Below are positions 1 through 64,000 of a stretch of DNA of 64,000 nucleotides, piece by piece. The notes beneath the pieces are model-generated. The model saw only the letters and a list, made by a program, of their open reading frames with translations. It was not told where the DNA came from and searched no databases. The stretch covers positions 127,410-191,409 of the forward strand of contig CAIOGI010000001.1 of NCBI GenBank assembly GCA_903857825.1, read 5' to 3'. This stretch comes from Candidatus Tayloriibacteriota bacterium. GTDB taxonomy: Bacteria; Patescibacteriota; Minisyncoccia; Phycocordibacterales; PALSA-1337. Numbering within the stretch: the stretch's first letter is position 1; the number at the start of each line of letters is the position of its first letter. A program made the position numbers and the translations under genes.

Positions 1-230
1 TAACATCAGTATCCTTTTTTATGGCTTCTTTTAGGATTTTCCACTCTTCAGTATTGCTCCACGAAGCATCCATTTTGATTTGATTCTTAAAATAATCATG
101 TTGCGTATCTACAATACCTTTTGTATTTGTTAGGCCAAGCTGTACCGCTAAATAGCCAATAATCATAAGCAAACCAAAGCCAGCAAGTATATAGATCACA
201 ATATTAAATATTTTGTGCATGATACGTATA
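1..230 (-). CDS. hypothetical small membrane-anchored protein (3' partial, runs off window edge)
   Basis: Manual minus-strand translation from ATG at 228-230: MHKIFNIVIYILAGFGLLMIIGYLAVQLGLTNTKGIVDTQHDYFKNQIKMDASWSNTEEWKILKEAIKK..., with a hydrophobic N-terminus. It is absent from the ORF track because it is truncated at the edge. Confidence 0.3.
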
Positions 231-297
231 TTAAATATATCACATGTTGATAATATTAAAGTTTAATTCTAAATATTATGATATTATAATCACAACT

Positions 298-3200
298 ATG
301 AAAACAAAATCAAATACTCCTAAACTAATTGCGGTTGGGGTTTTATTATTATTGGCTTTTGGATATTTTGGAAAGAATTTTTCTTCACTAAGTTTTGTAG
401 ATAATGTGTCGAACACTGCAGCGGTGGTTCAATCAATAGATACCAACGTAAAATCTAACGGTAATACAGAGACACAATATTTTTTTAGTAAAATTAAGTT
501 CTTAGATTCGGAGATTAAAAAGAATCTTGATTTATATAAGGTTGCTACATCATCAATAAATAAAGCTGGGATTGACATGACCTTAGTTCAGAAAATAAAA
601 GAAAGAAAGGCCGTTGCAAAAGACCTCATGAAAGCTAATCCTTTGTTATTTCTTGCAAATGCTATGTCTTCAAAAACTAGAACTTCTATGTCAAAATTAG
701 TTCAAAATGATATTGAAGTAGAAAGAGATATATCTGGTATAGTAGACGTCCTTTATATTGATGATTTTAAAAATCCAAAAAATTCTCATGCTGAGTATTT
801 CTTAACTGAAAATGGTAAACGCTATAATCTGTATATTGTTGGTGAATTAGGTGTTAAGTCTAATACACCTATTGAAGCAAAAGGTTATGTTCTGGATGAC
901 GCTATGGTTATAAGTACAAATAATAAGAATGTAAAAGTAATTAATTCTCTAAGTAGAGGACCAAAAGATGGTGATGTTCCTGATTCTGTGGGTAATCAAA
1001 GAACGCTGGTCTTACTAATAAAGTCTTTTCCGGAAGATCCAGAACCGTTTACTTCAGCACAAGGGCATGATCTAGTTTTCAATGGTCAGTTTCAAAATTT
1101 TATGCAAGAGCAGTCGTACAATAAAGTTTCTTTTAGTGGGGATGTTTTTGGGTGGATAGCGTTAGGAAGAGCGGTAAACAACAGCTGTACATTTCTACAG
1201 GATGGTGAGTTGCTCGAAACGATCAATAGATATAATATAAATTTAAATAATTATGATCGTATTGTTTATGCGCACAAAGATGCAGGTGGAGGCTGCTCAT
1301 ACGTGGGTAAGTCAAATTTTATATTAAATCATGTCAGTTACTCTGTGTCTCAGACGTCTATTGGTCTCATGGAATATGATAGACCATCATGGTGGGGAGT
1401 ACAGCCTTTCATGTGGACCAATATAGATTACTTATTAGCCCATGAGTTAGGACATGCTCTGGGGGTAGTACACGCGAATAGTTGGACATGCTCAGATAAT
1501 GAAATACTGTATGGAAATTGTTGGCATAATGAATATGGAAATTATTTTGATACAATGGGAAATATTTCTCATTCGCTGAATTTCAATGCATATTTTAAAG
1601 AGCAATTGGGGTGGATTCCATATGAACAGATATTGAATATAAATCAATCAGGTTCGTATTCTATTACACCATTAGAAATAAATAGTGGAAATAAATTTGC
1701 AAAGATTCAAATTCCAGGTAGTACATCTACACCATACTTTGTAGAATTTAGAAGAGCGATAGGATTTGACATGAATTTAAATAAAACTAGATTAATTGAA
1801 AATCAAAATGGAATTTTTATCAATCGTATTCAAAAATCGCAGCTACCAGAAACTGAATTACTAGATATGAGCCCAGAAAGTTCTAATGGAAATAATACAG
1901 AAAATGTAACTTTGAATCTACCATCTTCAAACACATCGGTACATTCATTTAGCGATCATGGTACAGGCATAACTATTGGTCCAGTATTAGACGTGTCTTC
2001 TTCAAGCCTTTTATTTGATGTAAATCTACAATCACCTATTTGTCGTAGATTTGCTCCGATTGTAAATTATCATCGCTCTGAAGGTATTGTATCCGCCGGT
2101 ACTTTTGGTAATATCAATTTAAGGATTTATAATCAAGATTATTATGGTTGTGGTAACTCATCGAGTTTTAATGTTTATGTATCTTCATCTTCACCAAGCC
2201 AATGGTCATATGAAGTATCACCAAGCGAAGGTGTTACTGTTGCTCAAAATGAAACAGGTTATGTTAATTTGCAATTTAATGTTCCACTAAATACTCCTGT
2301 CGGGGACTATTTATTGGGAATAGATGTAATAAATACAATAAGTAATCAAATAAGACATATTTATTTATTTGTTGCCGTTGTTCCAGCGCTCACGATTACT
2401 AGTGTTGAGCCAGCTTTTGGATTACCTGGAAATATTGTCACCCTGACTGGAGCGGGGTTTAGCACTGATTATGGAAACATGGTAAATATGGTTACATCAA
2501 ATGGTTGGTCAGATTATAAGTATTTAAATTCTTCAAATGGAAATATTCTATTTACAATACCAAGTACAATAAATCGACACAATAGTGATGGAAGTTTTTC
2601 GGCAATACCGACACCAGAAGGAGATTATACGATTAGTCTATTTGCTCATGGTTCCTTTGCAAATATTAACTTTCATGTCGGGTCAAATCCGATAGTTTCT
2701 CCCTCCGCCACAATCATCGGTACTTCAACATTAAAGATGAAATACGCCACAGGTCCTAGTGGACAGTATGAAAATGTAATGGAGGCTGAATATAAGATTG
2801 TTATAAATGCAGGAAGTAGAAATCAAAGATTGATTAATAAAGGTTCAATGAAGTCTTATATAACAGATAGCACAAACACGAACACTTCACTTGGTTATGA
2901 GACAAAATATTCACGAGTAGCATACCCACATTTTGTAAATGAATATTTTGAAATTCCTGCAAATTCCTCATCGACATTTAATGTTAAAACCTACTTCGAT
3001 CCAAAGAAAATGTTTGCAGGGGATTATCATGGCGTGCTCGAAATGATATTTCTAGGAGATATTGGGACTCGTACAACTATAGACGTTCCATCTCCGAATA
3101 TCACGAATTCGCTAACTATTATTGGGGAAAGGTCACCGTATATCATTTCTATTTCTGCCACAACAACACCATCGAATCAGGAGGTCATAATAAGTGGAGT

Positions 3201-4731
3201 AAGATTTGAAGGTTCAGGGGATGAATTAAAAATATCTAGTAGAGATGGAGTAGTGTATTCTAGAAAAGTACAGATAACAAATAATGGACAAACAATTAAG
3301 TTAATACCAAACGTACCAGATGGTGATTACTTATTAACCATTAGACATCCAGAGACTGGTGAAAGTAATGGTGTAGGTCTATCTGTCACAGATCCTGTCT
3401 CTATAGTACCAATGATAAATCTCTGGTCTGGTGAGAATCTTGTTATTTCAAGTTCAACATTAAATTACTCATTAAATTGGACAGGCGGTCCAACAGATGT
3501 TGATCAAAGAATCTTCGTCCACTTTGTAGATTCAAATGGAAATACAAGATTCCTAAATTCAGTTGTTCCAAGTCCAAGGACAACACAGTGGTCAGGTCCG
3601 ATATCTACACCGATTAGTGTATTTGTACCCTCAAATACAGCTGTGGGTAGTTATAAGGTAATGGCTGGGCTGTATAATCCAATCACGAATGCACGTATGA
3701 GATTGGTATCAGGACCAGGAGTATCTGAGGATAGTCAGCTAAGATATCAAATAGGTACTATCGATGTAAAAAATGGAACTTCAAGCATTGCTATCTATCC
3801 TTGGACAGGCCCATTAACAATAGATGCAAGCTCAACACTTTCATATTCGTTAAATTGGACTGGGGGACCGACAGATGTCGATCAAAGAATATTTGTTCAT
3901 TTCGTTGATTCAAATGGAAATACAAGATTTCTAAATTCAATTGTTCCTACTCCAAGGACAACACAATGGTCGGGTTCCATATCTACACCGATTAGTGTAA
4001 ATGTTCCAGCAACAACTACTCCTAGTTTATATAGAGTAATGGCTGGGTTATATAATCCAATTACGAATGTACGCATGCGGCTCATACCAGGTCCAGGAAT
4101 GTCAGGGGACTATCAAGGAAGATACGAAGTAGGGCAGATAAATGTAGTGCGCGTGTCCAACCTTAATCGACCTACTGGTTATTTGGATGGTATGGTAAGT
4201 ACCTCGACATTGTCTGGTTGGGCTGTAGACAGGGATGATGAGAATCGTCCGATAGATGTTCATGTTTATGTCGATGGCCCTGCAGGTTCTGGAGGAATTT
4301 ACATCGGTTCAGTTAATGCAAATATGTCAAGACCGGATCTAATAAATGCAGGTCTTACAAATACAAATCACGGATATTATTTTCAGATACCTTTAGCATA
4401 TCAAGATGGAAAATCACACGGTTATTATGCTTACGGTATTGATATAACTAGAAATTCAGAAAATCCTCTATTGAATGGTGCGCCCAAAACATTCTCAGTT
4501 GCATCGACAAGCCTTAATGTTAGAAATTCTAATACTGGAGGGGGTGGCGGAGCCATTCAAAGATTTATAGTAATACCAATGTCAGAAGAAGAGACTGGTA
4601 CAAAAAATGAGGTACCTGCTAAAGCAATTCCAGCGCCAGCTCCTACGCCTGAGGAAGTATCAAAAATAATGAACCCATTTTCTATGAGTGCTAATATCAT
4701 AAATTCCATAAGAGCATTCTTCGGATTATAA
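298..4731 (+). CDS. giant secreted metzincin-like zinc metalloprotease with C-terminal tandem beta-rich repeats
   Basis: ORF 244..4731; the likely start is MKTKSNTPKLIAVGVLLLLAFGYF (signal/TM) at 298. It has an exact metzincin motif HELGHALGVVH (HExxHxxGxxH) near nt 1441-1476. The C-terminal half has two near-identical ~126-aa repeats (SLNWTGGPTDVDQRIFVHFVDSNGNTRFLNS..PRTTQWSG.ISTPISV). Confidence 0.65.
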   Translation: MKTKSNTPKLIAVGVLLLLAFGYFGKNFSSLSFVDNVSNTAAVVQSIDTNVKSNGNTETQYFFSKIKFLDSEIKKNLDLYKVATSSINKAGIDMTLVQKIKERKAVAKDLMKANPLLFLANAMSSKTRTSMSKLVQNDIEVERDISGIVDVLYIDDFKNPKNSHAEYFLTENGKRYNLYIVGELGVKSNTPIEAKGYVLDDAMVISTNNKNVKVINSLSRGPKDGDVPDSVGNQRTLVLLIKSFPEDPEPFTSAQGHDLVFNGQFQNFMQEQSYNKVSFSGDVFGWIALGRAVNNSCTFLQDGELLETINRYNINLNNYDRIVYAHKDAGGGCSYVGKSNFILNHVSYSVSQTSIGLMEYDRPSWWGVQPFMWTNIDYLLAHELGHALGVVHANSWTCSDNEILYGNCWHNEYGNYFDTMGNISHSLNFNAYFKEQLGWIPYEQILNINQSGSYSITPLEINSGNKFAKIQIPGSTSTPYFVEFRRAIGFDMNLNKTRLIENQNGIFINRIQKSQLPETELLDMSPESSNGNNTENVTLNLPSSNTSVHSFSDHGTGITIGPVLDVSSSSLLFDVNLQSPICRRFAPIVNYHRSEGIVSAGTFGNINLRIYNQDYYGCGNSSSFNVYVSSSSPSQWSYEVSPSEGVTVAQNETGYVNLQFNVPLNTPVGDYLLGIDVINTISNQIRHIYLFVAVVPALTITSVEPAFGLPGNIVTLTGAGFSTDYGNMVNMVTSNGWSDYKYLNSSNGNILFTIPSTINRHNSDGSFSAIPTPEGDYTISLFAHGSFANINFHVGSNPIVSPSATIIGTSTLKMKYATGPSGQYENVMEAEYKIVINAGSRNQRLINKGSMKSYITDSTNTNTSLGYETKYSRVAYPHFVNEYFEIPANSSSTFNVKTYFDPKKMFAGDYHGVLEMIFLGDIGTRTTIDVPSPNITNSLTIIGERSPYIISISATTTPSNQEVIISGVRFEGSGDELKISSRDGVVYSRKVQITNNGQTIKLIPNVPDGDYLLTIRHPETGESNGVGLSVTDPVSIVPMINLWSGENLVISSSTLNYSLNWTGGPTDVDQRIFVHFVDSNGNTRFLNSVVPSPRTTQWSGPISTPISVFVPSNTAVGSYKVMAGLYNPITNARMRLVSGPGVSEDSQLRYQIGTIDVKNGTSSIAIYPWTGPLTIDASSTLSYSLNWTGGPTDVDQRIFVHFVDSNGNTRFLNSIVPTPRTTQWSGSISTPISVNVPATTTPSLYRVMAGLYNPITNVRMRLIPGPGMSGDYQGRYEVGQINVVRVSNLNRPTGYLDGMVSTSTLSGWAVDRDDENRPIDVHVYVDGPAGSGGIYIGSVNANMSRPDLINAGLTNTNHGYYFQIPLAYQDGKSHGYYAYGIDITRNSENPLLNGAPKTFSVASTSLNVRNSNTGGGGGAIQRFIVIPMSEEETGTKNEVPAKAIPAPAPTPEEVSKIMNPFSMSANIINSIRAFFGL
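3448..4100 (+). repeat. intragenic tandem duplication, two ~380-nt units (about 85-90% nt identity) inside the metzincin gene
   Basis: Unit 1 starts near 3448 (ttcaacattaaattactcattaaattggacaggcggtccaacagatgttgatcaaagaat...). Unit 2 starts near 3826 (tcaacactttcatattcgttaaattggactgggggaccgacagatgtcgatcaaagaat...). Confidence 0.8.
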
Positions 4732-4733
4732 AT

Positions 4734-5390
4734 ATGGAAATTAAAGTCCTATACGAAGATAATCATCTCATTGCCGTCTATAAACCAGCAGGTATTCTCG
4801 TGCAAGGTGATAAAAGTGGTGACGTATCAATGATAGAAGAGGTAAAGATGTATATAAAACAAAAGTACGAAAAGCCGGGAAATGTTTTTCTTGGACTTGT
4901 GCATCGTTTGGACAGAAATGTGGATGGTGTAGTTCTTTTTGCAAAAACTTCTAAAGGTGCATCGAGGATTTCTGAACAATTTCGAAACCATACAGTAAAG
5001 AAAGAATATCATGCATGGGTGCATGGAATAGTAAAAGAGAAAAGTGCTACGCTGGTGAGTTTTCTTAAACATGATGAAAATCAGAATTTCGCAGAAGTAT
5101 TTGATAAAGAAACAGGTGGAGCAGATAGGGCAGAGCTTTCCTATGAAGTCATAAAGATCGAGGGAGACTTTTCTCTATTAAAGATAACTTTGAAAACTGG
5201 AAGACATCATCAGATACGCGCACAGCTTTCTCATATAGGACATTCAATAGTGGGGGACAATAAATATGGTTCAGTAGTAAGATTGCCCGATCAGAGAATT
5301 GCACTCACAGCTACATCACTGTCATTTGAGACAGCAACTACTAAAGAACAAAAGGTTGTTGCCCTAGAAATTCCTTTGAAAACGTGGTAA
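4734..5390 (+). CDS. RluA-family pseudouridine synthase
   Basis: It has the HRLDRNVDGVVLFAKT catalytic motif (HRLD..TSG-like), and a KPAGILVQG N-terminal motif. It starts 3 nt after the upstream stop, so the two are probably co-transcribed. Confidence 0.8.
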   Translation: MEIKVLYEDNHLIAVYKPAGILVQGDKSGDVSMIEEVKMYIKQKYEKPGNVFLGLVHRLDRNVDGVVLFAKTSKGASRISEQFRNHTVKKEYHAWVHGIVKEKSATLVSFLKHDENQNFAEVFDKETGGADRAELSYEVIKIEGDFSLLKITLKTGRHHQIRAQLSHIGHSIVGDNKYGSVVRLPDQRIALTATSLSFETATTKEQKVVALEIPLKTW

Positions 5391-5398
5391 TTAGGCGA

Positions 5399-5427
5399 TT
5401 GACAAGATATTCTATCTACTATAGTAT
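5399..5427 (+). promoter_or_regulatory. sigma70-like promoter (TTGACA-17-TAGTAT) overlapping palindromic TATAGTATA / TAGTACTA repeats; likely toxin-antitoxin operator
   Basis: ttgaca at 5399-5404, a 17-nt spacer, then tagtat at 5422-5427. It is followed by ctactatagtatagtactataatatagtataatat immediately upstream of the antitoxin ATG at 5457. Confidence 0.35.
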
Positions 5428-5456
5428 AGTACTATAATATAGTATAATATAAAAAT

Positions 5457-5678
5457 ATGACCACAATATCAATTCCGTTAACTAGGGAATTAAACAATTT
5501 TATTGATGAACAGGTTCGTCTAGGTAATGCATCTAGTAAGGCAGAACTTATTCGACGTGCAATAATAAAGTTCAAGGAGGATGAATTTATTAGTTCTATT
5601 TTGAAAGCAAAAAAGGAAATAAAAGACGGGAAAGCCTTGAAAGGTGATCTCGATGAGCTCGCCAAAGGTTTTGAATAA
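5457..5678 (+). CDS. type II antitoxin, ribbon-helix-helix (CopG/ParD-like)
   Basis: The 73-aa product MTTISIPLTRELNNFIDEQVRLGNASSKAELIRRAIIKFKE has a beta-strand + helix RHH pattern. It lies directly upstream of a RelE/ParE-like toxin. Confidence 0.6.
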   Translation: MTTISIPLTRELNNFIDEQVRLGNASSKAELIRRAIIKFKEDEFISSILKAKKEIKDGKALKGDLDELAKGFE

Positions 5679-5701
5679 TATTACAAATATAATACACGGC
5701 T

Positions 5702-5965
5702 ATGTTAGAAATTCTATATGCGCCAAATTTTGTAAGAATGTATAAAGGTCTTCACGTTGGACTAAAGACAGAAGTGAGAGAAAAAATTGATTTATTTAGA
5801 TACAAGAAGAATCATATACTTTTAAAAGTTCACAAACTTAAAGGAAGTCTAAAAAATACATATTCGTTTTCTGTTAACTATCAGATCAGAGTGGTCTTTG
5901 AATATGAAGATAAAAATACAGTTAACTTGCTATATATCGGTGATCATGACGATTTGTATAGATAG
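5702..5965 (+). CDS. type II toxin, RelE/ParE superfamily
   Basis: The 87-aa product has the C-terminal ...SVNYQIRVVFEYEDKNTVNLLYIGDHDDLYR pattern typical of RelE/ParE/YoeB-fold toxins (YRIIY...IGHR-like). It is paired with the upstream RHH gene. Confidence 0.6.
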   Translation: MLEILYAPNFVRMYKGLHVGLKTEVREKIDLFRYKKNHILLKVHKLKGSLKNTYSFSVNYQIRVVFEYEDKNTVNLLYIGDHDDLYR

Positions 5966-5989
5966 TATATTGGTGATAGTCTAGTATCC

Positions 5990-6835
5990 ATGAAGATTCT
6001 AGATGGAAAACTTGTTAGAGAGCAAAGTCTGCCTATTCTGATAGAAAGAATAAAAAATCTATCTTTTGTTCCTTGTCTTGCGATTATTCAAGTGGGTAAT
6101 CGTCCTGATTCCGATGCCTTTATTCGCGCAAAGAAAAGTTTTGCCACAAAACTTGGTATAAAAAACATACACATACAATTAGATGAAAAGATTGAGCAAG
6201 ATAAAGTATTAGAAGTAATCAATAAATATAATGGAGATAGTGAGGTAATTGGCATAATTGTCCAGCTTCCTTTACCTATTCATTTAAATTCAGAAATTAT
6301 AATTGATGCTATTAGCCCAAGTAAAGATGTTGATGGTCTAACCCCTTTAAATATTAAAAGACTTGTTGATGGACATGATGAAGCTATAATACCAGCAACA
6401 GCTAGAGGGATAAGGCAATTATTGAAATTTTATAATATCGATCTCTTTGGCAAAAAAGTCACCGTTGTCGGACGCTCAACCTTGGTGGGCAAACCTATAG
6501 CCCTTATGTGTTTGAATGAAAATGCTACTGTCACCGTTTGCCACAGTAAAACACAGAACTTAGAGGAAGAGACGAAAAAGGCTGATGTTCTAATCGTTGC
6601 GATTGGTAAGCCAAATTTTATAGACAGAAATCATATTAGAAAAGGACAAATAGTAATAGATGTTGGTATATCAAGACAATTAGACAATTCTCTAACTGGA
6701 GATGTTAACTATGAAGAGATAAAGGATATGGTGGATATGATAACCCCGGTACCTGGAGGGGTAGGACAAATGACCGTATTGGCAGTTTTCGAAAATCTCG
6801 TTGATTTGTGCTATTATAGGAATAATAGTAATTAG
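5990..6835 (+). CDS. folD: bifunctional methylenetetrahydrofolate dehydrogenase / methenyl-THF cyclohydrolase
   Basis: Full-length similarity pattern: MKILDGK...VVGRSTLVGKPIALMCLNENATVTVCHSKT...PVPGGVGQMTVLAVFENL. Confidence 0.9.
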   Translation: MKILDGKLVREQSLPILIERIKNLSFVPCLAIIQVGNRPDSDAFIRAKKSFATKLGIKNIHIQLDEKIEQDKVLEVINKYNGDSEVIGIIVQLPLPIHLNSEIIIDAISPSKDVDGLTPLNIKRLVDGHDEAIIPATARGIRQLLKFYNIDLFGKKVTVVGRSTLVGKPIALMCLNENATVTVCHSKTQNLEEETKKADVLIVAIGKPNFIDRNHIRKGQIVIDVGISRQLDNSLTGDVNYEEIKDMVDMITPVPGGVGQMTVLAVFENLVDLCYYRNNSN

Positions 6836-6855
6836 CATTTAATTCGAAAATATAT

Positions 6856-7647
6856 ATGAATAATCAAGAAAAACTTTACAAGGTTGGAGCATGGGTGGGT
6901 ATAACTCTAGCGGTATTTTTAGCCTTACTTTCAATTAAAGAGATTGTCTCATTACAATACGTGGGAAAGAGTGCACCTGTCTCTACGAGTATATCAGTAT
7001 CTGGAAAGGGTGAAGTTCTGTCTATTCCTGATATTGCAACATTTTCATTTAGCGTTACAGAAACAGCAAAGACAGTAAAAGAGGCACAAACAAAAGCTAC
7101 AGAAAAAACTGCTGTAGCACTACAAGCCGTAAGAAATGGAGGTGTTATTGAAAAGGATATAAAGACAACTTCATATTCAATAAATCCACATTATGAATAC
7201 TCACAGGGTATCTGTACCACTTATGGTTGTCCTTCAGGTAAATCAGTCTTGACTGGTTATGATGTTGCCCAGACGATTGAGATTAAGGTGAGAGATCTTG
7301 CGAAAGCAGGAGATTTGTTTGATTCTATTGGAAAAGCTGGAGTACAAAATGTGAATGGACTATCTTTCTCTATAGATGATATTGATTCAATAAGAGCTAA
7401 GGCAAGAGTAGAAGCAATAGCTAATGCAAAGTCAAAGGCTGAAAAAATCGCTAAAGACCTTGGAGTAAAAATTGTTAAAATTACAGGATATTATGATTCT
7501 AGTGATGAACAGTCATATCTATATGGAAGAGGTGGTGGAAATGCAGATGTCGCTGTTATGTCAGCAAAAGTTGCAGCAGCTCCAGAAATACCAAAGGGAG
7601 AGCAGAAGGTTATAGCTACAGTTTCTATTACTTACGAAATTAGATAA
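6856..7647 (+). CDS. SIMPL/DUF541 (BP26/YggE-like) periplasmic protein
   Basis: It has an N-terminal TM/signal sequence. A GKGEV..P..A.FSFSVTETAKTVKEAQ segment and a C-terminal Gly-rich tail fit the SIMPL domain. Confidence 0.55.
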   Translation: MNNQEKLYKVGAWVGITLAVFLALLSIKEIVSLQYVGKSAPVSTSISVSGKGEVLSIPDIATFSFSVTETAKTVKEAQTKATEKTAVALQAVRNGGVIEKDIKTTSYSINPHYEYSQGICTTYGCPSGKSVLTGYDVAQTIEIKVRDLAKAGDLFDSIGKAGVQNVNGLSFSIDDIDSIRAKARVEAIANAKSKAEKIAKDLGVKIVKITGYYDSSDEQSYLYGRGGGNADVAVMSAKVAAAPEIPKGEQKVIATVSITYEIR

Positions 7648-7675
7648 AATTCACGCTATTGACTATAAGTCCATG

Positions 7676-7714
7676 AAGGGGTACTATACAAGTATTACCC
7701 CTCGGGGGTTTTTT
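7676..7714 (+). terminator. intrinsic terminator
   Basis: The sequence aggggtactatacaagtattacccctcgggggtttttt forms a stem (AGGGGUA/UACCCCU) followed by U6. Confidence 0.5.
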
Positions 7715-7760
7715 AATAGAGGGAAATACGATCATTTAGTAGAAATATAATAAAAAGACT

Positions 7761-7937
7761 ATGAAAATAACAGAATATATAAAGGATACTCGTGCAGAAA
7801 TGGCTCATGTTACATGGCCTACCAGAAAACAAGCAATCTCTTATTCAATAGTAGTTGTTCTTGTTTCTGTAGCTACTGCTGTATTATTAGGTTTTTTTGA
7901 TTATATTTTTGCACAACTTCTAACATTATTTGTTTAA
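7761..7937 (+). CDS. secE: preprotein translocase subunit SecE
   Basis: This 58-aa ORF is not in the supplied track because it is under 60 aa. Manual translation gives MKITEYIKDTRAEMAHVTWPTRKQAISYSIVVVLVSVATAVLLGFFDYIFAQLLTLFV. It has the canonical SecE C-terminal TM helix and the canonical position immediately upstream of nusG. Confidence 0.75.
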   Translation: MKITEYIKDTRAEMAHVTWPTRKQAISYSIVVVLVSVATAVLLGFFDYIFAQLLTLFV

Positions 7938-7955
7938 TAAAATTTAATAAAAACT

Positions 7956-8501
7956 ATGTCAAAACAGCAAATTGGTGGTGAAAGAAGTTGGTATGCAATT
8001 CACACATACGCAGGGTATGAGAATGCAGTTGCCAGAAACCTAAAACAGCGTATCGAATCTCTAGGAATGGAAGATAGAATTTTTAATGTTATTGTCCCTA
8101 CTGAAAAGAAAATAAAGATCAAAGGAGGGAAGAGAATTGAGGAAGAGGAGAAGATTTATCCAGGTTACGTACTCGTAGACATGATCGTTACTGATGACTC
8201 TTGGTACGTTGTTAGAAACACGCCTAGAGTTACAGGTTTTGTCGGTTCTGGTGTCTTCCCAGTTCCATTGGAGAAGAAAGAAGTTGACACACTATTTGCT
8301 CGAATGAACAAAGATGAGGTAAAGCACACCATCGACCTAGCTATTGATGAAATGGTAAAGATCACAGACGGACCATTTAAGGATCTTGAAGGTCGTGTGA
8401 ACGAAGTGGATGATAATAGAGGTAAGGTTAAGGTGCTTGTTTCAATGTTCGGTCGAGAAACCCCAGTCGAGCTAGACTTCTTGCAAGTTAAGAAACTTTA
8501 A
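7956..8501 (+). CDS. nusG: transcription termination/antitermination factor NusG
   Basis: An NGN domain (WYAIHTYAGYENAV...) is followed by a KOW domain (KITDGPFKDLEGRVNEVD...KVKVLVSMFGRETPVELDF). Confidence 0.9.
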   Translation: MSKQQIGGERSWYAIHTYAGYENAVARNLKQRIESLGMEDRIFNVIVPTEKKIKIKGGKRIEEEEKIYPGYVLVDMIVTDDSWYVVRNTPRVTGFVGSGVFPVPLEKKEVDTLFARMNKDEVKHTIDLAIDEMVKITDGPFKDLEGRVNEVDDNRGKVKVLVSMFGRETPVELDFLQVKKL

Positions 8502-8549
8502 AGTAATATCTGTATACCTCGTGCTTCTAGAGGGAATTGGATTAATCAT

Positions 8550-8646
8550 GTGAAATTGAGGTTTGACGCGGTGAGGAGGTCCTACTTTTTTGAGTTTACG
8601 AGAAAAAGAGGAGCCTCCGAGCGCAAGCAAGCAAACCCAATTTCAC
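8550..8646 (+). promoter_or_regulatory. structured intercistronic/leader RNA motif, copy A (nusG->rplK)
   Basis: Outer stem gtgaaattg/caatttcac. Conserved core gac-gcggtgaggagg ... ggagcctccgagcgcaag. The second stem gaggtttg/caaaccc. An internal U-run pairs an A-run. Same architecture as copies at 54330, 36355 and 37340-37487 on the minus strand. Confidence 0.5.
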
Positions 8647-8662
8647 CAAATAATATAACAAA

Positions 8663-9085
8663 ATGGCTAAAAAAATAATTAAAAAAGTAAAGGTTATCGC
8701 TCCCGCAGGGAAGGCGACTCCAGCTCCACCACTTGGACCTACTCTAGGACAGGCCGGTGTAAATATTGGTGATTTCACAAAGAAATTCAACGATGCTACA
8801 AAGACAATGATCGGCGACATGATCCCAGTAGTTATTACTGTATATGACGATCGTTCTTATGACTTTGTATTGAAGACCCCTCCAGCAAGCTCACTTATTC
8901 TAAAGGCAGTTGGTATAGAAAAGGGCTCAGGAAAACATGCTGTAAAGCGTGCAGGTACTATCACAAAGGCACAAGTTCGTGCTATTGCTGAAAGAAAAAT
9001 GCCAGACCTAAACGCTAGTGATATTGATGCTGCCATGAAGATTATCGAAGGTTCATGCAGATCAATGGGTGTGGATGTGAAATAA
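8663..9085 (+). CDS. rplK: 50S ribosomal protein L11
   Basis: [47 protein letters not shown]... matches the L11 N-terminal signature. Confidence 0.9.
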
Positions 9086-9146
9086 ATTAACAGAAAAAGA
9101 TTGTATTGTATCGCAGTGTCTGCTCTACAAAACAATCTTTTTCTTT

Positions 9147-9192
9147 TATCTCATCACCCTATACTCCAAAAACAGCACATCATCTGATAGTT
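9147..9192 (+). repeat. 46-nt direct repeat, left copy (duplicated 3' end of the DHFR-like gene)
   Basis: tatctcatcaccctatactccaaaaacagcacatcatctgatagtt is identical to 13366-13411 except for 1 nt. Confidence 0.7.
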
Positions 9193-9204
9193 TTTCTACA
9201 TTTG

Positions 9205-9239
9205 TATAATTTGTTGGGGGGGGGGTTCTGGTGTATAAT
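9205..9239 (+). promoter_or_regulatory. promoter-like region with a G10 homopolymer tract in the spacer (candidate phase-variation switch)
   Basis: tataat at 9205-9210; ttgttg at 9211-9216; G10 at 9216-9225; tataat at 9234-9239. TTGTTG-17-TATAAT has the G-run inside the spacer. The ATG of the downstream surface protein is at 9259. Confidence 0.35.
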
Positions 9240-9258
9240 GTTACTAATTCATATTTTT

Positions 9259-12200
9259 ATGATGAAACAATCCTTTATTAGCATTTACGAGAGAGTAAAA
9301 GCTTCCTCTAAGCTTATAAAAATATTTCTTTTTCTAACAATTTTTGTTGGGGGATTTTTGATGGTGGGGAGAGTGGAAGCAGCGACGTATTATGTAGATT
9401 CATCAATAACTGATTCAAATATTGGAAGTTCAACTCCAGATTGTACTAACTACGATCCAGTAGCTTTTGCTTGCAGCGGAGGAACAGCTTCTGCTTACAA
9501 AACTATCGCAGATATTAATCTAAAATCTTTCTCTCCTGATGATCAAATTTTGTTTCGTAAAGGACAAAGTTGGGCAGAAACACTAACCCCCGCTTCATCT
9601 GGTACTATTGGGCATCCTATTACTTTCGGAGCATATGGAACTGGTGCAAACCCATTGTTTAACAGAACTAACTCCAGAGGTATTGATATGCCGGCAAGGA
9701 ATGATATAACAATTCAAGATATAGACTTAACTAATACAGGTGCAGGGAGTGGGGGTGCAAATATATTTGGGTCTGGAGCCTGGTCACGAATTATCTTTCA
9801 GCGAATGACATTAAGTTCGGTTGGAGATTATAATATAATAAATTTTACTTACAATGTTGCCACGACCACGATTGATTCAGTTACTGCGATATCTACGGGA
9901 TCTAGATTTATTCGTTTAACTGGACCTGTAAATAATAACATAACTATTAGTAATAGTAGTGGATCAGGAGGAGATTCTAATGGAATAGAAATAAAAAATA
10001 CTTCAAATCTTATAATAAATCAAGTAACATATAGTAATTCTTCTAACATCGCTATTTATTTAAAAGACATTACTGGCACATTGTTTCTTTCCAATATATC
10101 TATATCTTCCCCGGCACTTCAATGTATTACGCTAGAAAATGTATCTGCCACACTAACTGCGGCTGGGCTAACTTGTACATCAGCGGGGAATGTGGGACTT
10201 TATATTTTAAACAGTGCCCTTGGTTTAGGTTCTACTATTTCAAATTCTACTATTTCAAATTCTGGTTCTGATGGAGTAAGAATTAATAGTTCATCAAATT
10301 TAACATTTATTTCAGTTACCTCTCAAACAACCAGAGGTCTTTCTGGTTTTTCAGCAACAGGTTCTTGGTCAAATATTAATTATACAAATTGTAGTGCAAT
10401 AGGTAATTCTTTTGATGGTTATATTTGGGCTGGAAGCGGTTCAAACTCAACTGTAACTAACTCTTTAGCTCAATCAAACTTGGTTGATGGATTTAGTATG
10501 ATAGAAGGTTCAACGGCACATGATGTTACTTGTAATTATTGTCTAGCAATTAGTAATGGGATTAAAACAGACACATCTAGTGGTGACGGTTTTACCTCTC
10601 ATGACGGAGTATATAATTTTAATATAAATAATTCAATTGCGATTAATAATACACAATCTGGTGTTGCATTTATAGCATCGTCATCAGGTACAGTTTATAA
10701 TTCTACATTTTATAATAATGGAGGAGCTTGGAGTTCTGAAGGAGGTGGTAAGGTGGATAGTGTTCGTGGAAATATATATCTTGGTACAAGCGCTATTAAT
10801 TCAGTTACAAACACTAACTGGATATTAAAAAATAATATTTCACAAGGGGGATATCCATTTGAGATCAGAACCAATACTCTAACAGATTATAATAGGCAGA
10901 TTTTTGACTATAATAGTTATTATCACCCAGCGAATAATAACTTCTTTACTTATGGAGCCTCACCAATATCATGGCTGACATACCATAATACCAATGAAGC
11001 TAACTCATCCTATGGAAATCCTTTATTTAGTAATGATGCGGGATCATATTCCACCTCAACAGACTTTCAACTTTTACCTTTATCCCCCGCCATCGACTCC
11101 GGCACCACCACTCCCAACATGACTTCTACCACTACCGACTTTGCCGGCAACCCCATCTACGGCACCCCAGACATAGGAGCATACGAATACCAACCACCAT
11201 ATACCATAACGACAGATAATCCAGAATACACAGGAAATGTAAGAATATATGGAGACGGTAAATACAGATACACAACATCAACAACTACATCAACCACAGC
11301 AAGTCTAAAAGTAACTCCGGCAGAAGGAATATACCCAACATACCAAGCATCTACCACAAGACCAGAATATTTAAATATAAGTAACATAACATGGGGAACT
11401 AGCAAACAATGGACAGCTTCATCTACGATAGCCACCACAACCGTATACACAATAGGAGATCTGACACCAAACACATATTACACAATATCAGTAGACGGTC
11501 TAGCATCTACAACATATCAATCTAACGGAAGTGGAGTAATCACATACACATACAGTGGAGGATATTCAACTCATACATTTACAGTAACTCCAGACACTAC
11601 CTCACCATCATCATTTGCTCTATCTACACCAGTAAATAATGCAAATGTTAGTAATCCACTAACTCTAGTGTGGAATGCAAGTACAGATACAGAATCAGGA
11701 ATATCAAAGTATCAGTTATATATTGATAACACTTTGAATACAGATAGCATATCATCTACCACAAATTCCATAACATTATCAAACCACCTATCATGTGGCA
11801 CTCATACATGGTATGTAATAGCTACAGATAATAATAGCAATACTACAAATTCAGATACATTAACATTTAGAATTCCTTGTCCTTCATCTAGTGGTGGCAC
11901 CGCCCAAAGTCGAGTAAACAATCTCCTAGCTATGGGTAACACAACATTAGCTAATCAAGTTGCTCAACAATACAATATAGTAATACCAAATCAAGTAGTT
12001 ACCCCGATGACGAATATAATTCCAACCTTCTCTAGATACCTACAACTTGGTCAAATAGGTAATGATGTTAAACAATTACAGATATTCTTAAACTCCAAAG
12101 GCTATATCATATCTTCTACAGGACCAGGATCAAAAGGAAATGAAACCACTATGTTCGGCTCTCTTACAAAGAAAGCCCTTATGAAATTCCAGAAGGATAA

Positions 12201-12264
12201 CAAGATACCGTCTACTGGATACTTTGGACCGATGACAAGAAAATTTGTTAATGAGGGGAGGTAA
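9259..12264 (+). CDS. secreted cell-surface protein: right-handed beta-helix repeats, Thr/Ser-rich Ig/FN3-like region, C-terminal peptidoglycan-binding domain
   Basis: ORF 9106..12264; the probable start is MMKQSFISIY... at 9259 (N-region + hydrophobic signal, AATYYVD after cleavage). It has NxS/T-rich beta-helix coils (NSSGSGGDSNGIEIKNTSNLIINQVTYSNSS...). The C-terminus QLGQIGNDVKQLQIFLNSKGY...FGSLTKKALMKFQKDNKIPSTGYFGPMTRKFV matches the PG_binding_1 fold. Confidence 0.6.
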   Translation: MMKQSFISIYERVKASSKLIKIFLFLTIFVGGFLMVGRVEAATYYVDSSITDSNIGSSTPDCTNYDPVAFACSGGTASAYKTIADINLKSFSPDDQILFRKGQSWAETLTPASSGTIGHPITFGAYGTGANPLFNRTNSRGIDMPARNDITIQDIDLTNTGAGSGGANIFGSGAWSRIIFQRMTLSSVGDYNIINFTYNVATTTIDSVTAISTGSRFIRLTGPVNNNITISNSSGSGGDSNGIEIKNTSNLIINQVTYSNSSNIAIYLKDITGTLFLSNISISSPALQCITLENVSATLTAAGLTCTSAGNVGLYILNSALGLGSTISNSTISNSGSDGVRINSSSNLTFISVTSQTTRGLSGFSATGSWSNINYTNCSAIGNSFDGYIWAGSGSNSTVTNSLAQSNLVDGFSMIEGSTAHDVTCNYCLAISNGIKTDTSSGDGFTSHDGVYNFNINNSIAINNTQSGVAFIASSSGTVYNSTFYNNGGAWSSEGGGKVDSVRGNIYLGTSAINSVTNTNWILKNNISQGGYPFEIRTNTLTDYNRQIFDYNSYYHPANNNFFTYGASPISWLTYHNTNEANSSYGNPLFSNDAGSYSTSTDFQLLPLSPAIDSGTTTPNMTSTTTDFAGNPIYGTPDIGAYEYQPPYTITTDNPEYTGNVRIYGDGKYRYTTSTTTSTTASLKVTPAEGIYPTYQASTTRPEYLNISNITWGTSKQWTASSTIATTTVYTIGDLTPNTYYTISVDGLASTTYQSNGSGVITYTYSGGYSTHTFTVTPDTTSPSSFALSTPVNNANVSNPLTLVWNASTDTESGISKYQLYIDNTLNTDSISSTTNSITLSNHLSCGTHTWYVIATDNNSNTTNSDTLTFRIPCPSSSGGTAQSRVNNLLAMGNTTLANQVAQQYNIVIPNQVVTPMTNIIPTFSRYLQLGQIGNDVKQLQIFLNSKGYIISSTGPGSKGNETTMFGSLTKKALMKFQKDNKIPSTGYFGPMTRKFVNEGR

Positions 12265-12292
12265 AAGTAAATATCACACAAATAATTAATCA

Positions 12293-13348
12293 ATGGAACT
12301 TCACATGGAAATTGGGAGGGGTATAATTGTTTTAATGGATAATCATCAAAAATCACAAATAGTCATATATAAAGCTGAAAATGGCGATACAAAAATCGAT
12401 GTGAGATTCGATGGTGATACCGTGTGGCTTACACAGAATAACCTTGCGGAGTTATTCCAGACTACAAAGCAAAATATAAATCTTCATGCGCAGAATATCT
12501 TTGAGGAAGGAGAATTAATTAAAAATCGAACTGTCAAGGATTTCTTGACAGTTCAAAAAGAGGGAACTAGAGCCATTTCAAGAGATGTTGAATACTATAA
12601 TCTAGATTTGATCATTTCTATAGGATATCGTGTAAAAAGCTCTATAGCCACAGCCTTTCGCCAATGGGCAACAGCTAGACTTAGTGAGTATATAGTAAAA
12701 GGTTTTGTGCTTGATGATGAAAGATTAAAAAATCCAGATTTACCTTTTGATTATTTTGAAGAACTGGAAAGGCGTATTTCTGATATTCGTACTTCCGAAA
12801 AGAGGTTTTATAGAAAAATAACTGACATTTACGCGACAAGTGTTGATTATGATCCCTCAGACGAAAGAAGCATTCTCTTTTTTAAGACAGTTCAAAATAA
12901 AGTTCATTATGCTATCACAGGACAAACAGCTGCAGAAATAGTAGCAAGTAGGGTAGATAGTAAGAAAAGAAATATGGGTCTAACAAATTTTAGAGGATCT
13001 AAACCAACAAAAGAAGAGACATTAATTGCAAAGAATTATTTGAGTGAACAGGAACTGCTGGTATTGAACAATCTTGTAGAGCAGTATTTAGTATTTGCCC
13101 AAGGTCAGGCAATGCAGAGAATTCCAATGTACATGGATGACTGGATAGACAGACTGCATGGTTTCTTGAAGATAAATAGAAAGAAGATCTTGGAAGATGC
13201 TGGTAAAATATCGCATGAATTGGCAGAAGAGATTGCTCTAAAAAATTATGATGAATATAAGAAAATTGAGGCAAGAAAGGGGTCAGACGATGACTTTGAT
13301 AGGGAAGTAAATAAAGTATTGGAAACAAAAAAGAAGGGTAAAAAATAG
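12293..13348 (+). CDS. RhuM-family protein (Fic/Doc-related, mobile-element associated)
   Basis: N-terminus ...QIVIYKAENGDTKIDVRFDGDTVWLTQNNLAELFQTTKQNINLHAQNIFEEGEL is the characteristic RhuM N-terminal block. Confidence 0.55.
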   Translation: MELHMEIGRGIIVLMDNHQKSQIVIYKAENGDTKIDVRFDGDTVWLTQNNLAELFQTTKQNINLHAQNIFEEGELIKNRTVKDFLTVQKEGTRAISRDVEYYNLDLIISIGYRVKSSIATAFRQWATARLSEYIVKGFVLDDERLKNPDLPFDYFEELERRISDIRTSEKRFYRKITDIYATSVDYDPSDERSILFFKTVQNKVHYAITGQTAAEIVASRVDSKKRNMGLTNFRGSKPTKEETLIAKNYLSEQELLVLNNLVEQYLVFAQGQAMQRIPMYMDDWIDRLHGFLKINRKKILEDAGKISHELAEEIALKNYDEYKKIEARKGSDDDFDREVNKVLETKKKGKK

Positions 13349-13364
13349 TCCAATTAAGATCCTA

Positions 13365-13880
13365 TTATCTCACCACCCTATACTCCAAAAACAGCACATC
13401 ATCTGATAGTTCCTCTACTGAAATTAGATTTAATTTTACATCTAGTGGTTTATTAAAAACAGTCATACCTGTTCCAAATAGGCGAGGCTCTACGGTCATA
13501 TAGATAGTATCTACTAAGCCCGCTTCCATGAACATTGTATAGATAGTTGAACCACCGCATATGGCAACCTCTTTGAAACCACGTCCATCAAGCTCGGCTA
13601 TAAGGTCTTTTGGTGCCTTATCAGTCATTTCCACACCTTCAATAGTTGGAGTATCCTTTGGGGCATAAACTATGTTCACACGACCTGGTAGAGCTTTACC
13701 GATGGTTTTATAAGTAGTTAGACCCATTATCATAACCCCGGCATTCTTCGTTAACTGTACGAACTTCTTTTTGTCGGCACCAGAGGTCCAGACAGTAGAT
13801 GGAACAGCCTGACCACCAGCACTGGCTGGGGCAATAAATCCGTCTGCGGTATGAGCGACTATGATAAAAGGTTTGATCAT
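13365..13880 (-). CDS. dihydrofolate reductase-family protein (RibD C-terminal-domain type)
   Basis: MIKPFIIVAHTADGFIAPASAGGQ...VYAPKDTPTIEG...AICGGSTIYTMFMEAGLVDTIYMTVEPRLFG fits the RibD_C/DHFR-like fold. It sits in the thymidylate cluster. Confidence 0.6.
   Translation of the reverse strand: MIKPFIIVAHTADGFIAPASAGGQAVPSTVWTSGADKKKFVQLTKNAGVMIMGLTTYKTIGKALPGRVNIVYAPKDTPTIEGVEMTDKAPKDLIAELDGRGFKEVAICGGSTIYTMFMEAGLVDTIYMTVEPRLFGTGMTVFNKPLDVKLNLISVEELSDDVLFLEYRVVR
13366..13411 (+). repeat. 46-nt direct repeat, right copy (overlaps the true 3' end of the DHFR-like gene)
   Basis: tatctcaccaccctatactccaaaaacagcacatcatctgatagtt. The minus strand here encodes ...LFLEYRVVR* of ORF 13365..13880. 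Confidence 0.7.
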
Positions 13881-13881
13881 T

Positions 13882-14424
13882 TTATTTTAATAACTCATCT
13901 ATTTGACTGTAAAGGTTTTGTAAATCGCCATTGTTGTCTAGTGCCTTGCTTGCATGTGACATGACAATAGGGACCTCATAATCAGAATCAGCCTCATGAT
14001 CTTTCAGAAATTGTTCATAAGTTTTCTTGTCATCTCCCTTGTTTTCATTTCTTTTGATCATGCGGTCGTATCTTGTCTTAGGATCAGCATCTATTTTGAC
14101 AAGAACAAAGCCTTGTAAATCCTTCAGGTATTCAATGTCTGTTAGTCTTCTCACCCCATCAACTACAATAAGGTCGCTGTCCAATCTTTCAATATCTTTT
14201 GCGATAACTTTTGCAAGTATATTTTGGCCAAAATTTTGTCTAAGTATTGTTGACATCTGTTGCACGCTTTCTCTTGTTTTTTCTATTCCCAATCTATCAA
14301 GAATATCACGCATTACAGTAGAAAACCTACAGTCCTTCCCACCGTACTTCTCCTCAATATATTTCTTTACCGTTCCTTTTCCACTAGCTATTGGGCCGGT
14401 TAGGCCGATAATTTTTTTTTGCAT
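13882..14424 (-). CDS. P-loop nucleoside/nucleotide kinase-like protein
   Basis: Walker A motif IGLTGPIASGKGTV at the N-terminus. The size and layout resemble dNMP/dephospho-CoA kinase-like kinases. Substrate is unknown. An A9 run sits at codons 2-5. Confidence 0.4.
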   Translation of the reverse strand: MQKKIIGLTGPIASGKGTVKKYIEEKYGGKDCRFSTVMRDILDRLGIEKTRESVQQMSTILRQNFGQNILAKVIAKDIERLDSDLIVVDGVRRLTDIEYLKDLQGFVLVKIDADPKTRYDRMIKRNENKGDDKKTYEQFLKDHEADSDYEVPIVMSHASKALDNNGDLQNLYSQIDELLK

Positions 14425-14428
14425 AAAT

Positions 14429-14926
14429 TTACATGTTGGAATACGTTTCCATTTCTGAATTTAGTAATATAAAGTCGACCCCAGCCTCCTTAAATATTTC
14501 TTTAGCTCTTTTCCCCCCATGATAGTCTTTTAAGCAGACAACTCTTTTAATTCCGGCGTTAATTATTATTTTTGCACAAACATAGCACGGTACCATTTTT
14601 GTGTATATTGTAGAACCTTCTGTGCTAGAACCAAATCTTGCTGCTTGGGCTATGGCATTTTGTTCTGCATGAGTAGTCCTTATACAGTGCTTTGATTCTG
14701 TTCCATCTTCTTGAATTACTTTATGTATTTCATGTCCCGCTTCATCACAGTGTACGCATCCTGCTGGTGCACCAACATATCCAGTTGATATTATCTTTTT
14801 ATCTTTAACAATAACAGAACCACACATGCCTCTGTCACATGTTGCTCTGGTTGATACTGTTTCAGCAATTTTAATAAAATATTCATCCCACGAAGGTCTT
14901 TTGTTTTCAGTAACTTTTTTCTTCAT
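14429..14926 (-). CDS. dCMP deaminase (cytidine/deoxycytidylate deaminase family)
   Basis: HAEQNAI zinc-ligand motif and PCYVCAKIIINAGIKRV motif (H..E / PC..C). Confidence 0.8.
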   Translation of the reverse strand: MKKKVTENKRPSWDEYFIKIAETVSTRATCDRGMCGSVIVKDKKIISTGYVGAPAGCVHCDEAGHEIHKVIQEDGTESKHCIRTTHAEQNAIAQAARFGSSTEGSTIYTKMVPCYVCAKIIINAGIKRVVCLKDYHGGKRAKEIFKEAGVDFILLNSEMETYSNM

Positions 14927-14998
14927 TTAAATATTATACACTGTTATTTCTAAATAAAAAAACTAGCCCGAAGGCTAGAGTTTGATTGATCTTGAGAG

Positions 14999-15847
14999 TT
15001 ACACCGACATCTTTGCCTTGATCGGTGGATGGTGTTGATAGTTTTCAAGTTTGACGAATTTGTATATGTCGTCAGGTACTGACATTCCAGAGACGTCTAT
15101 GTCAGCAAGTGACTTTATCTCTGGATTGATCCACAACTTTGGCAGAGGAAATGGCTCTCGGGCGAGCTGTTCATTTACCGCATCAAAGTGGTCATGATAA
15201 ATGTGCGCATCACCAAGCGTTAAGATTAGTTCGTCTGGTTCAAGATTAGCCATCTGGGCTACCAAATGAAGCATCAATGCGTATGAGGCAATGTTGAATG
15301 GTACACCAAGAAACATGTCGCAGCTTCTTTGGAACATGTGAAGAGACAGCTTTCCATCGGTCACAAAAAACTGAAACATCATGTGGCATGGTGGAAGTGC
15401 CATTTCATCAAGTTCACCTGGATTCCAAGCCGTAACTATTAGTCGGCGATCATTTGGATCCTTTTTGATCCGATCAATAACCGATGCCAACTGATCTATA
15501 GTTGTGAAATCAGGTTTTCTCCAGAATCTCCATTGTACACCATATACTCGTCCAAGATCTCCTTCAAATTGGGCCTTTGGTTTCCAGTAATCAGCATTTG
15601 CATTTGGCGTCCAGATTTCACAGCCAAGTCTCTGTAGTACCCGATTGTCGCTGCATCCAGACATGAACCAAAAAAGCTCCGCCGCAGTGCTACGAAAGGC
15701 GAGCTTCTTGGTGGTGACGGCTGGAAAACCATCAGCCATGTTGAATCTGAGCTGTCTTGTGAAGACACCGCGAGTCATGCCATTGCGACCATTGCGGTCT
15801 GAACCAGTGTCCATAATTTCTTTTAACAAATTGTTGTAGTTTCTCAT
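14999..15847 (-). CDS. thyA: thymidylate synthase
   Basis: RLIVTAWNPGELDEMALPPCHMMFQFFV active-site region; the length is 282 aa. Confidence 0.9.
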   Translation of the reverse strand: MRNYNNLLKEIMDTGSDRNGRNGMTRGVFTRQLRFNMADGFPAVTTKKLAFRSTAAELFWFMSGCSDNRVLQRLGCEIWTPNANADYWKPKAQFEGDLGRVYGVQWRFWRKPDFTTIDQLASVIDRIKKDPNDRRLIVTAWNPGELDEMALPPCHMMFQFFVTDGKLSLHMFQRSCDMFLGVPFNIASYALMLHLVAQMANLEPDELILTLGDAHIYHDHFDAVNEQLAREPFPLPKLWINPEIKSLADIDVSGMSVPDDIYKFVKLENYQHHPPIKAKMSV

Positions 15848-15919
15848 GAGAATATTGTACTTTATATCTATCAGTAGTGTCTAGTATAAATTACTAATAA
15901 TAAGTGTTAAAATTGTTAA

Positions 15920-16342
15920 ATGAAAATCAAAGTCAAAAAACTCTATCCTGATACGAAAATGCCAACCTACGCTCATCCAGGTGATGTGGGTATGGATCTT
16001 TATTCTAGAGAAGATTATGAGCTTAAGCCTGGAGAGAGAAAAATATTTCCTGTTGGATTTGCTTTAGAATTTGAACATGGTTATGCCGCAATCGTAAAAG
16101 ACAAAAGTAGTTTGCCAAAGAATGCTGGCATTCATACTATGGGAGGAGTCTTCGATCCTGGGTATCGTGGAGAATACAATGTTCAGCTTATAAATCTTGG
16201 TAATGAAATATATAAAATAAGTAAAGGTGATAAAATAGCACAAATAATTGTCTATCCTATAGTAATAGCCGAACTCGAGGAGGCGAAGGAGCTCGGGGAG
16301 TCGAGCAGAGGAGAGGGGAGATTTGGAAGTACGGGGAAATAA
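15920..16342 (+). CDS. dut: dUTP diphosphatase
   Basis: GDVGMDLYS, GGVFDPGYRGE, and the C-terminal RGEGRFGSTG motif V. Confidence 0.85.
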   Translation: MKIKVKKLYPDTKMPTYAHPGDVGMDLYSREDYELKPGERKIFPVGFALEFEHGYAAIVKDKSSLPKNAGIHTMGGVFDPGYRGEYNVQLINLGNEIYKISKGDKIAQIIVYPIVIAELEEAKELGESSRGEGRFGSTGK

Positions 16343-16351
16343 AATAAATTT

Positions 16352-16987
16352 ATGCCACAAAACAAACCAAAATTTATTGTAATAGAGGGAGGCGAAGGAT
16401 CCGGTAAAAGCAGTATGTTGATAAAGCTGAAAGAAAAGCTTGGTGATAAGATCGTGACCACTAGAGAGCCGGGAGGTTCGCCGTATGCTGAAGCAATAAG
16501 AGAGGTTGCAAAAAATAATCCTCTAGCAAAGACTGCACCAACAGAGACCACTTTATGTCTAATGTTTGCAGCTAGATATGACAATCTCGCAAATATGATA
16601 ATACCAACCATAGAAAAGGGTGTGTCAATTATCGCAGATAGATTTGATGCTTCGTCGTATGCATATCAAGTTCACTCTCAGTCCGGCGGAGGCCTCGAGG
16701 GTTTATTTTGGAAACTGCGCCAGAGAATGGTTTTGAAACCAGATCTATACATATTCTTTGATGTAAAGCCTGAGGTGGGCATGAAGCGAGCCAACTCAAG
16801 AAATCAATCCCTATTAAAAGATAAAAAATACGATCATTTTGATGATAGAGAAATGGAATTTCACAAAAAGGTGCGCGCTGGATATTTGAAATTTTTCAAA
16901 AATGTTCCTCACGTCGTGATCGATGCAAATAAAAGTATCGAAGAAGTAGAGAGGGATTTTGCAAATATGATAAATAAACTAATATGA
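16352..16987 (+). CDS. tmk: thymidylate (dTMP) kinase
   Basis: FIVIEGGEGSGKSS P-loop, DRF..SSYAYQ, and an overall Tmk layout. Confidence 0.85.
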   Translation: MPQNKPKFIVIEGGEGSGKSSMLIKLKEKLGDKIVTTREPGGSPYAEAIREVAKNNPLAKTAPTETTLCLMFAARYDNLANMIIPTIEKGVSIIADRFDASSYAYQVHSQSGGGLEGLFWKLRQRMVLKPDLYIFFDVKPEVGMKRANSRNQSLLKDKKYDHFDDREMEFHKKVRAGYLKFFKNVPHVVIDANKSIEEVERDFANMINKLI

Positions 16988-17454
16988 AACTAACAACTCT
17001 TTGCTATTTACACACAGCGTCAGATATCTTACTCGCCATGAAGAAGAAAGGGCTTGGTGTCGGAAAGCTAAATGGTGTAGGTGGAAAAGTCGAGGATGGG
17101 GAGACCGTGGAACAGGCCATAGTCAGAGAAACTTTGGAAGAAATTGGAGTAAGTATAAATGAAGAAAATTTGGAGAAAGTTGCAATCATTACCTTCACTC
17201 ATGAGGTTAAAACAGAATGGAATCAGGAATGTCATATATTTATGGTTTCAGAGTGGGAGGGAGACCCTGTCGAATCTGAGGAAATGAATCCAGAATGGTA
17301 CTTAAAAGATAATTTACCTTTAGAAAGAATGTGGGAGTCAGATGCTTATTGGCTGAGCGATGTCTTGGGTGGAGATAGGATTAGGGCAAGCTTCAATTTT
17401 GATAAAAATATGAAGATGAAAAATGACTTTGCAATCGAGCCTCTAATAGAATAA
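16984..17454 (+). CDS. NUDIX hydrolase
   Basis: Nudix box GVGGKVEDGETVEQAIVRETLEEIGV (GX5EX7REUXEEXGU). It overlaps the tmk stop by 4 nt. Confidence 0.7.
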   Translation: MKLTTLCYLHTASDILLAMKKKGLGVGKLNGVGGKVEDGETVEQAIVRETLEEIGVSINEENLEKVAIITFTHEVKTEWNQECHIFMVSEWEGDPVESEEMNPEWYLKDNLPLERMWESDAYWLSDVLGGDRIRASFNFDKNMKMKNDFAIEPLIE

Positions 17455-17485
17455 GATTGTAGAATAATAATAACGATATACGACC

Positions 17486-18694
17486 ATGAAAGATCCACAA
17501 ATAAAAAAACTAATAGAGGCTGAAAAGAAGAGGCAAAAGAAGGTTGTAAACCTTATCGCATCAGAGAATTATGTATCAAATGATGTGTTGGAAGCCCTTG
17601 GATCTATTTTTGATAATAAATACGCTGAAGGGTACCCACACGCTAGATATTACGGTGGACAGCCAAATACGGATAAGCTTGAAATTTTGTGCCAAGAGAG
17701 AGCTCTTAAGCTTTTTAAATTAAATAATGATAAATGGCGCGTGAACGTTCAGCCACTTTCTGGAGGTCCAGCAAACTTGGCGGTTTATCTCGCACTTGTA
17801 GAACAAGGTCAAAAAATAATGGGGTTGCCTCTTACTTCTGGCGGACACCTCTCCCATGGACAGAAAGTATCTATAACAGGAAAGGTTTGGCAACAATTAC
17901 CAATAGCTATAAATCCGACAACTGAACTTATTGACTATGAAAAGATGAAAGAAGATGCAATAAAGGAAAAGCCAATACTCGTGGTTGTAGGATTTACAGC
18001 ATATCCGCGAATTGTTGATTTCAAAAAGTGTAGAGAAATAGCAGATTCTTGTGGAGCATATCTCATGGTTGATATGTCGCATTTTGCGGGGTTGGTTGCT
18101 GGTGAAGCATATCCATCACCTTTTGGTTACGCTGATGTTGTAACTACTACTACACACAAGACATTACGAGGTCCTCGCAGCGCAATTATTTTTTCAAGAC
18201 TTGATAAAATGAAAACAGGATATAAAAACAAAGAGGGCAAGGAAGTAAGTATTTCTACTTTTATCGATAAAGCTATTTTCCCCGGAATACAAGGAGGTCC
18301 TCATATGGGTCAAGTGGCTGGTGTCGCTGTGGCATTGAAAGAGGCAGATTCTCCAGCTTTCAAAAAATACGCAAAACAAGTTGTGAAGAATGCGCAAACT
18401 TTAGCAAATACTTTAAAGTCTCTCGGATGGAAAGTGATATCTGGCGGAACCGACTCTCATCTTGTGCTCGTAGATACATGGATGGATGGAAAGGGTATAA
18501 GCGGTTCTGAGGCAGAGAAGCGTCTAGAAATGCACAATATTATTGTTAATAAGAACACAGTTCCTGGTGAGAAGCGGTCCTCCTTTGATCCATCAGGTAT
18601 TCGTATGGGAAGCCCAGCGGAGACAACTAGAGGTAAGAAAGAAAAGGATTTTAAAAAGATTGCAGAGGAGATTGACAAAGTTTTGAGAAAATAA
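17486..18694 (+). CDS. glyA: serine hydroxymethyltransferase
   Basis: PLP-lysine region VVTTTTHKTLRGPRS; full-length SHMT pattern. Confidence 0.9.
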   Translation: MKDPQIKKLIEAEKKRQKKVVNLIASENYVSNDVLEALGSIFDNKYAEGYPHARYYGGQPNTDKLEILCQERALKLFKLNNDKWRVNVQPLSGGPANLAVYLALVEQGQKIMGLPLTSGGHLSHGQKVSITGKVWQQLPIAINPTTELIDYEKMKEDAIKEKPILVVVGFTAYPRIVDFKKCREIADSCGAYLMVDMSHFAGLVAGEAYPSPFGYADVVTTTTHKTLRGPRSAIIFSRLDKMKTGYKNKEGKEVSISTFIDKAIFPGIQGGPHMGQVAGVAVALKEADSPAFKKYAKQVVKNAQTLANTLKSLGWKVISGGTDSHLVLVDTWMDGKGISGSEAEKRLEMHNIIVNKNTVPGEKRSSFDPSGIRMGSPAETTRGKKEKDFKKIAEEIDKVLRK

Positions 18695-18708
18695 AAATGC
18701 AATAAATT

Positions 18709-20445
18709 ATGACAGACAAATTAAAAAAGGCTATAGCAATAGCCACAGAAAAACAGGGAATTACTAATTCGATCATAAATCTCGAACATCCAGAGGACAA
18801 TGCTTTCGGTGATTTTTCTAGTAATGTTGCCTTGGTATATTCAAAACAGCTGAAGGTTGCTCCGAAAGTTCTAGCTGAGAAGATAATAGAGGAATTAAAA
18901 AAGGAAAATATTGAAGAAGTGTCGTCTGTCGAGCTTGCCGGTCCAGGATTTATAAATATAAAAATTAAGGATGCGTATTTTGTAAAAGGCATCGCTGACT
19001 TGGCAAAACAAGGCGAGACCGTCGGGAAAATTACAAAGGATGCTGGTAGGAAAGTGATGGTAGAGTATACTGACCCAAATCCCTTCAAGATTTTTCACAT
19101 TGGACACTTGATGGCAAATACTGTTGGTGAATCACTAGCTAGAATAACGGAATTTTCTGGCGCAGAAGTGATACGCGCTTGTTATCAAGGTGATGTTGGC
19201 CTTCATGTGGCAAAGACTATGTGGGGGATCATTAATTTTGTTAAAGAACATAATCCTATACCAAGAGATGAATCAACTCTTGTCGAAAAGGTTTCATACA
19301 TGGGAAAGGCGTACGTCTACGGTAATCAATTCTATGAAACAGACGCAGAATGTAAGAGAGAAATCACAGAGATTAATGGATTAATATATAGTAAAATATT
19401 TCAGTCAGAAACATTTCCGATATTTAAGAAAGAATACGATTGGGGTCTTAAGATAAGTCTTGAATACTTTGATACTGTTTATAAAAAGCTTGGAACAAAG
19501 TTCGACAAATTCTATTTTGAAAGCGAGGTTGCTCTCGATGGAGTAAAAATCGTAAAAGAATTTCTTGCAAAAGGAGTTTTTGAAAATAGTGAAGGGGCTA
19601 TTGTTTTCCCTGGCGAAAAGCACGGTGAACACACACGCGTATTTATTAACTCTCAAGGATTGCCTACTTATGAGGCGAAGGAGCTTGGTTTGACTATGAA
19701 AAAGTTCGGGGATTTTCCAGGACTCTCAGAATCCATTGCTGTTACCGCCAATGAACAGAATGCATATTTTAAAGTTATTATCGCTGCATTTGGAGTTATG
19801 TATCCAGAAATTGCATCAAAGATGAAACATCTCAGTCACGGAATACTTCGTCCTTCTTCTGGCAAGATGTCTTCTCGAAAGGGCAATGTGGTTTCTGCTG
19901 AAGTTTTGCTCGAGGAATTCGAATCTTTAGTTGAAGAAAAGTTAAAGGATAGAAAGTTCACCACAGAGGAACATGATGAAGTACGACGCGTCGTAGCTGT
20001 GGCCGCTTTGAAATTTACTATTCTTCGTCAGGCTATCGGTGGGGATATTATCTATGATCCAACAAAGGCAGTCTCTTTCGAAGGGGATAGTGGTCCGTAT
20101 TTACAGTATGCGACCGTCCGTGCGAATGCAGTTATAGCGAAAGCAAAGGAGGCTGGTGTATCAGAGGCTGTTGTGAAAACTCCAGAAAAAGTTGAATTGT
20201 TAGAAAAGTTACTTATTCGTTTCCCAGAAATAATAGAAAGAGCGCGTCTAGAATACGCCCCGCATCACATAGTTACTTATCTAGTAAATCTCGCTTCGGA
20301 GTTCAATTCCTATTATGCAAATAATCAAATAGTAAGTACGACTGACGAGCTCTCGCCATATAGAGTTTCGCTTGCAAAAGTTTTTGCGCAAGTAATGAAA
20401 AATGGTTTATGGGTATTAGGAATCAAGGTGCCGGAGAGGATGTAG
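18709..20445 (+). CDS. argS: arginyl-tRNA synthetase
   Basis: HIGH-type motif (PFKIFHIGHLMAN) and KMSSRKG (KMSKS); class I ArgS length and C-terminal DALR-like domain. Confidence 0.9.
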   Translation: MTDKLKKAIAIATEKQGITNSIINLEHPEDNAFGDFSSNVALVYSKQLKVAPKVLAEKIIEELKKENIEEVSSVELAGPGFINIKIKDAYFVKGIADLAKQGETVGKITKDAGRKVMVEYTDPNPFKIFHIGHLMANTVGESLARITEFSGAEVIRACYQGDVGLHVAKTMWGIINFVKEHNPIPRDESTLVEKVSYMGKAYVYGNQFYETDAECKREITEINGLIYSKIFQSETFPIFKKEYDWGLKISLEYFDTVYKKLGTKFDKFYFESEVALDGVKIVKEFLAKGVFENSEGAIVFPGEKHGEHTRVFINSQGLPTYEAKELGLTMKKFGDFPGLSESIAVTANEQNAYFKVIIAAFGVMYPEIASKMKHLSHGILRPSSGKMSSRKGNVVSAEVLLEEFESLVEEKLKDRKFTTEEHDEVRRVVAVAALKFTILRQAIGGDIIYDPTKAVSFEGDSGPYLQYATVRANAVIAKAKEAGVSEAVVKTPEKVELLEKLLIRFPEIIERARLEYAPHHIVTYLVNLASEFNSYYANNQIVSTTDELSPYRVSLAKVFAQVMKNGLWVLGIKVPERM

Positions 20446-20448
20446 ATT

Positions 20449-20970
20449 TTACTCATTAAATCCAATTCTTACAGCTGATGGAAGCATTTCCTTTTTTGGC
20501 TCACTAAGCAGTTTCTTTATCGCCTTGAATATAATTTGAAAGTTTTCACCGTATTCCTTTTCCATTTTTTCAATTTTATTACGTATCTCGGAATTAGAGG
20601 ACATAATCTCTCTTAATTTTACAAATGTTCTCATGATTTGAATGTTAACATGTATTGCTCTGGTACTATTCAATATACCAGAAAGCATAGCAATTCCTTG
20701 TTCAGTAAAGACATAAGGGGTATGACCACCTAAATATTTTCTAGATGGTATCACATTTTGTGATACCATGGTGTCAATTTCGTCTTCATTTAGTTTGAAC
20801 ATAAAGTCATCTGGTAGACGCTCAATATTCCTTTTAATCTGTTGTCGTAGAACAATAGGCTTAACCTCGTAAAGCATTGCTATGTCTTTATCGAGTATAA
20901 CTTTTTTACCTCTTACAAACATGATTTTGCTTTGAATAATTTCCTCCGGAATAATTTCTTTATTTATCAT
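20449..20970 (-). CDS. ORF6N-domain protein (phage/mobile-element associated DNA-binding domain)
   Basis: ...IMFVRGKKVILDKDIAMLYEVKPIVLRQQIKRNIERLPDDFMFKLNEDEIDTM...YVFTEQGIAMLSGILNSTRAIHVNIQIMRTF is the ORF6N signature. Confidence 0.6.
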   Translation of the reverse strand: MINKEIIPEEIIQSKIMFVRGKKVILDKDIAMLYEVKPIVLRQQIKRNIERLPDDFMFKLNEDEIDTMVSQNVIPSRKYLGGHTPYVFTEQGIAMLSGILNSTRAIHVNIQIMRTFVKLREIMSSNSEIRNKIEKMEKEYGENFQIIFKAIKKLLSEPKKEMLPSAVRIGFNE

Positions 20971-21012
20971 ATTTTATAATTAAATTAATAATTTAAATAC
21001 TCTAGCAAAAAG

Positions 21013-21058
21013 TCATTAAGAAATTATAAAGAAGTTTTTAAGATTCGATAAAGATTTG
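21013..21058. repeat. diverged third copy of the ~45-nt repeat that flanks tatD
   Basis: cattaagaaattataaagaagtttttaagattcgataaagatttgga versus 34142-34183 aagaaattataaatttattcttaagatttgataaagatttta. Confidence 0.4.
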
Positions 21059-21117
21059 GATTGGACAATACGAAGTCTGTAGGTGGCAATGGCAGAGGAG
21101 AGGATGTAGCCTTGTGT

Positions 21118-21720
21118 CTATCGTCTTTTTCTCACAATTTTATTTAATGCAATTCTGAAATCTAAATCTAGTAGTTCAATAATGTCGCTGATTTTTCTTT
21201 TTCCTATTTCTCTTTCGAGGACTTTTGGTAAAGAGGCAAAAAAGCGAAATACATCAAGAAATTTTACTAATTTAGGTAGGGAACCATCGCCCACACTCCA
21301 TCCTAATTCATTGGCCTTACTTCCAAGTTCATCGATCGTCTTATCTCTAATTTCCGAGTAACGTTTAACAAGTTCAACTAAATTGTCAGCTGTATTCGCC
21401 GCAGATTTTTCCCAATCTTTTAGATATGCTTTTAGAATACCTTTTTCATATTTATCACGGTCTTCGTATTTTATTCTTCTAGTTTCCTCTTCGACAGTTT
21501 TTATCACCTCATACATTTCTTTGTATGTAACACTTAACTTCTTCATTTTTTTGTCTACCGTATCCTTTTCGGAATTGTCAGTTGCTACATCAACCCCAAT
21601 GATAGCACGAGCACAAACACCACTTAGACTCCTACCTCTAATACTGTTGTGGTCTATTATTTCTCCACGTATCCCCCAGAATTCTCTCATTCCAGTAACT
21701 CGATTTGTCCTTTCTGTCAT
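21118..21720 (-). CDS. hypothetical protein
   Basis: 200-aa ORF, charged/helical, with no motif I can assign. Confidence 0.35.
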   Translation of the reverse strand: MTERTNRVTGMREFWGIRGEIIDHNSIRGRSLSGVCARAIIGVDVATDNSEKDTVDKKMKKLSVTYKEMYEVIKTVEEETRRIKYEDRDKYEKGILKAYLKDWEKSAANTADNLVELVKRYSEIRDKTIDELGSKANELGWSVGDGSLPKLVKFLDVFRFFASLPKVLEREIGKRKISDIIELLDLDFRIALNKIVRKRR

Positions 21721-21770
21721 TTGGGCAAAATAATGCCAATCAACTATTTCATTCGATAGTTCGTTATCAA

Positions 21771-22022
21771 CTAGTGTTTTTGTTCATCATCTTTTCTGCC
21801 AAAGTTGGGACTGGTTATTGACGATAGAGCAAGCTCGGTCAAGTCAGACAATTGTTGAACTGTTAGATGTTCTTCCATAAGCTCCCTATGTAGGTTTGTT
21901 AGAAACTGTTGTCTCAAAACCTCTTGACCTTCTATTTTCTCCACAACATCTGGTGTTTCCGGTGCTTCTTCCGCCTGATGATCAAATCTTCTCTCAAAAC
22001 CTGGTGGTAGTAACTTGTGCAT
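21771..22022 (-). CDS. hypothetical small acidic protein
   Basis: 83-aa ORF; coding status uncertain. Confidence 0.25.
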   Translation of the reverse strand: MHKLLPPGFERRFDHQAEEAPETPDVVEKIEGQEVLRQQFLTNLHRELMEEHLTVQQLSDLTELALSSITSPNFGRKDDEQKH

Positions 22023-22121
22023 ATAAATTATTTAGATTATTGAATAATATAATAGCATAGATTATGACGGTTTGTCTTACATGTTTTCTAAAATTCATCA
22101 AAAATGCTAGAATAAAAACCT

Positions 22122-25100
22122 ATGAACGAAGAACAAAAACCACAAGCCTCAGAGCAGGCGAAACAAACAAATCAGCCAACACAATCATCAAATCCACCCA
22201 TTCAAAAGTCCAAGATTTCTGAAACTGAGGAAAAGATTCTTGCATTCTGGGAAAAGAATGAGATTTTCAAAAAATCACTAGAAAAGCCATCACCAAAAGG
22301 GGAGTTCGTCTTTTATGATGGACCACCTTTCGCTACTGGAGAGCCACATTATGGTCACGTAGTTCCAGGTACCGTAAAGGACGTCATACCACGCTTCAAG
22401 ACCATGCAGGGATATCATGTGCCTCGTCGTTGGGGTTGGGATTGTCATGGCTTGCCAGTAGAAAATATTGTTGAGAAGGAACTCAAGCTCGCTTCAAAGA
22501 AAGACATCGTTGACTACGGTATTGGAAATTTCAATGCAAAGGCACAGGGCAGTGTGATGCGATATGCAGATGATTGGAGAAGAATAATTCCTCGTCTAGG
22601 AAGATGGGCGGATATGGATGATGATTATAGAACAATGGATGCTACTTACACTGAGTCAGTATGGTGGGCTTTTTCTGAACTCCACAAGAAGGGTTTGATA
22701 TACGAGGGATTCAAGTCAATGAATCTGTGTCCTCGTTGTGAGACCACACTTTCAAATTTCGAAGTGAGTCAGGGTTATAAAGACATAACAGATATTTCAG
22801 TTACTGTTGAATTTAAATTAAAAGGAGAGCAAAATATTTCTTTCCTTGCTTGGACAACTACACCTTGGACTTTGCCTGGGAATGTTGCTCTAGCTGTTAA
22901 TCCTAAGTTTGACTATGTAGAGATCGAGAAGAAAGATGAAGGCAAGGGAGAACTGGTCAGGTTTATTCTCGGAAAAGATAGATTGAAAAGCGTATTCAAA
23001 GATGATCAATATACTGTTGTCCGAGAAATGAAGGGCTCAGAACTCGTGGGCAAGTCATACGAGCCGGTTTTTGATTATTATTCAAATGACAAGAAACTCA
23101 AGAATATAGAAAATGGCTGGAAGGTCTATGAAGCTGATTTCGTAACCACGGAAGATGGTACTGGCATTGTTCATATTGCTCCTGCTTTTGGTGGAGATGA
23201 TTACGAACTTTCCTTAAAGCACAACTTACCTTTCATACAACATGTTGGCACAAACGGTAAATTCAAAAGTGAGGTTAAGGATTTTGCAGGACAAGATGTA
23301 AAGCCAATAGATACAAAGGAAGAGAAAGACGCACATCAAAAGGCTGATATTGAAATCATTAAGCACCTTGCTCATAATGGAAGTCTTTTTGCGAAAGAGA
23401 AACTTATACACTCATATCCACATTGTTGGAGATGCAATACTCCGCTGTTAAATTATGCTGCATCGTCTTGGTTTGTGAAGGTAACTGCTTTACGCGACAA
23501 GCTTGTGAAGGAAAACAAGAAAGTAAAATGGATTCCAGAGGAAATCGGAGAGGGAAGATTTGGTAATTGGCTTCTCGGAGCTCGAGATTGGGCTATTTCA
23601 CGTTCAAGATTCTGGGGTGCACCACTACCAGTATGGAGAGATGAAAAGACAGAGGAAATAAAGGTCCTTTCATCGGTTGAAGATTTAAAGAAATATAGTA
23701 GACCAAAAAACACATACTTTGTATGTCGTCATGGAGAAGCGGACAATAACACAAAGTCCATCATAAGTTCTCTTGCTACAAACCCACATCATCTTTCTGA
23801 AAAGGGTAAGGTTCAAGCGGCCGAAGCTGGAAAGTGGCTTCACGACAAGAAAATTGACCTTATTATCTCTTCACCTTTCTTGCGAACCAGAGAAACTGCA
23901 GAAATAATTGCTAATAAAATAGGTTACGATGTAAAGAAAATAATTTTCGAAAATAAAATTGGTGAAATAAATGCGGGGGTTTGGAATAATAAATCACTCG
24001 ACGACTTTATTGTTTTTTTCAAGGGTCAGGATAGATTCGTGGCGACTCCAGAAGGGGGAGAGAATTATGTGGACATAAAGAAAAGAGTTGGTGACTTTAT
24101 CTATGCTCTTGAAAACAAGTATAAGGACAAGAAAATTTTGATTGTCACTCACGATACTCCAATGCTCCTGCTAAAGACAGTTGCGCTAGGACTAAACAGG
24201 GAAGAGTCAAATAAATTACACAAAATGCATCAGGATGAAAAGCATTATAATAGCAATGCAAAGCCTTTTAGTCTTGATTTTCATCCATTACCTCACAATG
24301 CTGAATACGAATTAGACTTACACCGACCTTTCATTGATGATATAGAACTAACTTCTGAAAAGGGGAATAGATTAAAAAGAATTCCAGAGGTGTTTGATTG
24401 TTGGTTCGAGTCCGGAGCTATGCCTTTTGGATCAAATCATTATCCATTTGATAAATGCAATTTCAATCCTAAGCCAGGTCCATTCAGCAAAATTCTTGGT
24501 AAGACAAAGGGATATCCCGCAGACTTTATCGCAGAAGGTCTGGATCAAACCCGTGGCTGGTTCTATTCTATGCTTGTCTTAGGCGTGGCATTGTTCGATA
24601 AGTCTCCATTCAAGAAAGTTGTTGTAAATGGCCTAGTCCTCGCAGAAGATGGTCAGAAAATGTCCAAGTCAAAGAAAAACTATCCTGATTTAATGTTAAT
24701 TGTTAATAAGTATGGCGCAGATGCTTTGAGATATTATCTCATGTCTTCACCAGTCGTACATGCGCAGGATTCCTGCTTTATAGAAAAAGGAGTTGATGAA
24801 GTTGTGAAGAAGCATATTGGTCGCCTAAACAATGTCGTCACATTCTACGAAATGTATGCTACTGCCCCTGTAAAAGACGTGGCAAGTACAAATGTATTAG
24901 ATATTTGGATAATGACTAGACTTGCAGAACTTACGAAAGAAGTTACAGAAAATCTCGAGAAATATGAAATCGATAGAGCAGTCAGACCTTTTGCTGATTT
25001 TATCGACGATCTTTCTACTTGGTATTTGCGACGATCTCGAGATCGTTTCAAGGGTGATAATGAAAAGGACAAAGAGATGGCCTTGGCTACGACTCGTAAT

Positions 25101-25721
25101 GTTATTCTTGGCTTGGTGAAACTTCTCGCACCATTTATGCCTTTTGTTGCAGACGATATTTATCTAAGGGTGAAGGATAAAGAAAATCTACTGAAGGAGA
25201 GTGTTCACTTAGAGTCATGGCCTGAGGTAAAGAAATTTGATTCAAAGATAATTGAGTCAATGTCTGAAGTTAGAAAGGTTGCGTCTCTTGGTCTAGAAGC
25301 TAGAATGAAAGCGAAGATAAATGTGCGCCAACCTTTAGCTAGAATAAGTGTCGAGTCTATTTTGCCTGCAGAATTTTTTGATCTTATAAAAGATGAAGTG
25401 AATGTAAAAGAAATAGTTTCTGATCATACCCTTGCGGGGCAGGTGGCTCTCGATCTCGTTATTACTCCAGAGTTAAAAGAGGAAGGAACTATTCGTGAGC
25501 TGATACGAGCTGTTCAGGATTTGAGAAAGGAAAGAGGTTTGACTATACAAGATCGTGTCGTCTTAACTGTTGATACCGAAAAGACATTTGCTGATTTAAT
25601 TGAAAAAAATAAAAACACTATTTCTAGTGCTACGCTTTTGAAAGATATTGTTTTTGGAAAGTTGGGAGGTGAAGCTGTAAATATCGGGGATATGATGGTG
25701 AAGATAGAGGTGGGGAGGTAG
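22122..25721 (+). CDS. ileS: isoleucyl-tRNA synthetase carrying an inserted histidine phosphatase (PGM-family) domain
   Basis: HIGH motif PHYGHV; the HCWRC region; ISRSRFWGAPLPVW; DCWFESG; KMSKSKKN; C-terminal anticodon-binding region. Between ISRSRFWG and DCWFESG there is a ~180-aa block with RHGE (CRHGEADNN), SSPFLRTRETAEII, and IVTHDTPM. Confidence 0.9.
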   Translation: MNEEQKPQASEQAKQTNQPTQSSNPPIQKSKISETEEKILAFWEKNEIFKKSLEKPSPKGEFVFYDGPPFATGEPHYGHVVPGTVKDVIPRFKTMQGYHVPRRWGWDCHGLPVENIVEKELKLASKKDIVDYGIGNFNAKAQGSVMRYADDWRRIIPRLGRWADMDDDYRTMDATYTESVWWAFSELHKKGLIYEGFKSMNLCPRCETTLSNFEVSQGYKDITDISVTVEFKLKGEQNISFLAWTTTPWTLPGNVALAVNPKFDYVEIEKKDEGKGELVRFILGKDRLKSVFKDDQYTVVREMKGSELVGKSYEPVFDYYSNDKKLKNIENGWKVYEADFVTTEDGTGIVHIAPAFGGDDYELSLKHNLPFIQHVGTNGKFKSEVKDFAGQDVKPIDTKEEKDAHQKADIEIIKHLAHNGSLFAKEKLIHSYPHCWRCNTPLLNYAASSWFVKVTALRDKLVKENKKVKWIPEEIGEGRFGNWLLGARDWAISRSRFWGAPLPVWRDEKTEEIKVLSSVEDLKKYSRPKNTYFVCRHGEADNNTKSIISSLATNPHHLSEKGKVQAAEAGKWLHDKKIDLIISSPFLRTRETAEIIANKIGYDVKKIIFENKIGEINAGVWNNKSLDDFIVFFKGQDRFVATPEGGENYVDIKKRVGDFIYALENKYKDKKILIVTHDTPMLLLKTVALGLNREESNKLHKMHQDEKHYNSNAKPFSLDFHPLPHNAEYELDLHRPFIDDIELTSEKGNRLKRIPEVFDCWFESGAMPFGSNHYPFDKCNFNPKPGPFSKILGKTKGYPADFIAEGLDQTRGWFYSMLVLGVALFDKSPFKKVVVNGLVLAEDGQKMSKSKKNYPDLMLIVNKYGADALRYYLMSSPVVHAQDSCFIEKGVDEVVKKHIGRLNNVVTFYEMYATAPVKDVASTNVLDIWIMTRLAELTKEVTENLEKYEIDRAVRPFADFIDDLSTWYLRRSRDRFKGDNEKDKEMALATTRNVILGLVKLLAPFMPFVADDIYLRVKDKENLLKESVHLESWPEVKKFDSKIIESMSEVRKVASLGLEARMKAKINVRQPLARISVESILPAEFFDLIKDEVNVKEIVSDHTLAGQVALDLVITPELKEEGTIRELIRAVQDLRKERGLTIQDRVVLTVDTEKTFADLIEKNKNTISSATLLKDIVFGKLGGEAVNIGDMMVKIEVGR
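23700..24300 (+). other. embedded histidine phosphatase (phosphoglycerate-mutase family) domain within ileS
   Basis: NTYFVCRHGEADNN...LSEKGKVQAAEAGKWLHDKKIDLIISSPFLRTRETAEIIANKIGYDV...ATPEGGENYVDIKKRVGDFIYAL...ILIVTHDTPMLLL aligns block-for-block with the RHG / second-His signatures of GpmB/CobC-type phosphatases. Confidence 0.7.
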
Positions 25722-25739
25722 GGGGGTGGCAGACTAAAA

Positions 25740-26110
25740 ATAAGATAAATATAAAAGGTACCAACACTCGCTGGTACCTTGTCGGTTCTTGGTATCAGCA
25801 CTTTTTTACGCTGTACCTCGAACCCAGCCCCGATAGACATTGCTGGACTGTCCGCATCCAACTGAACTTGCAATCTCGTCTCAGTCGGCATCGATTTTTA
25901 CCTATCCTTCCGCCCCCGATTAATAATGAGGGAAGTCGTCGGAGAATCGATGGGCCAGTCTGGGCCTGTCTTCTTGTGTGGTGACCATGGCGCGCGCGGT
26001 GCGCGAGCGGCGGCGGATGGGCCCGGAAGCTCTCGGATTACCCCGGATGGTACCCGAGACCGTGCCCCGCGTGTAGTTTGGTACACCGAAGGAGACTTAC
26101 ATACCATATC
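25740..26110. other. GC-rich (~60%) structured element, candidate ncRNA of unresolved identity
   Basis: Sharp compositional island in a ~33% GC genome. It contains the hairpin ggtaccaacactcgctggtacc and stretches gagggaagtcgtcggag, ggtgcgcgagcgg and ggattaccccggatgg. The only ORFs are two overlapping Arg/Ala/Pro-rich ~70-aa frames on opposite strands. A terminator hairpin follows at 26166-26190. Confidence 0.35.
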
Positions 26111-26165
26111 ACAGCCAGTATATTTGTCAAGTGTTTTTTAATTATCCCAAATAGCTTACAATTAA

Positions 26166-26190
26166 ATGGCTAAATATAGCCATCTTTTTA
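26166..26190 (+). terminator. intrinsic terminator
   Basis: atggctaaatatagccatcttttta forms a stem atggcta/tagccat followed by a U-run. Confidence 0.45.
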
Positions 26191-26219
26191 ATTAGCTAAA
26201 TAATTGTTTTGGTATTACT

Positions 26220-26735
26220 ATGCATCACATCTACACAACTCCAGCTTTCATTGTCCACAGTGCTCCGCATGGTGAAGCGGGGAAATTTCTACTGCTTTTC
26301 ACAAAGGACTTTGGCATGATAGGTGCCGTGGCGCAGGGCATAAGACTTTCTCAGTCCAAGCTTCGCTATCATGTACAGGATTTTTCTTTTTGTATGGTTT
26401 CGATAGTGAGAGGTAAGGAGGTGTGGAGGCTTACGGGTGCGCATGAAATTGAGAAAGAAAAAAAGGTAGGTATTTTGCATATAAAAATATTAAAACTTCT
26501 CAAACGACTTCTTCAAGGGGAAGAGAAAAATGAAAATCTTTTCGGGATAGTGAAGAAATTGTATGAAAGTGAAATAATTGATGAAGAGATGATGGAATGT
26601 GTTTACATTTTAAAAATACTAAACTCCCTCGGATATGTTCCAGATGGAGATTTACAATTAATTGATAGTGCTAAAGAGAATAAGTCAAAAATTATTAAGG
26701 TGATTAACTCTGCTCTCAAAGAGAGTCAATTGTGA
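26220..26735 (+). CDS. recO: short DNA repair protein RecO (N-terminal OB-fold only)
   Basis: PAFIVHSAPHGEAGKFLLLFTKDFGMIGAVAQGIRLSQSKLRYHVQDFSFCMVSIVRGKEVWRL matches the RecO N-terminal OB-fold pattern. It is only 171 aa. Confidence 0.5.
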   Translation: MHHIYTTPAFIVHSAPHGEAGKFLLLFTKDFGMIGAVAQGIRLSQSKLRYHVQDFSFCMVSIVRGKEVWRLTGAHEIEKEKKVGILHIKILKLLKRLLQGEEKNENLFGIVKKLYESEIIDEEMMECVYILKILNSLGYVPDGDLQLIDSAKENKSKIIKVINSALKESQL

Positions 26736-26750
26736 TATAATAAAATAAAT

Positions 26751-28685
26751 ATGAATCAAGAAGATAAAAGTCAAATTGATGAATTAAACAGCTCGCTATA
26801 TTCGAGAAATGCTCCAGATATACGCAGTAAGAGACGATTTCGAAATGATGAAGAAACATCACAAGTTAAGACTGATTGGGAACATCCTAGAGAGATAGAT
26901 GAGGAGATTGAGTTTAATAAAAAAAATAAAAATAATTCAATGTCTATTTTTACAAAGTTTTTAATTTTTTCATCAATTATATTTATATTAGCACTAGGCG
27001 CTGGCATGTATATTTTGTTTAATGGTTCAAATATAATTTCTGCAGATAATATAGATATAAATATAAATGCACCGTTAACAGTTGCGGGTGGCGAGCCGGT
27101 ATCTTTTGATGTAGAGGTAGCGAATAGAAATAATATAAAATTAGAAAGCATTGACGTATCTGCGGACTTTCCGTCTGGGACAGTCGATGTTGTAGACACA
27201 ACAAAAGAGTTAAAGAATACTAAAGAATCAATTCCAGATATAGAACCAGGTAGTGTGGGAGATAAAACTTTCCAAGCTGTTTTCTATGGTGAAGAAAATA
27301 CCAAAAAACAGGTCGTTGTAACTGTTGAATACAGAGTTAGTGGTTCAAGCTCAACTTTCAAAAAGGAAAAGACATTTGAAGTGCTTATTAGCTCATCACC
27401 TTTAAATTTAACAGTATCAGCATTTAAAGAAGTTAATTCTGGACAGGAATTTGAGTTTTCTGTGCAGATGAATTCAAATTCAAAAGAAGTCATAAAGAAT
27501 GTTTTATTAAAAGCGGTTTATCCTTTTGGCTTTACTTTCATTTCATCAGACACTAAGTTATTTGCAGATACGACAGTATGGAAAATTGGTGATATACCAC
27601 CAAATGGTAAAAAGACAATAAAAATAAGAGGAAAAATAGATGGTCAAGATGAAGAAACAAGAGTATTCAAATTCATCACAGGGGCTCCAAGCTTAAAAAA
27701 TGATAAAATTATTGGCACAGAATATGTATCCACTTCAAAAGATATAAGTATAAAGAAGCCATTTATGACTATTGGAGTTACTTTGGACGGGGACTCTGAA
27801 TCAATAGAATACGTCGGAAGGTTCAATAATTCTATAAGAGTAGATGTTGATTATCATAACAATTTACCAACATCAATTATTGATGGAGAAGTACACGTGA
27901 AGCTTTCAGGAACTGCTTATGACAAGACAGCCATATCGTCTCAGGATGGTCTATATAGATCAGAGAACAATGAAATAATCTGGAATACAAATACTACAAG
28001 AAATCTAAAAAATATTCCTGCTGGTAGTGGTGGTAGGGTAAGTTTCAATATAATTCCAAAGGATGCGTCAAACTCATATAAAACAGTAGTGAATCCAGAC
28101 GTCTCAATAAATGTTAGCGTTAATGGTAAAAGAAATTCAGAAACAAGTGTTCCAGAATCTTTTGTGTCAAGTGCAAAGCGTCATATAAAAGTAGCTTCAA
28201 AAGTATCACTTTCTAGTCAGGTTGTACGTTCAACTGGTCCATTTACGAATACCGGGCCCGTTCCTCCGAAGGCAGAAAATGAGACAACTTATACAGTGAT
28301 TTGGACTGTCGATAACACATCGAGTTCATTATCAAATACAGAAGTGAAGTCTAGTCTGCCACCTTATGTTAAGTGGTTAGGCAAGGTCAGTCCTTCATCA
28401 GAAGATATAACCTATAATAGCGTTGATGGAAATATAGTATGGAATGTCGGTAATGTAGGTACATATACTTTAAATAGTACCCGTCGCCGCCAAGTAGCTT
28501 TCCAGGTATCTATGACTCCAAGTATCACACAGGTAAATCAAACTCCGATATTAGTTAATCAAGCTTCATTAACAGCATTAGATGATTTTACAAATCTAGA
28601 ACTTAGTAGTAATCTAAATTCACAAGGTATAAGGTTTGGTAATGATCCGACATTCAAGGATGGTGATGATAGGGTGGTAAGATAA
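26751..28685 (+). CDS. hypothetical single-pass membrane protein with large extracytoplasmic beta-rich region
   Basis: Charged N-terminus, a TM helix (IFTKFLIFSSIIFILALGAGMYILF), then ~550 aa of Ser/Thr/Asn-rich beta-strand-like sequence. Confidence 0.4.
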   Translation: MNQEDKSQIDELNSSLYSRNAPDIRSKRRFRNDEETSQVKTDWEHPREIDEEIEFNKKNKNNSMSIFTKFLIFSSIIFILALGAGMYILFNGSNIISADNIDININAPLTVAGGEPVSFDVEVANRNNIKLESIDVSADFPSGTVDVVDTTKELKNTKESIPDIEPGSVGDKTFQAVFYGEENTKKQVVVTVEYRVSGSSSTFKKEKTFEVLISSSPLNLTVSAFKEVNSGQEFEFSVQMNSNSKEVIKNVLLKAVYPFGFTFISSDTKLFADTTVWKIGDIPPNGKKTIKIRGKIDGQDEETRVFKFITGAPSLKNDKIIGTEYVSTSKDISIKKPFMTIGVTLDGDSESIEYVGRFNNSIRVDVDYHNNLPTSIIDGEVHVKLSGTAYDKTAISSQDGLYRSENNEIIWNTNTTRNLKNIPAGSGGRVSFNIIPKDASNSYKTVVNPDVSINVSVNGKRNSETSVPESFVSSAKRHIKVASKVSLSSQVVRSTGPFTNTGPVPPKAENETTYTVIWTVDNTSSSLSNTEVKSSLPPYVKWLGKVSPSSEDITYNSVDGNIVWNVGNVGTYTLNSTRRRQVAFQVSMTPSITQVNQTPILVNQASLTALDDFTNLELSSNLNSQGIRFGNDPTFKDGDDRVVR

Positions 28686-28710
28686 TTTATTTTGTTAAAT
28701 AATATTAAAC

Positions 28711-30063
28711 ATGGCAATAAAAGAAGAGACAAAGATGGAAAAGATAATCTCGCTTGCGAAGAGAAGGGGATTTGTATATCAAGGTTCTGAGATCTATGGA
28801 GGCCTTGCTGGTACATGGGATTATGGTCCTTATGGTGTTGAACTACGAAAGAATATAAAGGGAATGTGGTGGAAGAAATTCGTGGATGATAGAGATGATA
28901 TGTACGGTGTTGATGCTGCCATTCTTATGAATCAAAATGTTTGGAAGGCCAGTGGCCATGTCGGTGGCTTCTCTGATCCTCTGGTTGAATGCAAGAAGTG
29001 CAAACACCGTTTCCGCGAAGATCAACTTGAAGAGGAAAATCGAAAGTCAAATAAATGTCCTGACTGTGATGGAGCTCTCGGTGAGTCACGTCAATTTAAT
29101 ATGATGTTCAAGACTCACATTGGTGCAATAGAAGATGAAGAATCTATATCATATCTTCGACCGGAAACAGCACAGGGTATGTTCGTGAATTTCAAGAATA
29201 TTATGGATAGTTTTCATCCGAAGCTTCCTTTTGGCCTAGCTCAAATTGGTAAGGCCTTTAGAAATGAAATAGCCCCTCGTGATTTCATATTCCGCTCTCG
29301 AGAATTTGAACAGATGGAAATAGAGTATTTCGTAGACCCTCGGGATCAAAAGAAAGTTACTGAGACTTTTGATACTTTATTTGGAGAGCAAATTTCTTTC
29401 CTAAAAGATCTTGGTCTTTCAGATTCTAAAATTCACAAAATAGAAGTTCCAGATGCTGACCGTGCATTCTATTCAAAGAGAAGTGTAGATACTGAGTTTG
29501 ATTTTCCTTTTGGCCAAAAAGAGCTTCTCGGTATCGCTTACAGAACAGATCATGATTTGAAATCACATTTTAATTTGAGTAAGGTTGATTTGTCGTACTA
29601 TGATGAAGATACAAAGGAGAGAATAATTCCTCATTGTATAGAACCTACGTTTGGTCTTGATAGACTTATGCTAGCCGTGCTTTCCGATGCATATACTGAG
29701 GATGAGATAGATGGAGAAAAAAGAGTTTACTTAAAGTTTGCTCCAAAAGTGGCCCCAGTAAAAGTTGCTGTATTTCCTTTGCTGAAGAACAAGCCTCATC
29801 TAGTAGAAAAAGCAAAAGAAGTATTCCAAATGTTAAAGAAAGAATTCTCAGCACGAGGTATAAATGGAGTAATGTTTGATGATAATGGAAATATTGGAAA
29901 GAGATATCGTCGACAAGATGAAATAGGTACACCTTTCTGTGTAACTATAGACTTTGATACAGTAGAAAAAGACGCTGGAGTTACAGTGCGTGGCAGAGAC
30001 GGTGGAAAGCAGGAGAGGGTGGAGATGGGGAAGTTGGTGGAGTATTTGACGAAGGGGATTTAG
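28711..30063 (+). CDS. glyQS: glycyl-tRNA synthetase (alpha2 dimeric type)
   Basis: MEKIISLAKRRGFVYQGSEIYGGLAGTWDYGPYGVELRKNIK... through the class II motifs and a C-terminal anticodon-binding domain. The start may be the internal Met at 28735. Confidence 0.85.
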   Translation: MAIKEETKMEKIISLAKRRGFVYQGSEIYGGLAGTWDYGPYGVELRKNIKGMWWKKFVDDRDDMYGVDAAILMNQNVWKASGHVGGFSDPLVECKKCKHRFREDQLEEENRKSNKCPDCDGALGESRQFNMMFKTHIGAIEDEESISYLRPETAQGMFVNFKNIMDSFHPKLPFGLAQIGKAFRNEIAPRDFIFRSREFEQMEIEYFVDPRDQKKVTETFDTLFGEQISFLKDLGLSDSKIHKIEVPDADRAFYSKRSVDTEFDFPFGQKELLGIAYRTDHDLKSHFNLSKVDLSYYDEDTKERIIPHCIEPTFGLDRLMLAVLSDAYTEDEIDGEKRVYLKFAPKVAPVKVAVFPLLKNKPHLVEKAKEVFQMLKKEFSARGINGVMFDDNGNIGKRYRRQDEIGTPFCVTIDFDTVEKDAGVTVRGRDGGKQERVEMGKLVEYLTKGI

Positions 30064-30324
30064 TTATTTGTAGATATCGTGATCGCCGACATCCATTAAA
30101 GCAATTTCTTTATTTGGTAAATATTTAAAAATAATTCTATATTTATAGTTAACATACAGACTATGTTTATCTTTAATTTTTCCATGCAATTTATGTACCT
30201 TGATTGATTTATGTTTGTCTCTATCTTTGAGCATCTCAATCTTTTCTAATACTTCAGACTTGAGACTCTTATCAAGCTTATCATAAGCTTTCATGAAGCT
30301 TGGAGTATAATTTATCTCAATCAT
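30064..30324 (-). CDS. type II toxin, RelE/ParE superfamily (paralog of 5702..5965)
   Basis: The 86-aa product MIEINYTPSFMKAYDKLDKSLKSEVLEKIEML...HSLYVNYKYRIIFKYLPNKEIALMDVGDHDIYK is clearly homologous to the 5702 toxin. It overlaps the antitoxin gene by 4 nt. Confidence 0.6.
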   Translation of the reverse strand: MIEINYTPSFMKAYDKLDKSLKSEVLEKIEMLKDRDKHKSIKVHKLHGKIKDKHSLYVNYKYRIIFKYLPNKEIALMDVGDHDIYK

Positions 30325-30545
30325 TTCCTTAACTTTTTTACTAACTCGTCTAAGTCTCCCTTAAACAGTTTACCCTCCGTAATTTCTTTTTCAGCTTGGA
30401 GTAATGTCTCAATAGCCTCATTTTCACGAAACTTTTCTAATGCTTTTCTAACAAGCTGTGCTTTATTTTCGAAGTTACCGACTCGCACCTCATTTTCTAT
30501 GTATTCCACCATATTTGGTGGTAGGGGAACAGATATTGTAGTCAT
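30321..30545 (-). CDS. type II antitoxin, RHH (paralog of 5457..5678)
   Basis: ORF 30321..30617; the likely start is MTTISVPLPPNMVEYIENEVRVGNFENKAQLVRKALEKF (Met25). It shares the MTTIS(I/V)PL N-terminus with the other antitoxin. An ATGATATCAT palindrome lies upstream. Confidence 0.55.
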   Translation of the reverse strand: MTTISVPLPPNMVEYIENEVRVGNFENKAQLVRKALEKFRENEAIETLLQAEKEITEGKLFKGDLDELVKKLRK

Positions 30546-30696
30546 GTTTTTGTTTATTAAATGTATGATAATGTAATATGATGATATCATATATGTGGTT
30601 TGAGTCGATATTGACATACTTAACCTGGTATGTTTATCTTAAGTCTGGAACCAGACCTAGGTCTGACAACTGTTCCTTAACTCAAACGAAAGTATT

Positions 30697-30984
30697 ATGA
30701 TGAATTCGCCATTTCCCACTTATGTTCCCAGGATTGGGGACCTTGTCCGAGTAACTCCTGAAAAAGTGGACTACGTTACCTATCACTACAGATATTTTTG
30801 TGAGGAGGCGTATGTTACGAGTCGATTCCTCGGAGTCGACTATGAAGGCAAGACGGTCATCCTCTGCTCACTTGGTGGGCGAATGCTGATCGAACCACTG
30901 CGGTTTAACCTTGAAAACCAAATGTGCTTAACAGTGTTTGATAAGTACGACAGAATTGTGAACATCGAAGTCGTCTTGGAGTGA
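30697..30984 (+). CDS. hypothetical protein in a locally GC-elevated (~48%) segment
   Basis: 95-aa ORF whose composition differs from its neighbours; no recognisable motif. Confidence 0.3.
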   Translation: MMNSPFPTYVPRIGDLVRVTPEKVDYVTYHYRYFCEEAYVTSRFLGVDYEGKTVILCSLGGRMLIEPLRFNLENQMCLTVFDKYDRIVNIEVVLE

Positions 30985-31109
30985 TGATGGATACGCGAAA
31001 AAATCGTTCTAAGTTACTACACCGGTGGGCGCCTAATAAGCGTCCGCCTTTTCTTTTATATATAAAACATAATTAAGCAAAAAAACTTCAAATATGCTAC
31101 ATTTATTTA

Positions 31110-32390
31110 ATGAAATTCAACGAAACTATACTTCCTAATGGCCTAAAAGTCATAACTGTACCCATGACTGACAATCCCGCTGTGACTGTTTTGGTTATGG
31201 TTTCTACGGGCTCGAAATATGAGAAGAAGGAGACGAACGGCCTCTCACATTTTCTTGAGCATATGGTTTTCAAGGGCACACCAAAGCGACCAAGGTCTAT
31301 AGATATTTCTAGAGAATTAGAGTCACTGGGAGCTCAATACAATGCATTCACAGCTCAAGAATATACAGGCTACTATGCGAAAGTTAATCCAGATCATATT
31401 GACACTGCACTTGATGTGGTTTCCGATATTTATTTGAATCCATTACTGGATCAGGTGGAAATTGAAAAAGAGAAGGGGGTAATCGTGGAGGAAATAAAAA
31501 TGTATCAGGATTTACCACATAGATATGTTCAAAATCTATTTATGAGTTTAGTATACGGAGATCAACCTGCGGGATGGAATATTGCAGGCACAGAAGAAAA
31601 TGTAAAAAGTTTTTCTCAAAAGGATTTTATAAAATACAGAAAGGAACATTATGTTGCTGAAGCTACAACCGTTATTATTTCTGGTTCATTCAATGAGAAG
31701 AATATTATAGAAAAAGTCGGTAAAGCATTTTCTGGAATTTCTTTAGACAAAAAGGATAATAAGGTTCCCGTCGTTCAGGTCCAAACTAAGCCAGAAATAA
31801 TGGTGAAGTTCAAAGAGACGGACCAGGCACATCTGGTTGTTGGGGTGAGGTCATTTGATGCAAAAAGTGAAAACGACGTTGTTCTTGCTGTGCTATCTAC
31901 AATGCTTGGCCGAGGAATGAGCTCTCGACTATTCCAAAAGCTTCGCGAAGAAATGGGTGTAGGCTATTATGTAAATGCTAGTCAGGATTCATATACAGAT
32001 CATGGACTATTTTCTATCTCTACAGGTGTAGATACTAAGAGGGTTGAAGAAGTGATAAAGGTATTGCTCGCAGAGTGTAAGAAAATTATAAGCGAGCAGA
32101 TTAGCGAAGATGAAATGAAGAAAGTAAAAGATTATATTTGCGGATCGTTTATGCTCGGACTAGAAACTTCCGACGCACGAGCCGAGTATGTGGCGATAGA
32201 TACAATTTTGAAAGGCAAAATCACCCCACCAAAAGAAGAGATAGAGAAGATTCAAAAAGTCACAGTAGAACAGGTCAAAGAGATTGCGAAGAAAATCTTT
32301 GTGGACGAAGGGCTAAATTTAGCTATAATTGGTCCATATAAGGATAAAGCTATATTCGAGAAAATCCTTACTTTTAATGATCGGGACTGA
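31110..32390 (+). CDS. M16-family (pitrilysin/insulinase-like) zinc peptidase
   Basis: Inverted zinc motif HFLEHMVFKGT (HxxEH) plus a downstream Glu-containing region; two-domain length. Confidence 0.8.
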   Translation: MKFNETILPNGLKVITVPMTDNPAVTVLVMVSTGSKYEKKETNGLSHFLEHMVFKGTPKRPRSIDISRELESLGAQYNAFTAQEYTGYYAKVNPDHIDTALDVVSDIYLNPLLDQVEIEKEKGVIVEEIKMYQDLPHRYVQNLFMSLVYGDQPAGWNIAGTEENVKSFSQKDFIKYRKEHYVAEATTVIISGSFNEKNIIEKVGKAFSGISLDKKDNKVPVVQVQTKPEIMVKFKETDQAHLVVGVRSFDAKSENDVVLAVLSTMLGRGMSSRLFQKLREEMGVGYYVNASQDSYTDHGLFSISTGVDTKRVEEVIKVLLAECKKIISEQISEDEMKKVKDYICGSFMLGLETSDARAEYVAIDTILKGKITPPKEEIEKIQKVTVEQVKEIAKKIFVDEGLNLAIIGPYKDKAIFEKILTFNDRD

Positions 32391-32421
32391 TAAAAATAGT
32401 TACTTATCAAATATCATAATT

Positions 32422-33858
32422 ATGAAGAATTTTTATATCACGACAACACTTCCTTATGTAAATGGTGAACCACATATTGGCTTCGCTGTGGAGCTTATCC
32501 GTGCTGATGTTATCGCAAGAGTGAAAAAGCTTGAGGGATATGAAGTGTTTTTTAATACTGGTACAGATGAACATGGATCAAAAATTCACAAGAAGGCTGA
32601 AGAGGCTGGTGTAGATACCCAAACATATGTGAATGGCTTTGCAGAGAAATTTAAAGAACTCATACCGTTGCTCGGTATTTCAAAAGATATTAACTTCATA
32701 AGGACAACAGATGAGCATCATGTGAAGGCGGCTCAAGCTTTTTGGAAACTGTGTAAGGAAAGAGGTTTTATTTATAAAAAGAATTATACAGTTAAATACT
32801 GCGTCGGTTGTGAACTTGAAAAAACAGATTCCGAACTTGCAGATGGTAAATGTGCTTTACATCCAGCGATGAATATTGAAGAAATAAACGAAGAGAACTA
32901 CTTCTTTAAATTTTCTGAATTTCAGAAGCCGCTATTAGAATACTATGCGAAGAATCCTGATTTTGTTGTACCATCTTTTAGATTTAATGAAATAAGAAAA
33001 TTCGTTGAGGCTGGTTTGCAGGATTTTAGTATATCTCGTTTAAAGACAAAAATGCCTTGGGGTATAGAAGTGCCAGATGATGCCGACCACGTTATGTATG
33101 TCTGGTTTGACGCTTTGGTGAACTACGTTTCATGTATTGGCTGGCCAGATGATATGAATAAGTTCAGCAGATGGTGGGTAAATGCAGAAAATGTTGTTCA
33201 ATATTGTGGAAAGGATAATCTCCGTCAGCAAAGTGCAATGTGGCAGGCGATGCTTATGTCTATCGGCCTTCCAAATTCAAAACAAATAGTTATAGATGGT
33301 TTCGTCACAGGTGAGGGTGGTGTAAAAATGAGTAAATCACTTGGAAATACTGTGAACCCGGTGGAGATTGTGAATCAATACGGAACCGAGGCCCTACGCC
33401 TGTATGTATTAAAAGAAGTACATCCTTTTGAAGATAGTCCTTTCACTATGAATATGTTCAAGGAGGCATACAACGCTCACTTGGCAAATGGTCTGGGCAA
33501 TCTTGTAAGTAGAGTGATGAAAATGGCTGAGACTAATGGTGTAACTCTTAATGAAGGCAAGGCTCCTACTCTGGACTTGGCAAAACATGCAGAATTTTAT
33601 AAAAAGTTTGAGATAAATAAAGTATGTGAAGATGTTTGGCTAAGAATTCAAGAGACTGACAAATACATACAGGATAATGCTCCATTCAAAACAGTGAAGG
33701 TTGATCTAGAGAAGGGTAAGGAGCAAATAAGTTTTTTACTAGCGTCTGTATATCATATTGCTAAAGCTTTAGAGGCGATATTGCCGGAGACATCAGTGAA
33801 GATATTGGCTGCAGTAAAGGCAGGAAAGCTTGAGGCACCGTTGTTTATGAGGAAATAG
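32422..33858 (+). CDS. metG: methionyl-tRNA synthetase
   Basis: The start is MKNFYITTTLPYVNGEPHIGFAVE (HIGH-like). KMSKSLGN motif; CxxC...CxxC zinc knuckle (CVGCELEK...CALHPA). Confidence 0.9.
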   Translation: MKNFYITTTLPYVNGEPHIGFAVELIRADVIARVKKLEGYEVFFNTGTDEHGSKIHKKAEEAGVDTQTYVNGFAEKFKELIPLLGISKDINFIRTTDEHHVKAAQAFWKLCKERGFIYKKNYTVKYCVGCELEKTDSELADGKCALHPAMNIEEINEENYFFKFSEFQKPLLEYYAKNPDFVVPSFRFNEIRKFVEAGLQDFSISRLKTKMPWGIEVPDDADHVMYVWFDALVNYVSCIGWPDDMNKFSRWWVNAENVVQYCGKDNLRQQSAMWQAMLMSIGLPNSKQIVIDGFVTGEGGVKMSKSLGNTVNPVEIVNQYGTEALRLYVLKEVHPFEDSPFTMNMFKEAYNAHLANGLGNLVSRVMKMAETNGVTLNEGKAPTLDLAKHAEFYKKFEINKVCEDVWLRIQETDKYIQDNAPFKTVKVDLEKGKEQISFLLASVYHIAKALEAILPETSVKILAAVKAGKLEAPLFMRK

Positions 33859-34024
33859 TGCGGTGATGGATATATACTATAAAAACAAAAAACCGCAATA
33901 ATGCGGAATTTTGCTGGATTAATCAATGGTTTGATTAATTGAATCCTCTCTTACCAGTAAATATAGTTTAGCAAACTAATATTTTAAGTCAAGGATTTTT
34001 TTACTGAATAATTACTTTTTCCTG

Positions 34025-34093
34025 TGGACCCTACGGGAGTTGAACCCGCTAATCCTAGCTGGTAAGAAAGAATCCCAAACCGTTGGAGGGCCC
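34025..34093 (-). tRNA. tRNA-like element (7-bp acceptor stem + T-arm; D/anticodon arms not canonical); possible tRNA pseudogene or tRNA-like structure
   Basis: Minus strand: GGGCCCUCCAACGGUUUGGGAUUCUUUCUUACCAGCUAGGAUUAGCGGGUUCAACUCCCGUAGGGUCCA. The acceptor GGGCCCU/AGGGUCC and the T-arm GCGGG-UUCAACU-CCCGU pair well. No standard anticodon stem-loop can be drawn. CCA is not encoded. Confidence 0.3.
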
Positions 34094-34141
34094 ATAGGAA
34101 GAAATAATCATTCTCTGAATAGATATTAACAAAAAGTTATT

Positions 34142-34183
34142 AAGAAATTATAAATTTATTCTTAAGATTTGATAAAGATTTTA
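34142..34183. repeat. 42-bp perfect inverted repeat, left arm (flanks tatD)
   Basis: aagaaattataaatttattcttaagatttgataaagatttta is the exact reverse complement of 35012-35053. Confidence 0.75.
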
Positions 34184-34240
34184 GTTAAAACACAAGAAAT
34201 ATAACTAGCACAAGAGATATTTTGTGCTACTATTTAGTTT

Positions 34241-35014
34241 ATGAAATACATCGATATTCACTGCCACCTAAACCTTGAGCAATTTGACCTTGATTATAAA
34301 GAGGCGATTTCTCGTGCAAAGGAAAAGGAAGTTGGAATGATAATAGTGGGTACGAATTTGAAAACATCTGAAAAGGCTATAAAGATAGCTGAAGAAAATG
34401 AAAATATTTGGGCAATTGTTGGTTTACATCCAACAGAAATTCCTTGTGAGGCTTTTGATTATGATGCATATAAAAAACTGGCGCAGCATAATAAGGTTGT
34501 TGGAATAGGGGAATGTGGATTTGATTATTTTCGACAAGGATTCGAGAATAAAGCTGCACAACAAGAGGTTTTTGAAAAACAAATCGCTATTGCAAATGAA
34601 GTAAAAAAGCCACTCATGCTTCATCTTAGAAGTGGTTTGAAACCTGGAGAAAATGCATATAAGGATGCGCTCGAAGTAATTAAGAATCACGCCAAAGTCC
34701 ATGGTGATGCACATTTTTTTACTGGCAGTTGGGAAGAGGGAAAGCAATTTCTTGATCTCGGTTTTAGGCTTTCATTTACAGGAGTGATTACCTTTGCAAG
34801 GAATTATGATGAGATAATTAAAAATACTCCATTGAATATGATTATGTCAGAAACGGACGCACCTTTTGTTGCACCTGAGCCACATAGAGGAGAAAGGAAT
34901 GAACCTGCCTATGTTATAGAAGTTGCACATAAGATAGCTGAGATAAAGGGGGAGACATTAGAAAAAACACTTCCGCACCTCATTGACAATGCTAAAAAAC
35001 TGTTTTCGATTTAA
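34241..35014 (+). CDS. tatD: TatD-family metal-dependent hydrolase/DNase
   Basis: IDIHCHLN, GLHPTE, GECGFDYF, and a SETDAPF-like C-terminal motif. Confidence 0.85.
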   Translation: MKYIDIHCHLNLEQFDLDYKEAISRAKEKEVGMIIVGTNLKTSEKAIKIAEENENIWAIVGLHPTEIPCEAFDYDAYKKLAQHNKVVGIGECGFDYFRQGFENKAAQQEVFEKQIAIANEVKKPLMLHLRSGLKPGENAYKDALEVIKNHAKVHGDAHFFTGSWEEGKQFLDLGFRLSFTGVITFARNYDEIIKNTPLNMIMSETDAPFVAPEPHRGERNEPAYVIEVAHKIAEIKGETLEKTLPHLIDNAKKLFSI

Positions 35015-35053
35015 AATCTTTATCAAATCTTAAGAATAAATTTATAATTTCTT
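35012..35053. repeat. 42-bp perfect inverted repeat, right arm (includes the tatD stop codon)
   Basis: taaaatctttatcaaatcttaagaataaatttataatttctt. Confidence 0.75.
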
Positions 35054-35287
35054 TAGAACTATATATTACTATAAATCGGCCAAGCACCATTTGGCATCAA
35101 AAGGTCGATTTTATTATAAATTTCTATTAAGCCAGCCTTTAGCTTGAACTTTGTCTCTTGGTGTGATAATCTGCAATTACGTGCATTTTATCAACTAAAT
35201 ATGTGAACAGTCTTGGCTCGCACGGGCCACGCTTCGCCTTTAGGGCGGATTGCTGATCACTATTATCCTTTTAAAGGATATAAAGAA

Positions 35288-35809
35288 ATGACAAATAAAG
35301 TTTTAAAAGAGGATAAAGTACAGATATATGAAATAGGATATCTACTCATTCCTTCGATCCCAGAAGAAAAAGTGACTTCTGAAGTCGCTGTACTAAAGGG
35401 AATCCTTTCAAAGAAAGGAGCTGAGTTTATAGCAGATGAAGCACCAGAATTAAGAACTTTGGCGTATTCAATGACAAAGAAAATTGGTGCTTCAAATAAC
35501 AAATTTGAGCAAGCATATTTTGGTTGGTTCAAGTTTGAGTTATCAACGAAAGAGACTGAGAGTGTTAAGAAAGCATTTGACGAAAATCCTCATATGCTTA
35601 GAATGCTCTTTATTACTACAGTAAAGGAGGGTACTTATTTGGGTAAGAAATCTCTTAGTGCTTCACTTTCAAAAGTTGAAGAAACAATAACTGAGCCAGT
35701 ATCAAGTAAAACTGAAGAAGTTGCTGATACTGTATCTGATATTCCTGCTGCTCCAATTTCTGTAGAAGAAATTGATAAGAGTATTGATGAAATGGTGAAA
35801 GAGGCCTAG
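35288..35809 (+). CDS. rpsF: 30S ribosomal protein S6 with acidic C-terminal extension
   Basis: ORF 35213..35809; the likely start is Met26 (MTNKVLKEDKVQIYEIGYLLIPSIPEE...LAYSM), matching the S6 pattern. It has the canonical rpsF-ssb-rpsR context. Confidence 0.75.
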   Translation: MTNKVLKEDKVQIYEIGYLLIPSIPEEKVTSEVAVLKGILSKKGAEFIADEAPELRTLAYSMTKKIGASNNKFEQAYFGWFKFELSTKETESVKKAFDENPHMLRMLFITTVKEGTYLGKKSLSASLSKVEETITEPVSSKTEEVADTVSDIPAAPISVEEIDKSIDEMVKEA

Positions 35810-35850
35810 GTTAGGTTTAGTATTATTAGCTTAGTAAAAAGCAAAAAAAT

Positions 35851-36324
35851 ATGTATCTAAATAAGGCGATGGTAATAGGAAATCTCACCAGAGATCCAGA
35901 AGTAAAGGCACTTCCTGCTGGAATTAAGGTAACCAGTTTTAGTGTCGCAACAAATCGATATTGGAAGGATAAGAGTGGTGCAAAGCAAGAGGCTGTAGAC
36001 TTTCATAATGTTGTAGTATTTGGTAGAACAGCAGAAATCGCAGGACAATACTTGAAAAAGGGCTCAAATGTTCTTGTGGAAGGCAGAATGCAAACTCGTT
36101 CTTGGGATGATAAGAATGGAGGAGGGAAGAAATACCGTACTGAGATAGTGGCAGACAATGTTCAGTTTGGTACTCGTGCAGGTGGAAGTGCTGGTGCTCC
36201 AGCATCGGGCGGAAATGATAAGTTCCAGTCTCCAACGGGAGATGTGGCACAGAAGGATGCTCCTCCACTAGACACCATTGATTATCCAGAAGAAGAAATA
36301 AATCCAGACGATATTCCATTTTAG
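35851..36324 (+). CDS. ssb: single-stranded DNA-binding protein
   Basis: The OB-fold N-terminus MYLNKAMVIGNLTRDPE..., a Gly-rich linker, and the acidic tail ...DDIPF. Confidence 0.9.
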   Translation: MYLNKAMVIGNLTRDPEVKALPAGIKVTSFSVATNRYWKDKSGAKQEAVDFHNVVVFGRTAEIAGQYLKKGSNVLVEGRMQTRSWDDKNGGGKKYRTEIVADNVQFGTRAGGSAGAPASGGNDKFQSPTGDVAQKDAPPLDTIDYPEEEINPDDIPF

Positions 36325-36354
36325 TTACAAAATTTAGATTCGACATGGTGATTC

Positions 36355-36455
36355 GTAAAATCGTGAGAGCCAACGGGGAGGAAGCCTTATTCTTTTCCTA
36401 GCTTGCGTAGAAAAGAAAAGGCCTTCCGACCGCAAGATTGGCGAACCGATTTTAC
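36355..36455 (+). promoter_or_regulatory. structured intercistronic/leader RNA motif, copy C (ssb->rpsR)
   Basis: Outer stem gtaaaatcg/cgattttac. Core gagagccaacggggaggaagcc ... ggccttccgaccgcaagattggcgaacc. An internal U-run pairs an A-run (ttcttttcc/gaaaagaaaa). Confidence 0.5.
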
Positions 36456-36486
36456 CAAGTATGATTATAAAAATTAATAAAATAAT

Positions 36487-36690
36487 ATGAATAAACAGTG
36501 CTATTTTTCACAAAATAATATAAGAAACATAGACTATAAGGACACAGAAATCCTAAAGAAATTTCTTAATCCTCACGGTCGTATGATAAGCCGAAAGAAG
36601 ACAGGTGTATGTGCTAGAAGCCAGCGTCAGCTAGCTACAGCAGTCAAATATGCACGTTTTATGGGGCTTCTACCTTATATAGCGAGATAA
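36487..36690 (+). CDS. rpsR: 30S ribosomal protein S18
   Basis: ...RKKTGVCARSQRQLATAVKYARFMGLLPY. Confidence 0.85.
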   Translation: MNKQCYFSQNNIRNIDYKDTEILKKFLNPHGRMISRKKTGVCARSQRQLATAVKYARFMGLLPYIAR

Positions 36691-36747
36691 TTTATAGAAA
36701 AGAAAAAAAGCATGTTGTTGATCAGCATGCTTTTTTCTTTTGCTCAT

Positions 36748-37320
36748 TTATTTCCCAACCCTCTCTCTGTACTCACCAGTATCAACATTGATTTTTATAA
36801 TATCTCCTTCATTTACGAATAGGGGAGCGCCAAGTGTTGCTCCTGTTTCGACTGTAATGACTTTGTTTCCTCCAGTAGCACTGTCACCTTTAATGTTTGG
36901 TGGAGATTCAGTAACTTTTAGCTCGACCATGGCAGGGAATTTGAAACCAGTGGTTTTGTCTCCGAACATAAGTTGAGTGATTATTGTGTTCGGCTTCATG
37001 AATCTGATTTGTTGACCTATCTGATCATCTGTAAAACTAAAACGATTACTAGGTTCAGTGGGAAGACAAAACCAATGTTCAGCTTTGTTTTTATATAGAT
37101 ATTTTATTTCTCTATTATCTATTTCGGCCTCTTCTACTTTTTCTGATACATGGAAAGAGTATTCAGTGACTTTCCCTGAGATAAGGTTCTTAAGCTTTGT
37201 GGCGTTTACAGGTTTTCTTTGTTGTTTTCTAAATACATGAGAAGTGATGACTTCATAAGGTTGTCCATCTAAAACAATGTATTTTCTTTCAACTATTTCA
37301 TTATATTCGAGCATTGACAT
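36748..37320 (-). CDS. efp: elongation factor P
   Basis: ORF 36748..37416; the likely start is MSMLEYNEIVERKYIVLDGQPYEV at 37320. It has the KOW-like N-terminus and OB domains (GDSATGGNKVITVETGATLGAPLFVNEGDIIKINVDTGEY). Confidence 0.85.
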   Translation of the reverse strand: MSMLEYNEIVERKYIVLDGQPYEVITSHVFRKQQRKPVNATKLKNLISGKVTEYSFHVSEKVEEAEIDNREIKYLYKNKAEHWFCLPTEPSNRFSFTDDQIGQQIRFMKPNTIITQLMFGDKTTGFKFPAMVELKVTESPPNIKGDSATGGNKVITVETGATLGAPLFVNEGDIIKINVDTGEYRERVGK

Positions 37321-37339
37321 GGGTATTTTTGTATTATTA

Positions 37340-37487
37340 AGAAAATAGGCTCGCCAATCTTGCGGTCGGAAGCACTTTATTTTTTTAGCCAAGGCACTTG
37401 TTGTTTGATAAATCAAACAATGTCGCGCAAGCTAGAAAAAATAAAGTCTTCCTCCCCGTTGGCTCACACTATTTTCTACTCATACTA
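37340..37487 (-). promoter_or_regulatory. structured intercistronic/leader RNA motif, copy E (recA->efp), with enlarged apical insertion
   Basis: Minus strand: outer stem agaaaatag/ctattttct; core gtgagccaacggggaggaagac ... gcttccgaccgcaagattggcgagcc. A U-run/A-run is present. The apical region is extended by gcgcgacattgtttgatttatcaaacaacaagtgccttgg. Confidence 0.45.
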
Positions 37488-37492
37488 CACGA

Positions 37493-38596
37493 TTATTTTT
37501 CTTCTGCAAGTTTTGCGCGTATTTTGGCTAATATCTCATTTTTAAGTGGGGGATTTTCTTTGAGGAATTGGCGTGTTGCATCATAACCTCTTCCAAGCTT
37601 CATTTCTCCATATGAGTAAGAAGTTCCTGATTTGCTTATGATTTCCATCTTTTCACCAAGTGCCATTATTTCTCCTTCTTGAGAAATGCCCTCATTGTAC
37701 ATTAGATCGAATTCTGTTTGACGGAATGGGGCAGCGACTTTATTTTTTACTACTTTTACACGTACACGACCTCCCATGATTTCTTCACCTTTCTTTATCT
37801 GAGCGATTCTTCTTATGTCCAGACGAACCGATGTATAGAACTTCAATGCTTTTCCTCCTGGTGTGGTTTCTGGATTACCAAACATTACACCTATTTGCAT
37901 TCGAATTTGGTTTATAAATATAACGACAGTCTTTGACTTGGCGACTATACTCGTAAGCTTTCTAAGGGCCTGTGACATGAGGCGTGCTTGTTTCCCAACA
38001 TGATATGCTCCCATGTCTCCCTCGATCTCATCCTTTGGAGTTAGTGCAGCTACAGAGTCAATAACTATGACGTCCATTTTTCCAGAGTGGATAAGACTTT
38101 CTACAATGCCTAAAGCTTGTTCACCTGTATCTGGCTGTGAAATAAGTAATTCGTCTGTCTTTACTCCCAATCTTTTTGAATATTCTGGATCCATTGCATG
38201 TTCTGCATCGATGAAAGCACAAATACCACCGAGTTTTTGTGCTTCGGCGATAACGTGTAGGGAAAGGGTCGTTTTTCCTGATGATTCTGGACCAAATATT
38301 TCTATTATTCTGCCTCTTGGTAGGCCTCCTATGCCAAGTGCTGAATCTAATCCAATTGAACCAGTAGATATAGCATTTACATTGACCTTAGGTTTCTCTC
38401 CTAATTTCATTATGCTTTCATCTCCAAACTTTGACCTTATGGCATCAAGTGTAGATGAAATACTATCTGTTGGATCAATTTTCTTTACTTCTTTTTTATT
38501 TTTTTCTATTTTTACCTCGCCTTCGTTATCTAATGCTTCTATTTTTTCTTCTACCTCACTCTCTTCTTTTTTTACCTCTTTTTGTTTTTTTACCAT
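37493..38596 (-). CDS. recA: recombinase RecA
   Basis: [33 protein letters not shown] (Walker A); L1/L2 loops; full-length RecA. Confidence 0.95.
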
Positions 38597-38666
38597 ACGG
38601 TTAATTTTATTAAAAATAATGTTGGGTACATTTATTTTGGTATAGTAATTCTATCACCTTTATAGA

Positions 38667-39023
38667 TTATTTTTCATAGACAAGTTCGAATTTGTATTCG
38701 ATAGTTCTGTTGAACTTATCCTTTGCTCGGAATAGGGATACATTGTATCCTGGAGCCAATAACAAGGTTTCCTCAAAATTCCCACTCTGGTCTATCAAAA
38801 TTGGTCTACCATTCAGGGTTATATCTTGTATTCTTAGTGCCATACCTTTTACATTTACCGATGAGGTTGAGAAAACATCACCCGAATGTGGGCTCGTTAG
38901 TATGATTTCTGGTCCTTTTATTAGGCTATTTGACTCAAAAAGGGCATATGCAATTATAAATAATAGAACAACTATTAAACCTGCTATCTTTATTATTTTT
39001 TTTGTATCATCTCGGTTGATCAT
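38667..39023 (-). CDS. hypothetical membrane-anchored protein
   Basis: ORF 38667..39059; the probable start is MINRDDTKK at 39023. It has a TM helix IIKIAGLIVVLLFIIAYALF followed by a beta-rich ~90 aa. Confidence 0.4.
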   Translation of the reverse strand: MINRDDTKKIIKIAGLIVVLLFIIAYALFESNSLIKGPEIILTSPHSGDVFSTSSVNVKGMALRIQDITLNGRPILIDQSGNFEETLLLAPGYNVSLFRAKDKFNRTIEYKFELVYEK

Positions 39024-41250
39024 TGTTTGTCTCTGCTGCAAGAGCGGGATCTGCCTCATTATTGTCCGTATCGATTACATCCGATTGGGTCGATCCGTAG
39101 ACATCTCGAGCTCTAGAACCATTTGCTGGACCTATGACACCTTTTTCTTCCAGAAGGTCTATAAGTTTCGCTGCACGAGAATATCCTATACTAAGTCTTC
39201 TTTGTAGATATGATGTAGAAGCCTTTCCACTGGACACTATTATTTCACGAGCCTGGTTTAGTAACTCATCCTCATCTCCTAGATCTGCTTTTTCTGTGTC
39301 AAAGTCTGCTGAAAAGATAGCATCACTTCCAGCTTCTGTTGTGGTCAAGTTGATTTCACCCATCACTTCCTCAGCATATTGATCCGATAGGTATTTTACG
39401 ACTTTCTTGACCTCGGTTTCTGTAATATATGCAGATTGCAAACGTTGAGGTTTGGACATCTCACCGCCTAGATATAGCATATCTCCTGCTCCTAGGAGTT
39501 TTTCTGCACCACCTGTGTCCAATATGGTTCTGGAATCGATTTGGGATGACACTTGAAGAGCAATACGAGTGGGTATATTTGCCTTTATAAGTCCAGTAAT
39601 GACGTTCACACTGGGTCTTTGTGTGGATATTATCAAATGTATACCGATAGCACGACTCATCTGTGCTAGGCGAACTATTGCCGACTCTAATTCTCTAGGA
39701 TAGGTTTGCATAATATCGGCTAGTTCGTCCAAAACTATTACGATATATGGCATTTGTTCAAGTTCTTCCTTTTTACTATCTTTGTCCTTTTTATTTGCTC
39801 TACTTGCTGAAAGGATTTTGTGATAAGAATCAATATCTCTAGCGCTATGATTTTGCAATATATCATATCGACGATTCATTTCTTTTGCTGCCCATTTTAA
39901 GGCTAGTATTGCTTTCTTTGCATCTGTAATAACAGGAGTAAGAAGGTGAGGGATTTTATTATAAAGTGTTAATTCCACTCTCTTTGGATCTATCATTATA
40001 AATTTCAATGCTTGTGGTGAATTTCGGAAGAGCAGGGAATTAATGATGGCATGTATGGTAACTGATTTTCCTGATCCAGTAGCTCCAGCTATGAGCATGT
40101 GAGGAGCCTTTGCGAGATTTGAAAAATGTGATTTTCCAGAAATGCCTTTTCCAAGTGATACAAGTAATGGTTTTTCTGATTCTCTATATTCATCAGATCC
40201 TAGTAGGGTAGCAAGGCCAACTGTTGTTTTTATTGTATTTGGTATTTCTATTCCCACGAGTGATTTTCCTGGTATTGGCGCCTCTATACGTATAGGGTGT
40301 GCAGCGAGTGCCAAGGCTAGGTCATTATTTAGTCCTATTATTTTAGAAAGCTTTACTCCTTCGGCTGGCTTCAATGAGTATCTGGTAACTGAAGGTCCGA
40401 TAGATATTTCATCCATTTCTACGTCTATGCCAAACGTTTGAAGTGTTCGCTTTATAATATTTGCATTTGCTTTTATGTCTCCGGTTTCTGGTTTGCCTTT
40501 ATCCTTTTCAAGTAAGGTCAATGGAGGTGCGATAAAGGGAACAGAGCTATATGAAGAATTCATCTTTATATCACTCTCTTCTTCCTTCCTTATTTTCTCT
40601 GGCTTTTTCTTGTCCTCATTTTCCTTGGCTATCTTTGCCTCAACATCAGTAACGGCTTTACTTATCTTTGCCTGAGATTCTTCTTCTTTATCTTCTATTT
40701 TTTCTAAATCCTCTTCGTCTTCTACCTTTATCTTTTTAAAGTATTTCCAAAACTTGAGGTTCTCAATGGTGAAGTGAACTTCAAATATTATCATTATTGA
40801 TATAGCAATGAATGCTAGCAGTAGTATCACGGTTGGAACTGAGTCTATCGTCGATACTAAGGGTGTTGCGACCCATCTTCCAAATTTGCCACCCTCATTT
40901 GCTGACAAAAGATGAATCAATCCAAGTCCAGAGAAAAAGAAAAGAAAAATAGATACTATTTTTGATGTATTAAACTTTGTTTCTATACCCTTTAAAAAGG
41001 ATATGGCAGTCATGATAAAAGTTACCGGTAACAAATAATATCCAAAACCAAACCATATTGTTAGGAAATTATAAATGATTTTACCAATGGGATCTGCCAT
41101 ATGCATAGGTGCCAATATGGATAATAATGCAAGTACAAAAAATAATATTGAAAAAATAGCTTGTAATGTTTCTCTCTTGATCTCACCCCTTATCTTTCCA
41201 GTGATATCATTGTTTCTTTTTTTAGTGGCCATAATAAATAATAATACCAC
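39007..41250 (-). CDS. ftsK: DNA translocase FtsK/SpoIIIE
   Basis: Multi-TM N-terminus; Walker A LIAGATGSGKSVTIHAIINSLL; a C-terminal gamma/winged-helix domain (ASTSYLQRRLSIGYSRAAKLIDLLEEKGVIGP). Confidence 0.85.
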   Translation of the reverse strand: MVLLFIMATKKRNNDITGKIRGEIKRETLQAIFSILFFVLALLSILAPMHMADPIGKIIYNFLTIWFGFGYYLLPVTFIMTAISFLKGIETKFNTSKIVSIFLFFFSGLGLIHLLSANEGGKFGRWVATPLVSTIDSVPTVILLLAFIAISIMIIFEVHFTIENLKFWKYFKKIKVEDEEDLEKIEDKEEESQAKISKAVTDVEAKIAKENEDKKKPEKIRKEEESDIKMNSSYSSVPFIAPPLTLLEKDKGKPETGDIKANANIIKRTLQTFGIDVEMDEISIGPSVTRYSLKPAEGVKLSKIIGLNNDLALALAAHPIRIEAPIPGKSLVGIEIPNTIKTTVGLATLLGSDEYRESEKPLLVSLGKGISGKSHFSNLAKAPHMLIAGATGSGKSVTIHAIINSLLFRNSPQALKFIMIDPKRVELTLYNKIPHLLTPVITDAKKAILALKWAAKEMNRRYDILQNHSARDIDSYHKILSASRANKKDKDSKKEELEQMPYIVIVLDELADIMQTYPRELESAIVRLAQMSRAIGIHLIISTQRPSVNVITGLIKANIPTRIALQVSSQIDSRTILDTGGAEKLLGAGDMLYLGGEMSKPQRLQSAYITETEVKKVVKYLSDQYAEEVMGEINLTTTEAGSDAIFSADFDTEKADLGDEDELLNQAREIIVSSGKASTSYLQRRLSIGYSRAAKLIDLLEEKGVIGPANGSRARDVYGSTQSDVIDTDNNEADPALAAETNNDQPR

Positions 41251-41401
41251 AATAATGTACTATTGCTATTATGCCTGCAAGCGTGTCATGGCGAGAAAAT
41301 GCCCTTTACAAAAGGACGTTGTCGTTTATATAATAAGACATAAGAGGGTTGAGATTTCTATGGGACAATAAGAGTAAAGGACGATAGTAACGTAAAAGAC
41401 A

Positions 41402-42115
41402 ATGAATAACATATTTAATAATCATAAGGACATAGGACTATTTAATAATGGTGATTATCTTGTGTTTTCTTTTAAAAAGACAGAAAAGATTGTAACAGCC
41501 ATTTATCTTGTTACAGGTTTAATAAAAGACAATGAACCTATGAAGTGGGAATTGAGAGAGGGAAGTATGTCTATGCATTCTGTGATCATGTCTCTAAATG
41601 GTGCAGAAGTTGTTGATAAAAATAGATTGTTACAATCCTTCTATACACTGTCTATTCAGATGACTTCATTTTTGAATATCGCCATGATTTCAGGGCTTGT
41701 ATCAAATATGAATTCTTCGATTATTATTTCGGAAATTACTGCATTGATTGAATATTTAAAGAAGCATGCATCTTCAGCGACGAGCTCGGCTGGGTATATT
41801 TTGTCTGATACTTTCTTTTCTACTGACACTACGTCTGATACAGGTACTAAAGGACATGGTATTTTGTCTAAATTACCTGATTCTGCTGGAGAGCCTAAAA
41901 GTAAGGTTATGATTGTTAAGGACAAAAAGGACAGTAGAAAAAATAGTATAATAAGTATATTAAAAAAGGACTCACAACTTACGATTAAAGACTTTGTAAA
42001 AGTCATTAATGATTGTAGTGAAAAGACCATACAAAGAGAGTTAATAGACCTTGTGGAAAAGGGTATAGTAAAGAGGAGTGGAGAACGTCGTTGGAGCACA
42101 TATTCCCTAGCATAA
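41402..42115 (+). CDS. hypothetical protein with C-terminal winged-helix DNA-binding domain
   Basis: The C-terminus IISILKKDSQLTIKDFVKVINDCSEKTIQRELIDLVEKGIVKRSGERRWSTYSL is wHTH-like. Confidence 0.4.
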   Translation: MNNIFNNHKDIGLFNNGDYLVFSFKKTEKIVTAIYLVTGLIKDNEPMKWELREGSMSMHSVIMSLNGAEVVDKNRLLQSFYTLSIQMTSFLNIAMISGLVSNMNSSIIISEITALIEYLKKHASSATSSAGYILSDTFFSTDTTSDTGTKGHGILSKLPDSAGEPKSKVMIVKDKKDSRKNSIISILKKDSQLTIKDFVKVINDCSEKTIQRELIDLVEKGIVKRSGERRWSTYSLA

Positions 42116-42482
42116 ATTTTTGACTTTTCTATGCATATCGTGTAGTATTCAATTGTGTATTCTAGTTTGATTATAACTAGTTATCCACAAGTTATTTTGC
42201 AGTATTTGCCTATCAGGGTATATAATGTTTGATAACGTACTTTGACAATTTAATTTCGTGTTTATTTTACCGAATTACTTATGCCTTTATTGTTAGTTAA
42301 TTCTAGATATTCAGACTCATTCCCTTATAGCTTCTTTCTTCGCTTGTGTCGATAATATGAGCAAAGAAATTAGTGAAAGTTTTAGTTAGCTTTTATTAAT
42401 AGTTAGTTAAGTTTTAACAATGGGTAATGGTATTTCAAATTATTATTATTAATCGAAATATTATTGCTTTAAAATTATAAAA

Positions 42483-44381
42483 ATGAAAAAAATATTAATC
42501 GCAGGTGTTATCGCGTTGGCTGCAGTAGTTACTGTTTCAACAGTAAACGCCGCATTCGACAATAATCTAAGTGTTGGTAGTACAGGTGCAGACGTATCTG
42601 CTCTACAGACAGTATTGATGGGAAAGGGATTTGATATTCCTTCTATCAAGTCAGGTGCAGCAATGCCAGGTTACTTTGGACAGCAAACAAAGACAGCAGT
42701 TATGGCTTACCAAGCAAGTGTAAACGTTCCTACAACAGGTTTCGTAGGACCACTTACAAGAGCTGCTCTTAATAGTGCAGGTGGAACAACAGGAACAGTA
42801 GGTGGTACAACAGGTACAATCACAGTTCCATTCCCATGTCCAGCAGGATATAATCCTCCAGCTCCTTGGGTTTGCCCAACAACAGGGGGAACAACAGGAA
42901 CAGGAGTTACAGCAGATGGAACTGATGGATCACTTTCAGTTACTACATCAAGTTTTGTTTCAACAGGTGCTTCTGTAAAAAAGGGTGAGACAAAGAATGT
43001 TGTTGCAGTAAAACTACAAGCAACAGCAGGACCAGTTAAGGTCACTCGTGTCGATGCTCACTTCTCTGTACGACCATGGTTGTTCTTCAGTACAGTTACA
43101 TTAAAGGATTCAGCAGGAAATGTTCTGGCTACAAAGCCTTTGAGTAGTATCGCTGATGTAACAGAAATTTCAATTGGGTCTGACTACCTAGTAAGATTCG
43201 AAGGTCTAAACTTTGTTGTTACTCCAGGAACAAATCCTGACCTAGTGGTGGGCGTTTCTGTACTTTCATCTACAGATAAAATTGCTACAGGTGGAACAAG
43301 CGTTACTGCCAACATTACTTCAAATTCGATCAGAACCATCAATGGTCTAGGGTTCACTGATTCAGTTGGTGGTGTTGCTTTAGCAAGTCCACTTACAACA
43401 AGTGGAGCAGGTGCTTCAACATTCACACTAACCTCAACAGGTTCAGTTGCAGATATCTCAACAAGAATTAGTCCAAATGCTCCTGCTACACAAGCTACAG
43501 AGCCTATTTCAGCTACAGTAGCTACAAATGGTGTAGAGTTAGGAGTGTTCAGCCTAAAGTCTGCAAATTCTGCTTCAATAGTTAACAATCTGAAGTTCCA
43601 AGTTAACATAAATAGTGCAGCTTCAAAGACGGCTTACTTCAGCAATGTAAGACTGATGGTTGGTTCACAGAGCTATGGCGCGCTTACATTTGATACAGCT
43701 GGTCTAGCAACATTTACAAATCTAAATTTTGCTCTTCCTCTTGATCAGTGGACAGATGTAAAGTTGGTTGCTGACATGATAGCTACAACTACAGATGTTA
43801 TAGCTTCATCAACTCTATTAGGCGCTTGGGTAGATGCTACTGATAGCACATACACAGCGGCTACTGTCGGAGGTCTAGCTATGTCAGGTGCTGCAGCAAG
43901 TAATCAGGTAAGTGTTAATACACTTTTGACAGTAAGTAGTGTATCACTAGGCTTGTCAGCTACTCCAGCTATAGTTGTTCAAGAAATCAAAGGATTATTG
44001 AATAGTAGTCAAACTACTGCAGCAAATGTTGCATATACATTCACTTTGACAAATAATAGTTCAAATAGTTTGTATGTTTCTTCAAATGTCGCAACATTGA
44101 TTAATGCTACAACAACTTCTCCAGCAGCTAATGCGTCTTCTACAATCTCAACTATTGAGCCTGTAGCAGCAGTTGCAGGAGATGCTTCAGGATATTACAT
44201 CCTTCCATCTTCAGGTGGCTCAAGAACATTCACAGTTTCTGGCATAATCCAGAAGTCTTCAGGAGGCCTACGATCTGAAAGATTAAGTATTACAAGTATC
44301 CAGTATGGAAATACAACAGCTGGTACAGGAAGTAATATTACTTCAGGTCTAGAGAAGTTAACTGTAGCAATTACTATTTAA
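42483..44381 (+). CDS. secreted surface protein with N-terminal peptidoglycan-binding domain and Thr/Ser/Gly/Ala-rich beta region
   Basis: Signal peptide MKKILIAGVIALAAVVTVSTVNA. The block LSVGSTGADVSALQTVLMGKGFDIPS...GYFGQQTKTAVMAYQASVNVPTTGFVGPLTRAAL matches the PG_binding_1 pattern. It is followed by ~500 aa of low-complexity T/S/G/A/V. Confidence 0.55.
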   Translation: MKKILIAGVIALAAVVTVSTVNAAFDNNLSVGSTGADVSALQTVLMGKGFDIPSIKSGAAMPGYFGQQTKTAVMAYQASVNVPTTGFVGPLTRAALNSAGGTTGTVGGTTGTITVPFPCPAGYNPPAPWVCPTTGGTTGTGVTADGTDGSLSVTTSSFVSTGASVKKGETKNVVAVKLQATAGPVKVTRVDAHFSVRPWLFFSTVTLKDSAGNVLATKPLSSIADVTEISIGSDYLVRFEGLNFVVTPGTNPDLVVGVSVLSSTDKIATGGTSVTANITSNSIRTINGLGFTDSVGGVALASPLTTSGAGASTFTLTSTGSVADISTRISPNAPATQATEPISATVATNGVELGVFSLKSANSASIVNNLKFQVNINSAASKTAYFSNVRLMVGSQSYGALTFDTAGLATFTNLNFALPLDQWTDVKLVADMIATTTDVIASSTLLGAWVDATDSTYTAATVGGLAMSGAAASNQVSVNTLLTVSSVSLGLSATPAIVVQEIKGLLNSSQTTAANVAYTFTLTNNSSNSLYVSSNVATLINATTTSPAANASSTISTIEPVAAVAGDASGYYILPSSGGSRTFTVSGIIQKSSGGLRSERLSITSIQYGNTTAGTGSNITSGLEKLTVAITI

Positions 44382-44414
44382 TAGTAGGTATTGTATAGTT
44401 GTTTCTCGTTCACT

Positions 44415-44473
44415 CCCCTCAACAGGTTAAAACGTTGAACAAAATACCACTCGGAAACGGGTGGTTTTTTGTT
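44415..44473 (+). repeat. array repeat unit R1 (conserved block + intrinsic terminator CCACUCGGAAACGGGUGG-U6)
   Basis: cccctcaacaggttaaaacgttgaacaaaataccactcggaaacgggtggttttttgtt. Confidence 0.75.
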
Positions 44474-44630
44474 TATATAATTTTGTTTACTTTTTAACTT
44501 TTATATATTTGAATATTGTTTTCTGCGAAAATCCATATAATCATGCAATATTTATCCACAGATTCTTAAGAAGTAATAAATTTTTTGTGATTTTTACTAT
44601 TTACACAAAAATATCAATTGATAATATGGG
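44474..44630 (+). promoter_or_regulatory. array upstream leader type 1 (copy 1)
   Basis: tatataattttgtttactttttaacttttatatatttgaatattgttttctgcgaaaatccatataatcatgcaatatttatccacagattcttaagaagtaataaattttttgtgatttttactatttacacaaaaatatcaattgataatat. It is near-identical to 48634-48792 and diverged at 46040-46197. It contains TTATCCACA and TTTACA-16-TAATAT. Confidence 0.5.
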
Positions 44631-44633
44631 TTG

Positions 44634-45245
44634 ATGGATAAAAAAGAGATAAACATTTTTCTAAAAAGTTTTGAATTACAATATTCTAGAACACTAGTCA
44701 TTATTGATTTTGCAAATGTAGAAAAATGGAAAGATAATTTGGGTTGGAAAATTGGTATACAAGAACTTGCTAGACTTGTAAAAAACTTTACAAAAGGGGA
44801 TAAGAAATTACGAAGATTTTACTATGGTTCTGATTATGGACCCAATGATAAGTCAGATTATATGAATGACTGGTCATATAATATCCTTGAAAGGGCAAAA
44901 TCAAATGGATTTGAAGTAATAACCAAAAGGGTAAAATACATACACTCAACGCTGTCATTAAATGGGTTTATAAAAAAATGTGATCTCGATGTAGAAATGA
45001 CGGTTGATATACTGAGTATGAAAGATGCTTTTGATCAGATCTTAATATTTTCTGGAGATGGGGATATAACATATGCACTACAATATCTAAAAAATAGTTT
45101 CAATAAAAAGATCTATGTATTTGGAGCCAGGAATAGTATAGGAAGAGAAATAATTGATGCCCTTAACCAGGGGATAATTTGTAAGGTTATATACATTGAA
45201 GATTTCCAATACCGATTAAATATGGACAGATTCAGATATAAGTAA
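44634..45245 (+). CDS. NYN/LabA-like (PIN-fold) nuclease-domain protein, array paralog 1
   Basis: ORF 44631..45245 (TTG start in the track; ATG at 44634). Motifs IIDFANV..., CDLDVEMTVD, ILIFSGDGDITYALQYL and IYVFGARNS are the NYN signature blocks. Confidence 0.6.
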   Translation: MDKKEINIFLKSFELQYSRTLVIIDFANVEKWKDNLGWKIGIQELARLVKNFTKGDKKLRRFYYGSDYGPNDKSDYMNDWSYNILERAKSNGFEVITKRVKYIHSTLSLNGFIKKCDLDVEMTVDILSMKDAFDQILIFSGDGDITYALQYLKNSFNKKIYVFGARNSIGREIIDALNQGIICKVIYIEDFQYRLNMDRFRYK

Positions 45246-45360
45246 ATCAAAAATCTCCCCAAACGGGGAGATTTCGAATAAAATCCGGTGTAAGTTATTG
45301 CTTACTTTTACATAATATCATACGTCAAAATTTCATGCAAACAAAAAATTTAATATCTAT

Positions 45361-45420
45361 CCCTCTAACCAGGTTAAAACGTTGAACAAAATACCACTCG
45401 GAAACGGGTGGTTTTTTGTT
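45361..45420 (+). repeat. array repeat unit R2 (terminator-containing)
   Basis: ccctctaaccaggttaaaacgttgaacaaaataccactcggaaacgggtggttttttgtt. Preceded by aatttaatatctat, which is shared with copy R6. Confidence 0.75.
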
Positions 45421-45546
45421 TATATAATTTTATTTACTTTTCCCCAATCTTGTTTCGCAACTATGTTAAAAGACCATTTTCTTTAGAATATCTTAATAAC
45501 TGTTTGCTAGAGTGTTTGGATTATTGGAATAATTATTAAAGAGAAT
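45421..45546 (+). promoter_or_regulatory. array upstream leader type 2 (copy 1)
   Basis: tatataattttatttacttttccccaatcttgtttcgcaactatgttaaaagaccattttctttagaatatcttaataactgtttgctagagtg... It is shared with 47797-47920 and 49571-49691. Confidence 0.5.
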
Positions 45547-45957
45547 ATGATTATAAAAAGTTTTATCAAGGATTTTATTAAATGGTTATCAATCAAAAGA
45601 AAAATAGATGATTTTAAACATACCCCACCTTTATTTAATGAAGGTGAAATTTGGTGGTGTAGTATTGGTGAGAATGTGGGAGTAGAAATCAGTGGGAAAG
45701 GTGATCACTTTAGAAGACCTGTTCTTGTTGTAAGAAAACTTGATCAGTATTCATTTATAGGGGTACCCATCACTAGTCAAAATAAAGTAGGAACATGGTA
45801 TGCACATATAAAAGTTAAAAATAATGATAATTATGTTATATTATCCCAGATTAGACATATAGATTATAGGAGAATCGATAAAATCCTTTTTACTCTGGAT
45901 ATTTTGACATTTAATTATATTAGGACTGAAGTAGTAAATTTGATTAAGGGAGTATAA
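45547..45957 (+). CDS. MazF/PemK-like endoribonuclease toxin (no adjacent antitoxin ORF)
   Basis: GEIWWCSIGENVGVEISGKGDHFRRPVLVVRKLDQYSFIGVPITSQ matches the PemK/MazF pattern (G.I..........G.E..K.RP.LV......V..VP.TS). Confidence 0.55.
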   Translation: MIIKSFIKDFIKWLSIKRKIDDFKHTPPLFNEGEIWWCSIGENVGVEISGKGDHFRRPVLVVRKLDQYSFIGVPITSQNKVGTWYAHIKVKNNDNYVILSQIRHIDYRRIDKILFTLDILTFNYIRTEVVNLIKGV

Positions 45958-46039
45958 TAAATCACCCGTCTCCAAAGACGGGTGGACGTGGCTCATGCCA
46001 AATATGTATATATACTATCAGACACCAAAACTCTGTCAA

Positions 46040-46197
46040 GCAAAAATATATAATTTTGTTTACTTTTAACTTTTATATATAAATTCTATTTTTGAAGATA
46101 ATTCACATAATCGTGCCACTGTTATCCACAGATTCTTAAGAAGTAATAAATTTTTTGTAGTTCTAGCTCTTTACTTGAAATTCATAGTTGATAAAAT
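46040..46197 (+). promoter_or_regulatory. array upstream leader type 1 (diverged copy 2)
   Basis: ttttgtttacttttaacttttatatataaattctatttttgaagataattcacataatcgtgccactgttatccacagattcttaagaagtaataaattttttgtag... It contains TTTACT-16-TAAAAT. Confidence 0.45.
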
Positions 46198-46743
46198 ATG
46201 CGAATGAAGATGATTAAAACAGAAAACAATTTTGCATTTATAGATAGTCAGAATTTAAATCTTGGCATACAGAAGCTTGGTTGGAAATTGGACTATAAAA
46301 GATTTAGGATATACCTCAAAGAAAAATATCATGTAGAAAGAGCTTATATGTTTCTTGGTTTTGTATTGTTGAATCAAGATCTCTACGATAGATTACAAAA
46401 ATCTGGTTTTATACTTAAGTTTAAACCTACAATTCCAGATGCAAACGGTGAAATTAAAGGTAACGTTGATGCTGATATAGTTTTAAATACTTTGATTGAA
46501 TTAAGTGATTATGATAAGGCAGTTATAGTATCTAGCGATGGGGATTTTTATTCTCTAATATCGTATTTGTATGGTAAAGATAAATTAGAAATAGTACTGA
46601 GTCCAAATATAGATGAATGCTCAAGTCTTTTAAAACAGACAGCGAAAGAGAAAATCAATTTTATGAATGATTTGAAAGATAAACTTGAGTATAAAAGAAA
46701 AACACCGCTTAAGGACGAAACCTTAAGAAGTGCTTTTCTCTAA
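46198..46743 (+). CDS. NYN/LabA-like nuclease-domain protein, array paralog 2
   Basis: AFIDSQNLNLG, GNVDADIVLNTL, AVIVSSDGDFYSLISYL, and the C-terminal LEIVLSPNIDECSSLLKQ. Confidence 0.6.
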   Translation: MRMKMIKTENNFAFIDSQNLNLGIQKLGWKLDYKRFRIYLKEKYHVERAYMFLGFVLLNQDLYDRLQKSGFILKFKPTIPDANGEIKGNVDADIVLNTLIELSDYDKAVIVSSDGDFYSLISYLYGKDKLEIVLSPNIDECSSLLKQTAKEKINFMNDLKDKLEYKRKTPLKDETLRSAFL

Positions 46744-46785
46744 CGATACACCAATAGTGTAGCAGGTTATATATTCAGAAGTCAA

Positions 46786-46832
46786 GGTTAACGTTGAACA
46801 AAATACCACTCGGAAACGGGTGGTTTTTTGTT
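46786..46832 (+). repeat. array repeat unit R3 (5'-shortened, terminator intact)
   Basis: ggttaacgttgaacaaaataccactcggaaacgggtggttttttgtt. Confidence 0.7.
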
Positions 46833-46877
46833 GCTTGTACATCTTTTTGTTAAAATGATACAATATAATTATTAATT

Positions 46878-47432
46878 ATGAACACAAAAATAAATCAAAA
46901 ATTTACTACTGAGGAATTGATTCTATATATACTAAATAAATTAGAACCAGAGAAAAGTGATAAAATCCGCTTGAATAAACTAGCTTTTTTTGTTGAATTT
47001 GCTTTTTTTCATAGATTTAATCAATTACTTAGTAATGCAGAATATGCTGGTATTGATCTTGGTCCTGTAATTAATAATTATGATGATATTCTTAAAAATA
47101 TGCAGAAAATGGATCTTATTAGAATAGATGGTTATAAAATAAGGCCTTTAGTATCTCCATCCGTTACTCTCTCTTCAGAACAAAAGGTTTTTATTGATAA
47201 TATAATTGAACGATATTCAACATTATCAAAAGAAGTCCTGATAGGTATTTCTCATTTGACAGATGCTTATAAAATTACCACTAAAGATGAAAAGGTAATG
47301 GGTAATAAAATAGACAAAAGACTAGCCTTGCTTGAAACATTTCTATTGGATGATGAGACTGAAAACTTGGTTAATGAAGATGAATTACCAATTATAGATC
47401 GTTCAAAACTTGTTCCTTATGCCATTAGATAA
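46878..47432 (+). CDS. DUF4065 / Panacea-domain protein (SocA/PanA-like antitoxin candidate)
   Basis: TTEELILYILNKLEPEKSDKIRLNKLAFFVEFAFFHRFNQLL matches the Panacea/DUF4065 N-terminal helix pattern (..KLQKLLYFA..). It overlaps the downstream RelE-like ORF. Confidence 0.45.
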   Translation: MNTKINQKFTTEELILYILNKLEPEKSDKIRLNKLAFFVEFAFFHRFNQLLSNAEYAGIDLGPVINNYDDILKNMQKMDLIRIDGYKIRPLVSPSVTLSSEQKVFIDNIIERYSTLSKEVLIGISHLTDAYKITTKDEKVMGNKIDKRLALLETFLLDDETENLVNEDELPIIDRSKLVPYAIR

Positions 47433-47733
47433 TTCTTACAAAATCTTTTTTGAAAGAAGATTTCAAAAAATTCTAGATGGCTTGCCAGAAGATATTAGAG
47501 GTGCTTTTCAGGCAAAAATGAGTTATTTTCAAGGCAATCCAAATCATCCAAGTTTAAATACTAAAACATTAACAGTTAGTTCAAAAAGATTAAAAGAATT
47601 AGGCGTTGATCAAATATATGAATTTTATATAAATCGAAAAGATTACAGATGTATTTTTTACGTGATTCATGATACAAAAGAAATTATTATTGCATATATT
47701 GGTAATCACACACAAGTAAAAAATAAGTTTTAA
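47419..47733 (+). CDS. RelE/ParE-superfamily toxin-like protein
   Basis: ORF 47410..47733 (start at 47410 or 47419). The C-terminus QIYEFYINRKDYRCIFYVIHDTKEIIIAYIGNHTQ fits the RelE/YafQ-type beta-sheet pattern. Confidence 0.5.
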   Translation: MPLDNSYKIFFERRFQKILDGLPEDIRGAFQAKMSYFQGNPNHPSLNTKTLTVSSKRLKELGVDQIYEFYINRKDYRCIFYVIHDTKEIIIAYIGNHTQVKNKF

Positions 47734-47736
47734 TTC

Positions 47737-47796
47737 CCCCCCTCAACAGGTTAAAACGTTGAACAAAACACCACTCGGAAACGGGTGGTTTTTTGT
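47737..47796 (+). repeat. array repeat unit R4
   Basis: cccctcaacaggttaaaacgttgaacaaaacaccactcggaaacgggtggttttttgtt. Confidence 0.75.
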
Positions 47797-47920
47797 TTAT
47801 ATAATTTTATTTACTTTTCCCCAATCTTGTTTCGCAAATATGTAAAAAGACCATTTTCTTTATATTTTCTTAATAACTGTTTGCTAGAGTGTCAAAATTA
47901 TTAAGATAATAAGAAAAAAT
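47797..47920 (+). promoter_or_regulatory. array upstream leader type 2 (copy 2)
   Basis: tatataattttatttacttttccccaatcttgtttcgcaaatatgtaaaaagaccattttctttatattttcttaataactgtttgctagagtgtcaaaattattaagataataagaaaaaat. Confidence 0.5.
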
Positions 47921-48499
47921 ATGTTAGAGAAAATACAAACAGAAGTAAATTATGCATTTATTGATAGCCAAAATCTAAATCTAGGCGTTAGAGATCAGGG
48001 CTGGACTTTAGATTTTAAGAGATTTCACTTGTATCTCAAGGATAAATTTCATGTAGAAAAAGCCTTTCTATTTATTGGTTACTTTCCTGGAAATGAAAAA
48101 CTGTATACATCTTTGCAGAGTCATGGATATATATGTGTATTTAAACCGTCAATGTTATTACCAGATAAAAAAGTAAAAGGTAATGTTGACGCAGAATTGG
48201 TTTTGCATACAATGATTCAATTTAATGCATTTAGTAAAGCAATTATTGTGACAGGCGATGGTGATTTTTACTGTTTGATCGAATATTTACTTAGCTAACA
48301 AAAGTTTAAAAAAGTGCTTATACCTAATAAGAATAGGTATTCCGGATTATTGAAAAAATTAAGTACCCAAGATAACAATATTCTTGATTTCATCACAGAT
48401 AAAAAAGCAAAATTACAATATGTTTCGGTCTCGATTGAGGCGGATAATGAAAAAGGCTCTCAGTGGGACGTAACCCAAAAAGAACCTCTTTCATCGTGA
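47921..48499 (+). pseudogene. NYN/LabA-like paralog 3 interrupted by a single in-frame TAA (48296-48298)
   Basis: ORFs 47921..48298 and 48314..48499 are in the same frame. The upstream part (AFIDSQNLNLG...GNVDAELVL...IIVTGDGDFYCLIEYLLS*) and the downstream part (QKFKKVLIPNKNRYSGLLKKLSTQ...) align colinearly with paralog 2 (ISYLYGKDKLEIVLSPNIDECSSLLKQ). Confidence 0.5.
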
Positions 48500-48585
48500 T
48501 GTATAAATCGTATCATAAGGCGATATTTGATGCAATAGATGCGGTTACTTTAGCGGACTTTTTAGTGTTCCTCCATACCTATTAG

Positions 48586-48633
48586 CCTAAAACGTTGAAC
48601 AAAACACCACTCGGAAACGGGTAGTTTTTTGTT
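48586..48633 (+). repeat. array repeat unit R5 (terminator stem weakened: gggtag instead of gggtgg)
   Basis: cctaaaacgttgaacaaaacaccactcggaaacgggtagttttttgtt. Confidence 0.7.
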
Positions 48634-48792
48634 TATATAATTTATTTACTTTTTAACTTATATATATTTGAATATTGTTTTCTGCAAAAATCCATATAAT
48701 CATGCAATATTTATCCACAGATTCTTAAGAAGTAATAAATTTTTTGTGATTTTTACTATTTACACAAAAATATCAATTGATAATATAGATGT
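48634..48792 (+). promoter_or_regulatory. array upstream leader type 1 (copy 3)
   Basis: Near-identical to 44474-44630 (...gaatattgttttctgcaaaaatccatataatcatgcaatatttatccacagattcttaagaagtaataaattttttgtgatttttactatttacacaaaaatatcaattgataatat). Confidence 0.5.
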
Positions 48793-49410
48793 ATGGAAGA
48801 AATCACGAAAAAGCGATATGCATTTATTGATGTTCAGAATACTGAAGGTACTGTAAATCAGTTACTAGATTTTTCTATTGATTGGAGTAAAACATATCAA
48901 TATTTAAAAGAACATTGGAAGTGTAATGAGATCTTTTTCTATTCAGGAATTCAAAAGAGTAATGTCAATAAGATTAAAGAATATGAAAGTCTTTTGATGT
49001 TAGGTTATAAAATGAGAGTGAAAACATATTCAATATATAAGAATCAAGATACTATTGTTAAAATTAACTGTAATAAATGTAATAATGAGATAAGCCATAA
49101 AATCGATAATGGGACAAGATGGAAATCAAACTGTGACGTAGAGTTTTCTGTGGACGTAGAAAATAATATAAGAAATGGATCAGAATTCCTATTTTTTACT
49201 GGTGATGGTGATTTTGAATATCTAATTAGAGATGTGGTCAATAAAGGAATCAAGGTTTACATAATTTCAAGTGCAAAAAAGACATACATAAGCAATAGAT
49301 ATTATATTTCTCGTTTTTCAACAAAATTGAGGGATCTAATCGCTGAAAAAAGAGGAATGGTTGATTTCCTAGATATTAATGATTGGAAGAATAGAATTTA
49401 TCGAAGTTAA
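48793..49410 (+). CDS. NYN/LabA-like nuclease-domain protein, array paralog 4 (with Cys-rich insert)
   Basis: YAFIDVQNTEG, NCDVEFSVDVEN, FLFFTGDGDFEYLIRDV, and an inserted INCNKCNNEISHKIDNGTRWKSNCD (CxxC...C) segment. Confidence 0.55.
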   Translation: MEEITKKRYAFIDVQNTEGTVNQLLDFSIDWSKTYQYLKEHWKCNEIFFYSGIQKSNVNKIKEYESLLMLGYKMRVKTYSIYKNQDTIVKINCNKCNNEISHKIDNGTRWKSNCDVEFSVDVENNIRNGSEFLFFTGDGDFEYLIRDVVNKGIKVYIISSAKKTYISNRYYISRFSTKLRDLIAEKRGMVDFLDINDWKNRIYRS

Positions 49411-49423
49411 TAAATAGATAAAG

Positions 49424-49448
49424 GAAAACGCCATACAGGCTGGCGTTT
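49424..49448 (+). terminator. intrinsic terminator
   Basis: aacgccatacaggctggcgttttc forms a stem aacgcca/tggcgtt followed by a U-run. Confidence 0.5.
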
Positions 49449-49510
49449 TCTAATGATTCTATTAGTTTATCAGATATATCCATGCTGTCAAGACAAATTT
49501 AATATCTATC

Positions 49511-49570
49511 CCTCTAACCAGGTTAAAAAGTTGAACAAAACACCACTCGGAAACGGGTGGTTTTTTGTTT
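49511..49570 (+). repeat. array repeat unit R6
   Basis: ccctctaaccaggttaaaaagttgaacaaaacaccactcggaaacgggtggttttttgtt. Confidence 0.75.
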
Positions 49571-49691
49571 ATATAATTTTGTTTACTTTTCCCCAATCTT
49601 GTTTCGCAACTATGTAAAAAGACCATTTTCTTTATATTTTCTTAATAACTGTTTGTTAGAGTGTCAAAATTATTAAGATAATAAGAAAAAT
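49571..49691 (+). promoter_or_regulatory. array upstream leader type 2 (copy 3)
   Basis: tatataattttgtttacttttccccaatcttgtttcgcaactatgtaaaaagaccattttctttatattttcttaataactgtttgttagagtgtcaaaattattaagataataagaaaaat. Confidence 0.5.
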
Positions 49692-50306
49692 ATGGAAGAA
49701 GAAATATTAAAAGTAGAAAAAGACACTATGCAGATAGAAGAAAAGACCCGAATAAATATAGCCTATATTGACGCGACAAATTTAGATAAAGCATTAAGAA
49801 ATCAGCTGGGATGGAAAATTGATTATAAAAGATTTAGAGTGTGGCTTAAGGAAAAATATGATGTAAGGCGGGCATATATTTTTATCGGGCTTATCCCTAA
49901 GTACAAAGATCTTTATACTTTTCTTCAGTCGTGCGGCTTTGAATTAGAGTTTAAGGACGTAATATATGCAGGTGGAATAGCAAAGGGTAATTGTGATTCT
50001 GACTTGTTGATGAAAGCTAGTAGCGATTATTATATTGGAGGTTTAAACAAAGCAGTAATAGTTGCAAGTGATGGCGACTATGCTCCATTAGTTAAAGTCC
50101 TGCTTGGTGGTAATAGACTTGAGGTTATACTTTCTCCAAGCACTGTTGATAAATGTTCAATCCTTCTTAAAAGAACCAACGCACCGATTACATATATAAA
50201 TGATCAACGTTCAATACTCGAATTAAAGGATAATAGCGAGATATTGACCTCCTTAAATGAAAAAGCCCCCGATGTGGACAAAACCACATTAGGGTCTTCT
50301 TCGTAG
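49692..50306 (+). CDS. NYN/LabA-like nuclease-domain protein, array paralog 5
   Basis: IAYIDATNLDKAL, GNCDSDLLMKAS, AVIVASDGDYAPLVKVLL, and the C-terminal LEVILSPSTVDKCSILLKR. Confidence 0.55.
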   Translation: MEEEILKVEKDTMQIEEKTRINIAYIDATNLDKALRNQLGWKIDYKRFRVWLKEKYDVRRAYIFIGLIPKYKDLYTFLQSCGFELEFKDVIYAGGIAKGNCDSDLLMKASSDYYIGGLNKAVIVASDGDYAPLVKVLLGGNRLEVILSPSTVDKCSILLKRTNAPITYINDQRSILELKDNSEILTSLNEKAPDVDKTTLGSSS

Positions 50307-50423
50307 TGATATTTATATACTAACAAAACCATTTTTTCTTGTCAAATTTTTATGGATTCTATGAAGTTTCGTGTGGTGGATAACTAATGAAAATGTCATC
50401 CCCTACCAAAGTAGAAATGTAAT

Positions 50424-50454
50424 CCCTCTAACCTGTTTAAAAAGTTTTTGTTTT
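50424..50454 (+). repeat. degenerate partial copy of the array repeat unit (array boundary)
   Basis: ccctctaacctgtttaaaaagtttttgtttt. It retains the 5' block but loses the hairpin. Confidence 0.5.
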
Positions 50455-50486
50455 ATTTATTATTATCTATATGATATTATATAATC

Positions 50487-50645
50487 ATGGTAAATCCTTT
50501 TGATAAAACATTTTTTAAATTTGTAATTGGTTTCTCAATCATTTTAAGTATGAGCTTCACTATCTTATTTTTTGTTAATAAATATGAGGCATCTATTGGA
50601 GAGGGCATGACAGCATCAAAAAGCTTCACTCCAATAAAAAAATAA
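50487..50645 (+). CDS. putative 52-aa small membrane protein
   Basis: MVNPFDKTFFKFVIGFSIILSMSFTILFFVNKYEASIGEGMTASKSFTPIKK has one TM helix. A clean terminator lies downstream at 50672-50700. It is not in the ORF track because it is under 60 aa. Confidence 0.3.
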   Translation: MVNPFDKTFFKFVIGFSIILSMSFTILFFVNKYEASIGEGMTASKSFTPIKK

Positions 50646-50671
50646 TTTTTTCCTTGTTAAAGATAAAGAAT

Positions 50672-50700
50672 AAGCCGTAAAATATAATACGGTTTTTCTT
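50672..50700 (+). terminator. intrinsic terminator
   Basis: agccgtaaaatataatacggtttttctttt forms a stem ccgta/tacgg followed by a U-run. Confidence 0.5.
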
Positions 50701-50803
50701 TTTAATTTGTTTATGTTCTAATGCTGTTTTTTGCGATTTTCTTTATAATTTCTTAATAACTTTTTTGTACTATCTTCATATTATTATTTAATCAAAACTA
50801 ATT

Positions 50804-53599
50804 ATGAAGAAAAAATATATTTTTAGTGTTTATTTGGCAATTATAATGGCTCTAGGGGTTATGAGTCCGCAGTATTTGTATGCAGAGACTTATGTTAGAG
50901 CTGGGGATCTTGATAATGGTGGAGTGTGGAATAAGGCTGGCAGTCCTTATATAATAGAGGATGATATTAGGGTCACAAATGGTAATGTTCTAACTATTGA
51001 GTCAGGAGTTAGTGTAATCTCAGTATCATCTAGTGATTATAATTCAGCACCGTATGCGATTACATTTGATGGTGGTGATCTGAATATCAGTGGTACGGCA
51101 GACGAGCCAGTCAATATTCAAGGTCTATATGGTATTTACTTTGTACATTCAAATTCGACTATTGAAAATGCGATATTTGATAATTCTTTTTTGAATTTTA
51201 ATCAAAGCACCAGCACAATATTAAATTCAATTATAAAAAATGCAATGTGGGGCATATTTGCTAAGGGAAGTCGTATTGCCATAGAAAATAGTAAAATATT
51301 AAATAATACATACGGTATAAGCTCAAACAAATATGTTGTAGGTCCAGTATTGATGTATCAGCAGGACAAGGGTTTACCAGATTCCTCTAATGGTATTGGT
51401 GGCATCGGAAATGCATTGAGTGATATGAATGAAATCCTCATCGATACAACTCAAAATGGAATTTCAATAAGGAATTCCGAAATAGTTGGAAATACAAAAT
51501 ACGGAATATACAATAAAACGTTAAATCCGGTGTCTGCGGAGAATAATTGGTGGGGCGCAGAAACAGGTCCGAAAACAAGCACATCGAGTAATGGAGATAT
51601 GGTATATGGTCTCGTAAATTATTCTCCTTGGAAAGAAAAACTTGTTGAAGAAGTGCCGTGTTGTTCTAATGTTCTATTTATCCCCGGCATAGAAGCAAGT
51701 AGACTTTACAGAGATGTCAAACAGTACTTAGGCACAACAACTGAACAAATGTGGGAGCCTTATGGAAACTCTCACGTAAAAGATCTTTCTTTAAGTGAGA
51801 CTGGGTATAGTATTGATAAAACAGTATACACAAAAGATATTCTGGATTCTGCATATGACTTAAAAGATATATATATGAGCTTTGTCACCATGATGAATGG
51901 TGTGGTTGCGGACAAAACAATAAATCAATGGCTAGCCTACCCTTATGATTGGCGTATGAGTACTGAAGATATTGCTCTTGGTTTGACCAAACTTTCTACA
52001 ACAACGGTATCTTTAATAGAATCTGTAGAGAGTCTCGCAAAGAGTTCTAAAACTGGAAAAATAATAATTATTGCTCATAGTAATGGAGGCCTGGTTGCGA
52101 AATCTTTAATCAAGGCACTTGAAGATAAGGGTGAATCAGGATTAGTAGAAAAAATAATAAATATAGCTGTTCCAGAACTCGGTACACCGAAGGCGATTCT
52201 CAGTATGCTTCATGGTTATGACCAGTCCATAGCGGGAGGAATTATCGCTTCAGAAAAGACTGCTAGAAACTTATCACAAAATATGCTCGGTGCTTATGGG
52301 CTATTGCCATCAAGAAAATTCTTTGAAATAAATCCAATAAAAGTAATTTCAGATAATTATAGTGGTTCTAAGTTATTGGCATCAACCTATGATGCAATGA
52401 AAAGCTTTTTACTCAACGGTCCATTTTCAATGAAAAAGTCTAAGGATACTAATATTCCATTATCTCTAAATGAATTTATGCTTAGTAAAGCAGACTCACT
52501 TCATTCTTCAATAGACTATTGGAAACCTGCTAGTACCACCAGAACTTTGTCATTATTTGGATGGGGGCTTCCGACTTCTGATGGAGTGTTGTATGAAAAA
52601 GATGACCATTGTAAGTATGATACAGATTGTGCTGTGTCATATATTCCAACAGTTACAAAGAGGGGAGATGGAACGGTGCTTGTTGATAGTAATTCAAATA
52701 TATCAGATAGATCATTGTTTATAAATCTAAAATTATTTAATGATGATACAAAAAATGAAGTAAATCACGCAGATGTATTGGAGGCTCCTCCTGCACTTGA
52801 TTTTGTAAAGAAAGAAATATCAAATACTCAAAAAAATAATGATTATGGTAAATACATAACTGATACAGAGCCGATCGATACAGAACGATGGCTAACGCTG
52901 AAGATATTTTCACCTGTAGATATTGATGTTTATGATAAAGAGGGGAATCATACGGGTAGAATAGAAAACAATAATATTAACTTAAAGCCTTATGAAAGTA
53001 AGATACCAAACAGTTATTATAATGAATTTAGTGGTAAAAAAATTGTAATATTACCTTATGACAATGATTATCAAATGGTTTTAAAAGGAAATGATGCTGG
53101 GGCTGTAATAATAAAAGCTGAAGTAGAACAGTATGAAACAGTGATCGCATCCACTACATTTTCGGAAATGCCTGTTACTCCATTAACAAATATTGAACTA
53201 ATAATTTCAACATCTACAGATTCATTTTCTACATCATCTGTAATGAATATGGATATTGATGGCGATGGGATAACCGACTTTGTGAATCATTCAAATGAAT
53301 ATTTTGGCTCGACTACTCTGGGTGCAATCGCTGATTATGTTACTTATATAGAGTCTATTAGAAAAGCAATTCTTTCGCTTGGATTAAATCCAAAAGAAGA
53401 AAAAAGATGGTTAGATAAAATCGATAAGATCAATAAAGACTTTGAAAAGAAAAATTATAAAAAAGCACATAAATTAATTAAAAAGTTATCAAAAGAAAAG
53501 TTCAATAAAAGGAATCTTACTGAAGCACAAAGACAGGCTATTCTTGACTTTTTTGATAAAACACTAGATGAATTCGAAATGGTGGTTAGGAATAAATAG
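50804..53599 (+). CDS. secreted beta-helix protein fused to an alpha/beta-hydrolase (lipase/PGAP1-like) domain
   Basis: Signal peptide MKKKYIFSVYLAIIMALGVMSPQYLYA. The N-terminal ~280 aa have parallel beta-helix repeat character (NSKILNNTYGISSN, GISIRNSEIVGNTKYGIYN). The middle has a nucleophile elbow IIIAHSNGGLVAKSLI ((G/A)HSxG). The C-terminus is a Lys-rich coiled-coil. Confidence 0.55.
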   Translation: MKKKYIFSVYLAIIMALGVMSPQYLYAETYVRAGDLDNGGVWNKAGSPYIIEDDIRVTNGNVLTIESGVSVISVSSSDYNSAPYAITFDGGDLNISGTADEPVNIQGLYGIYFVHSNSTIENAIFDNSFLNFNQSTSTILNSIIKNAMWGIFAKGSRIAIENSKILNNTYGISSNKYVVGPVLMYQQDKGLPDSSNGIGGIGNALSDMNEILIDTTQNGISIRNSEIVGNTKYGIYNKTLNPVSAENNWWGAETGPKTSTSSNGDMVYGLVNYSPWKEKLVEEVPCCSNVLFIPGIEASRLYRDVKQYLGTTTEQMWEPYGNSHVKDLSLSETGYSIDKTVYTKDILDSAYDLKDIYMSFVTMMNGVVADKTINQWLAYPYDWRMSTEDIALGLTKLSTTTVSLIESVESLAKSSKTGKIIIIAHSNGGLVAKSLIKALEDKGESGLVEKIINIAVPELGTPKAILSMLHGYDQSIAGGIIASEKTARNLSQNMLGAYGLLPSRKFFEINPIKVISDNYSGSKLLASTYDAMKSFLLNGPFSMKKSKDTNIPLSLNEFMLSKADSLHSSIDYWKPASTTRTLSLFGWGLPTSDGVLYEKDDHCKYDTDCAVSYIPTVTKRGDGTVLVDSNSNISDRSLFINLKLFNDDTKNEVNHADVLEAPPALDFVKKEISNTQKNNDYGKYITDTEPIDTERWLTLKIFSPVDIDVYDKEGNHTGRIENNNINLKPYESKIPNSYYNEFSGKKIVILPYDNDYQMVLKGNDAGAVIIKAEVEQYETVIASTTFSEMPVTPLTNIELIISTSTDSFSTSSVMNMDIDGDGITDFVNHSNEYFGSTTLGAIADYVTYIESIRKAILSLGLNPKEEKRWLDKIDKINKDFEKKNYKKAHKLIKKLSKEKFNKRNLTEAQRQAILDFFDKTLDEFEMVVRNK

Positions 53600-53837
53600 T
53601 GATATAGACAATATACATGATTATATAGATAACATATATAATCACATACGATATCACGTACGATATTGACCTATGTGTAATTATTATGCTAATGTTGTAT
53701 TTATAAGGCCAGAGACAGAAGGTATGGGTAAAACCCAATAATATCCTTCCGAGGTTTTCAACTCTCTTAGTTGGATAAAACCCTCTATATCCTTATGGTA
53801 AAGGTCGTAGATTATTAATATTTTTAGCTGAAAATAA

Positions 53838-54326
53838 ATGGCTCGAACAAAAGTAGAAAAGAAGGAGATACTTGAAAAATTAGAAAAGATTGTTAAGGAT
53901 GCGAAATCCATGGTCTTTGTAAATTTTCATGGCATGAATGTGGGGGATACTACTCAGGTGCGCCGAAAATTGAAAAGTGAAAAAGTAGGTTTCTTTGTGT
54001 CAAAGAAGTCTCTAACAAAGATGGCTCTGGATTCTAAAAAGATTGAGGGTATTCTACCAGAACTTGAAGGAGAAGTTGGTCTAGCTTATGGTGAAGACCT
54101 AATAGCTCCGGCTCGTGAGATATACGAGTTCCAAAAGAAACACAAGGGAAGTATTTCCATTCTAGGAGGTGTCTTTGAGGGAAAGTATATGTCGAAAGAA
54201 GAGATGATGGGTATCGCTTTGATCCCTTCACAGAAAACTCTTTATGGAATGTTTGTCAATGTCATAAATTCTCCAATTCAAGGATTTGTTGTGGCACTTG
54301 ATCAAATAGCGAAGAAGAAAGTTTAG
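53838..54326 (+). CDS. rplJ: 50S ribosomal protein L10
   Basis: MARTKVEKKEILEKLEKIVKDAKSMVFVNFHGMNVGDTTQVRRKL... is the L10 pattern. It lies upstream of rplL. Confidence 0.9.
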   Translation: MARTKVEKKEILEKLEKIVKDAKSMVFVNFHGMNVGDTTQVRRKLKSEKVGFFVSKKSLTKMALDSKKIEGILPELEGEVGLAYGEDLIAPAREIYEFQKKHKGSISILGGVFEGKYMSKEEMMGIALIPSQKTLYGMFVNVINSPIQGFVVALDQIAKKKV

Positions 54327-54329
54327 TAA

Positions 54330-54436
54330 CTTGAAAAATGAGGCTCGACACGGTGAGGGAGACTTTATTTTTTCTAGCGAAAGCGTAAAAAAATAAAGTG
54401 CTCCCGAGCGCAAGTCGGCGAGCCCATTTTTCCAAG
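54330..54436 (+). promoter_or_regulatory. structured intercistronic/leader RNA motif, copy B (rplJ->rplL)
   Basis: Outer stem cttgaaaaatg/catttttccaag. Core gaggctcgacacggtgagggagac ... gtgctcccgagcgcaagtcggcgagccc. U-run/A-run pairing (ctttatttttt/aaaaaaataaag). Apical agcGAAAgcg hairpin. Confidence 0.5.
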
Positions 54437-54492
54437 AGTCCAATTTTTCTAAACATTATTATAAAAATTATTAAATTAAATAAATTATTAAA

Positions 54493-54879
54493 ATGGAACC
54501 AACACCAGTAGAGATTCCAGCAAAGTTTAAAACTCTTGTTGAATCAATTGAAAAGTTATCAGTATTAGAATTAAATGAGCTTGTAAAACTTCTTGAAAAG
54601 AAGTTTGGAGTATCAGCAGCTGCGACAGTATCAGCTGCTCCAGTAGCTACCGCAGCAGCAGAGGAGAAGAGTACAGTAGCAGTACACCTTGCTTCAGCAG
54701 GTGAGCAAAAAATAGCAGTTATTAAGGTTATAAAGGAGGCATTAGCTCTTGGACTAAAGGAAGCTAAAGACCTAGTAGACGGAGCTCCAATATTGGTCAA
54801 AGATGCAATGAAGAAAGAAGACGCAGACGCACTAAAGAAAAAGATTGAGGAAGCTGGAGGAAAGGTTGAATATAAATAA
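54493..54879 (+). CDS. rplL: 50S ribosomal protein L7/L12
   Basis: The N-terminal dimerisation helix, an Ala-rich hinge ([18 protein letters not shown]), and the C-terminal domain [22 protein letters not shown]...[10 protein letters not shown]. Confidence 0.9.
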
Positions 54880-54897
54880 ATTCAACACAATCACAGA

Positions 54898-54922
54898 GAA
54901 CTGCCGCAAGGCAGTTTTTTGT
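54898..54922 (+). terminator. intrinsic terminator after rplL
   Basis: gaactgccgcaaggcagtttttt forms a stem ctgcc-GCAA-ggcag followed by U6. Confidence 0.6.
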
Positions 54923-54935
54923 TGGTTGTGCATAT

Positions 54936-55655
54936 ATGGCGTCTATTCTTACAAGATATAAACCTATAAGATTTCCATTGGAATATTGGCTGAAAACTGA
55001 TATAATTCCAAAACATAATAAAAAATATATGGAAATTCTAGCAAAACTTTTTGGAAGTTCGACCAAGGTTAAGTTGATGAGATTTTTTCTTTTTAATCAA
55101 GAATCTGTGTATTCAATGTCGGACATTGTGATAAGAATGAGATCTCCACAAAAGGATGTAAGAAAAGAGATTGATACATTGATCAATGTTGGTTTGATAA
55201 AAAAGAAGGTAGTTTCTAAAGATATTACGATTAAAAAAAATAAAAAGTCTATTGTAAAAAAGACTCAAGAAGATGGTTATACACTTGATTCTAAATTTCC
55301 TTATTTACAAGCTTTAAAAACCTTACTTATTACTGTAAGTCTAAATGCTGATGATAGTCTGGTCAAAAAGTTTGCTGGTACTGGCAGATTGAAGTTGTTC
55401 ATAGTATCTGGAGTTTTTATACAGGAATGGGATACAAGAGTTGACATGCTTATTGTTGGAGATGATCTAAATTTTAATAAAATAGATTCTGTAATAAAGG
55501 TTATCGAATCAGAAATAGGTAAGGAGATTACATATTCAGCATTTGAGACTACTGACTTTGAATATAGATATGGTATGCACGATAGATTGATACGCGATAT
55601 TATGGATTTTACTCATGTTACCTTGGTAAATAAGTTAGAAAATATAGAAAAATAA
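54936..55655 (+). CDS. hypothetical protein (possible wHTH N-terminus + nucleotidyltransferase-like C-terminus)
   Basis: 239-aa ORF. The middle region MSDIVIRMRSPQKDVRKEIDTLINVGLIKKK is wHTH-like. Assignment is weak. Confidence 0.3.
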   Translation: MASILTRYKPIRFPLEYWLKTDIIPKHNKKYMEILAKLFGSSTKVKLMRFFLFNQESVYSMSDIVIRMRSPQKDVRKEIDTLINVGLIKKKVVSKDITIKKNKKSIVKKTQEDGYTLDSKFPYLQALKTLLITVSLNADDSLVKKFAGTGRLKLFIVSGVFIQEWDTRVDMLIVGDDLNFNKIDSVIKVIESEIGKEITYSAFETTDFEYRYGMHDRLIRDIMDFTHVTLVNKLENIEK

Positions 55656-55752
55656 GCAAATCAGTATCCACAGAACTTGTAATATTTTAAAATATTTGTG
55701 TTATAATTATGACTATTAACCGTTATTAATTATTAATTAGTAAATAAAAAAT

Positions 55753-56445
55753 ATGAATTTTGTAGAAAATTGGGGTGGAGTATTTACTCAGTCATTACAA
55801 AGTATTTGGTATGGCGTGTCAGACTTCGTGCCTGTACTTGTGATTGCAATAATAATATTTGCAATCGGTTGGGTTCTAGCTTCTCTTATTGAAAAGCTTG
55901 TAGAAGGCGTTTTCAAAACTCTTAAGGTAGATGCCGCTCTAAAGAGTGCGGGATTGGAGGATGTAGTAAAGCGTTCAGGATACAATTTGAATTCTGGTCG
56001 TTTTGTGGGATCACTAGTGAAGTGGTTTGTTATAGTGGTCTTCTTGATAGCGTCTTTTGATATACTTGGTTTGAAACAAGTAAATGTATTTCTAAGTGAT
56101 GTAGTTTTGTCATATCTACCTCAGGTTATAATTGCAGTTCTTGTCCTTATGGTTTCTGTGGTTATTGCTGAGGCTGTACAAAAATTAGTCATTGCATCTG
56201 CAAGAGCTGCTCATGTTAAGTCGGCAGTTCTACTAGGTACCATTTCAAAATGGGCTATTTGGATTTTCGCAGTCTTAACAGCATTGTTCCACCTAGGAAT
56301 AGCACCTGCACTAATTCAGACATTGTTCATGGGTATTGTAGTCGCAGCAGCTCTTGCCGCAGGACTAGCATTTGGTCTTGGAGGAAAGGAGGTTGCCGGT
56401 AGAATGTTGGAGAAGACGATTCATACAGTTTCTGATAAGGAGTAA
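55753..56445 (+). CDS. membrane protein with repeated conserved TM-helix modules (MscS-N-terminal-like TM_helix repeats)
   Basis: Two similar hydrophobic modules (VGSLVKWFVIVVFLIASFDILGLKQV... and LGTISKWAIWIFAVLTALFHLGIAPALIQ...). There are 4-5 predicted TM segments. Confidence 0.45.
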   Translation: MNFVENWGGVFTQSLQSIWYGVSDFVPVLVIAIIIFAIGWVLASLIEKLVEGVFKTLKVDAALKSAGLEDVVKRSGYNLNSGRFVGSLVKWFVIVVFLIASFDILGLKQVNVFLSDVVLSYLPQVIIAVLVLMVSVVIAEAVQKLVIASARAAHVKSAVLLGTISKWAIWIFAVLTALFHLGIAPALIQTLFMGIVVAAALAAGLAFGLGGKEVAGRMLEKTIHTVSDKE

Positions 56446-56470
56446 TATTTTATAGATTTTGAAAGAACAA

Positions 56471-56491
56471 GCACTCGAAAGAGTGTTTTTT
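56471..56491 (+). terminator. intrinsic terminator
   Basis: gcactcgaaagagtgttttttc forms a stem gcactc-GAAA-gagtg followed by a U-run. Confidence 0.55.
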
Positions 56492-56502
56492 CTATTAGAC
56501 TA

Positions 56503-56531
56503 TTGACTTTATTTTGCCCTTCATATAAGAT
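56503..56531 (+). promoter_or_regulatory. candidate rRNA promoter (TTGACT-17-TAAGAT)
   Basis: ttgact at 56503-56508 and tataagat at 56524-56531, about 300 nt upstream of the 23S 5' end. Confidence 0.3.
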
Positions 56532-57373
56532 ACTCACTACACAGAAATATGTTAAAAAACTTCAATTTTAAACGGCAATAATTACGCTTTAATAGAGTGT
56601 AGAGATTGTCCGTCAAAAAGACGGTTTTTTTGTAAAAAATCTGGGGTAAAACCTAGATAACTGAACGACTGACACATTGACAATTTAATACCTCAACAAT
56701 TTCAACAATCAGGAGGTTGTTGGGGAAAAAAGGTAATACTAGGATGTGTATATATTATGAGGGTTTTTTCGAATATATGCATTGAATAGTAAGTTGTAAG
56801 TTGTAGACAAATAATTGTGGTTTTTAGATTTCCTAATGGGAAATTTAAGAGTATATGGTGGATGCCTTGGCTTCTAAGAAGCGATGAAGGACGTGGCGTG
56901 GCGACGATATGTTTCGGGGAGGTGCCTAGCAACCTTTGATCCGAAAATTTCCGAATGAGGAAACTCTCTGACTTCGAGTCAGAATTAACACGCTTGACGT
57001 GTTAATGCACACCCAGGGAAGTAAAACATTTCAGTACCTGGAGGAATAGAGACAAATATGTATTTCGTGAGTAGCGGCGAGCGAAAGCGAAAGAGCCCAA
57101 ACTCAACCTTAATCGTATTATGGGACGCAGTTTATTCTGTTGTCTTGTAATGCGATTAAGGTTGGGGGTTATAAGGTGAGAACGTACCATTTATGGTAGG
57201 AAAGTTACAAAATTTTTTGATAGAAGAATCTGCTGGAAAGCAGAGCCCCAGAAGGTGATAGCCCTGTAGTCGAAATCAAAAAATCTTTCTTGTTCTTATT
57301 CTTGAGTACCTCGAGACACGAATGGCTCGGGGGAATTTGCCGGAACTAACCGGTAAGGCTAAATATTCTAGAA

Positions 57374-57413
<40 letters not shown>

Positions 57414-57986
57414 CAGCCCGGTAAGGGCGATGAAATAGACCTGAAACCATATATTTACAAGGAGTAGAAGAGGTAGCAATACCTCGACTGCGTGCCTATT
57501 GAAGAATGAGCCAACGAGTTGATGCATGTTGCAGGCTAAGCGCGAGAGCGTGGAGCCATAGGGAAACCGAGTGTGAATAGCGCGTTAGTAGTATGCATCA
57601 GACCCGAAGCCAGATGAGCTTGCCTTGAGCAGGTTGAAGTTTGTCGAAAGACAGATGGAGGACCGAACGCTAAAGTTGTGCAATTCTTTGCGATGACTTG
57701 AGGTAAGGAGTGATAAGCTAATCGAATCTGGTAATAGCTGGTTCTCTCCGAAATAGCTTTTGGGCTAGCGTTGAACGTACCCCTCTGGGGTAGAGCACTG
57801 GAAGGTCTCGACAGGTCGAAAGATCACGAGACCTATCAAACTCCGAATACAGAGGATTAACTATTCAGCAGTTAGACGGTGGGGGCTAAGCTCCATACGT
57901 CAAAAAGGAAACAGCCTAGATCTCCATTTAAGGTCCCTAAATTCATGTTAAGTACGCTTAAGGTGGTTGAATTTCTCAAACAATGA

Positions 57987-58018
<32 letters not shown>

Positions 58019-58828
58019 GAAAGCGTAACAGCTCACTCATCGAGAGATTCTGCGCCGCAGATAATCGGGGTTAAACATGATACCGAAACTGAGGATGTGC
58101 TTTTGCTTCGGCAAGAGTACGTGGTAGGAGAGTATTCTAATCTGCGTTGAAGGCAAAGGCGTGAGCCATGCTGGAGCGTTTAGAAGTAAGAATGTTGGCA
58201 CAAGTAACCACAATGCGGGTGAGAATCCCGCACGCCGAAAGAACAAGGTTTCCTTGGCTATGAAAATCAGCCAAGGGTTAGTCGGGCCTAAGGGGATGGT
58301 GAAAACCGCACCCGATGGACACATGGTTAATATTCCATGACTTTTATGTAGAGTGACGGAGTGACGAAGTGCAGTATATGACGCTCATTATTGGATTTGA
58401 GTGCATGCTATAGGGGATTGACACAGGAAAATCCGTGTCGTGTCTTTAATGACAATTCCGAGTAGAGTGTAAAGGTAGGGGTTCGCCCTTATTTATGTCG
58501 TAAAGCGCGCTTCCGAGAAAAACTTCTAAACTTATCTATATAGAAACCGTACCGCAAACCGACACAGGTGTTCAGGTCGAGTAGACCAAGGCGAACGAGT
58601 GAGAGGTCTCCAAGGAACTCGGCAAAAAATCAGCCGTAACTTCGGAATAAGGCTTGCCCTTCGCAAGAAGGGCCGCAGCTAAAGTATCTCTGGCAACTGT
58701 TTATCAAAAACACAGCTCCCTGCGAACTCGTAAGAGGATGTATAGGGGGTGACACTTGACCAATGCCCGAAGGTCAAATATCGACGTTGTATTGTCGCAA
58801 GATGATATGGTGATTGATATAAGCCCGG

Positions 58829-58863
<35 letters not shown>

Positions 58864-59086
58864 TCTGAGTTTGTCTTCGGATGAACTCAGACGGACTAGG
58901 ACTGTTATATAGCAAAAGTGATTCGTTTTTAGATAAATTAGATTAAAATATTACATAAACAAGCTACCTGCATATGAGTAATCATATGCTGAGTCCATTG
59001 CAGTTAAATAGAGACCAACACTGCACATCCGATCTCCGTAAGGAAAGGATGAAGATAGAGTCCATCTGTGCTTAAAGGAATAGATG
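58864..59086 (+). mobile_element. ORF-less ~223-nt insertion in 23S at the conserved AAGGU|AGCGAAAUU junction (E. coli ~1917 region); candidate small intron/IVS
   Basis: The exon sequence ...ggtcctaaggt resumes as agcgaaattccttgtcaggtaagttctgac after 223 nt. The insert contains no ORF. Confidence 0.5.
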
Positions 59087-59655
59087 AGCGAAATTCCTTG
59101 TCAGGTAAGTTCTGACGCGCACGAATAGTGTAATGTCTGGAGAACTGTCTCGGAGACTTGCTCGGTGAAAATACAATATCGGTGAAGATGCCGATTACCT
59201 ACAGTTAGACGAAAAGACCCTAGAAGCTTTACTGCAACTTGATTTTGACTATATGTTTTTTATGCGTAGCGTAGATGGGAGGATTTGAAGTTTTCTTTTC
59301 GGAGAAGATGGATCCGCAAGTGAAATACCATTCTTAACAAATATATATTCTAACCTCGACGGCAAAAACGACGAGAGACAGAATCTGGCGGGCAGTTTTA
59401 GTGGGGCGCTATCCTCCTAAAAAGTAACGGAGGAGTTTATTAAGGTCAGCTAGGCGCGAATGGAAACCGTGCCGATAGTGTATAGGCATAAGCTGGCTTG
59501 ACTGTGAGACGTACTTGTCAAACAGATGCGAAAGCAGAACTAAGTGAACCGACCTTACGCATTAGACGCGGGGGAAGATTATCGGATAAAAGCTACTCTA
59601 GGGATAACAGGCTGGTTGTGCCTAAGAGTTCATATCGACGGCACAGTTCGGCACC

Positions 59656-60534
59656 TTAACTCTTGACTTAAACATCAGGAAACATCGGGGTGCCTAGAAC
59701 AGTAATGTTCTAAGTTCTTTGCACTATTAAATTTAAGTGGCAAAGTTCAAATATTTGGCTTATAACGGTGGACTCCATAAACAAGCTATTGTGTCATTAT
59801 AAAAATGATATAATAAAATTTATATGGACAATACCGCGGGAAGTCTATCTCAAATACAAAAATCAGTAATTATTGGATCACTATTAGGTGATGGGTATTT
59901 AAGAATCGTTCCAGGTAGAAAGAATGCCTTTTTGGAAGTGAATCATTCATTTTCACAAAAGGATTATGTAGACTGGAAATATTCAATACTAAAAGATATT
60001 ACTGTAAGTGCTCCAAAGAAGCGTGTCATAGATAAAGTAAGAGTTGCTTATCGTTTTTATACGAGACAGCATCCTGAAATTACTGAGTTATATAAAATGT
60101 TTTATAAGAATGGTGTAAAAATCATTCCAGATAATCTTAATATAACTCCGCTTTCATTGGCAGTGTGGTTCATGGATGATGGTAGTAAATGTAGAAAAAC
60201 TGATGTTTATTTAAACACTCAGCAATTCAATCATTGTGATCAATTAAAATTAATTGATTTGCTTAAGAAATTTAATCTTGAAGCTCGACTAAATAAGGAT
60301 AAAATATATACCAGAATACGGTTTATAAAATCTAGTTTACTAGAGTTTAAAAGATTGATTAACGAATACATTATTCCATCTATGAAATATAAAATTGAGA
60401 TATGACCCTGTAGAGACTTGATCTTAACTGATCAGAGTGTGGATAATATCTATGCTAACACGCCGAACTCCATAAAATGATTTATGGATGAAGATATAGT
60501 CCGATCCTTCTGGTAACAGAAGAAAATACGACAG
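59656..60534 (+). mobile_element. ~880-nt insertion (candidate group I intron) in 23S between GGCACC and UCGAUGUCGG (E. coli ~2500 region), encoding a LAGLIDADG endonuclease
   Basis: Exon ...catatcgacggcacagttcggcacc | ... | (g)cgatgtcggctcaacttatcctgggg. Confidence 0.6.
59824..60405 (+). CDS. LAGLIDADG homing endonuclease (double-motif)
   Basis: IIGSLLGDGYL (motif 1) and LAVWFMDDGSK (motif 2); 193 aa; located inside the 23S insertion. Confidence 0.8.
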   Translation: MDNTAGSLSQIQKSVIIGSLLGDGYLRIVPGRKNAFLEVNHSFSQKDYVDWKYSILKDITVSAPKKRVIDKVRVAYRFYTRQHPEITELYKMFYKNGVKIIPDNLNITPLSLAVWFMDDGSKCRKTDVYLNTQQFNHCDQLKLIDLLKKFNLEARLNKDKIYTRIRFIKSSLLEFKRLINEYIIPSMKYKIEI

Positions 60535-60627
60535 CGATGTCGGCTCAACTTATCCTGGGGCTGGAGAAGGTCCCAAGGGTTTGGCTGTTCGCCAATTAAA
60601 AAGTTACGCGAGCTGGGTTCAGACCGT

Positions 60628-61085
60628 TCAGAAGTGAATGGTCGAAAGACGCTAATATAGCCTATTAGCGCAAGGATTTATTGACTGTTGAACAGTCTGA
60701 ATCACTTCGAGTTTTTCGTTTGAAATAATTATGAGCGCAAGAGCTCATATAATAAAAGAATAGGAAGTAGAACAATCAAATCACGGCGGTCATGTGTAGT
60801 AATACATTTTGATCAAGTCGATTAGTATCGGTGGACCCCGTAAAAGGGTTATACCGAGGGAAGGTTGTAGGTTTTGTAGAGGAATATGATTGAAAACGTA
60901 GTAGCATATCGGCAATGCACCACCCCCTGAAGGTGGGGACGTACGCTCGACCCGTAACGCGTTTTCAATCGCCTCTTTTACAAAACTTATAACCACCCGT
61001 AGAGACTAAACATCGACATTCCAAGACGCGCAAGCGAAAAGGAATATGCTATAGTCCAATGCAATGAGTAATCATTGAAAACATG
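60628..61085 (+). mobile_element. ORF-less ~458-nt insertion in 23S (E. coli ~2585-2595 region); candidate group I intron
   Basis: The exon sequence ...gttacgcgagctgggttcagaccgt resumes as (c)gtgagacaggttggtctcctatc. The only ORF is a 68-aa minus-strand frame with no homing-endonuclease motif. Confidence 0.5.
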
Positions 61086-61149
61086 CGTGAGACAGGTTGG
61101 TCTCCTATCTACTGTAGGCGTTGATTCTTGAGGGGATTTGACTCTAGTA

Positions 61150-61963
61150 AAGTATTGCTACTTCACAAAGTAATTTGTGATGACAATGTGGCTAATAACG
61201 GTGGAATCTTAATTCGTCTGTTTCGTTGATAACTTTCATTGCTCTAGTCCAGCCATGAGAGTACAATAGTGTTATTATCAATAATACTTGAGGACCAGAA
61301 ATAATTAAGACAATACCGTGGGAAGTCGATCTAATATTCATTTAGCGTATATTGCAGGATTTCTTGATGGAGATGGAAGCTTAATGCTTCAGATCAAGAA
61401 ACGAAAAGATGGAAATAAATCTAAATTCAGATTTATGCCAACAATTTGTTTTTATCAAGATACTCGGCATGAAAAGAATCTCTATTGGATTAGAGATGTC
61501 TTGAAAATTGGTTATTTATCAAAAAGAAATGATGGAATGACTGAACTTCGAATAAATGGTTATAAACAAGTAAGAGATATTCTACAAAGTTTATCACCAC
61601 ATATTAAGTTTAAGAAAATTCAAGCAGATGCTTTGAAAAAAGCATGTGATATTCTATTAAAAACAGAACTTAAACTTCTAAATAAAATACAATTAACTAA
61701 AATTGTCGATCTAATCTTAGTAATTCAGAGTGAGAATTATGTTACTAAGAAAAAGAAAACAAAAAGTGAATTGTGTCAGATATTAAATTTGACCCCGTAA
61801 CGACTTGTTTCTCTGCTCTATGTAGAGAAACGGATGTGCACATATCTGGAAAGTTTTTTCAACTGAATGAAAAAACAGGATTGTGCGCATAATACGCCAA
61901 CACCCGAAGCGAAGGCAGGGTGAAGATATAGTCTGTGCTCCTAGTGATAGGGGAATAACGCGA
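61150..61963 (+). mobile_element. ~814-nt insertion (candidate group I intron) in 23S between CUAGUA and CGAGAGGACC, encoding a LAGLIDADG endonuclease
   Basis: Exon ...gaggggatttgactctagta | ... | cgagaggaccgagttgaactgacc. Confidence 0.6.
61318..61800 (+). CDS. LAGLIDADG homing endonuclease (single-motif, I-CreI-like size)
   Basis: AYIAGFLDGDGSLML; 160 aa; located inside the 23S insertion. Confidence 0.8.
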   Translation: MGSRSNIHLAYIAGFLDGDGSLMLQIKKRKDGNKSKFRFMPTICFYQDTRHEKNLYWIRDVLKIGYLSKRNDGMTELRINGYKQVRDILQSLSPHIKFKKIQADALKKACDILLKTELKLLNKIQLTKIVDLILVIQSENYVTKKKKTKSELCQILNLTP

Positions 61964-62302
61964 CGAGAGGACCGAGTTGAACTGACCTCTGGTCTGACTG
62001 CTGTTCTACCAAGAGCATCGCAGTGTAGCTATGTCGGGAATGGATAACTTCTGAAAGCATCTAAGAAGGAAGCCAGCCCCAAGATTAGGAATCGTTTGAG
62101 ACCCGTAAGAGATGATTACGTTGATAGGCTTTAGGTGTACGCATAGTAATATGTTGAGCCGAGAAGTACTAATCCGTCGATCCTATTAGGAAATTTAAGA
62201 ACCACAATTACTTGTCTATAACAACACAACAATATAAAAAGTTACCTTGATAAATATGTAAAAGCAGAAGTTTTTCTAGTAAAAGCTTTTAAAATAAATT
62301 GA

Positions 62303-62417
62303 ATTTTTTGTTCTGGTGGTTTGGCGCTGTGGAAACACCCGTTCTCATTCCGAACACGGAAGTGAAACGCAGTTGCGGCGATGATACTCGTATGAAGGGG
62401 AAAGTAGCTAGCCGCCG
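62303..62417 (+). rRNA. rrf: 5S rRNA
   Basis: tctggtggtttggcgctgtggaaacacccgttctcattccgaacacggaagtgaaacgcagttgcggcgatgatactcgtatgaaggggaaagtagctagccgccggtac. Helix I pairs with G-U wobbles. It has the CCGAACACGGAAGUGAAAC loop C motif. Confidence 0.8.
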
Positions 62418-62507
62418 GTACAAAGTATTTAATTTATAGAAAATTGAGACTTACTCATCGTGTCGAGTCTAATTTTGTTATTTTTCTTATTCTGCTATAC
62501 TTAACTT

Positions 62508-63287
62508 ATGTCATCATGGTCATCTAGAAGAAAATTAGCCTTTATTCTTTTCGGATTTATTGTTCTGATTATATTTGTCGCATCTATCTATTTTTTATTT
62601 ATCTATAAAGTACCAGCGTGTACAGATGGGATAATGAATGGAACAGAAACTGGGGTTGATTGTGGAGGATCATGTGTAAAACTTTGCCAAAATTCTTTCT
62701 TGCCTCCAAATATTGTTTGGGGTGGAGCAAAGTTTGAAAAGGTTACAGATGAGCTATATAATGTTGCCGCACTAATTTCCAATCAAAATATTAATGGTGC
62801 CGCTACTGATGTACCCTACAGGATATCATTGTATGATGATAGGGGAATTTTGATTAAGAATAGGGAAGGTAAGGTCACATTGTATCCACATAGGAATTCT
62901 CTTGCTTTTGATTCTGCTATAAACGTTGGTAAGAGAGTACCTGCGAAAGCAATTTTTGAATTTCTGCAGGCGCCAGTCTGGTTCAAGTCACACGATGCAC
63001 TTGATGGTATAGCAATAATAAATAAGAAATATACAGATGATAATAATTCTTCTTCACTAGAAGTGACACTAGAGAATAGAACATTATTTCCTTATGAAGA
63101 TATTTTAGTATCTGTTGTCCTATATGATAAGGATGGTAACGCTATAGGCTTTTCTAAGACAATAATTGATTCAATTGAAGCAAAGAACGGTAGAGTTACA
63201 GCACCCTTTACTTGGCCGATTGATAGAAAGGGAGCAGTCACTTCCATAGAAGTAATTCCAATAATTTCACCAACAGCTGATCGTTAG
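62508..63287 (+). CDS. hypothetical membrane-anchored protein with Cys-rich segment
   Basis: N-terminal TM helix (LAFILFGFIVLIIFVASIYFLFI), then CTDG..C..C..C and a beta-rich region. Confidence 0.4.
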   Translation: MSSWSSRRKLAFILFGFIVLIIFVASIYFLFIYKVPACTDGIMNGTETGVDCGGSCVKLCQNSFLPPNIVWGGAKFEKVTDELYNVAALISNQNINGAATDVPYRISLYDDRGILIKNREGKVTLYPHRNSLAFDSAINVGKRVPAKAIFEFLQAPVWFKSHDALDGIAIINKKYTDDNNSSSLEVTLENRTLFPYEDILVSVVLYDKDGNAIGFSKTIIDSIEAKNGRVTAPFTWPIDRKGAVTSIEVIPIISPTADR

Positions 63288-63288
63288 T

Positions 63289-64000
63289 ATGAAAAACACA
63301 ATATTTTCTTTTTTTAATAACTATAAACTCAAGGAAACAGAAGAGAAAAATGGTATAGATTGGATTTTATTCCTAGCCACACTTCCTCTATTGGGTGCTG
63401 GCCTTATGACCATGAATTCCTTTACTGGTGATGGTACTTTTTTTAATAAGCAACTCGTATGGATTATTATTTCTATAACACTTTTTTTTATTTTAAGTTT
63501 TATAGATTTTAGGTTCTTAAGAAAAACATGGATTTCGGTTACCTTATTTATATTTTCTTGTTCGGCTCTAGCGATTCTTTTTGCGGTTGGTAAGGTTACA
63601 AACGGCGCTATTTCATGGTTTAATTTTGGTATAATTTCTTTTCAACCATCTGATGCAATTAAATTGGTGGTAATAATTATACTTGCTAAATATTTTTCAC
63701 GGCGACATATAGAAATTGCAAATGTGAGGCATATTATTGTCTCTGGGTTTTATGCATTTGTAATATTCGCATTTGTATTGGTGCAGCCTGACTTTGGATC
63801 TGCAATCATTATATTTTTTATTTGGCTTGGTATGGTTCTTGTATCTGGTATATCAAAGAAACATTTATTTGGTATGGCATTCATCGGTGTGATACTTTTT
63901 AGTTTTGCATGGAATTTCGGTTTTCAAGATTATCAGAAAAACAGAATAATGAATTTTATCAATCCTCTCGCAGATATTCATGGCACTGGTTATAATGCGA
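63289..64000 (+). CDS. SEDS-family peptidoglycan glycosyltransferase FtsW/RodA (3' partial)
   Basis: Manual translation from ATG at 63289 gives MKNTIFSFFN...IDWILFLATLPLLGAGLMTMNSF...SFQPSDAIKLVVIIILAKYF..., a multi-TM sequence with the FQPSE-like motif. It runs off the window. Confidence 0.7.
   Translation, partial: MKNTIFSFFNNYKLKETEEKNGIDWILFLATLPLLGAGLMTMNSFTGDGTFFNKQLVWIIISITLFFILSFIDFRFLRKTWISVTLFIFSCSALAILFAVGKVTNGAISWFNFGIISFQPSDAIKLVVIIILAKYFSRRHIEIANVRHIIVSGFYAFVIFAFVLVQPDFGSAIIIFFIWLGMVLVSGISKKHLFGMAFIGVILFSFAWNFGFQDYQKNRIMNFINPLADIHGTGYNA

Follow-up and report, generated by a model that had tools for sequence, protein, structure and literature searches.

ERIC sequences are imperfect palindromes of about 100 to 130 nt that are confined to transcribed intergenic regions, where they lie in either orientation. 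Their presence at orthologous sites is patchy, their sequence and structure are conserved far above what is usual for selfish DNA, and their effects on mRNA depend on orientation. Correia hairpins are substrates of RNase III. The RNase III signals of T7 early mRNA are fixed, orientation-specific and essential parts of their operons. In a quasi-palindrome, arm-to-arm recombination or template switching can invert the element and yield changes that appear compensatory.

REPINs are hairpins of about 100 nt in which compensatory changes are common and excisions are detectable (PMC3116915). REPs are located mostly 3' of open reading frames, between unidirectional or convergent genes, and often occur as oppositely oriented pairs (PMC3733652). 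RUP/Correia-type MITEs are non-coding repeats of about 100 to 150 nt with strong secondary structure that vary among strains, insert at AT-rich or TA sites near gene ends, and are co-transcribed (PMC3049150; PMC2229807). ERIC sequences are also mentioned in the second of these papers (PMC2229807).

The 64-kb stretch of DNA analysed here (hereafter the window) was searched with covariance models (CMs) run with filters off. Model R1 was built from 15 copies (alignment A2) and model R2 from 56 matches (alignment A4). Exactly four copies of one hairpin family were found, designated A, B, C and E. These are probably members of a lineage-specific, quasi-palindromic intergenic repeat family of about 100 nt, comparable to REP/REPIN, ERIC and RUP, and not a dedicated regulator of translation genes. 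The copies, the parts of copy A and two adjoining remnants are as follows.

8550-8646, + strand: copy A, type II, in the nusG>rplK spacer; fold z = -6.8; CM score 82-83 bits
8550-8558 with 8638-8646: P1 of copy A, with A8559 bulged
8560-8565 with 8632-8637: P2 of copy A
C8569-G8570 facing G8623-C-A-A-G8627: invariant loop of copy A
G8571:C8622 and U8572.G8621: 2-bp helix of copy A
G8573.A8620 and A8574.G8619: tandem G.A of copy A
8575-8618: P3 of copy A
36327-36351, + strand: 5' remnant of a type-II copy (ACAAAATTTAGATTCGACATGGTGA), between the ssb stop codon and copy C
36355-36455, + strand: copy C, type I, in the ssb>rpsR spacer; 3' core 36426-36436; CM score 94-96 bits
37340-37477, - strand: copy E, type I, in the recA>efp spacer; 3' core 37359-37369; CM score 75-84 bits
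54330-54436, + strand: copy B, type II, in the rplJ>rplL spacer; 3' core 54404-54414; CM score about 88 bits
54436-54449, + strand: 3'-end remnant of an older type-II copy (GAGTCCAATTTTTC), directly 3' of copy B, located by a regex scan

Model R1 scored the window copies at 83-94 bits, with copy E at 56 bits in a local search with filters off and 84 bits at full length; model R2 scored them at 75-96 bits. The opposite strand of the same copies gave 27 bits or less. Minimum free energy z-scores against shuffled sequences were between -4.5 and -6.9, and the 3' core CCGASCGCAAG occurred four times in 64 kb against an expectation of 0.34. The family occupies about 0.6% of the window. A first-pass annotation of this DNA had already reported these four copies, and its coordinates stand except at the 5' end of copy E, which is at 37477 (the earlier range ran about 10 nt too long). 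It had also not recognised the motif in Rfam; a scan of the whole window with Rfam 15 at gathering thresholds returned 23S and 5S rRNA only and nothing for the element, and a permissive scan around copy A gave chance matches only (E >= 0.2).

The element is about 100 nt long and comprises a closing stem (P1, 9-11 bp), a second stem (P2, 5-7 bp), an asymmetric loop and a long, A/U-rich hairpin with a variable tip (P3). P1 and P2 are joined by a bulged A in type II (copies A and B) and by a bulged U plus a CGAG/CGAG tandem G.A in type I (copies C and E); the P1-P2 stem of copy C contains a second tandem G.A. The conserved junction reads 5'-(A)CGGKGA on one side and GASCGCAAG(W)-3' on the other. 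P3 tips are GNRA-like, UACG-like or of other kinds, and an additional hairpin of about 45 nt is carried at the P3 tip of copy E. The invariant asymmetric loop lies between two helical segments of about 18-20 bp each. This fold retains the outer stem, the second stem, the hairpin of a U-run with an A-run and both cores as first described. About nine copies of the family have an unpaired 3' tail, CTAG(AC), within the form YCTAGAC.

The window and related contigs together supplied 45 distinct copies for the assessment of covariation. The compensatory stem changes proposed from four copies held up in this larger set, with 95.5% of paired cells able to pair and double changes at 23 of 27 pairs. The covariation score was 0.494, against 0.136 for shuffled alignments and 0.05-0.07 when partners were slid. 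Across the family the loops are constant while the stems turn over. The 2-bp helix beside P3 was also supported: its first pair is G:C in 40 copies and U:A in five, and its second, K:S, pair is GC in 23, UG in 16, CG in two and UA in two. A variant class (L056:6262, L122:7398, L084:2666, L009:6388, L019:1680 and L147:10931) has C:G or other pairs in place of the tandem G.A but retains 5'-CG and GCAAG-3'. What remains truly invariant is therefore the AAAA/UUUU block of P1 together with the asymmetric loop, in which CG faces GCAAG. The two strands are not equivalent; G.U pairs number 36 against 13 A.C pairs, and the sense fold is the stabler in 44 of 46 copies.

Several local structures were considered for the junction. 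A kink-turn, which needs a 3-nt bulge followed by tandem sheared G.A pairs between C and NC helices, fits copy A only and was rejected: there is no bulge, Watson-Crick pairs stand on both sides of the tandem G.A, and the flanking K:S pair covaries. It is also contradicted by the variant class, in which G.A/A.G becomes C:G/C:G. An intramolecular pseudoknot between a CUUGCG P3 tip and the CGCAAG core was rejected, as 3 nt would have to span a stem of about 18 bp and the tip is not conserved. A mini-hairpin C-GCAA-G, which would make a three-way junction, was set aside in favour of the helix of G:C and K:S because in the variant class a change of the C to A is accompanied by one of G to U. A self-cleaving ribozyme was rejected, with only about seven invariant unpaired nucleotides and a replaceable tandem G.A.

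Some of these features might suit a trans-acting small RNA. In that case a cut at the base of P1 would release sense copies as a stable RNP RNA of about 100 nt, like snoRNAs or sRNAs embedded in introns or UTRs, with the loop and the tandem G.A as putative protein-binding sites. The closing stem does bring the 5' and 3' ends together, the invariant loop is accompanied by one or two tandem G.A motifs, many copies lie beside highly expressed genes, and P3 tips frequently read CUUGCG, which is complementary to the CGCAAG core of other copies. Against this, the element lacks a promoter of its own, copies are freely lost between close relatives, the tandem G.A gives way to C:G pairs in the variant class, and K-turn geometry is absent. 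We regard a small RNA as quite improbable. Promoter activity of the element itself, including outward promoters, was rejected separately; there is no conserved -35/-10 arrangement, P2 covaries, and candidate -10 boxes fall in the variable flanks.

In P1 the AAAA/UUUU pairs hardly vary (39-44 of 45 copies), and the pairs adjoining them covary. Such A4 and U4 blocks could serve as the A-tract and U-tract of a bidirectional intrinsic terminator or attenuator, placed around a long hairpin and usable in either orientation. P1 is the same on both strands, and many copies lie between convergent genes or directly past stop codons, as a terminator might. The U-tract, however, is only 4-6 nt long with two more paired nucleotides outside it, and the conserved asymmetric loop would be left unexplained. 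Ordinary terminators with a short GC hairpin and a T-run exist in the genome (e.g. 7697-7709 and 14963-14978); a terminator scan called these canonical ones but not the element copies. Sense copies also lie inside the essential operons rplJ-rplL and ssb-rpsR, where strong termination would do harm, and the spacers of empty-site relatives at these two places are 20-33 nt, which leaves no space for a promoter. A strong terminator role for the sense copies in rplJ-rplL and ssb-rpsR is unlikely, and termination or attenuation as the general explanation of the family appears improbable.

Flanking genes of the four window copies were assigned by Pfam, which confirmed the pairs nusG>rplK, rplJ>rplL, ssb>rpsR and recA>efp. 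From this setting the first-pass annotation had proposed a shared cis-regulatory leader (a riboswitch, a protein-binding leader or a standby site) that couples the expression of translation genes. In its favour, all four window copies are in the sense orientation and lie 16-60 nt upstream of rplK, rplL, rpsR and efp. The gap of 15-50 nt that had been given between each copy and the next start codon applies to copies A (16 nt), C (31 nt) and E (19 nt); for copy B the gap is 56-60 nt. With respect to the upstream gene, copies B, C and E begin 6-30 nt past its stop codon, and copy A is preceded by a conserved stretch of 35 nt that is present at the empty site too. The further suggestion that a GGAGG-like purine tract is sequestered in the stem was found to be moot because only two of the 49 window genes have any Shine-Dalgarno-like motif; the tract also covaries away in the variant class. 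A sequestered Shine-Dalgarno sequence or a discontinuous ribosome binding site was rejected for the same essentially Shine-Dalgarno-less genome, and the lack of such motifs also tells against a leader.

The family was then sought elsewhere. When 185,579 species genomes were scanned with one pattern, 113 loci were returned, of which 12 were real members, all in AT-rich metagenome-assembled genomes (MAGs) of Patescibacteria; the others were chance matches inside GC-rich coding DNA. A stricter pattern applied to metagenomes gave 29 loci, all with CM-confirmed copies and several duplicating genome loci. A model search of those loci added further copies, bringing the set to the 45 distinct sequences. 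No matches were found in INPHARED phages or IMG/VR, which were searched for a phage or plasmid origin. Host L12, EF-P, L11 and SmpB proteins were 75-100% identical to those of the window, and source labels were Patescibacteria group, Candidatus Taylorbacteria, Tayloriibacteriota and Paceibacterota. The hosts appear to be one lineage, a Paceibacteria/Taylorbacteria-like branch of Patescibacteria (CPR). The label 'Saccharibacteria' on some host MAGs looks unreliable; for L12 and SmpB, these hosts show 75-90% identity to Taylorbacteria/Paceibacterota homologues.

In these other genomes the copies adjoin a wide range of housekeeping and stable-RNA genes, among them trxB, ftsZ, yidC, ddl, secY, dnaA, smpB/tmRNA, tRNA genes and SNase, and the window's association with translation genes does not generalise. 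The element was located 3' of trxB, yidC, murD-like, ddl, hisS-like and smpB genes, and 5' of murG, dnaA and rpsU. Downstream genes include murG, dnaA, trxB, adk and those for tRNAs and tmRNA; for many copies no gene downstream is co-oriented at all, and many lie between convergent genes. In front of tmRNA, tRNA-Ala(UGC) and tRNA-Lys genes, copies in either orientation were found at a distance of 11-15 nt. What the copies share is a position at gene boundaries: as a rule they lie within 0-30 nt of a preceding stop codon or 11-15 nt ahead of a tRNA or tmRNA gene. Family-wide, the position relative to the upstream stop codon ranges from about -4 to +30 nt, and several copies themselves provide the stop codon of the upstream gene.

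The four window sites were compared with the corresponding spacers of relatives.

nusG-rplK spacer: window 161 nt, copy A; filled in L150 (164 nt, L11 99% identical); empty in L151/L152 (55 nt, L11 95% identical)
ssb-rpsR spacer: window 162 nt, copy C; filled in L147; empty in L148, L149 and the P0126 contig (20-30 nt)
recA-efp spacer: window 172 nt, copy E; filled in no relative; empty in L147 (41 nt), L148 and L149 (20 nt each) and the P0126 contig (40 nt)
rplJ-rplL spacer: window 166 nt, copy B; filled in L143/L144 (185 nt); empty in L145/L146 (33 nt, L12 90% identical)

All four sites are thus empty in close relatives, with spacers of 20-55 nt. At a single site, close relatives were found with the element present, absent, inverted in place or replaced by another subtype. 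The nusG-rplK spacer of L150 has its copy, which belongs to the subfamily of copy A, in the corresponding position but on the other strand (82 bits), and the rplJ-rplL spacer of L129 holds an antisense type-I copy. With its sites empty in relatives, its orientation flipped and its neighbours so varied, a leader shared by translation genes is scarcely credible.

The nusG-rplK site was informative on how orientation changes. A flank of 16 nt is common to the window and L150 and missing from the empty site, which indicates that this copy was inverted in place and not inserted independently. Copy A and the L150 copy differ at four stem positions and all four differences are compensated. At rplJ-rplL, the orthologous type-II copy of L143/L144 differs from copy B by compensated changes in P2 and P3 and by extra hairpins inserted between GAG and CGCAAG. 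The L147 copy at ssb-rpsR has P1, the lower stem and flanks identical to those of copy C around an interior of the variant class. Subtype swaps at one site were seen in this pair and between L009 and L142. TA is present at both junctions in only about half of the copies, there is no clear target-site duplication, and the comparison of empty with filled sites is compatible with a TA or TAA duplication at copies B and E without proving it.

Orientation was also scored across the family. Co-directional gene pairs held 14 sense and nine antisense copies (p = 0.40), or about 18:9 once miscalled open reading frames were corrected, a mild sense excess. Antisense copies within operons were found in rplJ-rplL (L129), secY-adk (L120) and ftsZ-trxB (L009 and L142), and their CM scores equal those of sense copies. 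Opposite orientations occur within 1 kb of each other in the window (copies C and E) and in inverted pairs in L009, L019 and L117. An orientation set by replication direction, following the lagging-strand logic of IS200/IS605-like elements or of attC sites, was rejected on these close opposite pairs.

The main rival to a mobile repeat is a role in RNA processing or stability, close to the intercistronic processing or attenuation element that the first-pass annotation had given as its second option. The element would be a host-beneficial, co-transcribed module whose CG/GCAAG loop is recognised by a host RNase or RNA-binding protein; cleavage would leave protective hairpins on the flanking mRNAs and on tRNA and tmRNA precursors. 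Two helices of about 18-20 bp around an invariant asymmetric loop resemble T7 RNase III sites, and the copies always lie in transcribed spacers, near stop codons or 11-15 nt 5' of tRNA-Ala, tRNA-Lys and tmRNA genes. The greater stability of the sense fold, with its surplus of G.U over A.C pairs, would be expected of a selected RNA. Invariant loops in variable stems, and orthologous copies that differ by compensated changes only, fit a selected RNA function equally well as a repeat, and together with the mild sense excess they are among the points that weigh against the repeat reading. However, about 40% of the copies in co-directional pairs are antisense and equally intact, close relatives do without the element at all four window sites, and one copy was inverted in place with its flanks unchanged. 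We consider the processing module possible but unlikely.

Remnants record the turnover of the family. Truncated 5' or 3' remnants adjoin full copies, two of them in the window as listed above. The remnant at 36327-36351 matches the 5' halves of type-II copies in L120, L113 and L143, and is missing in L147, where the element abuts the stop codon. Remnants of 3' ends likewise trail copies in L019 and L014, with three in tandem in L014.

The reading preferred here, a mobile intergenic repeat, would have the element spread and be homogenised as DNA. One possible route is that a trans-acting enzyme mobilises the folded single strand. Alternatively or in addition, arm-to-arm or copy-to-copy templated repair and gene conversion may operate, and conversion from other copies could swap interiors, as between copy C and the L147 copy. 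The conserved loop (5'-CG / GCAAG-3') and the A4:T4 block would then probably be recognition features for the copying process. Once in place, the element would be carried along in transcripts of the adjoining genes, forming a stable hairpin between cistrons or in the 3' UTR; such a hairpin would be tolerated, with perhaps a small effect on mRNA ends or read-through.

That the asymmetric loop, the G.U pairs and the bulges have persisted speaks for selection of one particular folded strand by some agent. An enzyme that copies single-stranded DNA is favoured with moderate confidence over an RNA-binding or processing factor, because orientation relative to transcription is nearly random and the element is dispensable. 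No transposase, HUH or RT domain was found in the 64-kb window or in neighbourhoods of about 20 kb in relatives. We also put forward, as a rather unlikely reading, that the loop, the 2-bp helix and the A4:U4 stem form the recognition module of an undescribed system of Patescibacteria. This could be a hairpin-specific mobilising enzyme (a REPIN-like 'domesticated replicator'), or a host protein that binds or processes RNA, for which dozens of copies embedded in transcripts would serve either as processing sites or as the source of RNP RNAs of about 100 nt.

Other identities for a mobile or DNA-borne element were tried and rejected. An IS608-like fixed target tetranucleotide does not agree with the unconserved 5' flanks. 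A DNA uptake sequence or an operator read as double-stranded DNA would need no compensated stems. Integron attC sites have R''/R' boxes (RYYYAAC ... GTTRRRY) within a cassette array; the ends of the present element (GTAAAAT...ATTTTAC) have the wrong polarity and one mismatch per box, and its neighbours are core housekeeping genes and not a cassette array.

These copies add a well-defined family of dispersed hairpin repeats to Patescibacteria, whose genomes are thought to be highly streamlined. A literature search for an earlier description of the family found none and Rfam 15 held no counterpart, so we treat it as a new family of a known type of element. Copies lie inside essential operons (L10-L12, S6-SSB-S18 and spc) and before tRNA and tmRNA genes, and near-identical strains differ in them. 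For these reasons the copies probably perturb transcript structure, and they are useful as strain markers. The family also gives a caution for the discovery of non-coding RNAs. Excellent covariation and a suggestive context in a single genome were obtained for what we interpret as a mobile, invertible DNA palindrome, and in such palindromes arm-to-arm templated repair or copy-to-copy conversion can produce compensated changes. Should there be a cognate enzyme or binding protein, the conserved loop offers a direct handle for finding it.

Set beside the systems described at the outset, the family differs from each in some respect. The hairpins of T7 early mRNA, about 60-100 nt long, resemble it in being repeated between successive genes of a single transcript and in having an asymmetric internal loop that separates an upper from a lower stem; the present element is dispersed, invertible and dispensable, and the likeness rests on its predicted fold. 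MITEs have conserved terminal inverted repeats that match a parent IS and a clear TA duplication, whereas the outer terminal pairs of the present element covary, only the A4/T4 block is constant, and a TA duplication is no more than suggested. With RUP/Correia elements it shares a non-coding nature, strong secondary structure, AT-rich/TA sites close to gene ends, co-transcription and presence/absence polymorphism at orthologous sites. ERIC sequences have a similar palindrome size, transcribed intergenic sites, either orientation, patchy orthologous presence and unusually strong conservation, but no sequence similarity to the present element, and they belong to another host lineage. To our knowledge, neither an invariant asymmetric loop nor an A4:U4 block has been reported for ERIC.

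The REP/REPIN comparison has differences of the same order. The unpaired GTAG or CGTC tag that REPs have at one end (PMC3733652) is absent from the flanks and ends of the present family, a subset of which has the 3' YCTAGAC tail instead; a REPIN is a doublet of two identical short palindromes, whereas the present element is a single hairpin with conserved asymmetric loops. REP/REPIN elements are mobilised by RAYT transposases, with a cognate single-copy gene flanked by the repeats; no RAYT (Y1/HUH) gene was found in the window or in the neighbourhoods fetched from relatives, and the host is a patescibacterium, a group for which the literature search found no such repeats. The shared behaviour is nonetheless broad. 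Both are hairpin-forming intergenic repeats of about 100 nt that lie mostly just 3' of open reading frames, between co-directional or convergent genes, in both orientations and as inverted pairs, with compensatory changes between the arms. In both, several subfamilies coexist per genome, excision and presence/absence polymorphism are seen, and the family is lineage-restricted and persistent. Membership in REP/REPIN, ERIC or RUP/Correia is not claimed for the present family; by these likenesses, its behaviour appears comparable to theirs.

Two additional small hairpins, CACCACAGGGGTG and CTAGTAGTTTGCTAAAGCAAACTATG, were found in the orthologue of copy B of the repeat element (L143, a contig of a relative, 9893-9932), inserted precisely where GAG meets CGCAAG in the 3' core, which shows that the repeat-element junction can accommodate extra helices. 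Comparable to this case, copy E carries a 45-nt hairpin insertion at the tip of P3.

A 35-nt stretch containing a CCTC...GAGG hairpin was kept immediately 3' of nusG, even where relatives are without the repeat element:

Window 8502-8536, stretch AGTAATATCTGTATACCTCGTGCTTCTAGAGG
L150 (relative with the nusG-rplK copy inverted) 2337-2371, conserved counterpart
L151 (relative with this site empty) 2446-2478, conserved counterpart

It may be here that nusG transcription really terminates, or the stretch may serve rplK as a leader element.

Across the whole window, GGAG, GAGG or AGGA was present at -20 to -4 in 2/49 ATG-start genes vs a background of 12%, and the sequence ahead of start codons comprised A/T only. 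Translation initiation in this genome seems essentially Shine-Dalgarno-independent.

The gene downstream of rplK is not rplA but encodes a 1052-aa beta-helix/peptidoglycan-binding protein (8663-12264); rplJ-rplL follows a 931-aa LCAT-like gene (50804-54879), 45 kb from rplK. As no L1 gene was seen within the 64-kb window, the L11-L1-L10-L12 cluster is split, with L1 possibly missing.

The rRNA region (56835-62420) has 2.6 kb between 23S and 5S:

56835-59717, 23S rRNA
59824-60405 and 61318-61800, two LAGLIDADG endonuclease ORFs inside the spacer
62312-62420, 5S rRNA

The arrangement is identical in relatives L145 and L146. The 23S rRNA has an expansion of ~45 nt near 57111-57153; no 16S or tRNA genes were found in the 64-kb window.

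A His_Phos_1 (histidine-phosphatase) domain is inserted at residues 533-700 of the 1199-aa isoleucyl-tRNA synthetase (22122-25721), an insertion shared by the orthologues of relatives L147 and L149. Genes for a RhuM-family virulence protein (12293-13348) and a phage/antirepressor-like ORF6N-domain protein (20449-20970) are surrounded by nucleotide-metabolism genes and may be mobile or defence-related insertions.

Toxin-antitoxin genes are interspersed among NYN-domain paralogues:

44631-50306, five tandem NYN-domain paralogues (PF01936, predicted RNase)
45547-45957, PemK/MazF toxin
46878-47432, SocA/Panacea antitoxin

This region looks like a variable defence/toxin-antitoxin island; syntenic relatives carry at the same spot a single NYN gene or different toxin-antitoxin genes (Fic, HigB).

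Follow-up and report, generated by a model that had tools for sequence, protein, structure and literature searches.

A complete histidine phosphatase domain nested in the isoleucyl-tRNA synthetase of Paceibacteria

The ileS gene of a Paceibacteria (Parcubacteria) bacterium of the candidate phyla radiation (CPR), located in a stretch of 64,000 nucleotides (the window), encodes a housekeeping type-2 isoleucyl-tRNA synthetase (IleRS) with a complete PhoE/PspA/CobC-like branch-1 histidine phosphatase (HP) nested in a surface loop of CP3. The HP domain is inherited across the clade with all catalytic residues intact, and the protein, IleS-HP (gene ileS::HP), is one case of a recurrent nesting of phosphatases and other enzymes in CPR class I synthetases. 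We regard the anatomy and conservation of the nested domain, as described below, as nearly certain, and predict with good confidence that it is a catalytically active phosphatase.

The IleRS scaffold and its nested phosphatase

The ORF listing of the window gives ileS::HP as one uninterrupted reading frame of 1199 aa, the product of which reaches 889 bits against the NCBIfam ileS model TIGR00392 (cutoff 621.4), identifying it as an IleRS. Its membership in the type-2 group (eukaryote-like, of the mupirocin-resistant type) follows from 31-33% identity (E 1e-78) to Priestia megaterium IleRS2 (8c8v) and yeast cytoplasmic IleRS (8wnd), compared with 19-22% to the type-1 enzymes 8c9e and 1qu2; 8c8v and 8wnd were also the best Foldseek matches of the full-length AF2 model (pLDDT 84). 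Domain boundaries were set by homology to ScIleRS (PMC7955072) and CaIleRS (PMC7191050). The N-terminal part comprises the first Rossmann half, the CP core, the CP1 editing domain, CP2 and the CP2-CP3 linker, ending with the first strands and helix of CP3, and the C-terminal part supplies the remaining CP3, the second Rossmann half, the anticodon-binding domain and the DUF5915 C-terminal domain (Table 1). HYGH, KMSKS and TTTPWT are invariant or nearly so in a 93-sequence alignment (A1). Assignment to the mupirocin-resistance enzymes MupA/MupB was rejected (735 and 701 bits against an exception cutoff of 1900 in NCBIfam), as was assignment to the IleRS with a GNAT domain (NF040702; 325 bits against 1999, with no GNAT Pfam match in the window protein).

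IleS-HP has the same HYGH and KMSKS signatures and the same CP1-CP3, anticodon-binding and C-terminal domains as P. megaterium IleRS2 and yeast IleRS (8wnd, 7d5c), and the blocks flanking the insert align with these type-2 enzymes residue by residue; where they have a loop of 2-5 residues, however, IleS-HP bears the 201-aa phosphatase domain. In the alignment with yeast IleRS, in which CP3 spans residues 459-526 (PMC7955072), query residues 480-529 correspond to yeast 446-495 and 731-779 to 498-547, the two-residue loop 496-497 being swapped for the insert. The Pfam tRNA-synt_1 match likewise consists of two stretches flanking His_Phos_1. The preliminary description of this DNA had already reported a 1199-aa ileS with a complete histidine phosphatase domain nested in a single ORF, which the ORF listing, Pfam and NCBIfam bear out; its coordinates for the insert (23700-24300) cover it almost exactly, whereas its length of ~180 aa was somewhat too short. 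All three motifs that it quoted are present, namely CRHGEADNN (aa 535-543), the SSPxxRTRETAEII block (SSPFLRTRETAEII, aa 584-597) and IVTHDTPM (aa 674-681).

Table 1. Features of ileS::HP and its neighbours, with nucleotide positions in the window
Feature	Residues (aa)	Position (nt)	Strand	Basis or remark
argS, 578 aa, no phosphatase domain		18709..20445	+	ORF listing; conserved upstream neighbour
ileS::HP gene		22122..25721	+	type-2 (eukaryote-like) IleRS with nested phosphatase domain
N-terminal IleRS part	1-529	22122..23708	+	homology to ScIleRS, CaIleRS
HYGH	76-79	22347-22358	+	class I signature
TTTPWT, CP1 editing motif	245-250		+	read in translation
ISRSRFWGAP, CP2-CP3 linker	492-501		+	homology
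Insert in CP3, 201 aa	530-730	23709..24311	+	alignment to PDB IleRS chains
Histidine phosphatase (branch 1) core	533-700	23718..24221	+	Pfam PF00300, E 3.3e-29
RHGEADNN: Arg536, nucleophile His537, Asn543		23727..23750	+	homologue alignment
Arg588, second phosphate-pocket arginine, in SSPFLRTRETA	588	23883..23885	+	invariant, 121/121
Glu615, general acid, in E-I-N-A-G-V-W-N	615	23964..23966	+	invariant, 121/121
His677, second catalytic histidine, in IVTHDTP	677	24150..24152	+	invariant, 121/121
Return linker	701-730	24222..24311	+	conservation and pLDDT
C-terminal IleRS part	731-1199	24312..25718	+	Pfam and alignment to PDB IleRS chains
DCWFESG	759-765		+	read in translation
KMSKS	846-850	24657-24671	+	class I signature
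recO		26220..26735	+	conserved downstream neighbour, synteny anchor

The match to PF00300 (His_Phos_1) scores 102.4 bits against a gathering threshold of 21.7, and structure prediction, proposed earlier as a check, confirmed that the insert folds as a histidine phosphatase, with the core modelled at pLDDT 93-97 in the full-length model and at 91.7 in a domain-only AF2 model. Foldseek placed the domain model closest to PspA 4ij6 (TM 0.78, rmsd 2.3 Å), followed by GpgP, CobC and PhoE, and all of the top 50 matches were histidine phosphatases, indicating a phosphoglycerate-mutase-like alpha/beta fold. The branch-1 catalytic core is complete, with the RHG nucleophile, two arginines, the second histidine and an acidic proton donor all present. 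PspA (4ij5/4ij6), PhoE/YhfR (1ebb, 1h2e), CobC (6nru) and GpgP Rv2419c (4pz9) resemble the domain at TM 0.72-0.78 and share with it the catalytic set RHG...R...E...H and a size of ~170-200 aa, but they are only 21-25% identical to it and are free-standing metabolic enzymes rather than nested ones. Scores stayed below the cutoffs of the specific phosphatase equivalogs CobC (TIGR03162, 72.9 against 162.9) and PspA (NF045917, 61.6 against 350), and of SixA (TIGR00249, 33.1 against 74.5). Calling the domain 'PGM', as had been done before, is misleading: a dPGM identity was rejected on scores far below the mutase cutoffs (dPGM_arch 77.9 against 225, GpmB 46.6 against 261; NCBIfam), and a mutase identity on the Glu615 motif EINAGVWN, which is of the phosphatase type and not the mutase ERHYG. 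A reading as a known anti-phage defence component was rejected, as PADLOC returned no match for the domain; in PHROGs it matches solely a family of unknown function.

The return linker carries a conserved L-D-F-x-P-L-P-H-N-x-E-Y-E and rejoins the CP3 helix LDLHRPFID. Conservation reaches 95% or more at each of F720, P722, P724, H725, N726 and E730, and pLDDT in the full-length model rises from ~71 at aa 701-710 to 91-94 at aa 711-730. As the linker is both conserved and confidently modelled, the prediction suggests rigid docking of the phosphatase domain, not a floppy tether.

Conservation, locus and recurrence in CPR synthetases

Across 121 full-length homologues (57-92% identity), R536, H537, N543, R588, E615 and H677 are invariant, as is G538 (121/121 each); R536, H537, G538 and N543 are invariant in alignment A1 as well. 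The catalytic His, Arg and Glu residues were thus kept in all orthologues examined, answering a check that had been proposed at the outset, and they are essentially intact across 194 aligned related domains, including every inspected tandem or multi-site copy. With 58% identity to the query, the insert is similarly conserved to the anticodon/C-terminal region (60%). PF00300 is present in 120 of the 120 best full-length matches, and proteins from other assemblies, one partial and 100% identical, the others full-length and 92-57% identical, have the same architecture. A scan of GTDB species genomes yielded 416 matching stretches, the best 80 of which all lie within an IleS-sized reading frame, with the closed genome CP011215.1 among the carriers. 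The Paceibacteria that carry IleS-HP comprise at least 80 GTDB species, with argS-ileS-recO as the conserved gene order: argS lies upstream of ileS in 50 of the 80 GTDB loci, most of the remaining loci having little upstream DNA, and recO, the downstream neighbour, was found in 71 loci of the set compared. A GC-rich spacer lies 3' of ileS; considered as an ncRNA, it contained no tRNA, no Rfam match at E<=1 and no folding signal.

Other arrangements of the same elements occur. In one outgroup (L081), a free HP gene is packed in the order argS-HP-ileS, and at the same locus elsewhere (L086) HP is fused to ArgRS (argS::HP). A further locus (L084), considered as a split ileS with a free HP, was rejected as a fragmented contig end and kept out of the evidence. 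We infer that a free phosphatase gene of an argS-HP-ileS operon was the source of the nested HP domain; in other CPR lineages, related copies may have been inserted into ValRS, ArgRS and three further positions of IleRS. The best matches to the HP domain by itself include 97 that are linked to IleS; a ValRS fragment (P0251) bears four HP domains, and Sua5/TsaC-HP (a single sequence) and AbiEii-HP fusions were found.

Within IleRS, HP domains occupy four insertion sites (A, A', B and C), assigned by simple sequence landmarks; for roughly one domain in four the assignment is approximate. The three sites not used in the window protein are occupied in Gracilibacteria-like IleRS, often alongside GNAT, P-loop kinase or HAD domains. 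The nearest neighbour of a domain sits at the same site in 118/150 cases for A, 15/20 for A', 18/24 for B and 62/65 for C. Copies within one protein share merely 26-40% identity, so the insertions are old and separately maintained. Besides HP, these enzymes host further domains: HP adjoins an AAA_33/AAA_18 P-loop kinase in Gracilibacteria-like IleRS, the kinase following directly on HP in some CPR IleRS, nested GNAT domains co-occur with HP in Gracilibacteria/Peregrinibacteria-like IleRS, and in one IleRS a HAD phosphatase is nested just after the DCWFESG region (aa 566-760), roughly at the position of the site-B HP of relatives. DUF559, Y1 transposase and serine hydrolase domains are also hosted by CPR IleRS. 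The earlier suggestion of a lineage-specific fusion holds insofar as the architecture is restricted to certain lineages, but it is not a one-off event, as such fusions recur in CPR class I synthetases.

A possible role at the tRNA-charging step

The domain has been kept intact across hundreds of species, and comparable insertions occur elsewhere in IleRS and in ValRS and ArgRS; this pattern speaks for a function that has been selected at the point of tRNA charging in Patescibacteria. Held in place on the synthetase, the HP domain would act as a phosphomonoesterase local to this step, with His537 attacking a terminal phosphate gripped by Arg536, Arg588, Asn543 and His677, and Glu615 protonating the leaving group. 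Its likeliest job would be to strip a phosphate that blocks charging, the candidate targets being a 3'-phosphate or 3'-pyrophosphate at the CCA terminus of the tRNA, as installed by toxSAS toxins, or an inhibitory phosphate on the synthetase itself. We put this reading forward tentatively: removal of a blocking phosphate at the charging step, whether the phosphate sits on the tRNA 3' end or on the enzyme, falls a little short of an even chance, a role at the tRNA 3' end specifically is doubtful, and a built-in translation repair or immunity device against toxins that phosphorylate tRNA or the synthetase (toxSAS, HipA-like kinases) is slightly more doubtful again. ToxSAS toxins pyrophosphorylate the CCA 3' end of tRNA and thereby block aminoacylation (10.1101/2021.04.30.441581; PMC11559606), and AbiEii/MenT toxins target tRNA 3' ends and are inactivated by auto-phosphorylation (PMC10435456, PMC11375011, 10.64898/2026.01.19.700257). 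The CP2-CP3 linker, which lines the CCA pocket (PMC7955072), sits ~30 residues upstream of the insert. By analogy, the kinase, HAD and GNAT domains beside HP in Gracilibacteria-like IleRS would lend the assembly an end-healing or regulatory flavour.

Several points count against a charging role. The nearest relatives in sequence and structure are phosphoserine, glucosyl-3-phosphoglycerate and alpha-ribazole-phosphate phosphatases and PhoE. The spacing between Glu615 and His677 resembles that of PhoE, so the HP domain probably has a substrate cap, which would suit small ligands more than RNA ends or proteins. To our knowledge, no member of the histidine phosphatase superfamily dephosphorylates RNA 3' ends, and the 3' end of tRNA is not where TsaC acts, both of which speak against the tRNA-end version. 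Finally, an operon origin, with fusion of neighbours, by itself explains part of the pattern.

This last point leads to the strongest rival, in which a PspA-, PhoE- or GpmB-like metabolic enzyme of the argS-ileS operon was joined to its neighbours, by fusion or by nesting, as a hitch-hiker, acting on a metabolite unrelated to translation while the fusion merely secured co-expression in a compact genome. We consider this unlikely, even though the closest HP relatives are metabolic phosphatases, the outgroup has a free copy flanked by argS and ileS, ArgRS is fused at the same locus, glyA lies shortly upstream within the window, and the DUF559, Y1 transposase and serine hydrolase domains suggest an insertion-tolerant host. 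Hitch-hiking accounts poorly for four distinct conserved insertion sites with up to 3-4 copies per synthetase, for close HP relatives being hosted almost solely by class I synthetases and tRNA-linked enzymes, and for the conserved, confidently modelled return linker.

Distinctly less likely is that HP removes a by-product, hydrolysing pyrophosphate (or AMP or another nucleotide) as the active site releases it and so driving amino-acid activation in organisms poor in pyrophosphatases. IleRS, ValRS, ArgRS, Sua5/TsaC and the AbiEii nucleotidyltransferase all release pyrophosphate from ATP or NTP by established enzymology, a common trait that fits this view. An E. coli-type ppa was not seen by tblastn with E. 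coli Ppa in 0.97 Mb of CPR ileS neighbourhoods plus the window, a sample confined to these regions and hence uninformative on the point. Yet we know of no branch-1 histidine phosphatase that serves as an inorganic pyrophosphatase, one soluble pyrophosphatase per cell would suffice, and the preference for IleRS, the multiple copies and the neighbouring kinase and GNAT domains are left unexplained. The aminoacyl-adenylate, previously proposed as a substrate, has no terminal phosphate; since the superfamily attacks terminal phosphomonoesters, it is an improbable target.

A non-catalytic module that braces CP3 structurally, or that binds a phosphorylated ligand as a sensor and tunes IleRS allosterically without turnover, is very unlikely. 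CP3 does vary among IleRS lineages, with a zinc-binding motif in that of T. thermophilus (PMC7191050), docking appears rigid, and a pure binder would likewise conserve the phosphate-pocket residues. The turnover residues His537 and Glu615, however, are invariant (121/121) and retained, with few exceptions, among the 194 related domains. Loss of the nucleophile histidine and the general acid is usual in pseudo-enzymes of this superfamily.

An artefact (frameshift or mis-assembly of two genes) or a spliced intein or intron has practically no chance of being the explanation and was rejected: the linker end ...PLPHN superficially recalls an intein-terminal His-Asn, but H725-N726 is followed by A, E, D or S with no conserved Cys/Ser/Thr, Pfam finds no Hint domain and the histidine phosphatase fold takes up the entire insert with no room for one, while the ORF is continuous, base composition is even across the insert and the same architecture recurs in more than 120 independent assemblies and a closed genome. 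The preliminary description had likewise seen no intein or intron signature, and the separate gene or frameshift that it listed for checking is excluded by the same observations.

Relation to known systems and wider meaning

A curated precedent for an IleRS with an extra catalytic domain exists in NF040702 ('ileS_w_GNAT'), in which the domain is a GNAT rather than a histidine phosphatase; as the query (325 bits) and even a protein with both HP and GNAT (P0390, merely 283 bits) stay far below its cutoff of 1999, this model describes another lineage. The RNase H/acid phosphatase of the Rv2228c type (NF005567) resembles IleS-HP in combining a CobC/PhoE-like histidine phosphatase with a nucleic-acid enzyme, and the HP domain matches its phosphatase half at 75 bits (below the cutoff of 326), but that protein is an end-to-end fusion with another partner, whereas IleS-HP is nested. 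T4 polynucleotide kinase-phosphatase, which heals cleaved tRNA, joins a P-loop kinase to a HAD phosphatase, and PFK-2/FBPase-2 joins a P-loop kinase to a histidine phosphatase; judged by domain types alone, both offer a works-like analogy to the kinase- or HAD-bearing CPR IleRS, although the window protein, unlike them, has no kinase domain.

Few enzymes have been studied as thoroughly as aminoacyl-tRNA synthetases, whose extra domains have usually revealed new biology such as editing, signalling or resistance; here, the catalytic body of an essential synthetase encloses a second catalytic centre, apparently active and of different chemistry. A full-text literature search for IleRS-phosphatase fusions or insertions in CPR synthetases found no description, and one promising match, a paper on SB-203207 biosynthesis, was rejected as irrelevant. 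The physiology of Patescibacteria is still mostly inferred from genomes. If the repair or immunity reading were true, ultra-small CPR bacteria would resist toxins that phosphorylate tRNA or synthetases, and the GNAT, P-loop kinase and HAD domains in IleRS of sister lineages would be further modules of an on-enzyme toolkit; IleS-HP would then be the first case of a substrate-repair phosphatase integrated into an aminoacyl-tRNA synthetase, and its domain the first PhoE-like histidine phosphatase with an RNA-end or self-directed role. IleS-HP proteins have been deposited in public databases for years under 'IleRS' or 'class I tRNA ligase family protein' names. Annotation as 'isoleucine--tRNA ligase' or by the latter family name hides the phosphatase domain, and length- or profile-based quality filters may mark such proteins as errors.

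Architecture of the nested phosphatase

The preliminary description had placed a phosphatase domain inside one continuous ileS frame, which was confirmed, far beyond chance, at the coordinates given there. The product of ileS::HP, the window gene for an isoleucyl-tRNA synthetase (IleRS) with a nested histidine phosphatase (HP) domain, scored 889 bits against the curated IleRS model TIGR00392 (cutoff 621), with the class I catalytic domain in two Pfam stretches and His_Phos_1 (PF00300; aa 533-700, E 3.3e-29) between them. The three phosphatase motifs quoted earlier were all found in the translation, Pfam revealed no Hint/intein domain in the protein, as anticipated, and GC content is even through the inserted segment. 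HYGH, KMSKS and the CP1 editing motif are all present, and from its sequence the synthetase part looks fully functional. A full-length AF2 model (pLDDT 84) best matched type 2 IleRS, namely P. megaterium IleRS2 and yeast IleRS (31-33% identity). The protein is a member of both IleRS (type 2) and the histidine phosphatase superfamily.

The insert was modeled as a histidine phosphatase: pLDDT was 93-97 within the full-length model and 91.7 for the insert alone, and the best structural matches were all branch-1 histidine phosphatases (PspA, TM 0.78; GpgP, CobC, PhoE and TIGAR), the same relatives returned by a PDB sequence search. The superfamily fold and motifs of the proposed PGM-family assignment thus stood, but its mutase label did not. 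Phosphoglycerate mutase was rejected because the insert scored far under the cutoffs of the specific NCBIfam models for archaeal dPGM and GpmB (as for CobC, PspA and SixA), and because its proton-donor motif, EINAGVWN, is of phosphatase type, whereas mutases have ERHYG. On sequence and model together, a PhoE/PspA-like phosphomonoesterase is the most apt prediction for the insert. Among curated NCBIfam models, ileS::HP falls outside dPGM, CobC, PspA, SixA, MupA/B and 'ileS_w_GNAT'.

In alignments to solved IleRS chains, query aa 480-529 correspond to yeast IleRS 446-495 and aa 731-779 to yeast 498-547, so the insert replaces a two-residue loop. The insertion point lies within CP3, a peripheral, lineage-variable element of IleRS, with the first helix on one side and the DLHR helix on the other. 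The yeast and Candida equivalents of the loop also lie within CP3 (ScIleRS 459-526, PMC7955072; CaIleRS 473-534, PMC7191050), which in T. thermophilus IleRS holds a zinc-binding motif (PMC7191050). Just upstream of the insert, the CP2-CP3 linker (ARDWxxSRxRxWG) lines the tRNA CCA pocket (PMC7955072). The return linker after the phosphatase core is conserved and mostly modeled with confidence, and in the model the phosphatase apparently docks rigidly on the synthetase.

Features of the window, with nucleotide coordinates
Feature	Position	Strand	Remarks
ORF pair between argS and ileS	20449-21720	-	173-aa ORF6N-domain protein and 200-aa protein
ileS::HP	22122-25721	+	single unbroken ORF, 1199 aa
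Insert	23709-24311	+	aa 530-730, 201 aa, in place of 2-residue loop
ileS-recO spacer	25722-26219		~500 nt, GC 0.51-0.55 vs ~0.38 around
23S rRNA	56835-59717		complete
LAGLIDADG_2 homing-endonuclease ORF	59824-60405	+	193 aa, Pfam E 9e-42
5S rRNA	62312-62420

Conservation, origin and wider pattern

Each of the 120 best full-length homologues, which were 57-92% identical and 953-1281 aa long (all but a few >1100 aa), combined PF00300 with the IleRS domains. R536, H537, G538, N543, R588, E615 and H677 were invariant (121/121, query included), in line with the expected conservation of the catalytic His and Arg residues, and mean identity to the query was 58% for the insert, 60% for the anticodon/C-terminal region and 77-80% for the catalytic core. 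At this level of comparison, purifying selection is shown to have kept the catalytic apparatus intact in the ileS::HP clade. Scanning GTDB (one genome per species) with a phosphatase-only alignment located 416 stretches that matched. The top 80 were each part of an IleS-sized reading frame, in records named Taylorbacteria, Nomurabacteria, Campbellbacteria, Vogelbacteria, Parcubacteria or Paceibacterota, including the closed genome CP011215.1. Other assemblies hold a partial protein 100% identical and a full-length protein 92% identical to ileS::HP. This shared architecture rules out an assembly artefact, leaving any artefact a negligible probability, and shows a vertically inherited clade trait, as the preliminary description had considered.

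Gene order at this locus is conserved throughout the clade: argS lies upstream of ileS in 50 of 80 GTDB loci, many of the remainder being short of upstream DNA, and in the local database 71 loci have recO downstream. In the window, glyA and argS come first, then two small reverse-strand ORFs, followed by ileS::HP, recO and the genes for a DUF11 protein and a class II synthetase. In L081, a distantly related locus, smpB and argS are followed by a free histidine phosphatase gene (196 aa; 35% identity to the window insert), a 960-aa ileS without insert and recO, with genes <=2 nt apart; at the same locus of another relative (L086), ArgRS carries the phosphatase as a C-terminal fusion. From this free gene and the ArgRS fusion, we infer that the nested domain derived from a free phosphatase gene of the argS-ileS operon.

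The reverse-strand ORF pair occupies the position of the free phosphatase gene in outgroup L081. ORF6N domains are typical of mobile elements and phage, the 200-aa protein had no Pfam match, and the pair is possibly a small mobile insertion. In the GC-rich ileS-recO spacer no tRNA was found, Rfam gave no match at a threshold as lax as E<=1, and there was no sign of folding (z = +0.2, -0.2); L001 and L012, two related loci, have only ~60 nt of it in common with the window.

When only the phosphatase segment served as query, an exhaustive search without profiles returned 8866 relatives, and the best matches examined comprised 97 IleS-linked and 53 free or other proteins; these, plus relatives of one two-domain IleRS, formed the survey. 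In IleRS, HP domains are seen at four sites. Two are in CP3, namely A (the window site) on the N-terminal side of DLHR and A' on its C-terminal side; B follows DCWFESG, and C lies between KMSKS and the anticodon-binding domain, ~70 aa beyond the former. There are IleRS with two and with three such domains, and one two-domain form (P0319, locus L087) is present in six assemblies, with contigs as long as 1.06 Mb. In nearest-neighbour analysis the domains cluster by insertion site, and copies in a single protein share only 26-40% identity, which argues for ancient insertions, each maintained on its own, and against recent duplication. P0251, a 1161-aa ValRS fragment at a contig end, has four successive HP domains after about residue 420, with the RHG motif in 4/4 and the full catalytic set in all three complete copies. 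The same subfamily is also fused to Sua5/TsaC and, C-terminally, to AbiEii (DUF1814) nucleotidyltransferase toxins (P0113, P0116). In Gracilibacteria/Peregrinibacteria-like IleRS of 1400-1860 aa (P0390-P0475; longest 1859), the phosphatase sits beside other nested in-frame domains in varying combinations, drawn from GNAT, AAA_33/AAA_18/Zeta-toxin-like P-loop kinase, HAD phosphatase, serine hydrolase, DUF559 endonuclease-like and IS200-type Y1 transposase. A word-indexed search with a 281-aa query returned only proteins <~500 aa and missed the ~1200-aa homologues found by the full-length query; its match lists look biased by length.

Synthetases with accessory domains are already known. The GNAT-containing IleRS model is the closest precedent for the idea, although ileS::HP is not a member, and for the linkage of a histidine phosphatase with a nucleic-acid enzyme the closest is an RNase H/acid phosphatase fusion. 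A full-text literature search aimed at the fusion yielded no account of any synthetase with a phosphatase nested in it. Database labels read just IleRS or 'class I tRNA ligase family protein', while one JGI label names the extras ('isoleucyl-tRNA synthetase/phosphohistidine phosphatase SixA/...GNAT'). The phosphatase-nested IleRS is real, widespread and undescribed.

Predicted chemistry and role

In this family, a nucleophilic His attacks a terminal phosphate. His537 is predicted to act likewise, which argues against aminoacyl-adenylate, a substrate proposed in the preliminary description. The fusion partners of the HP domain have tRNA handling and PPi release in common. The host range, strongly biased to class I synthetases, the number of sites and copies, and the kinase, HAD and GNAT domains found alongside all favour a role at the tRNA-charging step over a random metabolic passenger; we consider such a role plausible, if somewhat short of an even chance. 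Against it, the nearest HP relatives are small-molecule phosphatases, and the superfamily is not known to contain an RNA-end phosphatase. A hitch-hiking metabolic phosphatase is rather improbable. Removal of PPi or by-products would fit the PPi release common to the partners and is a poorer candidate again; poorer still is a non-catalytic brace or sensor, set beside catalytic residues kept in all HP copies inspected.

For the charging-step role, two substrates come into question. toxSAS toxins pyrophosphorylate the tRNA CCA end and thereby block aminoacylation (10.1101/2021.04.30.441581; PMC11559606). A phosphorylated tRNA 3' end would be the first candidate, a tentative and on balance unlikely one. 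The second would be inhibitory phospho-groups carried by the enzymes themselves; HipA-type kinases inactivate synthetases. AbiEii/MenT toxins are turned off by auto-phosphorylation (PMC11375011; 10.64898/2026.01.19.700257), a switch that the phosphatase fused to AbiEii might reverse. The function of the nested domain is experimentally testable.

rRNA region of the window

ARAGORN detected no tRNA anywhere in the 64-kb window, which also holds no 16S gene. The LAGLIDADG_2 ORF comes shortly after the 23S rRNA gene, within an unusually long 2.6-kb 23S-5S spacer.

Follow-up and report, generated by a model that had tools for sequence, protein, structure and literature searches.

Patescibacteria (CPR) have tiny genomes and the clade has no cultured models, and to our knowledge almost nothing is known about their non-coding RNAs. 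The locus described here raises the question of what a short GC-rich island is doing between two housekeeping genes, ileS and recO, in one such genome; we refer to the whole stretch of DNA that was analysed, 64,000 nt in length, as the window. Its RecO homologues place it in a Taylorbacteria-like genome of the Patescibacteria/Paceibacterota. The spacer between the two genes, both of which are read on the plus strand, is 498 nt long, and it lies in a housekeeping neighbourhood that includes SHMT, argS, a DUF11 surface protein, a class II aminoacyl-tRNA synthetase, an M16 peptidase, metG and TatD. No integrase, transposase, reverse transcriptase, Cas, IscB, TnpB or recombinase is found among the genes near the island, the sole nearby gene hinting at mobile or phage-derived DNA being a minus-strand one at 20449-20970, situated between argS and ileS, for an ORF6N (KilA-N-like) domain protein. 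The isoleucyl-tRNA synthetase has a feature of its own, a histidine-phosphatase (His_Phos_1) domain inserted in the enzyme, an insertion that is also present in the relatives at comparison loci L077 and L082.

The first-pass annotation, made from the letters of the window alone, had singled out this island as the strongest compositional anomaly of the window, and so it is: among 200-nt segments, which have a mean GC content of 36.1% (sd 5.7%), the top value in the 64 kb is the 62.5% found at 25874-26073 (+4.6 sd), exceeding both the runner-up segment at 53.5% and the 23S rRNA, which reaches ~52%. The accompanying figure of ~60% GC over 370 nt was slightly high, the content across that length being 54-57%; by interval, it is 54.2% for 25740-26110, 56.9% for 25755-26100, 62.2% for 25900-26100 and 67.8% for 25930-26075. 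The other 23 intergenic gaps of the window have 24-41% GC, against 48% for the ileS-recO spacer as a whole and 72% for its richest 100 nt. No second copy of the island, such as would mark a repeat or MITE, is present within the 64-kb window. Two other places in the window deserve a mention. A second GC-rich gap (30064-31109), in which a search for RNase P also gave no match, holds small protein genes, namely a RelE/HigB-like toxin (30064-30324, minus strand) with an overlapping 98-aa partner (30321-30617, minus strand) and an orphan 95-aa ORF (30697-30984, plus strand) that is equipped with a TTGACA promoter (30611) and a terminator (31024-31048) of its own. The 23S rRNA (56835-59717) and 5S rRNA (62312-62420) genes lie 2.6 kb apart, and as the gap contains two LAGLIDADG homing-endonuclease ORFs (59824-60405 and 61318-61800) together with GC-richer non-coding stretches, either intron-like insertions or an unlinked 5S gene are likely.

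The island does not encode a protein. Its only sizeable ORFs are a minus-strand frame of 69 aa and a plus-strand frame of 71 aa; the two overlap and are rich in Arg, Ala and Pro, in keeping with the earlier view of them as artefact frames. In comparison with the homologous spacer described below (L079), indels of 8, 1, 4, 28, 6, 7 and 5 nt break all reading frames, and it is from these non-multiple-of-three indels across every frame that we take the element to be non-coding. At the protein level, Pfam gives no match for the island frames, a word-indexed protein search returns a self match only, and an exhaustive phmmer search of 1.84 billion protein representatives finds only the self ORF (P0121) and repetitive low-complexity proteins. 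A small peptide or type I toxin was also rejected, as no ORF preceded by a Shine-Dalgarno (SD)-like motif is shared among the inserts found at this locus in relatives, and the predicted transcript itself contains no small ORF with an SD-like motif upstream. Descent from a minus-strand gene like the 575-aa ORF present in the spacer of one relative (L004) was rejected as well (tblastn E=1.5), the other ‘upstream minus ORFs’ of relatives being antisense artefacts of ileS. The spacer folds better than shuffled sequence on each strand (z ~ -3.1). The initial proposal of a non-coding, structured island is supported, and the island is most likely an RNA gene. An assembly chimera, which had also been considered, is unlikely, given that an identical (100%) 498-nt spacer occurs in an independent ENA assembly (L001) and that a homologue of the island is seen in three independent samples.

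On which strand would such a gene lie? The first-pass annotation had read it on the plus strand, an orientation that we do not retain, as the conserved promoter and terminator both sit on the minus strand (Table 1). The predicted sigma-70-type promoter scores 10/12, with TG, in a promoter scan; promoters of this kind have a chance rate in the 64-kb window of ~4 per 128 kb of strand (~1 per 30 kb). RNA synthesis is predicted to start at ~26097/26096 and to yield a transcript of ~350 nt, from ~26097 to 25748. The predicted terminator begins 34 nt from the ileS stop codon; read on the plus strand, its hairpin is without a T-run, and between the window and L079 two of its pairs are altered on both sides and two by G-U. 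Judged on these motifs, which recur in relatives, the promoter and the terminator would delimit a stand-alone minus-strand sRNA unit.

Table 1. Features of the ileS-recO junction, in plus-strand order, with positions counted from the first letter of the window
Feature	Position	Strand	Basis and remarks
ileS	22122-25721	+	ORF and Pfam domains; flanking gene, convergent with the island RNA
Intrinsic terminator, predicted	25736-25780	-	Scan; 11-bp hairpin (25780-25755), then U-rich tract
3' hairpin	25784-25824	-	Helices 12-13; GGUUC...GAACC around GUACAGC/GCUGAUAC
Conserved core, multi-helix junction	25831-25975	-	Helices 6-11; closed by AGACA/UGUCU, four hairpins
5' GC-rich irregular rod	25980-26087	-	RNAalifold consensus; helices 1-5, ~105 nt, ~68% GC
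Short 5' leader of predicted RNA	26088-26097	-	Read from alignments
Sigma-70-type promoter, predicted	26103-26130	-	TTGACA (26130-26125), 16-nt spacer, extended -10 TGaTATGGT (26111-26103)
recO-proximal conserved block, ~70 nt	26118-26194	+	TTGTCA, TACAAT (26157-26162), hairpin ATGGCTAAATATAGCCAT (26166-26183) and T-run
recO	26220-26735	+	PF11967, 563 homologues; 171 aa, N-terminal domain only; divergent from the island RNA

Back-to-back with the predicted promoter lies a block of ~70 nt upstream of recO, the TTGTCA of which is the complement of the minus-strand -35. No other part of the spacer is shared between lineages; identities within the block are 75-90%, and with L008, whose RecO has 62% identity, the figure is 90% over 71 nt. 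The block is kept whatever lies upstream, including in L004, which has a 1.9-kb spacer. It is probably the promoter and leader of recO and possibly a stop for read-through from ileS; judged by its motifs, it may combine two divergent promoters with a leader or attenuator that regulates recO. The clean plus-strand terminator originally described at 26166-26190 falls within it: a scan does find the hairpin and T-run, and as the hairpin is conserved regardless of the upstream sequence it belongs to the recO block and does not form the 3' terminus of an island RNA.

The evidence for a structured RNA comes from a homologue present in three samples (L079-L081), in which RecO is 83-84% identical to that of the window and the spacer is 430 nt long; the spacers of L079 and the window are 69.5% identical over 466 nt, and these are the two distinct sequences from which the family is known. 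On the minus strand, their RNAalifold consensus has 81 pairs in 14 helices. All 81 are kept in both sequences, 12 with both sides changed, 10 with one-sided G-U-compatible changes and none broken, against 26-40% of cells that pair when partners are slid by 1-3 columns as a control, although, as the structure was derived from and tested on the same two sequences, these statistics are partly circular. The comparative alignment that had been suggested as a check thus does reveal compensated pairs, with the two sequences that show them also being those that define the structure. The homologue and the island have diverged roughly as fast as the genes on either side, in keeping with vertical descent.

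The domains of the predicted RNA differ in how they have changed. The 5' rod is the fast-evolving part as well as the compositional peak, and its primary sequence aligns poorly with L079; all of its 25 pairs are nonetheless formed in both sequences, with seven two-sided changes and six one-sided G-U-compatible ones. In the 145-nt core, 105 of ~118 aligned positions are identical (~90%), compared with nucleotide identities of 73.7% for recO and 81.6% for the 3' end of ileS, and such an excess of conservation over the neighbouring coding sequence is the mark of purifying selection acting on an RNA. Inside helix 8, the window has an extra 28-nt hairpin (25903-25930) that L079 lacks. Three two-sided pair changes are preserved in the 3' hairpin. 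A long-range pairing of the leader, GUAAGUC (26100-26094), with GACUU (25937-25933), for which the L079 counterparts are GAGAGU and ACUCUC, would form a possible pseudoknot. A covariance model of the core scores 182 bits for the window and 149 bits for L079, with no other match in 667 kb of related loci from 98 sources.

How the ileS-recO junction is built in relatives bears on what kind of RNA this would be. The comparison set comprised 75 loci from GTDB genomes, 20 metagenome loci and nine protein look-ups, and in it recO follows ileS almost without exception. The two genes are 0-25 nt apart in roughly half of the lineages, and in several close ones a single nucleotide separates the ileS stop from the recO start (L077/78, with RecO 86-87% identical; L086, 81-82%; L082-84, 71%). 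As ileS and recO abut in these sister lineages, the island RNA must be dispensable, an accessory and not a universal stable RNA. Conservation in relatives, proposed at the outset as a test of the island, is partial: the homologue exists in L079-L081, and the closest long relatives lack the element at this locus. A metagenome scan based on RecO gave 20 loci, none closer than 64%, and a 22-base two-block pattern from the island had no match in metagenome contigs.

The remaining lineages have ileS-recO spacers of 90-900 nt with raised GC (42-53%), and 17 distinct expanded spacers from lineages with RecO at least 52% identical were used for a census of promoters and terminators. A minus-strand TTGAC(A/T)-N15-18-TAnnnT motif, usually with TGn, is found no more than 140 nt from recO in 14 of the 17, and a minus-strand GC hairpin followed by a T-run lies directly past the ileS stop in at least 13. 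Between them are bodies of 40-800 nt that cannot be aligned with one another, at least eight of them distinct, with no shared motif above shuffles among the unrelated inserts and no SD-preceded small ORF in common. These inserts have 42-59% GC and most fold better than shuffles (z -2 to -7), the minus strand having the lower z in 10 of 15. In one relative (L003, 3113-4000), the 888-nt spacer contains three successive minus-strand hairpin-plus-T-run sites, as if small transcription units were stacked. Elsewhere, L079 and L085 have recO genes that are 97% identical at the nucleotide level, unrelated spacers and ileS 3' ends that are 85% identical, a mismatch to be explained either by recombination with its breakpoint at the start of recO or by a short contig being chimeric.

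Comparison with known RNA families was the check originally recommended, and it yields no family for the island on either strand. A cmscan of the whole window against Rfam 15 at gathering level reports only the 23S and 5S rRNAs; with permissive filters and E<=10, a 701-nt segment searched on both strands gives nothing for the island, and a 366-nt segment searched on both strands at E<=10 gives only an 11.6-bit chance match to the L31 leader, a match whose very appearance in the list indicates the depth of that search (floor ~12-20 bits). Among relatives, there is likewise no island match in 11 searched at gathering level or in four at E<=10. ARAGORN finds no tRNA or tmRNA in the window. Of the identities offered in the first-pass annotation, tmRNA was rejected on the ARAGORN and Rfam results, and SRP and 6S RNA were rejected as neither gives a match at E<=10 on either strand and the consensus fold is branched.

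The remaining identity offered there was RNase P RNA; a strongly reduced or diverged form of it, encoded on either strand, such as has been reported for some CPR genomes, deserves a fuller hearing. In 10 of 35 circular CPR genomes, rnpB came to light only when cmsearch thresholds were set lower than the noise cut-off (Lui et al. 2021, PMC8172020), and since some CPR RNase P RNAs thus fall below Rfam cut-offs we used comparative evidence besides thresholds. A length of ~350 nt would fit, and the long-range AAGUC/GACUU pairing is pseudoknot-like and covaries in L079. The quoted words are all present: beside a hairpin at 25757, these are gggaagtcgtcggag at 25930, ggtgcgcgagcg at 25998, ggattaccccgg at 26035, acaccgaaggagacttac at 26083 and, in the recO block, ATGGCTAAATATAGCCAT at 26166. 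The RNase-P-like ones, however, sit in the parts that are least conserved between the window and L079, the single homologue found, and are not kept there. The supposed CR-I word GGGAAGUC reads GAGAGUUG in L079, the second P4 candidate GGAGACUUAC reads GAAGACUCUC, both flanking the 28-nt indel, and the region of the GGUGCGCGAGCG word cannot be aligned at all. Taking as the criterion for P4 an invariant CR-I (GGAAAGUCC-like) paired with CR-V, we find that the candidate pairing covaries but that its sequences are not the invariant ones and its topology differs: the ‘P4 5' strand’ lies in a local hairpin loop, 5 nt from the closing strand of that hairpin, so that the helix order is mismatched, and the AAGUC/GACUU pairing links a hairpin loop to the transcript end, unlike the P2/P4 arrangement. 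The conserved core contains no P4, CR-IV or CR-V-like sequence, and at E<=10 no RNase P model matches the 366-nt segment, the homologue or the inserts of L085, L087 and L165. The locus is, moreover, empty of this RNA in L077, L086 and L082 (this being the one locus considered in them) and holds non-homologous RNAs in others, and since an essential, universal RNA would not be expected to give way to unrelated sequences at the same promoter, we regard RNase P as extremely improbable here. A decayed fragment of foreign, higher-GC DNA, be it a gene remnant or the scar of a mobile element with no present function, is also very improbable in our view. Such an origin, likewise put forward in the first-pass annotation, would explain a composition far from that of the genome, the patchy presence among relatives and the 63-aa ‘hypothetical protein’ (P0121) that some pipelines call there. 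Against it, blastn with plasmids and phages gives no match, two core 15-16-mers scanned in viral contigs give only seed-length chance matches, the protein-level searches are as empty as described above, and neither an integrase nor a transposase lies nearby. It is also shared with L079, from which it differs by compensatory substitutions and at the pace of the flanking genes, and its core is highly conserved.

Two further rivals accept that the spacer is transcribed and differ over what the transcript would be. A functional RNA on the plus strand, in the form of an ileS 3'-UTR or read-through RNA ending at 26166-26190, draws on the terminator-like site there, on the stretch from the ileS stop to this site having no other canonical terminator on that strand, on the plus-strand fold of the whole spacer (z -3.1) and on the CAUCGA.../...UCGAUG helix, which U-G pairs lengthen on the plus strand. 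Against it, the 26166 hairpin stands in the recO-proximal block, behind the conserved TACAAT and independent of upstream content, and its counterpart is not terminator-like in several insert-bearing lineages (L085, L087). The structural comparison also favours the minus strand, with a consensus energy of -87 kcal/mol against -74 for plus, 12 compensated pairs against 8, and folding z-scores of -2.4 against -1.3 in the window and -5.6 against -2.7 in L079. G-U/A-C asymmetry was tried as a strand test and was not decisive, G-U accounting for 12 of 162 cells in the minus consensus and 14 of 154 in the plus consensus, values that leave the strands unseparated. Overall, we find the plus-strand reading improbable. 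The main rival treats the transcript as a by-product: recO would have gained a promoter of its own in these lineages, within a bidirectional block, with the minus-strand promoter firing as its mirror image, the terminator shielding ileS from antisense transcription and the body being filler. This is consistent with the same frame enclosing unrelated bodies of 40-800 nt without a shared motif, and with the entire module being missing in many relatives; a promoter-terminator frame around unrelated bodies could indicate that what counts is transcription itself more than its product. Filler in a 36% GC genome should, however, drift AT-ward, as the other gaps have (24-41% GC), whereas the inserts have 42-59% GC and mostly fold better than shuffles, and in the island the core has changed less than the coding DNA beside it, with stems that vary by compensation. 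For the island itself we consider a by-product unlikely, and it remains a plausible account of the locus as a whole.

The reading that we prefer, and hold to be probable though well short of certain, is that the island is a free-standing minus-strand gene for a structured non-coding RNA of ~350 nt, accessory and restricted to its lineage. Its predicted transcription would initiate at the strong sigma-70-type promoter, back-to-back with the block upstream of recO, and run toward ileS to end at the hairpin and U-tract just short of the ileS stop codon. The product would have a short 5' leader, a ~105-nt rod, a ~145-nt junction, a 3' hairpin and the terminator. The rod, which would evolve fast yet keep its pairing, may have a role in stability, and the conserved junction would be the likely functional surface, through protein binding or tertiary structure. 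At a guess, the RNA acts in trans via this junction, either by binding a protein or by base-pairing. None of the 47 ORF starts in the window has an SD-like motif within 20 nt upstream, and in many of the 47 a -10-like box precedes the ATG by 6-12 nt, a pattern which suggests that leaderless mRNAs predominate in the window. With no SD motif at any of the 47, occlusion of Shine-Dalgarno sites is unlikely, and an anti-Shine-Dalgarno mechanism for the UCUCC/CUUCCC motifs was dropped.

A bolder proposal concerns the junction more than the island: in the Paceibacteria clade to which this genome belongs it may be a dedicated ‘RNA slot’, a promoter-terminator frame that is maintained around a body exchanged or invented anew from lineage to lineage. 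The two genomes that share 97% identical recO and have unrelated bodies would, if no chimeric contig is involved, illustrate such replacement. We put this forward as speculation that is unlikely to hold. Were it true, the 350-nt RNA of the window would be one allele among others, the turnover would suggest diversifying pressure, for example from phage defence or from the interaction of an episymbiont with its host cell, and the junction would represent a new kind of variable non-coding locus. A large, strongly constrained yet dispensable RNA, at a locus where related genomes retain promoter and terminator and differ in the body between them, is a concrete candidate for checks in metatranscriptomes and for a covariance-model survey of CPR genomes. 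There is also a lesson for annotation, in that resemblance of a few words is insufficient for an RNase-P-sized GC-rich island in a CPR genome to be annotated as rnpB.

Set beside known systems, the island shares individual traits with several. With RNase P RNA (RF00010/RF00011, including the diverged CPR forms of PMC8172020) it has in common its size, its GC-richness in an AT-rich genome, a multi-helix architecture and one possible long-range pairing, and it differs in matching no model, in its unconserved words, in helix order and in occupying a dispensable, variable locus. Like 6S RNA (RF00013), it has the look of a stable RNA driven by a strong promoter, and the rod that makes up its 5' domain is long and irregular; unlike 6S RNA, it has no Rfam match, is branched and not a single rod with a central bubble, and is twice the length. 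The guide-plus-scaffold RNAs, exemplified by HEARO/IscB omega RNA (RF02033), offer a parallel in their variable 5' part and conserved, structured 3' scaffold, although the island has no Rfam match and no IscB, TnpB, Cas or recombinase nearby, and its variable part is a paired rod in place of a single-stranded guide. Closest in kind are the orphan sRNAs transcribed from sigma-70 promoters to intrinsic terminators, which similarly occupy their own intergenic unit with a strong -35, an extended -10 and a Rho-independent 3' end, have a narrow phylogenetic distribution and stand out by raised GC and structure in an AT-rich genome. At ~350 nt and with a large conserved multi-helix junction, the island RNA is larger and more elaborately built than base-pairing sRNAs typically are, and in a window without Shine-Dalgarno motifs the usual logic of their target sites does not apply; we take it as a narrow RNA family that is new in itself and belongs to a kind already known in general.
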